From positions 1 through 36,792 of the forward strand of contig JBDTZG010000052.1 of NCBI GenBank assembly GCA_040005235.1: 36,792 nt of DNA, written 5' to 3'. Origin of the DNA: Acidobacteriota bacterium. Lineage in GTDB: Bacteria; Acidobacteriota; Thermoanaerobaculia; Multivoradales; UBA5704. Of the stretch, positions 1 through 36,792 are shown piece after piece; position 1 is the first letter of the stretch, and every line of letters begins with the position of its first letter. A model generated the notes under the pieces. The model worked only from the letters and a program-made list of their open reading frames with translations, ran no database searches and was not told where the DNA came from. The translations under genes were made by a program, and so were the position numbers.

Positions 1-1100
1 AGGCGTCGTCCGTCCGCCGCAAACTGCCGCTCGAAGATGCCCGTGCCATCGCCGTCCTGGTTCGCGCCGCTCTGCCAGGCGACTAGGAAACCACCGCTTG
101 GGGTCGCCGCGACCGTCGAGGCCTCCTGCCGCCCGCGCCAGAACCTGTTGATCCGCACATTGTCGCCGAGCGGGGTGCCATCCTCCGCCAGCAGTTGTCC
201 GGCCACCCCCTGGATGTCTGCGAACGTCACCCCCGGTTCGCTTCCATCGCCGCCGCTGTCAGTCCAGGTGACGAACATGCGGCCGTCGGCCGCCATGGCG
301 ATCGCCGGATCGAACTGCGAGACCACGACGTTCTCGCCCGTATTGACCTCGAAGGTCTCTCGCCGCCGCGTGCCGTCGGCACCGTACAAGCTCAAGAAGA
401 TGTCGTAGAAGCTCGACTCGAACCCGTAGATCTGAGAGGCGATCGCAAAGCCGCCGTCGCCCCGCACGGCCACCCGCGGCAGCTCTCCGTCGTGTGACCG
501 AACGGCCGGACCGACGAACGCGCCGGCGGCAGTCATCCGGCGAAAGGCGATCTGCTGGATCTCGACGTCCTCCGGATCGAACCGGCCGGTAAATTCCGAC
601 CAGCCGATCACCGCCCGGCCGTCGGCGGTCATCGCGACGTCGGGATCGATCTCGTCGTGGTGGGAAGGCCGGACGGCGAACCGCGGACCGATCGTCCTGC
701 CGAGGGAGTCGAACCGCCGGCCGAAGACCTGAGCCGAGCCTCCGGTGGTGGCGGACGGTGACGTCCAGACCACCGTGAAACGGCCTGCGGCGTCCGCCGC
801 GACCCGCGGCGCGCTCGAGGGCACCCTGGGGAGGCGGGCGACCTCGATGTCGCCCCCTTTCGCCCGGCCATCCGCGGCGAAAAGCCGCGCCTTGACGAAC
901 AGTTGCGGCGGCGAGGCGAAAGCCTCGAACCAAACCGCGACGAAATCGCCGTTGCCGCCGGTCGCCACGTCACCCGTCAACTGAAAGCCGGCGTCATGCG
1001 GGTTGAGGCGTAGCTCGCCCCCCCGCAGGTCCTGTGCGGCGGCAGGCACGGCACAGGTACAAGCGAGCAAAAGGGGCATCGACCAGCGAAAGCTCAACAT
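1..1100 (-). CDS. Secreted repeat protein, probably beta-propeller-like; partial, runs off the window start
   Basis: Translated by hand; absent from the ORF track because there is no stop in the window. ATG at 1100 gives MLSFRWSMPLLLACTCAVPAAAQ (signal peptide), then repeated units such as FEVNTGENVVVSQFDPAIAMAADGRMFVTW and VRINRFWRGRQEASTVAATPSGGFLVAW. Confidence 0.75.
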   Translation of the reverse strand, partial: MLSFRWSMPLLLACTCAVPAAAQDLRGGELRLNPHDAGFQLTGDVATGGNGDFVAVWFEAFASPPQLFVKARLFAADGRAKGGDIEVARLPRVPSSAPRVAADAAGRFTVVWTSPSATTGGSAQVFGRRFDSLGRTIGPRFAVRPSHHDEIDPDVAMTADGRAVIGWSEFTGRFDPEDVEIQQIAFRRMTAAGAFVGPAVRSHDGELPRVAVRGDGGFAIASQIYGFESSFYDIFLSLYGADGTRRRETFEVNTGENVVVSQFDPAIAMAADGRMFVTWTDSGGDGSEPGVTFADIQGVAGQLLAEDGTPLGDNVRINRFWRGRQEASTVAATPSGGFLVAWQSGANQDGDGTGIFERQFAADGRR

Positions 1101-1356
1101 GGGAGTCTCCGTTTGAATCGGCAGTTTTCTACAACCCTGAAGCGGAGACTACCGCGAAGTACAGGGTTCCGACCGGCCGGCCGGGACCAAACCGCCGCTC
1201 TCTGGGACCGCTCGCCGAAATCCGCACGGCGCGAATCGGGCATGATTCGCGCCACGCCCGCGTTGAAGGGTCTTGGGCCGGGCTGATATCCTGCCCGTCC
1301 AATCCCCGGGGCGGGTTCCTCCCCGCGTTTTCCCTTTCAGACGGAGCTCCTACTCG

Positions 1357-2826
<1,470 letters not shown>

Positions 2827-2853
2827 GAAGTCGAAAAAGCCCGGAATCCGATC

Positions 2854-4095
2854 ATGACCAAAGCGGCACTGTTTGAGGTTCTCCAGAACGGCGAAAGCTC
2901 GGGAGTCGAGTTCAAGCTCGACGCGATCGAGCCTCGCTCTCTCGCCAAGGAGCTTGTCGCGTTCTCAAACCTCGAAGGCGGCCTGCTCCTGCTGGGGGTC
3001 CGCGACGATGGATCGGTTCAGGGGATAGAGCGCGAGCGACTCGAAGAGTGGGTAATGACGACCTGCCGCGACAAGATCCGTCCGGAGCTGATCCCGTATT
3101 TCGAAATTCTTCGCGATGTCGAACCCGGAAAGGACATCGCCGCCGTTCGAGTCGGGCGTGGATGGTCAGTCCATCACGTCTGGCACGGCCAGCACCGGAC
3201 CTACTACATTCGGGTCGGAACAACCAGCCGCGAAGCTTCCCCCGAGGAGCTCGCGCGGTTGTTCCAACAACGGGGCGACTTCCGAGTCGAGCTCCGCCCA
3301 ATCTCCGGCTCGGGCCTTTCGGATCTCGACCTCCGCCGCCTCCGCGACTACTTTTCACGGGTTCGTCAGCAGCCGGTTCCTGACGACAACGACGAGGAAG
3401 GTTGGCGTCGGCTGCTGGTCAACACCGAGCTCCTGAGCGATCAAGATCCGAATTTCCCCTGCACGGTGGCCGCCTTACTGTTGTTCGGCAACAAGCCGAA
3501 TCGATTCCTTCCGCAGTCGGGGATCGACGCGGTTTCCTATCCGGGCAATGAACCCGATTATGCGGCCAGGGAACGCGCCTCGTTGCGCGGCCCCATCACG
3601 CCGCTCTTCAGTCAAAGACCGAATGCCCATCCTGTCCTCGAAGAAGCGGGCTTGGTTGAACATGCCCTTGCGTTCGTCCGCCGCAACAGCGCGGTGACGG
3701 CGACTCTCGACGACGGAGCGCGCCGCGTCGAACGTTTCGATTATCCGGAAGAGGCGGTTCGCGAAGCGGTGGTCAACGCACTGATCCATCGCGACTATCT
3801 GCTCGCCGCGACCGATGTTCAGCTCGCCCTCTATAGCGACCGGCTCGAAATCATTTCCCCGGGAAGGTTACCTAACGGCATCACCGCCGAGCGCATGCGG
3901 GTCGGCTGCCGAGCGGCGCGCAACGAGCTTTTGAAGGACGTAATGCGCGACTACGGTTACCTGGAACATATGGGCCTAGGCGTCCCGCGCAAAATCATCC
4001 GCTTGATGCGCGATCACAACGGCACCGAGCCGGATCTGGTGACGGAGCACGAGCAACTCTTGCTCCGCCTGTGGAAACACTCGCGTTCTGAGTAA
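2854..4095 (+). CDS. Schlafen/AlbA_2 domain protein with RecG-C-like (HATPase_c_4) domain
   Basis: N-terminal GESSGVEFK...KELVAFSNLEGGLLLLGVRDDG (AlbA_2); C-terminal AVREAVVNALIHRDY...RLEIISPGRL...RN...GYLEHMGLGV. Confidence 0.85.
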   Translation: MTKAALFEVLQNGESSGVEFKLDAIEPRSLAKELVAFSNLEGGLLLLGVRDDGSVQGIERERLEEWVMTTCRDKIRPELIPYFEILRDVEPGKDIAAVRVGRGWSVHHVWHGQHRTYYIRVGTTSREASPEELARLFQQRGDFRVELRPISGSGLSDLDLRRLRDYFSRVRQQPVPDDNDEEGWRRLLVNTELLSDQDPNFPCTVAALLLFGNKPNRFLPQSGIDAVSYPGNEPDYAARERASLRGPITPLFSQRPNAHPVLEEAGLVEHALAFVRRNSAVTATLDDGARRVERFDYPEEAVREAVVNALIHRDYLLAATDVQLALYSDRLEIISPGRLPNGITAERMRVGCRAARNELLKDVMRDYGYLEHMGLGVPRKIIRLMRDHNGTEPDLVTEHEQLLLRLWKHSRSE

Positions 4096-4115
4096 GCATG
4101 GGGCAGGCGGACGAG

Positions 4116-4140
4116 GGGGCGACGCTTGCGTCGCCCCTAC
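4116..4140 (-). repeat. GTAG-type REP-like palindrome; may also act as a bidirectional terminator between convergent genes
   Basis: Minus strand reads GTAGGGGCGACGCAAGCGTCGCCCC: GTAG tetranucleotide plus a perfect GC-rich inverted repeat, lying between the convergent stops at 4095 and 4172. Confidence 0.6.
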
Positions 4141-4171
4141 GTCCGCCGACCTGCCGGTGCTGTGCCGCCGA

Positions 4172-4624
4172 TCAGCGGGAGGCGCCGAGGGTTACGTCTT
4201 CGGCAAAGGACTTTTGAAGATAGCCCTTGCCGCGGTGGAAGAACTGGGTATCGATCCGCTTCGGGTTGAACCACTTCTGAACGAAGGCGACGGTCTCGTC
4301 CAGATCGAATACTTTGCACGAGTAGACGTCGACGCTGATGAACCGGTTGTTCGCCGAGGTGTGCACCTGGATGCCGCTCTCGATGATCGGAATCCAGCCG
4401 CTGTAGCCGGGCTTGCCGGGAAACGTCGTCTCGCAGGTCTTGAAGATATAAGGTTGGGTCTGCTTCGTCATGTGAAGGTGAACGCAGATCTTGTCAAGGA
4501 ACTCGTAACCCTTTTCCAGATCGCAACAGGTCTCCACGTCGCAGCCGAAACAGTCGATGATCAGTTGGTAGCCCCAGGACGCTTCTTCCGGCGAAGCGCT
4601 GCCGAACAGGTTGTTTTCAGACAT
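4172..4624 (-). CDS. Pyruvoyl-dependent decarboxylase proenzyme of the S-adenosylmethionine decarboxylase (SpeD/SpeH class 1b) family
   Basis: GYQLIIDCFGC, PGYSGWIPIIE|SGIQVHT (E-S self-cleavage site) and ISVDVYSCK motifs; 150 aa. Substrate cannot be determined from sequence. Confidence 0.85.
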   Translation of the reverse strand: MSENNLFGSASPEEASWGYQLIIDCFGCDVETCCDLEKGYEFLDKICVHLHMTKQTQPYIFKTCETTFPGKPGYSGWIPIIESGIQVHTSANNRFISVDVYSCKVFDLDETVAFVQKWFNPKRIDTQFFHRGKGYLQKSFAEDVTLGASR

Positions 4625-4769
4625 CGTCGTCTCTCTCCAGCGCAGGCGCGGTAGGTTCGGTCGGTTTCTAATCGCTCGGTTGAAACATAGCGCCTTACAG
4701 GTACGGGCGCCGATCGATCTCGGATTTATCTCTTGGCGGAAGAGTTCGGAGTCATCTCGGGCTTCCTTT

Positions 4770-6893
4770 TCAAGCGGCGCCCGGTCGTCTATCTATGCCG
4801 ACCGCTTCGGCCGCGCGGTGTCCATTGACATCTTCCAAATTCGATCGCCGCCGAGGCAACGCTCCGGCAAGATCGCCGATCCTCTGGCCGCCGGGAACCC
4901 AGTCCGGACGATCTTCGAGCCTCTGCTCGGTGAAAGGTGTCGAATATCCGAGCGCGCGCCAAAGCGCTTCGGCGAAAGCCGGCATCAGCGGTCCGGAGAG
5001 CACCGCGAGCTGCTTGGCCGCGAGCAGCTCAAGCGCCACCCCGGTCCGCCGCTCTTCGCCCCGCGCTTCCACCCGCAGCCAGCCGCTTTCCGCGGCACCG
5101 AACCGCCGCGCCGCGCGCACCAGCTCGGAAAGGCCGCGTGCCGCGCGCACGAGAGAAAAGGTTTTCGGTTCGTACCCTTCGGCGATCTCGGCGGAGAGCT
5201 GCTCGATCCGGCGGTAAAAACGCCGATGATCCTCCGTCCAGTCGCCGGTCCAGGGCACCGCGCCGCCGTGCCGGGCGGTGACTTTTTCGGCGAGGCTCAA
5301 AAGCCAACCGCCAAATCCCTGATGCACTTCACGCTCGATCGTCTCGTCGAATTCGCGGCGGGTGAAGTTGCTCCCCTCCACTTCCGGCGCGCTCCAGGCG
5401 AGATAGAAGCGCACTTCGTCGGCCGGCACCTCGGCGACCATCTCGCGCCCCCAGATCGCATGCTGGCGGCTGGTCGAAAACTTCTTGCCGTCGAGGGACA
5501 AGAACTCGTTCATCACCAGCGCTTCCGGCAGGCGAATCTCGGCGTCGAAAGCTTTGAGCATCGCCGGCACCAGCAGGCCGTAGAAAAATCCGTTGTCCGA
5601 GCCGAAGCACTGGACCACGCTCGCTTGCGGAGACTTCCAGAAGCGCTCCCATGAGGCCTCCTCCGCCGGAACCCCCGCCATGTCGCAGACCTCGCGGGCG
5701 TAGGCCAGATAGCGCGGCGACATCTCGCACCAGACCCAGATCCGCTGCGCTTCGAACCCTGCAACCGGCACGGGAATGCCCCAGTCGGCCGGATGGGTGA
5801 CCGCGATGTCCGGCAAGCCGGCCTCGACCACCTGCTCGCACAGCGATCGCAGGCGCGGGTTCATCGCGGTCTTGAGCCAAAATTCGCGCAGGACGTCGAC
5901 GTGCCGCGAGAGCGGAAAATACAGCCGCGTGTAGTTGCGCGGCTCGGGTACACCTAAGCAATGGGTGCAGACCGGATCGATCAGATCGATGCAGTCGTTC
6001 GGCCGGCAGCACTCTTCGCAGCAGTTCCCGCCGCTGGTCGCCCCGCAATGCGGGCAGCCGCCGCGGATGTGGGCTTCGTAGAGATAGATCTCGCAGCGCG
6101 GGCAATACGGCGAAGGCGCCTCGCGCGCGACCAGCTGGCCCGACTCGTACAGGCGAAGGAAGAACGCCTGGACCAGATCGCGGTGGTACGGCGACGCGTT
6201 CGGGCGGGTGAAGGCGTCAAGCTCGATCTCCGCCGCGGCGAGGGTCTCTTGGATCTCGCCCGCGAGGAAGTCCGCCGCCTCGTTCGGTCCCAGGCCCAAC
6301 CGCTCGCCGTTGGTCTTCACGTAGCTCTGGTTGTCGTCCGAGCCGAAGACGTAACGCGCTTCCACGCCCCGCGAGCGGAGATAGCGGGCGATCACGTCGC
6401 CCGCCAGGTACGGACCGGACAGGTGGCCGAGGTGGAGGTCGCCGTTGGGAGTCGGCGGCGCGGCGGTCACCAGGGTCCGCACGGGCCGCACGATGGCCTC
6501 TGCGGCCTTGGCAGGTGCCGCCACCGTGGCCCCCCCGACCTCGCCGGAGTCGGCCCAGAGCTTGCGATCCTCCCACCAGACGGTGAGGAACAGAAGATCC
6601 TCGGTCTCGGAGGTATTGGTGAGCGTGTGCTGATCGAACGGCGGCAGGAAGATCACGTCGCCCGAGCCAATCTCGGTCGTATCGTCGGCGACCCGGATCA
6701 CGCCCCGGCCCCGGGCGACGAAGAACGTCTCGCCTTCCTGGTGGGTGTGGTGCTTGGTCGCGCCGAGCGGCGGCACCACCGCCCACGCCGAACCGAACGG
6801 CGTGCTGACCACCCCTTCCCAAGGGTAGAGCCCTTGGACCGAGATGCCGTACTCGCTTTCGAACTTTGCCGGGTCGAGCCTTTGGATGAACAT
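4770..6893 (-). CDS. Cupin-methionyl-tRNA-synthetase-like fusion (Spb40/PyrN-type hydrazine synthetase)
   Basis: True start MFIQRLDP at 6893. N-terminal cupin with HHTHQEGE and PPFDQH metal motifs, a linker, then a class I aaRS fold: TAAPPTPNGDLHLGH (HIGH), GSDD, CxxC zinc knuckles, KKFSTS (KMSKS). Adjacent to an N-hydroxylase. Confidence 0.88.
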   Translation of the reverse strand: MFIQRLDPAKFESEYGISVQGLYPWEGVVSTPFGSAWAVVPPLGATKHHTHQEGETFFVARGRGVIRVADDTTEIGSGDVIFLPPFDQHTLTNTSETEDLLFLTVWWEDRKLWADSGEVGGATVAAPAKAAEAIVRPVRTLVTAAPPTPNGDLHLGHLSGPYLAGDVIARYLRSRGVEARYVFGSDDNQSYVKTNGERLGLGPNEAADFLAGEIQETLAAAEIELDAFTRPNASPYHRDLVQAFFLRLYESGQLVAREAPSPYCPRCEIYLYEAHIRGGCPHCGATSGGNCCEECCRPNDCIDLIDPVCTHCLGVPEPRNYTRLYFPLSRHVDVLREFWLKTAMNPRLRSLCEQVVEAGLPDIAVTHPADWGIPVPVAGFEAQRIWVWCEMSPRYLAYAREVCDMAGVPAEEASWERFWKSPQASVVQCFGSDNGFFYGLLVPAMLKAFDAEIRLPEALVMNEFLSLDGKKFSTSRQHAIWGREMVAEVPADEVRFYLAWSAPEVEGSNFTRREFDETIEREVHQGFGGWLLSLAEKVTARHGGAVPWTGDWTEDHRRFYRRIEQLSAEIAEGYEPKTFSLVRAARGLSELVRAARRFGAAESGWLRVEARGEERRTGVALELLAAKQLAVLSGPLMPAFAEALWRALGYSTPFTEQRLEDRPDWVPGGQRIGDLAGALPRRRSNLEDVNGHRAAEAVGIDRRPGAA

Positions 6894-6922
6894 CGATCTC
6901 TCTCTCGCCTCTCGCGCCCCGG

Positions 6923-8287
6923 TCAGACCGCGACCGCCTCGACCACTTGGTCCAAAGCGCTCTGCCGGGCATCGACCAACGAATCGAGAATGTTGCCCGC
7001 GCGGATCGGCAGGAGCGACAGGACCGTCTCGCTCGCACCGTGCCGGCGCTCCGAGAAGCCCTGGAGATATACGCCTGGAGCGAAGCCCGGCTTCGATTCG
7101 ACCCGGTAGTCGCGACGGATCCGATATTCGTATCCCCCGCCGGGGACCGGGACTGGATCGCGCTCCAGGTGGCTCGCGACCTCGGCGAGCAGCGGATGGT
7201 CCGACGGCCAGTGATAGCCGGTGGCGAGGATCAACGCATCGACCTCCATCTCGTACGGCCGCTCTTCGAGGGTGTTTTGGAACCTCGCCCAGACCGTGGC
7301 CTCTCGCTCCTCGATCTCCCGCAGCTCCAGGAACGGCAGGAGCGTCGCGCGATTCTTTCCTTCCACCCGTTCGTTGTAGATCTGGCGGTAGATCTGCTGG
7401 ATCAACGGCGCGTCGACCACCGCGTAGTTGACGTCGCGGCACATATCCAGCACCCGGGCGCGCTTCTCGTCGGTGAGCGAGTAGAGCCAGTCGACCCGCT
7501 GGGGAAAGAAGATCTCGTTCGTGAAGTGGCTGTCGTCGACCGGCTTGTAAGCGTATTTCCGGAGCGTCGAGGTGACCTGCGCGTTCGGGTAGTGGGTGAG
7601 CAGGTAGCTGAACAGCTCGGCTCCGCTCTGCCCCGCGCCGACCACCGCGAACTTGTAGGGTGCCGTCTTGTCCGGAAAGTCGTTGCGCATGCGACGCAGG
7701 AATTCATGGTTGTGGAAAGCGCGGCCTCCCGGCACCAAGCGGAGCGGCGGCGGAACCGCAGGAATGCCCCCCGTTGCGAGGACGATGTTCCGGGTCAATA
7801 CCTCTTGGTCTTCGCCGGTCGCGAGATCGCGCGACACGACACGCAGCAGGTCGATCGAGCCGGGCGCCTCGCCGGGCTCGGGGTGGATCGCGACCACTTC
7901 GCAACCCCAACGCACCCGCTCGGAAAGCGCCTCGGCGACCCACACCAGGTAATCGTTGAACTCGATCCGGCCGGGGAACAGGTCGCGCAGGTTCAGGAAC
8001 TCGAACAGCCGTCCTTTTTCCTTCAGGTAGTTCAAGAAAGTAAAACGACTCTGAGGATTCCTTACGGTTGCAAGGTCCTTGAGCACGGAGATCTGGATCA
8101 GCGAGTCTTCGAGCAACATTCCGGGATGCCAGACCGGACCGGTCTTGCCCTCCAGAAACAGTCGGGACATCTGAGACGCCTCGGGCGCCTCTTCCAACGC
8201 GACGGCAAGAGCCAGGTTCGACGGACCGAACCCGACGCCGATGACGTCGAAAGCGCCGACAGCTTCGGCGCGGAGTGGCAATGTCAT
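6923..8287 (-). CDS. FAD/NADPH-dependent ornithine/lysine N-hydroxylase (PvdA/SidA/KtzI/IucD family)
   Basis: GVGFGPSNLALA (FAD), WHPGML, QISVLKDL, VVGAGQSGAE (NADPH), DDSHFTNEIF, NYAVVD, LATGY. Start is ATG 8287 or GTG 8299. Confidence 0.93.
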   Translation of the reverse strand: MTLPLRAEAVGAFDVIGVGFGPSNLALAVALEEAPEASQMSRLFLEGKTGPVWHPGMLLEDSLIQISVLKDLATVRNPQSRFTFLNYLKEKGRLFEFLNLRDLFPGRIEFNDYLVWVAEALSERVRWGCEVVAIHPEPGEAPGSIDLLRVVSRDLATGEDQEVLTRNIVLATGGIPAVPPPLRLVPGGRAFHNHEFLRRMRNDFPDKTAPYKFAVVGAGQSGAELFSYLLTHYPNAQVTSTLRKYAYKPVDDSHFTNEIFFPQRVDWLYSLTDEKRARVLDMCRDVNYAVVDAPLIQQIYRQIYNERVEGKNRATLLPFLELREIEEREATVWARFQNTLEERPYEMEVDALILATGYHWPSDHPLLAEVASHLERDPVPVPGGGYEYRIRRDYRVESKPGFAPGVYLQGFSERRHGASETVLSLLPIRAGNILDSLVDARQSALDQVVEAVAV

Positions 8288-8379
8288 GTTAATGGACACC
8301 TCGGTCGCGTACCCGAAGACGCCCCCACTTCGAAATGGGCGTCAATAACGGTACTCACCTAACAGTGTCCTGCCAGAGG

Positions 8380-8402
8380 AAAAGGGGGACGATTCGTCCC
8401 CC
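8380..8402 (-). terminator. Probable intrinsic terminator of the M28 peptidase gene
   Basis: Minus strand GGGGGACGA-A-TCGTCCCCC followed by TTTT, ~45 bp after the stop at 8447. Confidence 0.5.
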
Positions 8403-8446
8403 TCCCCCCTCCTCCGCTCGGCCGCCAGGCCTTTCCGGTCCGTAGT

Positions 8447-10744
8447 TTAGAGATGGACCTTGCGGCTGACGACGATCGCATCGCCGTCGGAAATCATCTC
8501 CGCCGGCCGGGCTGCGACGAGCGCACGGGCCGCGGGGGGGAGTCCGAGCGACCGGTCGACCAGATAGCCGTCGATCGGCCCAGAGCTGCCGACGACCAGA
8601 TCGAGCACGATCCCCTCGGGCGGCGTCGACAGGCACTGGAACGTAAACCAGTCGCCACGCTGCGGAATTTTGCCTTCCTTGGTCATCGGAATTTCCGTAT
8701 CCCCCATCCGCGCCGAGCGGATGTTCGCGGCAACCGGCACATGGAGGGTGACCGAGGGGGCGCCGCGCGGCGAGACGAGCCGCAGGGAGAGATGCCGGCC
8801 GTCCGGACGCGGCTCGTCGACCAGCACCTCGATCGTCGGAACGACCAAAGGAAGGGGCGGAGCCGGGGCCACGGCGGCCTTCGCCTGAGGGAAAGACCAG
8901 GCGAACGGCTGGCCGATGGCAAACGGCGCGGCGGCGGTGAGCGTAGCGGGGAGCGGACGCCCCGGCGCGAGATCGCCCGCGAGAACCCAGCGGCCGGCGC
9001 CGGCATCCGAATCGAGATGATAGGTCAGAGTCATCCGCTGCGGTGCCGCGGCGGAGGCGCGGGTGGTGGCCGGCACCAGGAACGCCGTCACCACGCCGAC
9101 CAAGGCGATCGCGCCGATCCAGAGCGCCGGACGGCGCGCGTCGGCGTGGAGCGGCGCGAGCGGCATGGCGATCAACCCGAAGACCGCCGCGATCACCGCG
9201 AGGCCCGGCGTGCCGAGACCGGCAAAGAAGAGCAGGGCCAGCGGCGCCCAAAGGATTCCGACCACCGCGAGCGGCAGCAAGGCCGCCAGCCACGGCCGGC
9301 CCGGAAGCCCAAACCAGCCGGCGAGGCCCGCAACCAAAGAAGGGATCACGAACAGGTAGCTTGCGCCGGGCACCAGCACCGCGGTCGCGACGCCGAGGAT
9401 CGACCAGGCGAGCCACACCCCCGTCCACACCCCCGCCGCCCGCGCGTTTCGGGAGACGGCCGCGAGCACGCCCAACACGGCCAAGGCGGCCAAAGCGCCT
9501 ACCGACAGAAGAAGCGCGCCGGCCTCCGCCGGCCAGGCGACCGCCAATCCGCCCGCGATTCTTTCCGCATTGACGAACACGAGGCCGATGCCGGCCGCCG
9601 CCAAAATCGAGGCCAACGCTCCGACCAGCGCCAGGATCGAGCCCCCGGGGCTCGCGACGCGGGCGCCCCAGGCCTTGCGGCAGGCGAGTCCCACGGCGAG
9701 CAGCGCCAGCACCGCGAGCGGCAAGGTCGCAGCGGCGGGCCAACGAACGATGCCGAGCGAGAGCACGTCGAAGAACACGGCGGGACCCTGCTTCGGCCGG
9801 TCGAGCTGAGCCCCGGCGAGCGCTCGCGCCAGCTCGAAGGCGCTCTCCCCCATGTGCTGCAAGCTCGCGGGCGAGGCGTTGGCGAGGCTGTCGAGCGGCG
9901 TATGGTAGCGCTCGGCGTCGCCGATCAGGGCGAAGTTGAACCCCGGCATCCCTTCGCGATTGAAGACGGTGTAGTCGGTGTCGTTCGGCAGCCGTTCGTA
10001 GATCGAAACGAACACCGACGAGGCGACCGGTCGCGAAACCGCATGGGCGAACAGCGGAATCCACGCCCCGTTGGTGTGCTGGGTCTGGAACATCAAACCG
10101 GGACCGGTCGTGCCCCGCGCCTCCAGGTTGATCACCACTCCGACCTCTTTGGCCGTCGGCGTCCGAACGAACGCTTCGGCGCCCAACAGGCCGGCCTCCT
10201 CGCCGTCGTCGACCAGGAAGATCACCGGGTTGTCGGGCGCCGGACCGGCCTTCATCAGGCGCGCGATCTCCAGAATAGCGGCGACGCCCGTCAGGTCGTC
10301 GGAAACGCCCGGACCGCTCGGCACCGAATCGTAGTGGGCCGACAGCAGAACCGCCTTGGGAGTAGACGCCCCCGCCTCGGTGTTTGCGGCGAGACGGGCC
10401 ACGACGTTTTGGACCGTAGTGCAGGGGCCGCCCAGGCGACAGACGAAACCGGGAACCACCTCAGGCTCGTAGCCGAGGCGTCGAAACGCCAGGAGCACCC
10501 GCTCCCGCGTGGCGGCGTTGGCCGCGCTGCCCACCGGATGCGGCTCGCCGTTGCCGACCAGCTCCGCGAGCACCGCCCCCGCCCGCCGGGCGGAAAACTC
10601 CATCTCCGGCGCATCCACAGGTTTGGCCGCAGGAGGCCGGAGCCGCACCACCGCCAGGCCGAACAGCGCCGCGAGAAGCAGCAACCCCACGATCAGCCCG
10701 CCGCTCCCCTTCCTCGAATTCGCCTCGCCGCCCGGCTCGACCAT
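8447..10744 (-). CDS. M28 family membrane metallopeptidase (ERMP1-like architecture)
   Basis: LLSAHYDS, GVSDDLTGVA, DGEEAGLLGA, NLEARG, TDY and YHTPLD zinc-ligand motifs, followed by about 8 TM helices and a C-terminal soluble domain. Confidence 0.9.
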   Translation of the reverse strand: MVEPGGEANSRKGSGGLIVGLLLLAALFGLAVVRLRPPAAKPVDAPEMEFSARRAGAVLAELVGNGEPHPVGSAANAATRERVLLAFRRLGYEPEVVPGFVCRLGGPCTTVQNVVARLAANTEAGASTPKAVLLSAHYDSVPSGPGVSDDLTGVAAILEIARLMKAGPAPDNPVIFLVDDGEEAGLLGAEAFVRTPTAKEVGVVINLEARGTTGPGLMFQTQHTNGAWIPLFAHAVSRPVASSVFVSIYERLPNDTDYTVFNREGMPGFNFALIGDAERYHTPLDSLANASPASLQHMGESAFELARALAGAQLDRPKQGPAVFFDVLSLGIVRWPAAATLPLAVLALLAVGLACRKAWGARVASPGGSILALVGALASILAAAGIGLVFVNAERIAGGLAVAWPAEAGALLLSVGALAALAVLGVLAAVSRNARAAGVWTGVWLAWSILGVATAVLVPGASYLFVIPSLVAGLAGWFGLPGRPWLAALLPLAVVGILWAPLALLFFAGLGTPGLAVIAAVFGLIAMPLAPLHADARRPALWIGAIALVGVVTAFLVPATTRASAAAPQRMTLTYHLDSDAGAGRWVLAGDLAPGRPLPATLTAAAPFAIGQPFAWSFPQAKAAVAPAPPLPLVVPTIEVLVDEPRPDGRHLSLRLVSPRGAPSVTLHVPVAANIRSARMGDTEIPMTKEGKIPQRGDWFTFQCLSTPPEGIVLDLVVGSSGPIDGYLVDRSLGLPPAARALVAARPAEMISDGDAIVVSRKVHL

Positions 10745-10958
10745 GCGCGTCTCTCCCCTTTTTCACCCGAAGCTCGACCGGGATTCGGTCGCGATGTTCG
10801 CTGGTTCTACTCCTCCCTATGGTGCCACAGAGTGGGGAAAGGGGGGCAGGGGGCCGAGGTCGGCACTGAAGCGCCCGTTTCGGAGCACGATGGTTCTAGA
10901 ATCCGCGCCTGCCCCATCGCTCTCTTGGATGGGCTCAACCGCAACTCAAGGAGCTGTC

Positions 10959-11459
10959 ATGAGTCTCGTAGATCCGATTTTGCAAGAGCTGGAGCGTGAG
11001 GCCGCCACCACCCGCCGCGTTCTAGAAGTTGTGCCCGAAGGACAGCTCGGCTGGAAGCCGCACGAGAAGTCGATGTCGCTCGGCACGCTCGCGCTGCACA
11101 TGGCGAACATCCCGGGGAACATCTCGCGCCTCGCCGACAGCGAAGGACTGGAAGGACCGCCGAATTTCGCGCCGGCCGAAGCCACCACCACAGCACAGAT
11201 CCTCGAAGCGCTCGATGCGAGCCTCGCCGACGCCCGCACAATTCTGGGTGCGATGGACGACGAGCGGGCGATGGGCATGTGGTCGATGTCGAGCAACGGC
11301 AAGACTCTCATGACCATGCCCCGCATCGCCATTCTGCGCAACATCCTGCTCAATCACTGGTATCACCACCGCGGCCAGATGACCGTCTACCTGCGCCTGC
11401 TTGGCGTTTCCCTCCCCTCGGTTTACGGCCCGTCGGCAGACGAGAATCCGTTCGGATAA
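10959..11459 (+). CDS. DinB/YfiT family protein
   Basis: ATG after AAGGAG; WKPHEKSMSLGTLALH and HWYHHRGQMTVYLRLLG...PSVYGPS motifs. Confidence 0.9.
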   Translation: MSLVDPILQELEREAATTRRVLEVVPEGQLGWKPHEKSMSLGTLALHMANIPGNISRLADSEGLEGPPNFAPAEATTTAQILEALDASLADARTILGAMDDERAMGMWSMSSNGKTLMTMPRIAILRNILLNHWYHHRGQMTVYLRLLGVSLPSVYGPSADENPFG

Positions 11460-11603
11460 GAAGAGAACCGCTTGATGCAGAATCCCGAGCACACCGACTG
11501 CGCCTGATGTCCGGCTTGATCCGGGGACGGGAGCGGCAGGAGTCGTAGGTGTTGGGAGGAGGGCTGCCGCTCCTACCGCCCCTCCGCCCGCAATGCCGCC
11601 CCC

Positions 11604-11709
11604 CCGAGCCTCCCACCACCCCCCGTTTCCTCACCGAGGAACAAGTCCGCCAGTTGATCGATCACCGACTGTTCGAAGCGTTCAGCCAGGTGATGCCGAA
11701 GAAACCAGC
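11604..11709 (+). pseudogene. Relic copy of the 3' end of the HTH gene at 15637-16311 (direct repeat of ~16202-16308)
   Basis: Encodes FLTEEQVRQLIDHRLFEAFSQVMPKKPA versus FLTEEEVRQLIDRRLFEAFSQVMPKKPA; nucleotide match visible by eye; no HTH domain or plausible start upstream. Confidence 0.85.
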
Positions 11710-11745
11710 CGGACCGACCGGCTCGGGCGTGCTGCCAGCTCGGGA

Positions 11746-11803
11746 CTAGTCCTGGAACGTGGAGACCGCGTCGTCGACGCCGATCGCGACCTCGCGAAAC
11801 TGC
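11746..11803 (-). pseudogene. Relic fragment of a TPR-like gene (paralogous to ~13507-13556)
   Basis: Minus strand encodes QFREVAIGVDDAVSTFQD* versus KFREVACGVDDAVSTFKA in the 13379-14692 protein. Confidence 0.75.
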
Positions 11804-11825
11804 GGCCAATGCCGCACCTCAGTGC

Positions 11826-12287
11826 CTACTCCGGGAGTTCCTCCGTGTCCAGGGTACAGGGATTGCCCGTTCCCGGGCCACAGTGCCCGCAATCCGACGA
11901 ATGGACGGGAATGCAGACAATTGGGGAGATATCGATAAAAACTGGAGCCGTGGCGTAGAACGCGTCGAAGGTCGCGCGATAGTACCGGCCCTCTTGGCTT
12001 GGGGCGCGAACGTATCCAACGTATTCGGTGATGCCGATCCAGGGTCCCCCGGCGATCCGAAAATTTCCGTCGTCGAGGAGGAAATGAGTCCCCTGGATGA
12101 CAGTGTTGAATGAGACCGTGCCGGAGGCTGTGAACAAAGTAACAACGCTGGAGGAATCGACGGCGCGGACCCGTTGGTTCGCGCCGACGGAACCTCGAAA
12201 GAACTCACCGAAAGCGAAAGCGGGGGTCAGTCCCCAAGCGAGGCAGCAGGCGATCAAAATCCAGGATCCCAACCAGGAGGCTTTCAT
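11826..12287 (-). CDS. Secreted hypothetical protein with a Cys-rich C-terminus
   Basis: GGAGG RBS and TAATG overlap with the upstream gene; signal peptide MKASWLGSWILIACCLAWGLTPAFA; C-terminus CIPVHSSDCGHCGPGTGNPC. Confidence 0.65.
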   Translation of the reverse strand: MKASWLGSWILIACCLAWGLTPAFAFGEFFRGSVGANQRVRAVDSSSVVTLFTASGTVSFNTVIQGTHFLLDDGNFRIAGGPWIGITEYVGYVRAPSQEGRYYRATFDAFYATAPVFIDISPIVCIPVHSSDCGHCGPGTGNPCTLDTEELPE

Positions 12288-12961
12288 TAGCATCCTCCTG
12301 CGAGGTAGCGAAGGTGGTCGGCGGAGACGTTGCTGTCGACGGAGGTACCATAGACGGAGACACTCAGCGTGCCGGGCGCAATGGCCTCGTAGAGGAAGCG
12401 ATCGAAGGCCTCCCTGCCGAAGGTCGCGCGCGCCGTCTCGAGGCTTTGGGCGTGTAACCGACAATCCTTTTTGCCGAACTCTTCGGCTTGGCGGTCGATT
12501 TCCGCCCGCCTCCCGGGATGCGCAGTCTGATACTCCTTCGCGAGCGCTCGCTGCGCCTTGATCGAATCCAGATAGGGCCGGGCGACTTGTTCGAGTCGCT
12601 GCCAGAAGTCGTTGTCGATCCGTATTCCGCCGGACTTGGACTGATATTCGTCGCGAAATCCCTGGCTGGCCTCGGGCAAGGGAGAGAAGGCCCGCATGAG
12701 GAGGTCTTGATAGAGCTCAATGGGTAGGAAGAGTTCGGGATTCTTGTCGCCTTGTACGACGTCGCGGCCTGCGGCATCTAAGGCGCCTTCCGTCTCCGCG
12801 ACGTAGGCGTTTTCGCGGGAGCGCATGGAAGAAGGGTCATAGCGTTTGGAGATTCGCTCCTCATCGGTCCACTTCCATGGCGGCCTCGGAGAATCCTGGC
12901 CGCGGGCTGCCGCAGCGAGCAACAGACCCGTTATGAGCAAAGCTGATGAAATCATGCGCAT
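12287..12961 (-). CDS. Secreted hypothetical helical protein
   Basis: AAGGAG RBS before ATG 12961; signal peptide MRMISSALLITGLLLAAAARG; motif-like VVQGDKNPELFLPIELY; ends LRYLAGGC. Confidence 0.75.
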   Translation of the reverse strand: MRMISSALLITGLLLAAAARGQDSPRPPWKWTDEERISKRYDPSSMRSRENAYVAETEGALDAAGRDVVQGDKNPELFLPIELYQDLLMRAFSPLPEASQGFRDEYQSKSGGIRIDNDFWQRLEQVARPYLDSIKAQRALAKEYQTAHPGRRAEIDRQAEEFGKKDCRLHAQSLETARATFGREAFDRFLYEAIAPGTLSVSVYGTSVDSNVSADHLRYLAGGC

Positions 12962-13378
12962 GAAGCGATCTCCTTTTTCAGGGTTCAGGACCGATGGATC
13001 AAGCGACACGAGGGCTGAGAAAAGCTGTTTGATCTTCATACGCATCAAGGTCCTCCTTCGTTGCTGGCGCCGACGAGACGGCAGGCATTTGTAAAGTCGC
13101 CATTTTGTGCACACGACTGTGGCTTGAACCCGCCGCGGGAACCAGCTGTGGTGCGACTCTGAGGAATACTTGGTCAGATTGATCTTTATCTGGCGTCATG
13201 GTGACGCCACTTTGCCCGAGCGAGAAAGCGAAGTCAAGAGGAATCTATCGGGCCTTGAGAATTCTTTGCCGACGTGCCAAAAAGAAAGGGCAGCGGTGCG
13301 CCCTGGGAGGGTACTGGCCGTCGCCAAGACCACACGGGCGGGGCAAGACCGCCGTCCGTGTGGTGAGATTTTCCTTCC

Positions 13379-14692
13379 CTACCGCCCCTCCGCCCGCAAC
13401 GCCGCCCCCGCCGCCTGGACCATCGCGACAGTCGCCTGTTCGCCCCGCGCAGCTTCTTGAAGCAGCAGCAAACCGGCGAGCGCCTCGCGGCGGATCTTCA
13501 GGGCCTTGAAGGTAGAGACCGCGTCGTCGACACCGCAAGCGACTTCGCGGAACTTGCCGCGACGAATCCAGATCGCGCAGAGGTCGAGGGTGACCAGGCT
13601 GGCTTGAAAGAAAAGGCTGCGATCTTCGAATCCGGTCCTGACGGCGCGCAGGTAGGCATCGGCACAGGGAAGGTTGCCGAGGCCGGCTTCGATCTGCGCC
13701 TCCACCCATTGGCGACGGAGAAGATCCGTCTCGTCGCCCCATTCCTTATAAAGGGGCTCGCAGCGATCCAGCCAGGCGCGAGCGGTTTCGAAATGGCCGA
13801 GTCGGGTGGTGCAGAATAATGTGTTGTGGAAGGCTGCGAGCGCGAGGTCAGGATCACGAGCGAGGTCCAGAAGCTCGAGGCTGCGCAGGAAGAAGCCCAA
13901 TGCAGCGAAGTTATCTTGGCGGTGCTCGGCGATCAAACCGCGTTCCAAACAAATACGGCCCGCGATGTGATGTTCGCCGTGTTGTTCCCGAAATCCCTGC
14001 AGATAGGCGAGTAGGTCTTCGGCCTCTGCGAGTCGGCGCGATGCCATTAGAAATTGTGCCGCCCCTTCGGCCGAGTCGAGGAGCGGCATCAGCTCGGTCG
14101 CCGCCGCCACAGCCCCGTGGAATGCCCCCTCGGCACTGGCGAAATCGCCAGTCAGGCGCCGGGCGTTCGCCAACTCGGTCCAAGTTTCGCTTCGGAGGTT
14201 GTCAACGACCCCTTCGGGATGCATCTCCGGTTTCAGCGAACCGGCGAAGCTGACAGAGAGCACCGCCGCAAACAGGCAATATTCGGGGTCCTCACGGCGC
14301 TCCCCCCGTGCTTCGCCGAGCCAAGCCTTGGCGCGAGCGAACAGAAGCATCTGGGTGGGAGGAGGAAGTTCGTCCAGGTGGACCAGACCTTCCACTTCAT
14401 CCTCCGCCTGCTCTCTCGCCTCGGCCAGCTCGACGCCGATGGCGAGCGACTTCTTTATCGCGCCACGCAGGCGGAAGTCCTGAATATTGCCCAGGGCCAC
14501 TGCCCGCTCGTCGTCATTGGCCACGGGAAGATCCACGATCGCTGAAGGCCAGGGGAGCTTTCCCGCCAGCTCGCAGCAGTCTGGACATCTCTGGGCCAGA
14601 TGCTTGACGACCTCAAGAAGCCGACCGCCTTCAAGCTGCTGCGCCCAGAGATCCGTGATCTCGGCAGGAATCAAGTGCGGGGTGTCCGACAT
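13379..14692 (-). CDS. TPR-like helical repeat protein with N-terminal HxxxxCxxC motif (paralog A)
   Basis: GGAGG RBS; KHLAQRCPDC; TPR-like helices (ELANARRLTGDFASAEGAF, RLGHFETARAWL); C-terminal ASLVTLDL...IRREALAGLLLL shared with the 21462-22793 protein. Confidence 0.85.
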   Translation of the reverse strand: MSDTPHLIPAEITDLWAQQLEGGRLLEVVKHLAQRCPDCCELAGKLPWPSAIVDLPVANDDERAVALGNIQDFRLRGAIKKSLAIGVELAEAREQAEDEVEGLVHLDELPPPTQMLLFARAKAWLGEARGERREDPEYCLFAAVLSVSFAGSLKPEMHPEGVVDNLRSETWTELANARRLTGDFASAEGAFHGAVAAATELMPLLDSAEGAAQFLMASRRLAEAEDLLAYLQGFREQHGEHHIAGRICLERGLIAEHRQDNFAALGFFLRSLELLDLARDPDLALAAFHNTLFCTTRLGHFETARAWLDRCEPLYKEWGDETDLLRRQWVEAQIEAGLGNLPCADAYLRAVRTGFEDRSLFFQASLVTLDLCAIWIRRGKFREVACGVDDAVSTFKALKIRREALAGLLLLQEAARGEQATVAMVQAAGAALRAEGR

Positions 14693-14945
14693 GTCGCCTC
14701 CCAGAGAGTGCGCGCGACCGCTTCGCATTCCATTGTCTCAAGTTCGAGAGAGAATTGTCGCACGAAAGCCCAGCCACGGAAACCCCGAATCTGCCGACAT
14801 CTACGGATCGAAATGTAGAGACGCCCCAGTCCTAAACCACGAACGAACCGGGTCCACCATCGTCGGGGCGTCTCCTCTTCGCGCCGCCACGAACCCACTG
14901 GATTCAAAGCCGACGGGAAGCATTTAGTTAGGCGGCAGGCGTCGG

Positions 14946-15269
14946 CTACTGTAGGCCCCACGGACTGATCTGGCTGCCCTCGGCGTGCGGTAAGGGACTG
15001 ACCAGTCCCCAGGGATTGATGCCGGCGCCCTCCTCGGCCCAAACCTGCCGCAGCGCACCCGGGGGGGCGGTCCCATCGACCGTGGGCGCAGGCTTTCCCC
15101 ACGGACTAATCTCAGACCCCGTCTCGCCCCAGAGGTGGTTGATCCAATCAAACGGCGAAAAACGATCGAAAAAGCTCCAACCTGCAGTCGACGCAGCGGC
15201 GGCGGGCGTTGCGCTGAAGAGGAGGGCGGCGAGGGTAGCTATGGCGAGCAGGCGGTATGAACGTGGCAT
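14946..15269 (-). CDS. Small secreted pre-pro-peptide with three repeated cores (ETGSEISPWG, EEGAGINPWG, AEGSQISPWG)
   Basis: AAGGAG RBS; Sec signal MPRSYRLLAIATLAALLFSATPAAA; Trp-rich amphipathic segment; three GxxI[SN]PWG repeats at about 15096-15125, 15006-15035 and 14955-14984. Confidence 0.85.
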   Translation of the reverse strand: MPRSYRLLAIATLAALLFSATPAAAASTAGWSFFDRFSPFDWINHLWGETGSEISPWGKPAPTVDGTAPPGALRQVWAEEGAGINPWGLVSPLPHAEGSQISPWGLQ

Positions 15270-15600
15270 GCGAAGCTCCTTCCCATCCGCGGTGCGCACC
15301 GGCGGCCGGAATGGCCCCCGCGCCCGCGGGGGCAACGCGTTTGCGTTGCTTCTACTGGCGCGAGAGCATGGCAAACTTTTGAGGTTCGTGAACGTTTCGC
15401 CGAAATATTTTTATCCGCGATCCATTCGACGAAACTCCAGGATTCTCCAGGCTGGATCAGCGTAGAAAGAACGCCGCTTTGAAAGCAAATTTGTGGCATC
15501 TGGCGCCTAAATTTACCAATCGGATGAACAGAAAAGCTTGCCTTTCCCGCGCCGCCGCCGCCTACATGTGCATACCGTGCACGGGAAGGCGCCGCACGCC

Positions 15601-15630
15601 TTGACACATCGCGGCTTCCCGCTCGACAAT
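15601..15630 (+). promoter_or_regulatory. Sigma70-like promoter, probably driving a leaderless transcript
   Basis: TTGACA (15601-15606), 18 nt spacer, GACAAT (15625-15630); ATG 6 nt later; no Shine-Dalgarno sequence. Confidence 0.55.
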
Positions 15631-15636
15631 CGCGGC

Positions 15637-16311
15637 ATGGCTCCGGCAAAAAAGACGCCCCCTTCCTCCTCGCCCCCCCATGGGGAAGCGCCCGGCGAGT
15701 CGCTACTTCCCTCTACGGATAGCGCCGGAACCGCAGAGGCAGAAGCGATCGGAGGTCCGGCGAAGCGCAAGCGGGCTCGCCGGAAAGCCGCGGCCGAAGC
15801 GCAAATCGAAGCGCAAGCCGAGGCGCCGGTCCGTCGCGGCCGGCCGCGCAAAGGGGAGGAGAAGCGCCAAGAAGTCGCTCGACCGGACGAGATGCAGCGC
15901 GCCATCACCTTGCTCGACCAGCTGGTGGAGGCGTTCGGCGGCTCGCGGCGCCATGTCGACAAGCTGCTCGGCACCGGCCGCAGCCGGACCAGCCAAGTGC
16001 TATCCGGGCGCTTGGAGCTCAAGTTCCAGCACATCCTGGACGTGCTCGAAGTGTTGGGCATCGAGACCCGGGCGTTCTTCGAAGTGCTGTACGGCGAAGA
16101 AGAGCACACTCCCTTCCCCGCTCCGCTCGCCGTGGTCTATCGCCAGAAGCTCCGAGCCATGGGCGCACCGGCGGAGATCGCTGCACTCGGACCGAAGGCG
16201 TCCGAGCCAACCGCCCTCCCCCACTTCCTCACCGAGGAAGAAGTCCGCCAGTTGATCGACCGTCGCCTGTTCGAAGCGTTCAGCCAGGTGATGCCGAAGA
16301 AGCCCGCGTAA
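15637..16311 (+). CDS. XRE-like HTH regulator with a disordered N-terminus and an AT-hook
   Basis: RRGRPRK AT-hook, then an HTH-like segment SRRHVDKLLGTGRSRTSQVLSGRLELKFQHILDVLEVLGI. Confidence 0.75.
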   Translation: MAPAKKTPPSSSPPHGEAPGESLLPSTDSAGTAEAEAIGGPAKRKRARRKAAAEAQIEAQAEAPVRRGRPRKGEEKRQEVARPDEMQRAITLLDQLVEAFGGSRRHVDKLLGTGRSRTSQVLSGRLELKFQHILDVLEVLGIETRAFFEVLYGEEEHTPFPAPLAVVYRQKLRAMGAPAEIAALGPKASEPTALPHFLTEEEVRQLIDRRLFEAFSQVMPKKPA

Positions 16312-16401
16312 GTACCGACCGTAAAGCCCTCTCAAGTCCCCGGTGCCCCACCGGGTCGTCTTCTCTTTTCCGGCTCATTCAGGAGATTGCGTCTCCAGTC
16401 C

Positions 16402-16430
16402 TTGACATCTTCGGCGTCGTTGAGCATTAT
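16402..16430 (+). promoter_or_regulatory. Sigma70-like promoter, probably leaderless or near-leaderless
   Basis: TTGACA (16402-16407), 17 nt spacer, CATTAT (16425-16430); ATG at 16439; no Shine-Dalgarno sequence. Confidence 0.55.
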
Positions 16431-16438
16431 TTGGCGCC

Positions 16439-16744
16439 ATGACCAATAAACAAAGCGTAGATCGCCACGCTTCGCCACCGCGCCTGGCGCCCGCCGTCTG
16501 GTCGCGCCGTTCGGTCGGGCGCCGCCTGGCTCGGCTTCGACGCAGCCGAAAGTGGACTCAAGAGCGGGTCGCCGCCGCCGTCGGCGTCGATCGGGGCACG
16601 ATCAGCCGCTGGGAGCGGGGCGTCATCCTGCCGAGCGTCGATCGGCTTGGCCAACTCTCACGCCTGTTCGAGATCCCATTCGCGGACCTCTTTGCGGTGG
16701 CGCCAAAGAAATCGCACTCTGATCCCTCCGAGGAAACGAAGTGA
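16439..16744 (+). CDS. XRE family HTH transcriptional regulator
   Basis: GRRLARLRRSRKWTQERVAAAVGVDRGTISRWERGVILPSVDRLGQLSRLFEI is a canonical HTH_3 domain. Confidence 0.92.
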   Translation: MTNKQSVDRHASPPRLAPAVWSRRSVGRRLARLRRSRKWTQERVAAAVGVDRGTISRWERGVILPSVDRLGQLSRLFEIPFADLFAVAPKKSHSDPSEETK

Positions 16745-18063
16745 CCTGCCCGCCGCGACGCGAGCTGGAGCGGGCGATCGCAGATCTGCCGGCGGTCGAT
16801 CGGGCCGGGTTGCTCTACGTTCTGACCTGCCGCTCTTGCCGCGCCATCGCGCGTTGACGGCTCGCAGACGAGGAAGCGAACCGCCACCCCCGACACCGCC
16901 GGGCGGACGGTACCGAACCCCGCTACGACCGCGCGTTCTCCTTGCTCCCGATCGAAATCGTCGACCGACTGGCGATCGAGGGCGCTTCGGCCGCGCTGTT
17001 CGACCTGCTCTCCCTCCCTTCGTCCGAGCGCTGGCGGCGGCTGGAGGCGGGCGAAATACCGTCCAATCCCCCCCTCGCCGAAGCGCTGATGGCGCTCGCC
17101 GAGCAAAGTCACGCCGAACCGGCCGAGATCGTCGACCTGTCGAGCCTTGGTTTACGCCTTGCCCACCAGGCGGTGGAAAAGGATGGGCGCCGGCCGATCG
17201 AAGGATTAGAAAGCCGCTATTGGATCGTCCAAGCTCGCATCGACCGCCTGCTGGGAGCTCCTGACCAGGCGCTCGAGATTCTCAGCCTCGCCGCCGGCCT
17301 TCTGCCGGAATCGGTGGCCGCCCCGGAGCGCGCCGCGTATTGCCGCGAGGCGGCCCGCTGTTTCGAGCAACTCGGGCGGTTTGACGAGGCACTGGCGCTG
17401 TACGACCGAGCCGCCGAGGTGCTCCGGCCGTTCGGCCAAACGGTGGAAATCGCCAATCATTTGCTCCACTCGGGGAGGCTTGCCGCCGCACAAGGCGATC
17501 CGCACCTGGCCCTCCTCCGCCTCGCCGAGGCAGACAGAGAGTTCGGCAACGCGGTCGAGCCCTCCACGTCCGCCGCCCTTTGGCTAGGCCTTGCCGCCGC
17601 CTACGACGGCCTCGCTGAACCGCTTCGTGCCCATTGGGCTCTCGAACGTGCGCGCCGCCGGATCGCAGCCGTCGAGAACCCCCGTCTTCGCCTGCCGCTA
17701 CTCGCTGAGCTCGGGCGAGCGCTCGCCGCGGTGGGTCGCTTCGACGAAGCGTTGGCACACCTCGCCGAGGTGCGCAAAGCGGCAACCGATGGCCCGCCCT
17801 GGGAGGTTCTGCTCGCGAATCTCGACGAAGTGGGGGCAATGCTCGCCGCCGGGTTTGCTCTCGCACCACCCGAGCGACTGGCAGAAATGAAAACCGCGAT
17901 CGGCCGGCTGGACCTTCATGGCGACCTTCGCGCCGCTCTCGATACCGGGATCGCCGAGCTGGAATCGGGACAAGCGGGGTCACCCGGGATTCGGGCGCTC
18001 ACCCGCCACCTCCGCCACGCCCGTTGGAATCCCCTCTTGCCGTTCCGCCCGGAGGCCGGCTGA
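16741..18063 (+). pseudogene. TPR-like protein with N-terminal CxxC (paralog B), interrupted by an in-frame TGA at 16855-16857
   Basis: GTG at 16741 overlaps the XRE stop (GTGA): MTCPPRRELER...LYVLTCRSCRAIAR*RLADEE...RYDRAFSLLPIEIV, continuing in frame into the 16942-18063 TPR ORF (QLGRFDEALALYDRAAE, AVGRFDEALAHLAE). Confidence 0.75.
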
Positions 18064-18088
18064 TGTTGGCTTTCCAAACTCCAGGAAC

Positions 18089-18530
18089 CGTTCCCGAGCT
18101 TCCCACAAGCCGTTGTACGTCCGGGAACGGCGTTTTATCCGAGAAAATGATTCCTGAGGCTCCAGGATCATTTTTTAACTCCCAGAATCGTTTTTTAACT
18201 CCGGGAATCATATTCCCGAGTCGGATTTTGATTCTGGAAGTTAAAAAACGATTCTGGAGCCTCGGGAATCAAATTTTAAGCTGGAGATCCGATTCTCGAA
18301 GCTCGGGAATCATTCTTTACCGTTCGTTTCGATTCCTGGAGTTAAAAAATGATTTTCCTGGCTCCAGAATCATTCTCGGGGGTAAATTTCGATTCTCGGA
18401 GCTCAAAAACGATTCCCCGGCCTCGCGTAGGTTTCCCGACCGTAAATTTGGATTTCCCCAGCTAAAAAACGAATCTCGTGCTTCGCCGAACGTTCTCCAA
18501 GCTCCACGGGCGTTCTCCAGTTCCGTTTCT
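18089..18530. repeat. Degenerate ~20-bp periodic quasi-palindromic tandem array with A/T tracts
   Basis: GATTC/CATTC/CGTTC-like motifs at 18149, 18169, 18189, 18209, 18230, 18250, 18291, 18311, 18331 ... 18511; 60-bp higher-order repeats starting at 18301, 18361 and 18421; inverted match between 18148-18180 and 18239-18271. Confidence 0.85.
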
Positions 18531-18611
18531 CTCCTCCTGCCTTCGGTATTGCCATGAGTTGTCCGTCCGTCGGCCTCCTGCCGACGGCGTTTTTCGCCGT
18601 GGAGGAACAAG

Positions 18612-19019
18612 ATGCGCCAAAAGACGTTTGCCAATCTCGCCAGCGAATGGGGCACCCTGCTGGTGAACTCGCTCGAAGACCTTACCGTGCTGCCGCACGC
18701 CAAGAGGCCCCACGACGAGTTGGAAGAGCAGCAGGTTCGCCTGGTTGCCCTGAATGAGCAGATCGAAGCCCAACGAGCCACTTTACAGACGGTGGTCAAA
18801 GAACGCCAGACCCTGGTCCAAGCGGCGAACCGGCCGAGAAAGGCCCTCGAACGAATGCTCGAAGCGGAGTACGGCGACGACAACCAGCGGCTCGTCCGCT
18901 ACGGCTTGTCGCCCCGCGCGCCGCGGAAGCGGAAGACCAAGAAAGAAATCCAAGAGGAGCTGTTGCTGGAAATCCAGAAGGAAAACGGCAAGCCCGGCGA
19001 AAAAACCGACACTCCCTAA
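18612..19019 (+). CDS. Hypothetical coiled-coil protein with a basic C-terminal tail
   Basis: GGAGG RBS; heptad-rich helices, then YGDDNQRLVRYGLSPRAPRKRKTKK. Confidence 0.8.
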   Translation: MRQKTFANLASEWGTLLVNSLEDLTVLPHAKRPHDELEEQQVRLVALNEQIEAQRATLQTVVKERQTLVQAANRPRKALERMLEAEYGDDNQRLVRYGLSPRAPRKRKTKKEIQEELLLEIQKENGKPGEKTDTP

Positions 19020-19101
19020 AACGCGTTGACTCCCTGAATTTTCAATCCATGGGTCGGGCCGGTCGCCCGGCCCCTTTCGATCCCTCCACCGGGAGCTGCC
19101 C

Positions 19102-19659
19102 ATGTCCGATTCCGACGATCCGAAACCGCCACCCAACGCTTTTGATCCCGACTTTCTGGAAGCGCTCCGAGGCAAGGACGATCCTCCCGGCGCGGTCGAA
19201 GCCGAGATGGACGGCGAATGGTTCGTCGAAGCAGGTCCGACCGGCGGCTATGCGCTCTATCGGAGCTGGCAGAGCCGAATCGGTGGCCATCGTCCGGTGG
19301 CATTGTTCACTCGAATAGAAGACGCACTGCTGGCCGCCGCCGTTCGCCCGGCTGCAGGCTGTGATCCATTGTTCGTCCAGGATACCGAACCGACCGCCGA
19401 CGGTTATTTTCTGCTGCGCGCCCTGCTCGACTCTCTGCGACCTCCGTCCGTCGTGGGCGCTCTCTCCCACCTCGAAGATTCGATGCTCACGGCCCTGAAC
19501 CTCGCCGCCTGGCTCGCCCGGCACCCGCTTGCGCTTGCCCTGATCCTCGAAGCGGGCGGACCGACGACGATCCAAATGACCGGCGAGATCCTGCATTTTC
19601 GCTTGACCGGCCGCATGGAGGATCGCGCAGGGGGAAGCCCTGCGGGCCGAGTAGGTTAG
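19102..19659 (+). CDS. Hypothetical protein
   Basis: GGGAG RBS; 185 aa with protein-like composition (NAFDPDFLEAL...EAEMDGEW...ALLAAAVRP...LARHPLALALILEAGG). Confidence 0.75.
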   Translation: MSDSDDPKPPPNAFDPDFLEALRGKDDPPGAVEAEMDGEWFVEAGPTGGYALYRSWQSRIGGHRPVALFTRIEDALLAAAVRPAAGCDPLFVQDTEPTADGYFLLRALLDSLRPPSVVGALSHLEDSMLTALNLAAWLARHPLALALILEAGGPTTIQMTGEILHFRLTGRMEDRAGGSPAGRVG

Positions 19660-21341
19660 GGCGCCGTCCCCAGCACCGCCCTCTCGACCCTCGCGGTCGA
19701 GCCCTGCGGCGACATCGTGCCGTAGCAGGTCCAGGTCTGGGGCGGCGGGACTCTGTCGATCGGAAAACGTTCCGCCGTGGTTGAAGCCAGGCGCGCGGGG
19801 TCCGACAGATCGAACAGCACCGCTTCGGCTCGGTTGAGAGTGAGGTCGGCGGCCGGGGCGTGAAACGCATCGAGCGGACGGCCTATGGTTCCGAGATAGT
19901 TGAGCAGCATCCCCCGCTCGTCGAAACCGAATGGGCCGGAGCCGTGGGCGAGGAGAATCCAGACCCGCGCCCGCCCGCGTTCGGCGTCCACTTGACGCAA
20001 TAGATCGCGCGGATTGGCCCGGTCGCAGATCGCGACGCGGACGTCTCCGGTCCATGGGATCGACTTAGAGTAGTACTCGTACGCCTGGCCCGCGCCGTAA
20101 TAGACCCACAGCGCGTCGCCCGGCGCATGCCTCTCCGCGACATGCTCCAGGACCGGGCGCAGGTGCTCCGGCATCCAGGACGGCGGCTGGCTCATCAACG
20201 TCCAAGCCGCGGCAGGTAGAAGGAGGAATGGCAAGTAGCGGGTCGACGGCCACCGACCGAGATCCCCAAGCTGCTCCGCTCCCGCGACCAGGGCGAGCAA
20301 GAACAGGGGCAAGAGGAAAAGGCAAAGGCGGGCGTTCCACGGGTAGGCCTGGGCCGCGGAGGCGACGAGCGCCAACCCGATCGGACCGATTACCAAAGCC
20401 CCGAGAAAGGCGTTGCGGACGCACAAGCCCACTCCGCCGATCAGGACGAGCAGGGCGAAAAGCGCCGGCCAGGGGTAGTGGAGCGATCCGTCGAAGGCGG
20501 TGGGATTCGCGACCCCGAAGACGTTCTGAACCGTCGTCCCTAGCCAGGTCAAAGCTCCGGGGACCGGCAGAAATCCGGGCGACCAGAAGCGATGGAGATA
20601 CGCCTGATCCAAGGGCGATAGGACCGACCGTCCGTGGGCGAATGTCGAGAGAACCGCGACGGCCCAGGTCGCGACGAGAACCGCACGCGGCCCGCGATCC
20701 GGCAGGCGGCGGACGAAGGCGTCCACGAGCAGCACGGCGCCGGCCGCAGTGACCATAAAAACCGCGGCCTGCGAGAAGAACAGAGCCAGGGCGACTCCGG
20801 CGGAGTATCCGAAGACGCCGCGAGCAGAAAGCTCCGATCGGCCTAGGCGCAAGGCGAGCCCAAGCACCACCAAGGTCATCGCGACATCGGTCGAGTACTG
20901 CTTCAGGTCGGCCGCGAAAAAGATCAACGGGGCAGCGAGCGAGAAAAAACCGGTCGCGACGATCGCTCCGCCCGGTCGCAGGATGGCGCGGGCGACGAGG
21001 TAGAACAGCGGCGGTCCGGCGAGACCGGCGAGCAGCGGTACGAGACGCAGGGCATATTCGGAGCCGCCGAACAGGCAGGCGGAAAGCTTTACGCCGAGGA
21101 GGAAACCGGGCGGCGCCACCTGTCCGTAGTCAAGCGCGCCGAAGAGGTGCGCAAAACCGCGATCGAGCACGTTGCGCGCGACGGCGGCCTCGTCCACCCA
21201 GAGCGACGGGTTCGCGAGGTACTGCCACAAGCGAAGGCCGACGCCGAGCAAGACCACGGGCAGGGCCACCCACCGCCATCCGGACTCCGGGGTAAGCAGG
21301 GGGGAGAACGCCTCGGAGGTTCGCCGGTGACTCAGGTCCAC
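19656..21341 (-). CDS. GT-C fold membrane glycosyltransferase (GT39/PMT-like)
   Basis: GVGLRL...SLWVDEA, APPGF, GSEYALRL and LKQYS motifs; multiple TM helices and a C-terminal periplasmic domain. Confidence 0.85.
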   Translation of the reverse strand: MDLSHRRTSEAFSPLLTPESGWRWVALPVVLLGVGLRLWQYLANPSLWVDEAAVARNVLDRGFAHLFGALDYGQVAPPGFLLGVKLSACLFGGSEYALRLVPLLAGLAGPPLFYLVARAILRPGGAIVATGFFSLAAPLIFFAADLKQYSTDVAMTLVVLGLALRLGRSELSARGVFGYSAGVALALFFSQAAVFMVTAAGAVLLVDAFVRRLPDRGPRAVLVATWAVAVLSTFAHGRSVLSPLDQAYLHRFWSPGFLPVPGALTWLGTTVQNVFGVANPTAFDGSLHYPWPALFALLVLIGGVGLCVRNAFLGALVIGPIGLALVASAAQAYPWNARLCLFLLPLFLLALVAGAEQLGDLGRWPSTRYLPFLLLPAAAWTLMSQPPSWMPEHLRPVLEHVAERHAPGDALWVYYGAGQAYEYYSKSIPWTGDVRVAICDRANPRDLLRQVDAERGRARVWILLAHGSGPFGFDERGMLLNYLGTIGRPLDAFHAPAADLTLNRAEAVLFDLSDPARLASTTAERFPIDRVPPPQTWTCYGTMSPQGSTARVERAVLGTAP

Positions 21342-21461
21342 ACGCCGTACAGGGTAATCAACAACAGCACGAATCGATAGCCGAGGGCGATGAAACCGAC
21401 CGCCCTGGCCTCGCCGAGCTCGCCAGACCGAGGGCGAGAGCCGGCGAGGTTCGGGGTGACC

Positions 21462-22793
21462 CTAGTTCCCCGCTCCGGCGCCGGGCTGGAATCGAACCTC
21501 GGGCTGGTAACGAGCCTCCTGCAGGTAATCCCGCAGATCGCGGACCAGGGCCTCGGTCAGGATCTCCTGCTGCACCGCTTCCTGGAATAAGCGCAAGGCC
21601 GCGAGAGCCTCGCGGTGAATGTCCTGCGAAGTGAAGATGGGCAACATCTCCCCGATCAATTGCCGCACGACCTCCGGCTGGCCCGCGCGCAAGGAAGCCA
21701 GGGCTAAGTCGAGCGAAACCAGCGCCGCGTCGTACCCTACTCCTGCCGCAATAAACCCGTCGCGGACCGCCGCAAAATGATTCCTTGCGACGTCTAGGTC
21801 TCGCTCTGCGGCGGCAATCCGCCCGCGAATCCAGCCATATCGCAGGTGCATCAAGGGCTCCCCGATCGAGGCATGTCGCGATTCGTCCTGATCGAGAATA
21901 TTCCTTGCAGCTCGCAAATCCTTCGTATCGCACAACGCCCGAGCCAAATTGATCCGAGCCCAAAAATACAGTTTCAGATCGTCAGCTGCCGCCGCGTTAT
22001 GTGCGACTTCGCGAGCTATGCGCAAGGCCTTGAGAGGCTGCCCCGATTCCAGGAACAATAGAGAACGTGTGACGTCAACCCGAGCGACATCGGCCAGCGC
22101 GCCCACCAGGCCATAGAGAATCTTCGCTCGGTCCAGCAACCTCTCAGCCTCAGCGAAGCTGCGGCGGTTCAAGAAAAATGCCCCCTCGAGGTGGTCAATC
22201 CGCGCGATCACTGATGGATCGGAGACGTTCGAAAGCTGGGTCAACGCACGGCTCCGATCGAGAAGCTCACGGGCACCTCTGCTATCGGACCTCAGCCGCT
22301 GTGCGTTCGCCATCTCCGCCAGAGCTAGTGGAACCAGACCGTTGGTGAGCTCCGAACCGGTGAGGCGGTCAGCAACGTGGAAAGCCAAGTCGGCAAAATG
22401 AAAAGCGACCGCATGGTCCGAATGCACGTAACGCCGCGATTCGGCCAACAGGAGGCGAACCAAGGCCGCACTGCGGTACCTAACGCGAGAACGAACAACG
22501 CGAGCCAACCGCCTTTCCGATTCGAGGGACAGAAGCAGCCGCAAATCTTCGGCCGCCCCTACCTCCGCCGCAGCGATCCGTTTGAGCTGGTCCTCGAAGA
22601 AGCCGGGAAGGCGTGCCTCGAAATCGCTTCTCACCGCGATCATCTTCTCATTCTCCCAGGCCTCCCACTCCGCGGCGCAAGTCGGGCACAAACAACGAAG
22701 GTGCTCCAGACCGATACGGACCAGGACCTGAGGCTCGATCTCTCCCTTGGCAATCGCACGCAACAATTCACGACTCAGGTGGATGTCTCGCAT
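21462..22793 (-). CDS. TPR-like helical repeat protein with N-terminal HxxxxCxxC motif (paralog C)
   Basis: IHLSRELL...EHLRCLCPTC; AEMANAQRLRSD; TPR-like repeats; C-terminal YDAALVSLDLA...IFTSQDIHREALAALRLF homologous to paralog A. Confidence 0.88.
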   Translation of the reverse strand: MRDIHLSRELLRAIAKGEIEPQVLVRIGLEHLRCLCPTCAAEWEAWENEKMIAVRSDFEARLPGFFEDQLKRIAAAEVGAAEDLRLLLSLESERRLARVVRSRVRYRSAALVRLLLAESRRYVHSDHAVAFHFADLAFHVADRLTGSELTNGLVPLALAEMANAQRLRSDSRGARELLDRSRALTQLSNVSDPSVIARIDHLEGAFFLNRRSFAEAERLLDRAKILYGLVGALADVARVDVTRSLLFLESGQPLKALRIAREVAHNAAAADDLKLYFWARINLARALCDTKDLRAARNILDQDESRHASIGEPLMHLRYGWIRGRIAAAERDLDVARNHFAAVRDGFIAAGVGYDAALVSLDLALASLRAGQPEVVRQLIGEMLPIFTSQDIHREALAALRLFQEAVQQEILTEALVRDLRDYLQEARYQPEVRFQPGAGAGN

Positions 22794-22914
22794 CCTCCTC
22801 CCCCTCATTGGAGATTGGCCATGTCTTACTGTGACAGTGCGCAAAACTCAAGTTTTGGGACAGTCAAAGAGCGGGCAGATGGTCAAAAGTGGCCTGCCCG
22901 CCCTTTCTCAGCCC

Positions 22915-23157
22915 TCAGCTAACGCACTTTTGAACCCCGGTCGGATCGGCTCCACAGCCCGCGTCCACCGTTGGCGGCGTATTTCCAGCGTCTTCGGCAG
23001 CTCCGAACAGGGCCGACACGAGCTCGACGAGGCAACTCCAAGGGTTCCATCCGGAGCTTCTGAAACTCGTGCCGCGAGCCGGAAGAGCACCGGCTGCCGC
23101 GGGGACCATCAAGGCGAGGACCAAAAGCGCTGCGACCCAACGAAATCCATGACGCAT
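22915..23157 (-). CDS. Small secreted pre-pro-peptide with core DAGCGADPTG
   Basis: AGGAGG RBS; signal peptide MRHGFRWVAALLVLALMVPAAAGA; Trp-containing amphipathic segment GWNPWSCLVELVSALFG; PPTVD linker; 80 aa. Confidence 0.8.
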   Translation of the reverse strand: MRHGFRWVAALLVLALMVPAAAGALPARGTSFRSSGWNPWSCLVELVSALFGAAEDAGNTPPTVDAGCGADPTGVQKCVS

Positions 23158-23315
23158 AGCAGAAACCCTCCTAAGCACGAGCGCGATCTCTCCTGCCCCC
23201 CAATAGGGCGGAGGCCGCATTTGGTACTTTTGGCTGCGCTCGTTATGGGTACGCTACGCCTGGGTTGCCTCGAAAGGAAGTAGCCAAAGAAATCGAGCAA
23301 AAGTTATTGCCGAAA

Positions 23316-24563
23316 TCAATCGATAGCGGCGACAAGGGCATCGATCGTCCGATCGATCTCTTCGACGGTGTTGTAGTGGGCCATCGAGATCCGCACCACG
23401 CCCTGCCGTTCGGTCAATCCGAGCGCTTGCACCAGCCGGCGGGAATGAAAATCGCCGTAGCGGATGCCGATCGAATGTCCGTCGAGCGCGGCGGGAAAAT
23501 CGGAGGCGTTCCGTCCCTCCACGGCAAACGACACTGTAGCCACCCTGCGCGCGGCGTCGCCTTCCGGCACTCCCAGGATCCACACGTCGCGCCGTTGCCT
23601 GAGGAAAGCGAGCAGCCGTTCGGCGAGCGACCCTTCGTGCTCGGCGATCGCGGCGAATGCCGCCGCGCGGAGACCGGCCCCGTCGCCTTCGCCGCCGGCC
23701 CGCCGCCCGACCTCGTCCAGATACTCCTTGATCGCGGGGAGAGATGCCGCCAGCTCGAAATTGGCGTTGCCCGGCTGGAGCTTGTAAGGGATTTCCTGGC
23801 GGCCGATGAACGCGTGGTTGACGTTGGCGAGCCCCTCCAGCCAATCGTGGCGGACGAACAGCGCTCCCAGATGGGGACCGAAGATTTTGTAGAGGCTGGC
23901 GACGTACGCATCGGCCCCCCACGCGTCGACCTCCACGTGGCGGTGGGGGGCGAACGCCACGCCGTCCACGATCGCCCGCGCGCCCGCCGCGTGAATCCGC
24001 TCGACGATCTCCCTTACCGGATGGATCGTACCGAACAGGTTCGAAACATGCGGAAAACAGACCCACCGGGTGCGGGCGGAGAGCAGCGGCTCCAGCTGTT
24101 CCGGCACCAGGGCCAGAACCGACAGGTCGGTCTTCCACCAGCGCACCACGGCGCCTTTTTCGGCCAGCCCCAGCCAGGGAGTCACGTTGGCTTCGTGATC
24201 GCAGTCGGTGACGACCACTTCGTCCCCCGGTTGCAGATCCTCGCCGATCGAACGGGCGAAGTTTTGGAGCAGCTGGGTGCTCGAACCGCCGAGGATCACC
24301 TCGCCGGGCGTCGAGCCGAACAGCTCCGCCGCCGCCGCCCTCCCGGCCGCCACCCGCGCCGCCGCCCGGCGAGACGGCTCATAGGTCGCGCCAAGCTGGA
24401 CGTTGGTCGTCAGCAGATAGTCGCGCACCCGGTCGGCGACCGTGGCCAGGGTCTGAGAGCCTCCGGCATTGTCCAGATAGACCCAGTCGCCGAGGAGCGC
24501 CGGAAACGATCCACGGACGAAATCCAGATCCAGCGCGAGCCGGGCGGGAGGAGATAGGACCAT
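23316..24563 (-). CDS. Class V PLP-dependent enzyme, cysteine-desulfurase-like (lacks the catalytic Cys)
   Basis: AAGGAG RBS; YLDNAGGSQ, DHEANVTPW, VDGVAFAPH, SLYKIFGPH (PLP lysine), VRISMAHYNT. Confidence 0.88.
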   Translation of the reverse strand: MVLSPPARLALDLDFVRGSFPALLGDWVYLDNAGGSQTLATVADRVRDYLLTTNVQLGATYEPSRRAAARVAAGRAAAAELFGSTPGEVILGGSSTQLLQNFARSIGEDLQPGDEVVVTDCDHEANVTPWLGLAEKGAVVRWWKTDLSVLALVPEQLEPLLSARTRWVCFPHVSNLFGTIHPVREIVERIHAAGARAIVDGVAFAPHRHVEVDAWGADAYVASLYKIFGPHLGALFVRHDWLEGLANVNHAFIGRQEIPYKLQPGNANFELAASLPAIKEYLDEVGRRAGGEGDGAGLRAAAFAAIAEHEGSLAERLLAFLRQRRDVWILGVPEGDAARRVATVSFAVEGRNASDFPAALDGHSIGIRYGDFHSRRLVQALGLTERQGVVRISMAHYNTVEEIDRTIDALVAAID

Positions 24564-24719
24564 GAAAAGTGCTCCTTTGAAGGATTTATCGGATTGTAGC
24601 CGAGCCGGAAAACCTCTGCCGGTTGTGACGGCGAAAGGACCCACCACGACCGGCTGTGCCGTCGCCAACTCAGCACGGCTGAAGCGCCTTCGGAATCTTA
24701 TTTCTCGGCGTAAATCGTC

Positions 24720-24748
24720 TTGACTTACGCCTCTGTTACGCCTATCGT
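24720..24748 (+). promoter_or_regulatory. Sigma70-like promoter containing a TTACGCCT direct repeat
   Basis: TTGACT (24720-24725), 17 nt spacer, TATCGT (24743-24748); TTACGCCT at 24725 and 24736. Confidence 0.5.
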
Positions 24749-24809
24749 TCTTCCTGTCACGAGGACCCAATACCGAACTGGCATGAGGTCCCCGCGGGAG
24801 GCAATTCCA

Positions 24810-25361
24810 ATGAACGACCGCTCCTCTCCTCTCTTCGATCGGCTCGGTCGAGCCGTGCGCTGGCTGCGCGAGCGTCAGGGCAAGAAACAGTACCTCGTGG
24901 CGGATACGGCGGGCGTCACGAAAGGCATGCTTTCCGCCTACGAAACCGGCCGACAGAAGCCATCTCTCGAAACGCTGGAAAAGCTGCTGACGGCGCTCGG
25001 CTGCGATCTTCACGATCTGCACAACGCGATTCAGATCGTCAACGAGCGTCCCGAGGGAATTCGCCGCTCCGGCTTCGGCGGCTTCGGCTCTCTCGGAAGC
25101 CTCGGCGCCTTCGAGCTCTACCCCACCGGCACGCCGGGTCCGCGGCTGGAAATCGCCGAACCGCACCCACCGGGCAGCCAGGGCGGCTATGGCGGCCCTG
25201 ATGGCGACCTGCTCGATGTCGGCCGGCTGCTCGGCATCGATCGCGCGCTCGAAGAGGAAGAGCGGCGGGCGCTCGAAGAGATCGTCGCCGGCTGTCACCG
25301 GCTGGTACGCCACCTGCATCGCGCCGTCGAGGAACGCAGCAGCCCCCGAACCGCGAGCTGA
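24810..25361 (+). CDS. XRE family HTH transcriptional regulator
   Basis: GGGAGG RBS; LGRAVRWLRERQGKKQYLVADTAGVTKGMLSAYETGRQKPSLETLEKLL. Confidence 0.9.
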   Translation: MNDRSSPLFDRLGRAVRWLRERQGKKQYLVADTAGVTKGMLSAYETGRQKPSLETLEKLLTALGCDLHDLHNAIQIVNERPEGIRRSGFGGFGSLGSLGAFELYPTGTPGPRLEIAEPHPPGSQGGYGGPDGDLLDVGRLLGIDRALEEEERRALEEIVAGCHRLVRHLHRAVEERSSPRTAS

Positions 25362-25404
25362 TACTCTCGCCCCGGGGCTCTGCCAGCTTCTCAGCGAGGT
25401 ACTC

Positions 25405-26079
25405 ATGATTCGACTCAACCACCGTGCCGCCCTTCGGCTCTCCTTCGGGGGAGCCTCGATTTTCTTGTCTGCGATGGTGGTGGCCGCAGCGTCATCGCCC
25501 TCACCCCCAACACCGCAAAAACAGCCGCCCTCCCAGCCCTCCGCCACCTCCACGCCGACCCGAACGCCGGCCCCCGGCGCTTCGGACCGGACCGCCAAGG
25601 CCGCCAAATATTTTCTGGGGCAGCTCGACCCGGCCGATGCGATCGTCGTCGGCAAGGCGACCGGCCTCAAACCGGGAACAGTGGAAGACGCTCCGGTGTC
25701 GTTGGTGACGTTCGCGGTGAGCCAAACGGTCCGGGGCAAGGCTGCACCGGAAATGGAGATCGTCGTGCCCCGGACGCTCATCCAATCGGGGGGGATCCTG
25801 CTCGAAACCGGTTCGCAGGATCAGCCGCTGCTCAGCGTCGGAGAAGAGGCGCTGCTGTTCGTGAGCCGCTATCCGGATCGCGACAACTCGTACTCCATCC
25901 TGGCGGGCAACTTGGGAAAGTTTCTGGTGATGACGACCGCCGAAGGCGAAAAGCGGGCCGAGCGCTATCTGCTGGCCGGCCCCGTCGCCGGAGGAGTGCC
26001 GCTTTCGACCCTGATCACCCAGATCCGCTTGGAGCTAAAGATCCCGGACGAGAAGGCCGCCCCTCCGAAGCCCCAATAG
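25405..26079 (+). CDS. Exported hypothetical protein
   Basis: GAGG RBS; hydrophobic N-terminal signal, Pro/Thr linker, beta-rich domain (ADAIVVGK...VTFAVSQTVRG...GEEALLFV). Confidence 0.7.
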   Translation: MIRLNHRAALRLSFGGASIFLSAMVVAAASSPSPPTPQKQPPSQPSATSTPTRTPAPGASDRTAKAAKYFLGQLDPADAIVVGKATGLKPGTVEDAPVSLVTFAVSQTVRGKAAPEMEIVVPRTLIQSGGILLETGSQDQPLLSVGEEALLFVSRYPDRDNSYSILAGNLGKFLVMTTAEGEKRAERYLLAGPVAGGVPLSTLITQIRLELKIPDEKAAPPKPQ

Positions 26080-26095
26080 GGTTAACTGCCAGGAA

Positions 26096-26836
26096 TCAGC
26101 CGGCGCCGTCGAGTTTGCCGACCGCGAGCCCGAGGAACGAATAAATGCGGCGGACGTAGCCGCGCGTCTCGCGATAGGGCGGAACGCCGCCGTAGCGCTG
26201 CACCGCCTGCTCCCCCGCGTTGTAGGCGGCGAGAACCCGCGCAAGGTCGCCCGGGAACTGCTCGATCAGGAACTTGAGGTAGCGGACCCCGGCTTCCAGG
26301 TTCTGCTCCGGTTCGAACAGCCGCTCCGTGCGAACTCCGAATCGCTTCGCCGTCGCGGGCATCAACTGCATCAATCCGCGCGCGCCCTTGCGCGACAGGG
26401 CGCGCGGGTTGCCTGACGATTCGGCGCGAATGAGCGCCGCAATGACGCTCGGGTTGACCTGGTGTTTCCGGCCCGCCGCGAAGATCTGTGTGCCGTAAGG
26501 GCCCGAGGGGATCTCCTGGCCCTCTTCGAAAGCGAGCGCCACGGTGGGCTCCGCCGGCTGATCGGGAGGCGGTGGCGGTCCGACCGCCACCACCGGCAGC
26601 TCCGGCTCTTCGACCTCGTCGTCCACCACCCGCTCCACCCGGTCAATCGGCAGGGTGAGCCGGCCGCCGTGGGAGAACGTCAGCTCGGCGCGGTCGTCGT
26701 CCGAGACCTCGAACGCCTCGACTTTGAGCGTGCTACCGTCGGTCAAAACTACCAGCTCGGCGCGCGCGGACCCCGCCCCGGCGAACGAGGCGGCGAGAGG
26801 CACCAGGAGCAGGAGCTGGAGAGGAATGCGCTTCAC
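26096..26836 (-). CDS. Lytic transglycosylase (SLT domain)
   Basis: ALIRAESSG (catalytic Glu), GARGLMQLMPATA, LAAYNAGE and PPYRETRGYV motifs; signal peptide. Confidence 0.93.
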   Translation of the reverse strand: MKRIPLQLLLLVPLAASFAGAGSARAELVVLTDGSTLKVEAFEVSDDDRAELTFSHGGRLTLPIDRVERVVDDEVEEPELPVVAVGPPPPPDQPAEPTVALAFEEGQEIPSGPYGTQIFAAGRKHQVNPSVIAALIRAESSGNPRALSRKGARGLMQLMPATAKRFGVRTERLFEPEQNLEAGVRYLKFLIEQFPGDLARVLAAYNAGEQAVQRYGGVPPYRETRGYVRRIYSFLGLAVGKLDGAG

Positions 26837-27026
26837 GGCGACGTATTCTACGGCTTAGCGGGCCAAAGCGTCGCATCCGGCCGACTCCGGCCAAGGCCCC
26901 GTCAAAGTCGAGCAATCGTCCACGTGGGGACTGTTTCGGTTTCGGTCTTCGCGGCGGAGCGTGCCGAGCTGGAGGAGAGTCGCGGAGATTCGGTCCGATC
27001 CGAGCTCTCGGCCCAAAATCGGCGAT

Positions 27027-27176
27027 CCCGCGGCAGGGATCAGCGTTTCTTCGGCAGGGACCAGCGTTCCTTGGGCAGGGATCAGTGAATTTGGCTCAAA
27101 TTGGTTGGTCCCGCGGCAGGGACCAGCGTTCCCTCGGCAGGGATCAGTGAATTGGCCCAAATTCGTTGGTCCCGCG
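27027..27176. repeat. 21-bp GGCAGGGA(T/C)CAG repeats with a ~62-bp higher-order duplication and hairpins
   Basis: GGCAGGGAYCAG at 27032, 27053, 27074, 27115 and 27136; 27053-27114 is nearly repeated at 27115-27175. Confidence 0.85.
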
Positions 27177-27417
27177 ATTCCGGTGAGCGCCCTCCCCTCG
27201 GGGGCACAAGGGGGGAGGACGCCTCCGCGCTCTAGATGCCCTGCCGACTTTGGCGGGGCCCTGGGGCCAAGGGGGGCCAAGGGAGAAAATCGGCTGAGCC
27301 GCGGAGGGTTGGGCCTTTTTTGTGTACTCTTAGCGCTTCCTACCCACCCAGGTAGGCGAGCCCCGCCCCAACGCGCGTTGGATCACCGACTGGGCTCGGT
27401 GTAGCTTTCAGTGCGGA

Positions 27418-27810
27418 ATGAACTCTCTCCCCCGCGTCCCCACCCTGCTGTTCGCCGCCGCGCTGCTCTTGCCCGGCCTGGTAGCCGCGCTGCCGGTTTG
27501 CACGATGGCCGGTTGCGGGTCGGCGATGGGGGCGAGGTGCGCTGGGAAGGGACACGAAGGCTGCCCGCCGGGTGCGGTCAAGGTGGTCAGAGCGGTCAAG
27601 ATCGGGGTGGCCTGCTGCCAGCGGGTTTCCGCCCCCCCGGTGAACCCTTCGAAGCTTCCTGAGCGGTCGGACGCGGCCGGTTCGGCGCCGGCCAGGGTGC
27701 CGGACACGACCGCCTTGCGGCCAGCCCTGAGTGCCGTTCCGCAGACCGCCTCCACCGATCTACTTCCTCCTCTCGACTCTCTCGCCCAAAGCTGCATCCT
27801 CAGAATCTGA
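27418..27810 (+). CDS. Small Cys-rich exported/membrane protein preceding the metal efflux operon
   Basis: Signal-like N-terminus; CTMAGC, RC...HEGC and ACC; ends QSCILRI, a pattern typical of ORFs upstream of metal transport operons. Confidence 0.6.
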   Translation: MNSLPRVPTLLFAAALLLPGLVAALPVCTMAGCGSAMGARCAGKGHEGCPPGAVKVVRAVKIGVACCQRVSAPPVNPSKLPERSDAAGSAPARVPDTTALRPALSAVPQTASTDLLPPLDSLAQSCILRI

Positions 27811-27881
27811 GCACTCCTCTCGCCTGAACGGAGCGTCGCCATGGGGGCGCGCTCTGATCGCTGTGGTCTGAGGAGAGCCGT

Positions 27882-29180
27882 ATGTTGCGTATTCTTTGGG
27901 CCCTCGCCCTGGTGGCGGTGGTCGCGATTCCTGCTTTCGGGCAGTCTACAGTCCCGCTTCCCGCGGCGCGTCTGGCGGATCTGACGGCGGAGGCGCTCCG
28001 GCGTTCGCCCGCGGTGGCCGCAGCGCGGGCCGAGGTGGAGGCACGCCGGGCGATGGAGTCTCCCGCGGGGGCGCTCCCCGATCCGATGCTCGAAGCGGTG
28101 CTCCAGAATGTCTCTTTCAAGCCAACCGTCGGCAAGGACGAGAACTCGCTGCTCGGGATCGAAGCCAGCCAGGGCCTCCCCTATCCCGGCAAGCGCGCCG
28201 CCGCGCGGGCGATGGCGGCGGGCGAAACGACGCAGGCGGCCGCCACGCTCGCGGCCCTGGAGCGGCAGGTGGTGGCGGAAGTCGCCACGCTCTACGCTCA
28301 GATCTACGCGCTCGACCGAGAGCGAGAGACGCTAACCGCAGCCACCGAGCTGATCGACCTTTTGGAGCAGATCGCGCACAGCCGCTACGCCGCGGGCGAG
28401 GGCGACCAGGAAGGGATTCTCAAGATCCAGATCGAGAGGCTCAGGAACAGCGAGAAACTCGGCGATCTGGCGAACCTACGGCACTCTACGGTCGCCGGCC
28501 TGAACCGCTGGCTCGACCGGCCCGGCGACGAGCACTTCGAGCCCGTGGCGGCCCTGCCGGAGGCGCTGCCGATCACAGCCGATACCGCCGAGGCCGAGAT
28601 CCGGGCGGTCGCCCACTCCGCGGAAGTCGCCCGTGCCGCGGCGGCGGTACGGGTGGCCGAACGGCGCGTCAAAGTCGCGCGCCTCGACCTCAAGCCCAAC
28701 TTCTCGGCCGGTGCGGGCATTTCCTCGCGCGGAGGGCTCGAACCCGTTCTGGTCGCCCGCTTCGGCGTGGAGCTGCCGTTCTGGCGTCGGCAAAAGCAGC
28801 TCCCACTGCTTTCCGCCGCGGGGTGGCAACTCGAAGCGGCGCGCCGGGAGCTGGCGGACGCTCAGGCGACGGCGCGCTCCGAGGCCGCTCACCAGGTGTC
28901 CGCCTGGACCAACGCGGAGCGGCAGGCGACCCTCTACCGCGAGGGGATCTTGCCCGAGACAAGCTTCGCGCTCGACGCCGCCCGCTCTTCGTATCTGAAC
29001 GGCCGCGGCACCTTTTCCACCGTCATCGAGGACTTCGAGCTCTGGCTGGATGCGCGGGTCGCCCTCGCCCGCCGCGACGCCGATCGCTTCATGGCCCGCG
29101 TCGAATTCGACCGCCTGGTCGGCACTGGAGAAACCGCCTCCCCTGCACCCTCAGCAGACACCCTCGAGGAGCAACGATGA
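27882..29180 (+). CDS. TolC family outer membrane factor (CusC-like)
   Basis: GAGGAG RBS, signal peptide, ALPDP, QGLPYPGK, LKPNFS and ILPE...ARSSYLNG motifs; ATGA overlap with the next gene. Confidence 0.92.
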   Translation: MLRILWALALVAVVAIPAFGQSTVPLPAARLADLTAEALRRSPAVAAARAEVEARRAMESPAGALPDPMLEAVLQNVSFKPTVGKDENSLLGIEASQGLPYPGKRAAARAMAAGETTQAAATLAALERQVVAEVATLYAQIYALDRERETLTAATELIDLLEQIAHSRYAAGEGDQEGILKIQIERLRNSEKLGDLANLRHSTVAGLNRWLDRPGDEHFEPVAALPEALPITADTAEAEIRAVAHSAEVARAAAAVRVAERRVKVARLDLKPNFSAGAGISSRGGLEPVLVARFGVELPFWRRQKQLPLLSAAGWQLEAARRELADAQATARSEAAHQVSAWTNAERQATLYREGILPETSFALDAARSSYLNGRGTFSTVIEDFELWLDARVALARRDADRFMARVEFDRLVGTGETASPAPSADTLEEQR

Positions 29181-30508
29181 ACGCCCGCCTTCGCACCCGC
29201 CCGTTTCGTCTCGCGGTCCGCACGCTCTCTTTCCTGCTCTTCTCTCTGCCGTTCGTCGGCTGCGGCTCGCGCAACCCATCCGATGGCCAGACCAAGACCC
29301 AAGCGGCCGGGAAGGGCGCGCCGCTGTTCTATCGCAGCCCGATGGACCCTTCGGTGACCTCGCCGACCCCGGCGAAGGACTCGATGGGCATGGACTACCT
29401 GCCGGTGTATGCGAACGAGGCGAGCGGCGCGAACGGTGCGAGCCGGGAGGCGAACCCGGTGCCCGGCTTTGCGACCGTCAAAGAGAGCGCGGGGGGCATT
29501 CGGCTCGCCGGGATCCAGACCGCACCGGTCGTTCGCGAAAGCCTCGCCCGCACGACCCGCACGGTCGGGTCGGTGACGCCCGACGAGCGGCGCATCCGGC
29601 AGGTCCGCACGAAGGTGAGCGGCTGGGTCGAAAAGCTGTACGTCAATTACACCGGCCAACAGGTGCGTACCGGCCAGCCCGTCCTCGCAATCTACTCTCC
29701 CGAGCTGCTCGCGTCGGAAGAGGAGTATCTGCGCGCCCGGGCCGCGGCCGAACGCTTCGCCGCTTCCAGCATTCCCGAGGTGCGGCGCGGCGGCGAGGAC
29801 CTAGTGGCCTCGGCGCGCCGTCGGCTCGAACTGTTCGACGTGCCGCAGAGTTTTCTTTCGACGCTCGAACGGACCGGCAAAGCGCAACGAACGGTGACCC
29901 TGGTGGCACCCGCCTCCGGATTCGTCACCACCAAAACGGTGCTCGAGGGGATGGAGGTCCAGCCGGGAAGCGAGCTGTTCACCCTCACCGATCTGTCGCA
30001 CGTCTGGGTCGAGGCCGACTTTTATGAGAACGAGGCGCGCCTTCTCGCGGTCGGGCAGCGGGCGGAGGTCCGGCTGCCTTACGAACCCGGCCACGCGATG
30101 AGCGCCGAGGTTACCTTCATCTCTCCCGTGCTCAATCCGGAGACGAGAACGCTCAAGGTGCGCTTGGAGCTGGCCAACCCGGGGGGCCACCTGAAGCCCG
30201 GCATGTTCGTCGACGTGACCTCCGAGCTTTCGAGCACCGTGGGGGTCACCATCCCGGAAGACGCGGTGATCGACAGCGGCCTCCGCCAAGTGGTCTTCGT
30301 CGAGCGCGAGCCCGGAACCTTTGAGCCGCGCGAGGTCGAGGTCGGGATTCGTGGCGATGGCCGAGTGGCGATCGTCTCCGGCCTCCGCGAAGGGGAGAAG
30401 GTGGCGACGCGGGCCAACTTCCTGCTCGACGCCGAATCGAAGCTGCGCGCGGCTCTCGCGGCGGCCCAGCCTCCGACCCCTCCGACCCCTCCCGCCCCCC
30501 CGCGTTGA
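29177..30508 (+). CDS. cusB: RND efflux periplasmic adaptor (CusB-like) with a heavy-metal-binding domain
   Basis: Start MNARLR at 29177; possible lipobox FVGC; YRSPMDP...KDSMGMDYLPVY metal-binding domain; SGWVEKL, IYSPEL, DLSHVWV and LKPGMFV motifs. Confidence 0.88.
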   Translation: MNARLRTRPFRLAVRTLSFLLFSLPFVGCGSRNPSDGQTKTQAAGKGAPLFYRSPMDPSVTSPTPAKDSMGMDYLPVYANEASGANGASREANPVPGFATVKESAGGIRLAGIQTAPVVRESLARTTRTVGSVTPDERRIRQVRTKVSGWVEKLYVNYTGQQVRTGQPVLAIYSPELLASEEEYLRARAAAERFAASSIPEVRRGGEDLVASARRRLELFDVPQSFLSTLERTGKAQRTVTLVAPASGFVTTKTVLEGMEVQPGSELFTLTDLSHVWVEADFYENEARLLAVGQRAEVRLPYEPGHAMSAEVTFISPVLNPETRTLKVRLELANPGGHLKPGMFVDVTSELSSTVGVTIPEDAVIDSGLRQVVFVEREPGTFEPREVEVGIRGDGRVAIVSGLREGEKVATRANFLLDAESKLRAALAAAQPPTPPTPPAPPR

Positions 30509-30533
30509 GATCCGGTCGAATCAGGGACTGCCC

Positions 30534-33500
30534 ATGATCAAGCGCATCATTCGTTTCTCCGCCGAAAACCGGTTCCTCGTCCTCGGGGCGGTGACGGTAC
30601 TGGTCGTGATCGCCGCCTACACCCTGCGGCAGATCCGGCTCGACGCCCTGCCCGATCTGTCGGACACGCAGGTGATCGTCTACTCGCGGTGGGATCGCTC
30701 GCCCGACATTCTGGAAGACCAGGTCACCTACCCGATCATCTCGACGCTGCTCGGGGCGCCGAGAGTGAAGGCGATCCGCGGTTTTTCCGATTTCGGCTTC
30801 TCCTACGTCTACGTCATCTTCGAGGACGGCACCGATCTCTACTGGGCTCGCTCGCGGGTGCTCGAATACCTGTCGAAGATCCAGCCTCAGCTCCCCGAAG
30901 GGGTGCGCACCGAGCTCGGCCCGGATGCCACCGGCGTCGGCTGGGTCTATCAATACGCGCTCGTCGACCGCTCGGGGAAGCTTTCGCTCGACGAGCTGCG
31001 CTCCTACCAGGACTGGACCCTGCGCTACGCCCTGCAGGCCGTGCCCGGTGTGGCCGAGGTCGCCTCGATCGGCGGCTACCAGCGCCAGTACCAAATCACC
31101 GTCGATCCGAATCGGTTGGTGGCCTACGGCCTGTCGCTCGACGCGATCGCGAAGGCGGTGCAAAGCTCGAACGACGAGGTCGGCGGGCGGCTGCTCGAAA
31201 TCTCGGGGCGCGAGTACATGGTGCGCGGTCGCGGTTACGCGAAAAGCACTTCCGACCTCGAACAGGTGGTGGTGAGAGTCTCCCCCGCCGGGGTTCCCGT
31301 GCTGTTGCGCGACGTGGCGCGCGTCGAACTCGGCCCGGAAATCCGGCGCGGGGTCTCGGACCTCGACGGCAAGGGTGACGCGGTCGGCGGCATCGTGGTC
31401 ATGCGCCATGGTGAAAACGCGCTCAACGTCATCCGCCGTGTCGAGGCCAAGCTCGCGGAGCTTCACGCCTCGCTGCCCGAAGGTGTCGAGGTGGTTCCAA
31501 CCTACGACCGTTCGACCCTCATCGAGCGGGCGATCGAGACGCTCAAACACGAGTTGGGTGTGGAGATGATCATCGTCTCGCTGGTGATCCTGATCTTCCT
31601 CTGGCACTTTCCCTCGGCGGCGGTGCCGATCCTCACCATTCCGATCTCGGTGCTGCTCGCGTTCATACCCATGTACCTCATGGGGCTAACCGTCAACATA
31701 ATGTCGCTCGCCGGAATCGCGATTTCGATCGGTGTGCTGGTCGACGGTGCGATCGTCGAGGTGGAAAACGCCTACAACAAGATCCACCTCTGGCTCGTCG
31801 CCGGACGCCCGGGAAGCTTTCATGAGGTGCGGCTGGCCGCCCTCCAAGAGGTCGGCCCGTCGGTCTTCTTCTCGCTCCTGGTCATCGCGGTCGCGTTCCT
31901 GCCGGTGTTCGCGCTGGTCGATCAAGAGGGGCGCCTGTTCCGGCCGCTCGCGCTGTCGAAAAACCTTGCGATGGCGATCGCAGCGCTGCTCGCGATCACT
32001 CTCGATCCGGCGTTGCGCATGCTGTTTGCGCGCATCGAGCCGTTCCACTTCCGGCCGCGTTGGCTGGCCCGGTTCGCGACCGGTGCGCTCGTCGGCACCT
32101 ATCGCGCCGAGGAGCGCCATCCGATCAGCCGCGCGATCTTCCGGATCTACGAGCCGGTCTGCCGCTTCGTCCTCCGGCATCCCAAGGCGGTGATCGCCGT
32201 GGCGCTGCTCTTGGTGGCGGTCTCGGTTCCAATCTACTTTTCGCTCGGCTCCGAATTCATGCCACCGTTGAACGAAGGCACGCTGCTCTACATGCCTACG
32301 ACGCTGCCCGGGATTTCGGTCGCTCGGGCGCAGGATCTGCTAACCGCCCAAGACAAGGTGTTGAAATCGTTCCCTGAGGTCGAAAGGGTTTTCGGCAAAG
32401 CGGGACGCGCCGACACCTCGACCGATCCCGCGCCGTTTTCGATGTTCGAGACGACCGTCGTGCTCAAGTCGGAAGAGCGCTGGCGGGGCAAGAAGCGGTG
32501 GTACTCGGGGTGGCCGGATTGGATCAAGCCCGCATTTCGGCCGATCTGGCCCGACCACATCTCCTGGGAGGAGCTGGTCGACGAAATGAACCGCGCGGTC
32601 GCATCGCCCGGGGTCACCAACGCCTGGACCATGCCGATCAAGGCGCGCATCGACATGCTGAGCACAGGAGTGCGCACCCCCGTAGGAATCAAGATCTTCG
32701 GCGCCGACCTCGCCGTGATCGAACGGCTCGGCGCCGCGATCGAACAGGCCGTCCGGACGGTACCGGGCACCCGCTCGGTCTACGCCGAACGGGTGGCCGG
32801 CGGCTACTTTCTCGACATCTCGCCGCGCCGCGACCAGCTCGCCCGCTACGGCTTGACCATCGCGGACCTGCAGCGGGTGATCATGACGGCGATCGGCGGC
32901 GAGAACGTCACGACCACGATCGAGGGGCGCGCGCGCTATCCGGTAAACCTTCGCTACCCGCGCGAGCTGCGCGACGATCCCGCGCGGCTCGGCCGGGTCC
33001 TGGTCGCGACTCCGACGATGGCGCAGGTCCCACTCGCCCAGATCGCCGACATCAAACTCACCCAGGGGCCTTCGATGCTGCGCGACGAGAACGGCTTTCT
33101 TGCAGGTTACGTCTACGTGGACATCGCCGGCCGCGACGTCGGCAGCTACGTCCACGACGCGAAACTGGCCGTCGAGAAGGCGGTGACGCTCCCCGCCAGC
33201 ACCTCGCTCTCGTGGAGCGGTCAGTACGAGAACATGATCCGGGTGAAAGAACGCCTCAAGATCGTGGTACCGATCACGCTGCTGCTGATCTTCGTCCTGC
33301 TCTACGCCAACACCCGCTCCGCGTTCAAGGCGACGATCGTGATGCTCGCGGTTCCGTTCTCGGCGATCGGCGCGATCTGGCTGTTCTGGCTGCTCGGCTA
33401 CAACGTTTCGATCGCCGCCTGGGTGGGGATGATCGCTCTCCTCGGCCTCGACGCCGAGACGGGGGTCTTCATGCTGCTCTTCCTCGATCTCGCCTGGGAC

Positions 33501-33818
33501 GATGCGAAAAAGCGCGGCGCCCTCAAAAATGCCGCCGACGCCGACGAGGCGATCGTTCATGGCGCGGTCAAGCGGGCGCGCCCGAAGATGATGACCGTCG
33601 CCGCCGCCTTCATGGGTCTGCTGCCGATCCTCTGGTCCACCTCCGCGGGAGCGGACGTGATGAAACGAATCGCCGCGCCGATGATCGGCGGCCTGGTGAC
33701 CTCTTTCGCCCTGGAGCTGCTGGTCTATCCCGCGATCTACAAACTCTGGCGCCGCCGCGAGCTGTCAGCGATTGAGGGCGAAGCGAGCCCCGCCATCACG
33801 CCGGTCGCCGCAACGTAA
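30534..33818 (+). CDS. cusA: CusA/SilA heavy-metal (Cu+/Ag+) RND permease
   Basis: LDALPDLSDTQVIVY, LGPDATGVGWVYQY, NIMSLAGIAI, GSEFMPPLNEG, LYMP, PAPFSMFET, RIDMLSTG and RARPKMMT are CusA-specific Met motifs. Confidence 0.95.
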   Translation: MIKRIIRFSAENRFLVLGAVTVLVVIAAYTLRQIRLDALPDLSDTQVIVYSRWDRSPDILEDQVTYPIISTLLGAPRVKAIRGFSDFGFSYVYVIFEDGTDLYWARSRVLEYLSKIQPQLPEGVRTELGPDATGVGWVYQYALVDRSGKLSLDELRSYQDWTLRYALQAVPGVAEVASIGGYQRQYQITVDPNRLVAYGLSLDAIAKAVQSSNDEVGGRLLEISGREYMVRGRGYAKSTSDLEQVVVRVSPAGVPVLLRDVARVELGPEIRRGVSDLDGKGDAVGGIVVMRHGENALNVIRRVEAKLAELHASLPEGVEVVPTYDRSTLIERAIETLKHELGVEMIIVSLVILIFLWHFPSAAVPILTIPISVLLAFIPMYLMGLTVNIMSLAGIAISIGVLVDGAIVEVENAYNKIHLWLVAGRPGSFHEVRLAALQEVGPSVFFSLLVIAVAFLPVFALVDQEGRLFRPLALSKNLAMAIAALLAITLDPALRMLFARIEPFHFRPRWLARFATGALVGTYRAEERHPISRAIFRIYEPVCRFVLRHPKAVIAVALLLVAVSVPIYFSLGSEFMPPLNEGTLLYMPTTLPGISVARAQDLLTAQDKVLKSFPEVERVFGKAGRADTSTDPAPFSMFETTVVLKSEERWRGKKRWYSGWPDWIKPAFRPIWPDHISWEELVDEMNRAVASPGVTNAWTMPIKARIDMLSTGVRTPVGIKIFGADLAVIERLGAAIEQAVRTVPGTRSVYAERVAGGYFLDISPRRDQLARYGLTIADLQRVIMTAIGGENVTTTIEGRARYPVNLRYPRELRDDPARLGRVLVATPTMAQVPLAQIADIKLTQGPSMLRDENGFLAGYVYVDIAGRDVGSYVHDAKLAVEKAVTLPASTSLSWSGQYENMIRVKERLKIVVPITLLLIFVLLYANTRSAFKATIVMLAVPFSAIGAIWLFWLLGYNVSIAAWVGMIALLGLDAETGVFMLLFLDLAWDDAKKRGALKNAADADEAIVHGAVKRARPKMMTVAAAFMGLLPILWSTSAGADVMKRIAAPMIGGLVTSFALELLVYPAIYKLWRRRELSAIEGEASPAITPVAAT

Positions 33819-33849
33819 ACGACGAACGGCAAACCGAAAGGAACGTGTC

Positions 33850-34239
33850 ATGTCCCAACGCATCCTTCCTATTCTACTCATCGCAGTTGCCGCCTTGGCA
33901 ACACCGGTCGTCGCGACCGGCGCGGGTGAACCCGGCATCTGGCACAGCGTCTTCATGGCCGGAAGCGTGATCGAGTCGTCCTCCGAAGGCGTTTACCTCT
34001 GCATCGGCACTCCTGACGGCGCGAAAGTCGGCCAGGCGCTCGAAGTCGTTCGAATGATCCGGGACCCGGGCGTAAACCCGAAGCAAGGGGCGCGCTTTCA
34101 TCCCGAGCGGGTGGGCTCGGTGAGAATCGACTCCATCGTCGACGAGCACTTCGCCAAAGCGACGGTGACGTCGGGAAAAGCCCGGAAGGGAGACATCGTC
34201 AGGCTCAAGGACTCCACCGAAGGCGCCAAGAAGGAGTGA
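33850..34239 (+). CDS. Secreted hypothetical protein, FlgT C-terminal-like beta domain
   Basis: AAGGA RBS, signal peptide, VYLCIGTPDGAKVGQALEV...VGSVRI...FAKATV. Confidence 0.7.
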   Translation: MSQRILPILLIAVAALATPVVATGAGEPGIWHSVFMAGSVIESSSEGVYLCIGTPDGAKVGQALEVVRMIRDPGVNPKQGARFHPERVGSVRIDSIVDEHFAKATVTSGKARKGDIVRLKDSTEGAKKE

Positions 34240-34335
34240 TTGGGTGCCGGTGCGCTCCGCACCGGGGAGGCCCCAAACTGAATATGCGGCGGTCGGCTGC
34301 CCAATGCGCCGAACCGCCCCAAAAGGAGACGAGTC

Positions 34336-34599
34336 ATGAAACTGGAAATCCGAGCCCTCGTGAAAGCCGTCGCGGTCGTCGGGGCGGCATCGTATGCGCT
34401 GTGCGCCGGACTGCTCGCTCTCGCCCCGGAGGCGACGATGCGGGTGGCCGGCTACCTGATGCACGTCGATCTCAGCGCAATCGCACGTCCCCTCAGCTGG
34501 GGCGGAGCCCTCGCCGGCATTCTGGCGTGGACGCTCTTCACCGCAGCGCTGGCGGCCGCTGCGGGCGGCCTTTATAACCGCTTTGCGGGGGGCCGCTAG
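34336..34599 (+). CDS. Small two-TM membrane protein (DUF5676-like)
   Basis: AAGGAG RBS; YALCA...LMH...GGLYNRF pattern. Confidence 0.75.
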   Translation: MKLEIRALVKAVAVVGAASYALCAGLLALAPEATMRVAGYLMHVDLSAIARPLSWGGALAGILAWTLFTAALAAAAGGLYNRFAGGR

Positions 34600-34634
34600 A
34601 CCCCACGCGGCCGCCACTTCAGGAGCACCTTTGT

Positions 34635-35504
34635 ATGATCGAACGCCTCTTCGTAGAAGAGCGGCCAGGTGACGGAGCGCCGATAGTGTTCCTGCATGGT
34701 CTCGGAGCGACGCATCGGTACTGGCACACCGGCCTCATGGATATGGACCTCACTCAGCCCTTAGTCATGCCCGACCTCCTGGGCTTCGGGGATTCACCGA
34801 AGCCGTGGTGCCGCTATACCCTGGAGCGCCACCTGGCGCCGATCGCCGCCGCTCTGGCGCCCTACTCCGGCGCCACCCTGGTGGGGCACTCCATGGGCGC
34901 GGCGCTGGCCCTTGCCCATGCCGCGCGCCACCCGGACACGGTCCGGGCGGTGGTGCTGCTGAGCCTGCCGTACTTCGGCAGCGAGCCCATCGCCTACCGC
35001 TGGTTCAGGCGCCATCCGACCGGCTGGCTGTTCACCAACATGGCCGCGACGGCGCTGGCCTGCATGGTGACGCGGCGGATCGCCGGGCGGTTGCTGCCCC
35101 GGCTGCTGCCGGATCTCCCGCGCGAGATTGCCGAGGACTTGGTCAAGCACAACTTCTTTTCTTCCACCACCTCCCTCTGGGAGGTGCTCTATCGGCACGA
35201 ATATCGAGTTGACGCCGACGTACTCGCCGGGCGGGTTCCCGTGTACTGCCTGCACGGCACTGCCGATTCGACGGCACCGGCGGACCGCGTTCGGTTGCTC
35301 GCAGCCGACCGACCCAATTGGACGGTCGAGCTCCTGCCCGGGGTCGGTCACCACCCGTGGCTCGACCGTCCACAGGACTGCCGAGCCCTGCTGATGCGAG
35401 CCCTCGGAGGAGCCGAGCCGCACCGAATCGGGCCGGACGCGACGGCCGCCGGCGAGGCGACATCGAGCTTCTCGGAAGCCACGGAACGGCCCCTCGGGCT
35501 CTGA
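34635..35504 (+). CDS. Alpha/beta hydrolase
   Basis: FLHGLG, PDLLGFGDS, GHSMG nucleophile elbow, HGTAD and GHH motifs. Confidence 0.92.
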   Translation: MIERLFVEERPGDGAPIVFLHGLGATHRYWHTGLMDMDLTQPLVMPDLLGFGDSPKPWCRYTLERHLAPIAAALAPYSGATLVGHSMGAALALAHAARHPDTVRAVVLLSLPYFGSEPIAYRWFRRHPTGWLFTNMAATALACMVTRRIAGRLLPRLLPDLPREIAEDLVKHNFFSSTTSLWEVLYRHEYRVDADVLAGRVPVYCLHGTADSTAPADRVRLLAADRPNWTVELLPGVGHHPWLDRPQDCRALLMRALGGAEPHRIGPDATAAGEATSSFSEATERPLGL

Positions 35505-35613
35505 ACCGCCGAACGCGTCTCCGCAGGGGCTCCCGACCCCGTTGGCCAGCGCGCCTCCGGTGCGGAGTCTCGGGCAGGCGGTGGGATTCTTGATAAGAAA
35601 GGAGTGTGGTGGC

Positions 35614-36321
35614 ATGAAATATCACTACGTCTGGCTGCTCTGGTCGAGCGCCTTTCTTCTCCCCTGGATCGCTGTCTACGCGCTGAATGTGAAGGACCGC
35701 AAGGTGATCTGGCGCACGAGTCTCGTGACCTCCCTCCTAGGACTCACCGAGCCGATCTACGTTCCGGAATACTGGAATCCACCGAGTCTCTTCGAGCTCG
35801 CCCAACGATCCGGATTTGACTTTGAAAGCCTTATCTTCGCCTTCGCCATCGGCGGCATCGGCGCGGCCCTGTACAACACCCTACGCAGAAACCACCTCGT
35901 CCCGGTCGACGCCGCAGAGAGACGGTTGCCCCGACATCGGTTTCATTTGGCGGCCCTGTTCGTGCCGTTCGTCCTGTTCTTGCCGCTCTATCCGCTGCCC
36001 TGGAACCCGATCTATCCGTCCATCGTGTGCCTGCTGATCGGAGCCATCGGCTCGGTGGTCTGCCGGCCTGATCTCACGGGCAAAACGGTGATCGGGGGCC
36101 TGCTGTTCCTCGGCCTGTACGCCGTATTCATGCTCGGGCTCAAATGGGGAGCGCCCGGCTACATCGAGCAGGTTTGGAATCTGCGCGGCTTGAGCGGCGG
36201 GCTCATCTACGGCATCCCGCTCGAGGAACTCCTGTTCGGCTTCAGTTTCGGCTCATATTGGACCGGCGTCTACGAGCACTTCACGTGGAGCCGGAGTGCC
36301 GGGCACACTGGCTCGCGGTGA
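35614..36321 (+). CDS. Lycopene-cyclase-domain membrane protein
   Basis: AAGGAG RBS; multiple TM helices; PEYWNP, FDFESLIF and GIPLEELLF motifs. Confidence 0.8.
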   Translation: MKYHYVWLLWSSAFLLPWIAVYALNVKDRKVIWRTSLVTSLLGLTEPIYVPEYWNPPSLFELAQRSGFDFESLIFAFAIGGIGAALYNTLRRNHLVPVDAAERRLPRHRFHLAALFVPFVLFLPLYPLPWNPIYPSIVCLLIGAIGSVVCRPDLTGKTVIGGLLFLGLYAVFMLGLKWGAPGYIEQVWNLRGLSGGLIYGIPLEELLFGFSFGSYWTGVYEHFTWSRSAGHTGSR

Positions 36322-36508
36322 ACGGTGACGTAACGTCCTCGGCTGCGCCACCTGCCATGAACTCGATGCCGACTTGCCTCAATCCGTGAACCTTTCGAAC
36401 TCTTTCGCGCCATGAAGAACGTGGCGGCGGTTTTGCAGCGTTAGGGCTGATGGGCAGTTTCAACGCACCAGCCCACGCAACACTCACCCTTATAAAAAGG
36501 AGCACCCG

Positions 36509-36792
36509 ATGAACAGAATCTCGACCAGTCTCACGCTCGCCGCCGCGCTCGCCTTCGCCACCACCGGATTCGCGCAGGCGGCCGCACCGCCCATGCACCA
36601 CCCCCAGGGAACCGCGATGAAAGACTCTAAAGAGGGCGGCATGATGGCGGAGTGTCAAGCTATGAAGGCCAAGCACCACGAGATGATGGAAAAACAGATG
36701 GCCATGGACGCCACCCTGGACAAACTCGTCGCTGCGATGAACGCCGCCGCGGGCGACAAGAAGGCCGACGCGATGGAGAAGCCGATGGCGGC
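36509..36792 (+). CDS. Met/His-rich periplasmic protein, probably Cu/Ag-binding; partial at the window end
   Basis: Translated by hand: AAGGAG RBS; MNRISTSLTLAAALAFATTGFAQA signal; PMHHPQG...GGMMAECQAMKAKHHEMMEKQMAMDATLDKLVAAMN. Confidence 0.8.
   Translation, partial: MNRISTSLTLAAALAFATTGFAQAAAPPMHHPQGTAMKDSKEGGMMAECQAMKAKHHEMMEKQMAMDATLDKLVAAMNAAAGDKKADAMEKPMA

Follow-up and report, generated by a model that had tools for sequence, protein, structure and literature searches.

An uncultured soil acidobacterium was found to encode a flavin N-hydroxylase (NMO), a cupin/MetRS-like hydrazine synthetase (HS), a FAD oxidoreductase of the DAO family (DAO) and a SpeD-like pyruvoyl decarboxylase (SpeDl). 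We propose, with a probability of roughly 0.55, that these act as a four-enzyme N-N bond pathway in which the Lys- or Orn-derived end is decarboxylated by SpeDl, the new element beside known N-N enzyme families. As surmised in a preliminary description of this DNA, the host is a non-actinomycete, its closest named records being Thermoanaerobaculia MAGs.

The window analyzed here is a stretch of 36,792 nucleotides, on the minus strand of which NMO, HS and SpeDl are all encoded. NMO, of the Lys/Orn type (454 aa; 6923..8287, ATG at 8287, stop at 6923; PF13434), has a second possible start, a GTG, at 8299, and is separated by 29 bp from HS (707 aa; 4770..6893, ATG at 6893, stop at 4770; Pfam cupin and tRNA-synt_1g domains). 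A 145-bp intergenic spacer (4625..4769, minus strand), in which no Rfam match, no terminator-like site and no unusual fold (z-score 0.14) were detected, precedes SpeDl, which belongs to the ES-G subfamily (150 aa; 4172..4624, ATG at 4624, stop at 4172; PF02675). The co-orientation and the short gap reported in the preliminary description were borne out, with matching Pfam domains. Both of its boundary elements, a terminator upstream and a palindrome downstream, were also located. A terminator-like hairpin with a T-rich tail (8385..8402, minus strand) lies 3' of an M28 peptidase gene (stop at 8447) and before the NMO start, and a perfect 9-bp stem with a 4-nt loop (4116..4137, minus strand), read from the sequence, follows the SpeDl stop ahead of a convergent gene. 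The scan returned 3 terminator-like sites vs. 4.0 +/- 2.2 in shuffles, so that just the position of the 8385..8402 hairpin carries meaning. A weak Rfam miRNA-family match overlapping the 4116..4137 stem was taken as chance. Pfam scans covering 25 further ORFs of the window revealed no FAD oxidase, NRPS, PKS or carrier protein, and no siderophore synthetase was seen among the scanned window ORFs. An outer-membrane factor and an AcrB-type pump are encoded approximately 20 kb off (27882-33818), not adjoining the three genes.

NMO matched the Lys_Orn_oxgnase family (PF13434) with an E-value of 1.1e-103. Its nearest solved relative was MbtG (Lys N6; E 4e-94), followed by PvdA, SidA and KtzI (Orn N5; E 1e-86 to 1e-79), with bit scores of 319-268 for these four enzymes vs. 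149-127 for the diamine hydroxylases, which merely reached E 1e-42 to 6e-36. Further, NMO K70, N257, N287 and S424 aligned with SidA K107, N293, N323 and S469, which hold ornithine by its alpha-carboxylate and alpha-amine and are missing from the cadaverine hydroxylase DesB (PMC8009421). Of 20 NMO homologues, every one retained the SidA-type lysine and 19 retained the full set of four. Judged from these alignments, the substrate of NMO looks to be an alpha-amino acid rather than a diamine.

HS combines a cupin domain (residues 38-105; 6579..6782, minus strand; PF07883) with a MetRS-like adenylating core (residues 141-528; 5310..6473, minus strand; PF09334). The cupin metal ligands H49, H51, E55 and H89 correspond to H50, H52, E56 and H90 named for PyrN (PMC8664883) and were kept in aligned homologues, while the core carries the motifs HLGH (154-157) and KFSTS, which match the description of PyrN (bioRxiv 10.1101/2025.08.22.671884). 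The best solved relative was PyrN-C (9vq4), with 293.5 bits and an E-value of 2.4e-86 over HS residues 130-666, vs. 249.5 bits for the top true MetRS, and HS D433 and N434 align with PyrN D420 and N421. A separate MetRS-family gene of the same genome lies on another contig (C118). These features support the earlier assignment of NMO and HS as a pair of the Spb38/Spb40-PyrM/PyrN kind, of which they bear every sequence hallmark. The pocket code of HS reads APDQWMNY plus Arg394, and the form APD[Q/S]W[M/I]NY plus Arg394 was common to 13/13 intact full-length HS copies linked to SpeDl; we know of no characterized enzyme that matches it. [quoted passage not shown]

SpeDl scored 56 bits against PF02675 (Pfam cut-off 25), yet stayed under the NCBIfam AdoMetDC cut-off (42.9 vs. 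75.65). Its AlphaFold model (pLDDT 89) matched T. maritima AdoMetDC (1vr7_B) with a TM-score of 0.89 and an rmsd of 1.9 A. In an alignment to 2iii, Ser83 (codon 4376..4378, minus strand) is the predicted self-cleavage and pyruvoyl-forming serine (E82-S83; H88, C103), and the spacing of Ser, His at S+5 and Cys at S+20 is the same as in S63, H68 and C83 of the T. maritima enzyme (PMC10407285). The catalytic residues, including Ser83, were kept in 34/34 orthologues, and SpeDl is predicted to be a self-processing pyruvoyl decarboxylase with the AdoMetDC fold. It lacks the Pro after His-Thr, which is reported to be fully conserved in bona fide AdoMetDCs (PMC10407285). In the tree, SpeDl formed a long-branched clade (stem of 1.4 changes per column) within the ES-G group, apart from the clade of canonical ESH..WP speD genes of the same order. 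The ES-G group spans CPR, Omnitrophota, DPANN and methanogens and also holds second domains of SpeD-SpeD fusions, the domain in which ornithine decarboxylase activity resides in two published fusions. Architecture and taxon range are the grounds for relating SpeDl to the published SpeDC ornithine decarboxylases, the tree holding no validated SpeDC sequence. A search of 1.84 billion representatives returned only 5 SpeDl matches at E <= 1e-30, and SpeDl was seen in one acidobacterial order only. Two genomes (G321 and G313) each hold both SpeDl and a canonical speD, and in another (G336) canonical speD is followed by speE. SpeDl is the sole PF02675 gene of its genome, yet by these criteria it appears to be a distinct accessory subfamily, neither a housekeeping SpeD, the identity that would have spoken against the preliminary description, nor a bona fide AdoMetDC.

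To assess linkage, an order sample of 151 genomes and a class sample of 301 genomes were used. SpeDl-type matches were present in 36/151 genomes, 32 with HS and 4 without; HS occurred without SpeDl in 7 genomes and neither was found in 108, all positive genomes coming from one order, so that the counts are not independent events. In 20 of the 32 genomes with both, HS lay directly upstream of SpeDl and on its strand; in 3 the two were within 6 kb in another orientation, and in 9 they were on separate contigs. The synteny of SpeDl with the NMO-HS pair, a check proposed beforehand, therefore holds in relatives. Synteny and co-occurrence place the trio beyond chance, and NMO, HS and SpeDl read as an accessory, operon-like cassette. 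In line with this, a genome of the same genus (G209, 98% complete) was devoid of SpeDl, HS, DAO and NMO; its IMPDH and M28 peptidase genes are 67 bp apart (blastn, tblastn), and the segment absent from it (2828..8453) comprises a Schlafen/AlbA_2 gene together with SpeDl, HS and NMO. In the near relatives L002-L006, the trio was present and the Schlafen-like gene absent. In G185, NMO comes immediately after SpeDl, and both HS copies lie elsewhere. The coupling of SpeDl and HS is not obligatory: the 4 SpeDl genes found without HS or DAO lie beside NRPS or PKS genes (n=2; L049, L067) or housekeeping genes (n=2), some adjoining IscS/MnmA-type genes. As a control, 80 sister ES-G loci from other phyla gave 0 NMO and 0 DAO matches, and weak aaRS-like matches to HS in 12.

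The preliminary description had regarded the cassette as minimal, with the decarboxylase as the only partner, and this has to be revised. Its observation that no FAD oxidase, NRPS, PKS or carrier gene is adjacent stands, but a DAO-family FAD oxidase is encoded elsewhere in this genome (contig C117, 41781-43106), unlinked to the cassette and flanked in this genus by genes for tRNA pseudouridine synthase and aspartokinase-homoserine dehydrogenase. A DAO orthologue was present in 38/39 HS genomes and 0/112 others of the order sample; in the class sample, the 10 genomes with a DAO orthologue were precisely those with HS. Further, of the 32 genomes having both HS and SpeDl, 15 have DAO immediately next to SpeDl, and NMO, HS and DAO are immediate neighbours in G281. 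HS and DAO occurred without SpeDl in 7/39 HS genomes.

From knowledge of these families, we infer the chemical steps, their order, the amino-acid partner and the product as follows. NMO would N-hydroxylate the side-chain amine of L-lysine or L-ornithine. The MetRS-like domain of HS would adenylate a small amino acid and esterify it onto the N-hydroxy group, and the zinc cupin domain would turn the ester into a hydrazine by rearrangement. The DAO-type oxidase may oxidize the C-N bond beside the hydrazine, as do Spb39, Tri27 and Apy10. SpeDl would strip the alpha-carboxyl from the Lys/Orn-derived half of a pathway intermediate, the candidates being the N-hydroxy amino acid, the hydrazine adduct or an omega-hydrazino amino acid after oxidative cleavage, to give an amine-ended, polyamine-like hydrazine. 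Such a decarboxylated product is our preferred reading of the two put forward in the preliminary description. No pyruvoyl decarboxylase was found in the literature as a partner of N-N bond genes, and the product may therefore be a new amine-ended hydrazine. The covalent inactivation of carbonyl cofactors by free hydrazines and aminooxy compounds is classical chemistry, and several human AdoMetDC entries among the structure matches are hydrazine- or aminooxy-type adducts. A pyruvoyl enzyme acting on a free hydrazine would thus be chemically awkward, which makes it uncertain which intermediate is decarboxylated.

Alternatively, SpeDl might be a pyruvoyl ornithine (or arginine) decarboxylase for polyamine supply that owes its place next to the hydrazine genes to a common island history rather than to common chemistry. 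Its position in the ES-G group, the taxon range of which fits the published SpeDC clade (PMC10407285), its being the only PF02675 gene of the genome and its occurrence without HS, at times next to IscS/MnmA-type genes, make this possible, but we regard it as unlikely. The genome holds a PLP arginine decarboxylase above the NCBIfam cut-off and two further PLP decarboxylases of the same family, and genomes of the same genus and of the same family exist that have no PF02675 gene. The frequent adjacency to HS, the joint loss with HS and DAO in G209, the long stem and the NMO- and DAO-free sister-group loci argue against it as well. A role in diamine supply, the other suggestion of the preliminary description, would follow DesA/DesB-type logic, with SpeDl acting first to make putrescine or cadaverine, NMO N-hydroxylating it and HS coupling the product. 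A review (PMC11705231), citing Matsuda 2024, reports that some HS enzymes take N-hydroxy-putrescine and N-hydroxy-1,3-diaminopropane, and SpeDl and NMO directly adjoin in G185 without HS; nevertheless, NMO retains the alpha-amino-acid-binding residues that DesB lacks and scores far nearer to Lys/Orn hydroxylases, and this order of events is therefore disfavoured and distinctly doubtful.

Pfam and public annotations name SpeDl an AdoMetDC, and a fused MFS/spermidine-synthase-like protein of this genome, above its NCBIfam subfamily cut-off, could use decarboxylated SAM. This is highly improbable given the sub-threshold AdoMetDC score, the missing proline (PMC10407285) and the separation from canonical speD genes of the same order; moreover, the fused gene was also found in 4/4 relatives without a PF02675 gene. 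Even less credible is a protective, non-catalytic role of SpeDl, as a hydrazine-reactive pyruvoyl decoy or a resistant target copy. Hydrazines do react with pyruvoyl and PLP cofactors, and SpeDl and HS are tightly linked, but the genome has no second, sensitive PF02675 gene to guard, the catalytic residues are invariably kept and SpeDl is also found without HS.

The proposed four-enzyme pathway resembles Spb38/Spb39/Spb40 (s56-p1), Tri26/27/28 (triacsin) and AzsL/M/N (azaserine), which combine an N-hydroxylase, a DAO-type FAD oxidase and a cupin/MetRS-like synthetase: both sets share the cupin metal ligands as well as the HxGH and KFST motifs, and the oxidase co-occurs with the synthetase. It differs in the pyruvoyl decarboxylase as fourth constant partner, the unlinked oxidase in this genus, the lack of an adjacent NRPS, PKS or carrier gene in the window, and the Acidobacteriota host. 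DesA/DesB siderophore pairs likewise bring together a decarboxylase and a flavin N-hydroxylase. However, DesA is PLP-dependent, NMO keeps the carboxylate-binding residues and, in contrast to DesA/DesB loci, no siderophore synthetase accompanies it in the window.

In its pocket code, HS departs from the published Gly code TPDQWMNH (PMC12376268), which an HS paralogue in a relative carries exactly. Compared with PyrN (pyrazomycin; PDB 9vq4, 9l8v), D420, N421, N143 and R390 are conserved in HS, whereas Tyr stands in place of R425, the residue for glutamate side-chain binding, and S138/F139 are replaced by Ala/Pro, V179 by Asp and A384/L387 by Trp/Met; HS is thus probably not of the glutamate type. 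SpeDl shares the class 1b AdoMetDC fold, the Ser/His/Cys spacing and the loss of the AdoMetDC proline with SpeDC and SpeDA, AdoMetDC homologues that now decarboxylate ornithine or arginine with a pyruvoyl group (Li et al. 2023, PMC10407285; phage forms, PMC9992855). Those enzymes are encoded in polyamine gene clusters, in contrast to SpeDl, which lies with N-N bond or NRPS/PKS genes and makes up a long branch of its own, seen in a single acidobacterial order. Finally, the synthetases of Matsuda et al. 2024 (ChemBioChem e202300838), as cited in the review (PMC11705231), accept N-hydroxy-putrescine or N-hydroxy-1,3-diaminopropane, and decarboxylated (amine) scaffolds hence occur in the chemistry of the enzyme family; here, by contrast, NMO seems to be specific for amino acids, and the genome has a dedicated pyruvoyl decarboxylase.

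The three co-oriented genes of the preliminary description were confirmed on the minus strand: a flavin N-hydroxylase gene (NMO; 8287-6923, 454 aa, PF13434 with E 1.1e-103), a cupin/MetRS-like hydrazine synthetase gene (HS; 6893-4770, 707 aa, PF07883 and PF09334) and a SpeD-like pyruvoyl decarboxylase gene (SpeDl; 4624-4172, 150 aa, PF02675 at 56 bits). They are arranged head to tail, with intergenic gaps of 29 bp (NMO/HS) and 145 bp (HS/SpeDl), and are bounded by a terminator-like hairpin (8402-8385) 3' of the upstream M28 peptidase gene and a perfect hairpin (4137-4116) 3' of SpeDl. The 145-bp spacer folded no better than its shuffles, and no Rfam family was detected in 4000-8700, save a chance miRNA-family match on the terminal hairpin. 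Housekeeping or unrelated genes flank the trio, with an IMPDH gene and a Schlafen/AlbA_2-type gene beyond SpeDl and, beyond NMO, the M28 peptidase and a DinB-family gene. Pfam scans of 25 further window ORFs revealed neither an oxidase nor an NRPS, PKS or carrier protein. The genome comprises 6.2 Mb in 140 contigs, the window being contig C20, and its nearest named public protein matches (94-100% identity) come from Thermoanaerobaculia or Holophagales MAGs. Elsewhere in the window, an 821-aa ORF (23316-25781, minus strand) carries a class V aminotransferase domain confined to its C-terminal half (residues 434-811), its N-terminal ~430 residues showing no Pfam match.

The trio behaves as a discrete unit in related genomes. 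G209, a 98% complete genome of the same genus, yielded no SpeDl, HS or DAO (a DAO-family FAD oxidase, described below); only 67 bp separate its IMPDH gene from its M28 gene, and window 2828-8453 is thus missing there as a block. In the closer relatives (loci L002-L006), the trio is present and the Schlafen-like gene is absent, a pattern which shows that the trio is a unit that comes and goes. The M28 peptidase gene was considered as a member of the cassette and rejected, as it is still present in G209, where the trio is absent. The Schlafen/AlbA_2 gene itself, with an HATPase_c_4 domain (2854-4095, plus strand, 413 aa), lies between IMPDH and SpeDl in the window genome only; since it is missing from both L002-L006 and G209, it appears to have been inserted recently and independently, and may serve in defence. 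At the edge of the window (1-1046), a 366-aa minus-strand ORF without a Pfam family matches three tandem copies, 65-68% identical, located 5' of IMPDH in G209 (L061, 6604-10220), which suggests local amplification of this gene family.

With regard to the N-hydroxylase, NMO scored 319-268 bits against the Lys N6/Orn N5 hydroxylases MbtG, PvdA, SidA and KtzI, and 149-127 bits against the diamine hydroxylases DfoA, DesB and FbsI. By alignment, its residues K70, N257, N287 and S424 correspond to SidA K107, N293, N323 and S469, which, in the available part of PMC8009421, are described as holding the ornithine carboxylate and α-amine and as lacking in DesB. Among the NMO homologues from related loci, the Lys was found in 20/20 and all four residues in 19/20. 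The scores and the four retained residues argue for an α-amino acid as the most likely substrate of NMO rather than a diamine.

The hydrazine synthetase retains the features expected of both of its domains. Its cupin ligands H49, H51, E55 and H89 correspond to PyrN H50, H52, E56 and H90 and are kept in the intact homologues aligned; the cupin Glu is reported as essential in PyrN and RHS1 in the accessible text of PMC8664883. The class I Rossmann core displays HLGH at 154-157 and KFSTS in place of KMSKS, and HxGH and KFST(G/S) motifs are described for PyrN in the portion of the preprint at hand (bioRxiv 10.1101/2025.08.22.671884). The best solved relative of HS is PyrN-C (E 2.4e-86, 293.5 bits), followed among true MetRS enzymes by that of P. 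abyssi (249.5 bits), and a separate MetRS-family gene, the second PF09334 gene of the same genome, is located on contig C118. NMO adjoins HS in 13 of 24 related loci.

When the eight residues of the published pocket code were located in HS through an alignment with PyrN-C, a mapping of our own, they read APDQWMNY, and Arg394 takes the place of PyrN R390. In support of this mapping, it recovered the published code of PyrN (SFVQALNR) and, for the NRPS-linked HS paralogue of relative L041, gave TPDQWMNH, which is the glycine-type code of AzsN in the available part of PMC12376268. The signature APD[Q/S]W[M/I]NY plus Arg394 was found in all 13 intact full-length synthetases adjacent to SpeDl, while glycine-type paralogues carry Gly at the position corresponding to Arg394. 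This combination is a specificity class matching no characterised enzyme known to us, and the pocket code suggests that the amino-acid partner is probably a small amino acid, with Gly, Ala, Ser and Asp as candidates.

Not all copies appear to be functional. The SpeDl-adjacent synthetases of L007 (5013-6815) and L008 (4938-6773; identical to L050, genome G061) have degenerate HIGH and KMSKS motifs with intact cupin ligands, and are likely adenylation-dead, judging from these motifs; G061 has two further HS copies beside the degenerate one. The search of genome contigs with HS matched only close Thermoanaerobaculia relatives. Some relatives have additional N-N loci of other composition. L041 (G129, contig C20; 1842-11767) is a second N-N cluster with the order DAO, NMO, HS with the exact published glycine code, and a C-A-T NRPS. 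L046 (G061, contig C3; 2607-14105) is another, in which a cupin-less synthetase has a type I PKS on one side and an NRPS on the other. In L040 (G129, contig C7; 3528-6380), an NMO-HS pair with the SpeDl-type pocket code is followed directly by an ORF of 950 aa that has a cytochrome P450 domain at its C-terminus.

The preliminary description had regarded the cassette as minimal, which could not be upheld, since an orthologue of a DAO-family FAD oxidase (PF01266) is encoded in the same genome, unlinked, on contig C117 (41781-43106). There its neighbours are the genes for a pseudouridine synthase and for an aspartokinase-homoserine dehydrogenase, and it is 62% identical to the SpeDl-adjacent copy of G061. 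In relatives, DAO was recurrently observed beside SpeDl or beside NMO-HS: by coordinates, 15 genomes of the order sample have it within ~1.3 kb of SpeDl, and in G281 the gene order is NMO-HS-DAO. In the class sample (301 genomes), DAO was present in 10 genomes, exactly the same 10 as HS; in the order sample (151 genomes), it was detected in 38/39 genomes with HS and in 0/112 of the others, the sole HS genome without a match being G319, which is 79% complete. The genes that flank the DAO position fall on two contigs in G209. The curated families nearest to DAO, namely pipecolate oxidase, MnmC1 and glycine oxidase, are oxidases of amine C-N bonds, all scoring far under their cut-offs, and no related solved structure was found at E 1e-5.

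We then analyzed the distribution of the decarboxylase. PF02675 matches in the order fell into two classes, canonical (98-135 bits, 318 nt) and SpeDl-type (50-67 bits, mostly 336 nt). The latter was defined by score and length only, and comprised 34 matches of 336 nt and two of 339 nt; one 330-nt match in G336, which lies outside the SpeDl clade in the tree, and six shorter partials were excluded. Within the 151 genomes, SpeDl-type genes were present in 36, together with HS in 32 and without it in four (G293, G326, G342 and G352); seven genomes had HS only and 108 had neither, the latter including one unpublished genome (G386), and, as the carriers are kin of one order, these counts overstate independence. 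HS was directly upstream of SpeDl on the same strand in 20 of the 32 genomes having both; in three the two genes were less than 6 kb apart in another orientation, and in nine they were on different contigs. In G185, SpeDl is directly followed by NMO, both HS copies being elsewhere.

The alternative raised at the outset, that SpeDl is the housekeeping SpeD of the genome, was not borne out. Both G321 and G313 carry a canonical speD as well as SpeDl, and in G336 a canonical speD is followed by speE, which argues against such a role. No stand-alone speE was found in the window genome, only two large fused ORFs, the better of which encodes a 724-aa fused MFS/spermidine-synthase-like protein (contig C93; L026, 1213-3387, minus strand). 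Three PLP decarboxylases are also encoded in the genome, an arginine decarboxylase and LysA among them. As homologues of the 724-aa fused gene are present in 4/4 relatives without any PF02675 gene (G209, G093, G327 and G337), this gene and the PLP decarboxylases further argue against a housekeeping role of SpeDl. SpeDl is probably a dedicated accessory partner of the N-N genes.

In order to define the type of decarboxylase, we used an alignment-based structural model of SpeDl (pLDDT 89); a single-sequence fold was dropped as unusable (pLDDT 32). The model superimposed on T. maritima class 1b AdoMetDC with a TM of 0.89 and an rmsd of 1.9 Å at 20-24% identity. Residues S83, H88 and C103 are spaced as T. 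maritima S63, H68 and C83, the self-processing Ser and the catalytic His and Cys according to the accessible text of PMC10407285, and are kept in 34/34 orthologues. The motif of SpeDl is E-S-G-I-Q-V-H-T-S-A versus the canonical E-S-H-x-S-x-H-T-W-P (both 2iii and the canonical speD of the order read H-T-W-P). SpeDl thus lacks the Pro after His-Thr-x that, in the same text, every bona fide AdoMetDC is reported to retain (PMC10407285), and it scored 42.9 against the NCBIfam AdoMetDC model TIGR03330, with a cut-off of 75.65.

In a quick IQ-TREE phylogeny of 62 rows, with SH-aLRT as the only support, SpeDl formed a clade with support of 100 and a long stem, nested within a 41-row "ES-G/S" clade (support 100) in which three SpeD-SpeD fusion proteins are also represented by their C-terminal domains. 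For G281, G321 and G336, canonical speD fell in another clade, with the N-terminal domains of the SpeD-SpeD fusions. For two fusions characterised by Li et al., the second domain is described as having ornithine decarboxylase activity (PMC10407285, available part). The grouping of SpeDl with fusion second domains recalls this function by analogy, not identity, as the fusions in the tree are unnamed homologues. SpeDC, the AdoMetDC homologues published as pyruvoyl ornithine decarboxylases (Li et al. 2023), form a single clade with four diagnostic central-region residues, Gln, Thr, Phe and Tyr, in the portion of PMC10407285 at hand. Conserved Q86 (also Q55), T89, F95 and Y101 are candidate counterparts in SpeDl, whose membership of SpeDC is tentative given a tree built from sequences other than validated SpeDC proteins.

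An alignment-based scan for the ES-G type of AdoMetDC-fold protein returned 80 loci in records of CPR, Omnitrophota, DPANN and methanogens. None of these 80 belonged to the named strains with a validated SpeDC, and none had NMO or DAO nearby; SpeE or deoxyhypusine synthase was near none of the 80 (tblastn with one domain each). A phage tblastn gave three records, none a published enzyme. A search of 1.84 billion representatives returned only five that matched SpeDl with an E of 1e-30 or lower, and the best 120 of 189 close homologues were all annotated as AdoMetDC, the named ones all being from Acidobacteriota.

Based on these results, we propose a pathway in which NMO would convert Lys or Orn into the N-hydroxy amino acid, HS would join this product to an amino acid and convert the resulting ester into a hydrazine by rearrangement, DAO would oxidise a C-N bond next to the hydrazine and SpeDl would strip the α-carboxylate from the Lys/Orn-derived part. 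That SpeDl takes part catalytically, with one of the pathway intermediates as its substrate, is slightly favoured (a probability of about 0.55). The triad of NMO, HS and DAO exists without SpeDl in G281; conversely, SpeDl occurs without the triad in four genomes, in two of them beside NRPS/PKS genes. In L049 (G293; 6738-13950), SpeDl is directly 3' of a 2233-aa NRPS-PKS hybrid gene, and in L067 (G326; 3881-8933) an NRPS module of C-A-T-reductase type follows it after 5 bp, both genomes being without HS or DAO, which suggests a wider role in supplying amine building blocks.

A pyruvoyl cofactor is expected to be attacked by free hydrazines. Decarboxylation of an α-hydrazino acid directly by SpeDl was rejected on chemical reasoning, because a pyruvoyl hydrazone puts no electron sink beside the carboxylate. 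A free ω-hydrazino-alkylamine as end product appears unlikely; it would arise from cleavage of the adduct on its amino-acid side (as with Apy10) and subsequent decarboxylation of the ω-hydrazino amino acid by a hydrazine-tolerant, ornithine-decarboxylase-like SpeDl, and could be a polyamine antimetabolite or provide NRPS/PKS lines with an amine building block. Products such as 4-hydrazinylbutylamine and 5-hydrazinylpentylamine, aza-analogues of putrescine and cadaverine, are correspondingly speculative. Were they made, they would be, to our knowledge, the first natural hydrazine polyamine analogues, and SpeDl the first enzyme of the AdoMetDC fold to have been drawn into the biosynthesis of N-N natural products.

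Regarding SpeDl as a catalytic partner of the N-N genes, a literature search covering work outside subscription articles such as Matsuda 2024 revealed no report of a hydrazine synthetase linked to an AdoMetDC-like or pyruvoyl decarboxylase. The two Matsuda 2024 articles in ChemBioChem, a phylogeny-guided characterisation and a review, reportedly deal with diamine-type substrates and a motif table of 401 enzymes. One review covers hydrazine synthetases and decarboxylases, the latter being of unrelated UbiD, valine and prephenate types, and no mention of Acidobacteriota was found in the hydrazine-synthetase literature searched. The present system would point to N-N chemistry in this phylum and, consisting of four genes of ordinary size, is open to direct testing in E. 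coli. If SpeDl acts on a pathway intermediate, the recently discovered change of function among AdoMetDC homologues would reach from polyamine into secondary metabolism, with possible access to amine-terminated hydrazines. Hydrazine synthetases are being mined as biocatalysts, and, as the amino-acid side needs a carboxylate, further steps such as decarboxylation may be needed (PMC11705231, accessible part); here, the N-N machinery seems to be naturally paired with a small cofactor-free decarboxylase. Compared with known systems, the taxon range of the ES-G type fits that described for SpeDC in the available text of PMC10407285, and NMO, DAO and HS together correspond to the Spb38/39/40-type triad, as outlined in the portion of the review at hand (PMC11705231).

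Follow-up and report, generated by a model that had tools for sequence, protein, structure and literature searches.

A short gene of a diderm soil acidobacterium encodes a predicted secreted peptide, P0001, that carries three related cores and lies ahead of a gene for a predicted cytoplasmic protein in which an anti-sigma-like zinc domain is joined to a TPR superhelix. We give an even chance to the reading that P0001 is an exported propeptide and the TPR partner its cytoplasmic receptor, with a logic like that of the RRNPP systems, an anti-sigma output and a diderm host. Both genes lie in what we call the window, the whole stretch of 36,792 nucleotides that was analysed.

Results

P0001 is a precursor-like peptide with three diverged cores

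The P0001 frame starts at an ATG (15267-15269) and ends at a TAG (14946-14948), giving 107 codons plus the stop. Its parts are as follows.

14946..15269, minus strand: gene for the secreted repeat peptide P0001, 107 aa, from the open reading frame and its translation, stop included
15192..15269, minus strand: predicted Sec signal peptide, residues 1-26, by inspection, with a helix at residues 4-18 in the model
15129..15191, minus strand: conserved Trp-rich pro-region, residues 27-47 (W-S-F-F ... F-D-W-I-x-x-L-W), from orthologue identity and model helices
15096..15119, minus strand: core 1, GSEISPWG, residues 51-58
15006..15029, minus strand: core 2, GAGINPWG, residues 81-88
14955..14978, minus strand: core 3, GSQISPWG, residues 98-105, two residues from the C-terminus

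By inspection, the signal peptide has R3 and R6 in its n-region, a 14-residue hydrophobic core and an A-A-A, with a predicted cut after residue 26; the same layout is common to all 32 paralogues described below. The Trp-rich stretch that follows (W31 ... W42-I-N-H-L-W47) is modelled as two helices, at residues 32-36 and 39-47, and the "W..L..LW" helix is a feature of the whole family. Pro/Ala-rich spacers separate the cores, and the protein contains neither Cys nor the acidic D-P-N-G. The AlphaFold model has a pLDDT of 54 and no fold after residue 47, so that the mature part looks, as expected, like a carrier of linear motifs. A preliminary description of this DNA had taken the product for a precursor, and the signal peptide and non-globular model agree with it.

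The PWG tripeptide of the cores occurs 879 times in the 12.26 million residues of a six-frame translation of the whole 6.22-Mb genome, a frequency from which simple arithmetic gives an expectation of about 0.008 for 107 aa. P0001 is the only open frame of fewer than 400 aa in that translation to hold three; two others hold two. At the nucleotide level any two of the eight-codon cores agree at no more than 16-17 of 24 positions, with synonymous changes at Gly, Ile and Pro codons, and Tandem Repeats Finder detected no DNA repeat in 14800-15400. The repeat is therefore maintained at the peptide level, as had been proposed, and is not a product of DNA slippage. The W-x that had been remarked ahead of two cores is real and proves to be part of a longer, family-wide unit, [LV]-W-[AG]-E-x-G-x-x-I-x-P-x-G ([LV]-W-[AG]-E-x-G-x-x-I-[SN]-P-W-G in the orthologues), rather than a separate feature. 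No protease cleavage site is recognisable between the P0001 cores; in family members, the second residue after a core is usually Pro.

P0001 belongs to an unannotated family

A protein search of its own genome (6.22 Mb, 140 contigs) found weak paralogues of P0001. With an iterated HMM run over all six-frame ORFs of the genome, 31 family ORFs were recovered at E <0.01 and one more at 0.016, making 32 copies. All are 82-134 aa long, with a signal peptide, the W..L..LW helix and 1-4 cores of the consensus G-(C)-x-[ILV]-D-P-[NSDH]-G-[RK]-(C/P). P0001 is a divergent member in which S or N replaces D and W replaces N (S/N-P-W-G vs D-P-N-G). It nevertheless matches the family HMM at E 8e-20, heads the profile search at E 6e-33, and has the defining traits of the family: the signal peptide, the helix, cores of the G-x-x-[ILV]-[DEN]-P-x-G type (here the S/N variant; 1-5 per protein in the family) and a TPR-family neighbour. 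The window holds a second, weaker member together with a partner of its own.

22915..23220, minus strand: second peptide-family member, 101 aa, with one Cys-flanked core (family HMM E 0.016)
21462..22793, minus strand: partner of the second peptide, an anti-sigma-like/TPR paralogue, by family profile

A profile built from 23 members and run against public data (1.84 billion sequences) returned 1805 cluster representatives at E ≤0.001 and 323 at ≤1e-10; those that bear a name are called "hypothetical protein" and come from Thermoanaerobaculia. We drew core statistics from 230 short proteins of the 234 retrieved, leaving out four of at least 731 aa. Three cores is the number in 112 of the 230 (range 0-5). 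Among the 681 cores, 633 have the D-P of x-D-P-x-G, 16 have W between P and G, and 556 have Cys after the first Gly, with Cys pairs flanking the core in most members. The last core stands exactly 4 residues before the end in 132 of 226 proteins. A few long secreted proteins, such as P0153 (731 aa) and P0201 (783 aa), have about thirty x-I-D-P-N-G-[RK] units within a larger protein and look structural. A Bowman-Birk-like protease-inhibitor loop, an idea raised for the Cys-closed paralogues, was dismissed for P0001, which has no Cys.

Of the 92 genomes in the taxonomic family to which the window belongs, 87 have a profile match, and a single genome can have as many as 34. When genomes were sampled evenly across the phylum, the two from that family (G000, G009) matched, against 0 of 399 from other families; 12 candidates per genome were scored, so that this zero means not found, which is weaker than absent. 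Among the genomes searched, the lineage-specific peptide family was found in only one Acidobacteriota family, in the Thermoanaerobaculia. The peptide had no match in Pfam, NCBIfam or PADLOC, and in the ESM Atlas the P0001 cassette reached scores of at most 0.77, with unnamed clusters only. We found no description of the family in the literature, subscription journals and supplements being outside the scope of the search. The family is unannotated.

Orthologues of P0001 in five congeneric genomes are 84, 62, 61, 52 and 43% identical to it and keep the cores, which is the conservation in homologues that a precursor carrying several cores had been expected to show. In genome G006 the peptide cores have decayed and the partner has lost the zinc motif. 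Across the five better orthologues, with G006 left out, pairwise identity is 0.62, 0.72 and 0.57 for the three cores, 0.51 and 0.37 for the spacers and 0.69 for the pro-region helix. Since the cores are more identical than the spacers and the helix is equally conserved, the cores are under selection, yet selection is not confined to them.

The peptide gene is paired with a TPR protein

The gene after P0001 encodes the partner.

13379..14692, minus strand: partner, anti-sigma-like zinc domain plus TPR superhelix, 437 aa, predicted cytoplasmic, from orthologue starts, family profile and model
13382..14440, minus strand: TPR superhelix, residues ~85-437, presumed peptide-binding sensor (family-profile positions 1-342 of 342, E 1.7e-100)
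13287..13304, minus strand: terminator-like hairpin with a T-run 3' of the partner, weak (2 sites found vs 2.5 expected in shuffles)

We place the partner's start at M13 of a 449-aa frame, as its orthologues begin M-[PS]-D-T-P-H-L; by inspection it has no signal peptide or membrane helix. The start lies 253 nt downstream of the end of the peptide gene, on the same strand. Because the terminator scan found no terminator-like site between the two, peptide and partner probably share one transcript. The partner's orthologues are 84, 74, 72, 73 and 58% identical, making it better conserved than the peptide, and the gene order p257 / peptide / partner, with the HTH gene p257 divergent, recurs at 5/5 orthologous loci.

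The pairing extends across the family. The partner has many paralogues in the genome, and a match to its TPR family lies within 4.5 kb of 30 of the 32 peptide genes, near-full-length and within 700 nt for 28 of them. All 17 loci taken from 10 other genomes have a TPR neighbour in the 1.5-kb flank; these loci were chosen by similarity to the window peptide and are thus a biased sample. Their neighbours' N-termini are of the anti-sigma type at 14 loci and HTH at 3, and these three are the loci with the three Cys-loop peptides. Peptide and partner trees agree in shape, and the corresponding identity matrices are correlated (Mantel r 0.56); 0 of 2000 permutations reached as high a value. Adjacency and correlation together indicate that cassettes duplicate and diverge as units, which speaks for linkage and not for binding; co-duplication alone can explain the congruence.

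In Pfam, NCBIfam and PADLOC the partner itself gave nothing or a sub-threshold TPR match, while Pfam TPR_12 is found in 21 of 25 partner-family members. Its model (pLDDT 85.9, pTM 0.72) has a poorly defined linker at 45-110, a long helix at 60-100 and a regular helical repeat at 114-436, with 16 helices after residue 114 and a pLDDT mostly above 90 in the TPR part. The best overall structural match (Foldseek and VIA-align) is LGN/Pins, at Z 23-24 over 290-325 aligned residues with 12-15% identity. Like these eukaryotic polarity proteins, whose structure entries have titles that describe a superhelix wrapped around extended peptides, the partner would be a peptide-clasping superhelix; unlike them, it is bacterial and stands in an unrelated context, so the likeness shows the type of fold only. 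The best bacterial matches are RapI (Z 20.0), NprR-NprX (19.6), phage phi3T Rap (19.2), pLS20 Rap (18.4) and PlcR-PapR (17.2), in alignments to Rap, NprR and PlcR that span ~210-300 residues. Helical repeats score high in general, and the modelled match shows a peptide-clasping fold type, not RRNPP membership. Consistent with this, the best 60 of 157 PDB matches to a 25-partner profile (E ≤1) contain generic TPR proteins and no RRNPP receptor. The preliminary description had likened P0001 to Phr peptides, and the analogy gains strength from the very next gene downstream, whose predicted cytoplasmic TPR product has Rap, NprR and PlcR as its closest structural matches among bacteria.

These data also bear on a different account, in which the mature protein of ~80 aa stays intact outside the cell in a structural, adhesive, metal-binding or antimicrobial role, and the TPR neighbour is a mere transcription-level regulator that does not bind it. 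Such a protein would account for a pro-region helix conserved like the cores and for the lack of a visible cleavage motif, and P0153 and P0201 carry their repeat units in larger, structural-looking proteins. We nevertheless consider it unlikely: the mature part has no predicted fold, the partner's superhelix is of a peptide-binding type, and P0001 has neither Cys nor D-P-N-G for metal binding. The up to 34 matches per genome, each diverging with its own TPR paralogue, would also be hard to explain for a structural protein. Even if P0001 is a propeptide, its intact form may matter, because its N-terminal helix equals the cores in conservation (0.69 vs 0.57-0.72).

Two predicted output domains on one presumed sensor

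The N-terminus of the partner carries the putative output.

14546..14692, minus strand: ZAS-type anti-sigma domain, residues 1-49 (H6, H31, C36, C39), from profile match and invariance

Across 17 partner-family sequences H31, L32, C36 and C39 are invariant and H6 is nearly so. A profile of the N-terminal region matches ChrR (2q1z_B/2z2s_B) at E 4.3e-5 over profile positions 1-49, and DdvA (8rlz_A) and 3hug_B at E 0.014. In the HMMER alignment, the partner's H6/H31/C36/C39 fall on H6, H31, C35 and C38 of ChrR with a one-residue gap; we take these four residues to bind zinc in ChrR. Pfam zf-HC2 matches 1 of 25 partners.

The ~50 N-terminal residues thus resemble the ChrR domain of the ZAS anti-sigma factors (ChrR of Rhodobacter sphaeroides, RslA, DdvA). 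The partner differs from those factors in its sensor, a TPR superhelix of ~350 residues, in its motif H-x4-C-x2-C, one residue longer than the canonical H-x3-C-x2-C, and in having no adjacent sigma gene in the window. The sensor of ChrR is a cupin, and other ZAS factors have a membrane anchor. We know of no anti-sigma factor that takes a genetically encoded secreted peptide as its input.

Not all partners are built this way. HTH_3 is present in 7 of 25 aligned partner paralogues, the window partner not among them. In the HTH-type cassettes the peptide, usually of the Cys-loop kind, lies convergently between two regulators, whereas in the window type it is upstream of, and co-directional with, a partner without HTH. 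Profile matches show the cassette family to have two predicted output domains, an XRE HTH or a ChrR-like zinc anti-sigma domain, on one TPR sensor. The genome has 35 Sigma70_r2 matches, with no ECF sigma gene in the 36.8-kb window or on its contig. Some partner paralogues directly follow ECF sigma genes, and contig C103 has three ECF sigma genes in alternation with two partner genes of this type and one gene for a peptide. Alternation of sigma and anti-sigma genes is their usual order.

Both proteins are made in one cytoplasm and probably from a shared transcript, which invites the further possibility of a secretion-coupled switch. Here the TPR domain would bind the repeats of unexported precursor, in the way that type III secretion substrates are bound by their TPR chaperones, and export would free or load the anti-sigma domain, reporting export and not density. 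Neither passage through the outer membrane nor an importer would be needed, and FlgM is a precedent of an anti-sigma factor linked to substrate export. We regard such a switch as quite improbable, however. A Sec signal peptide implies rapid export and a small cytoplasmic pool, about thirty diversified pairs per genome suggest private specificities, and many members end at their last core, which fits C-terminal mature peptides.

The multi-core RiPP precursor that had also been suggested, which here would have Trp or other residues modified by enzymes encoded elsewhere and would yield a natural product and not a signal, is highly improbable: short repeated cores with variable spacers do resemble such precursors, and Cys pairs flank the core in most family members (556/681 cores), but P0001 has no Cys and a cleavable Sec signal peptide instead of a RiPP leader, its conserved neighbour is a regulator and not an enzyme, and Pfam scans of 34 open frames across the window name no radical-SAM, cyclodehydratase, lanthipeptide or similar modifying enzyme, just as the preliminary description had reported none nearby.

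A genus-specific leader precedes the peptide gene

Upstream of P0001 lie a conserved leader and a divergent gene, p257.

15313..15349, minus strand: conserved leader or promoter-proximal element, a hairpin-capable GCAACGC-loop-GCGTTGC and then an invariant CCCCGCGGGCGCGGGGG, 43 nt before the ATG
15276..15283, minus strand: Shine-Dalgarno-like GGAAGGAG, 6 nt before the ATG, in a column conserved in the leader alignment
15538..16311, plus strand: p257, with a basic disordered N-terminus and, at the C-terminus, a conserved domain of 129 positions that includes an XRE-like helix-turn-helix; divergent, syntenic at 5/5 orthologous loci

The 110 nt 5' of the peptide's ATG are near-invariant in five genomes whose proteins are merely 43-84% identical. 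A conserved CCGCGG and then the Shine-Dalgarno sequence lie 3' of the leader core. An exact 18-mer of the leader occurs at five sites in the genome, all just upstream of a peptide gene of the window subtype. A 26-mer (≤2 mismatches) has 36 sites in 8/8 genomes of the genus and none in 84 genomes of ten other genera; a reversed control gave 0. A peptide-family ORF begins within ~50 nt after 26 of 30 retrieved sites.

In the first hairpin the arms are fixed and the loop is anywhere between 4 and 10 nt long, and RNAalifold on 21 leader copies predicts 19 pairs with 0 compensatory changes. Rfam gave no match in 14800-15700 at its E-value threshold. With covariation absent, the element may be either a structured RNA or a DNA operator to which a protein binds. 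A sigma-70 scan detected no promoter-like site on the peptide's strand. Library searches with p257 gave weak matches only. Of the 15 genes that make up its family in the genome, 6 lie near peptide cassettes; in G000 a p257-family gene lies near each of the five leader sites.

A possible signalling cycle and its relation to known systems

If P0001 is a propeptide, the cassette could work as follows. The precursor would be exported by Sec and then cut down extracellularly, leaving one or more short peptides around G-x-x-I-[S/N]-P-W-G. These would accumulate and re-enter the cell; the candidate route is the genome's one Opp/Dpp-type importer, represented by one SBP_bac_5 (Opp/Dpp-type binding protein) gene and two permease genes, 3.7 kb from another cassette. 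Inside, the peptides would bind the concave groove of the TPR superhelix and alter the hold of the anti-sigma domain on an ECF sigma factor whose gene lies elsewhere or, possibly, on the HTH protein p257. Transcription would thereby be reset, including that of the peptide-partner operon with its genus-specific leader. Three cores per precursor could mean a higher signal dose or ligand variants, as with duplicated Phr propeptides. Of these steps, we infer the release of several peptides, their return into the cell and their binding. Several points weigh against the cycle: in a diderm cell the peptide must cross the outer membrane twice, the window has no ECF sigma gene, there is no cleavage motif, and the TPR fold is generic.

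The RRNPP(A) systems of the Bacillota (Rap-Phr, NprR-NprX, PlcR-PapR, AimR-AimP) offer the closest parallel. There too the gene for a Sec-exported propeptide adjoins that for a cytoplasmic all-helical TPR receptor, genomes hold many paralogous pairs, and the receptors combine a constant TPR sensor with an N-terminal output domain that varies. Precursors with several copies of the motif are likewise known (PMC9765709, PMC11343458). Several pheromone copies per propeptide are described for the Rap, NprR, PlcR and AimR subfamilies (PMC9765709), and for two phage Rap systems such propeptides were shown to give rise to more than one active peptide (PMC11343458). A large RRNPP survey covers Firmicutes only (PMC10075063). 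Peptide quorum sensing with cytoplasmic receptors is regarded as a Gram-positive trait, and we know of no description of such a system elsewhere. Our literature search, which had subscription journals and supplements outside its scope, listed work on Gram-positive bacteria and found nothing joining RRNPP and Acidobacteria.

The differences are as instructive. No sequence-level relation of the partner to RRNPP(A) receptors was detected in the best 60 of 157 PDB matches, and the host is a diderm acidobacterium. The output of the window partner is a predicted zinc anti-sigma domain, not an HTH or a Rap helical bundle, and the motif of the window family is a turn-forming G-x-x-I-x-P-x-G that in paralogues often has a Cys pair to close it; the maturation, import and binding of RRNPP(A) peptides have their counterparts here in proposed steps. 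On this comparison the logic of the cassette appears RRNPP-like, and its novelty would lie in the diderm Acidobacteriota host, the repeated turn-forming motif and, in the window subtype, the anti-sigma output.

A broader proposal is possible, if somewhat doubtful: that a family of diderm Acidobacteriota evolved private peptide "languages" independently of the Bacillota, in which Sec-exported multi-epitope propeptides address dedicated cytoplasmic TPR receptors that drive HTH or zinc anti-sigma domains. It would include the first peptide pheromone known to act through an anti-sigma factor and hence an ECF regulon, with a structured, genus-specific leader closing an autoregulatory loop. Were the signalling reading true, soil bacteria of a major group would possess a rich system of communication by peptides, one that has to work across the outer membrane; in the window subtype its output would be sigma-factor control and not a DNA-binding domain. 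The ~1800 sequence clusters are material for following the joint divergence of peptide and receptor specificities, and with the window's pair, short synthetic peptides can be tested against a single soluble protein of 437 aa.

Other genes around the cassette

Three further genes were considered as cargo or processing enzyme: the downstream, secreted p275 (12287-13114) and p212 (11826-12464), and an M28 peptidase (8447-10744). We left them out of the cassette because none is syntenic in the five orthologous loci. Two regulator-like genes follow p257.

16439..16744, plus strand: XRE-family HTH protein, 101 aa (Pfam HTH_3, E 3e-15), syntenic at 3/5 orthologous loci
16741..18063, plus strand: second zinc-motif/TPR family gene (TPR profile E 1.4e-43), with an in-frame TGA at 16855-16857 by comparison with the G003 and G002 orthologues

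In the interrupted gene, a TPR-only frame restarts at a TTG at 16942.

A genus-specific element upstream of peptide genes

A short leader element precedes peptide genes of anti-sigma-type cassettes at a distance of 15-50 nt; besides the window, it is present at loci L051-L080.

15313-15349 (-): 26-nt element

It is composed of a hairpin arm and an invariant GC-rich palindrome, and might act either as an RNA structure or as a DNA operator. The element is specific to the genus: we found 36 sites, distributed over all eight of its genomes, and no site in 84 genomes from other genera.

Additional cassettes and sigma factor genes

Another cassette belonging to this family lies in the window. It comprises a 101-aa peptide with a single Cys-flanked core and its own anti-sigma-like/TPR partner. 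A gene for an XRE HTH protein lies 1.5 kb away.

21462-23220 (-): second cassette
24720-25361 (+): XRE HTH gene

Elsewhere in this genome, contig C103 carries an alternating series (11850-16841; locus L041) of three ECF sigma genes with two anti-sigma-like/TPR genes and a single peptide gene. This locus is the best place to test the sigma/anti-sigma reading.

An interrupted second TPR gene and its surroundings

The peptide locus carries a second zinc-motif/TPR gene.

16741-18063 (+): second zinc-motif/TPR gene

Its reading frame is interrupted by a TGA (16855-16857), where genome G003 has AGA, and its zinc motif contains Tyr instead of the His of its orthologues. Together, the stop codon and the substitution suggest from sequence that the gene is either a pseudogene or would encode a TPR-only protein, with a restart at TTG 16942. 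Directly past the gene, GC content is low (0.55 versus 0.65) across 18120-18500, a stretch occupied by a mosaic array of approximately 60-nt units (spacing 41, 60, 60 and 60) with numerous internal inverted repeats.

Downstream of the peptide's own partner lie two genes for secreted proteins without known domains.

11826-13114 (-): p275 and p212

They show no synteny in five orthologous loci. Copies 78% and 71% identical to them occur on contig C124 of the same genome (9969-11107), where they adjoin another peptide cassette.

In one congeneric genome, G006 (contig C124, locus L030, 2436-4177), the cores of the orthologous peptide are decayed and the His/Cys motif of the partner is gone through deletion; peptide and partner may have decayed jointly.

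Importer genes and long repeat proteins

The only SBP_bac_5 (Opp/Dpp-type) binding-protein gene in the genome of the window lies with two permease genes on contig C8 (64196-67907; locus L081, 7197-10908). An HTH-type peptide cassette is 3.7 kb away, and the group has no adjacent gene for an ATPase.

Among public cluster representatives, the peptide-family profile matched P0153 (731 aa) and P0201 (783 aa), both of them long and secreted. Each has about thirty x-[ILV]-D-P-N-G-[RK] units, a use of the motif that is either polyprotein-like or structural. Unrelated N- and C-terminal domains flank the units.
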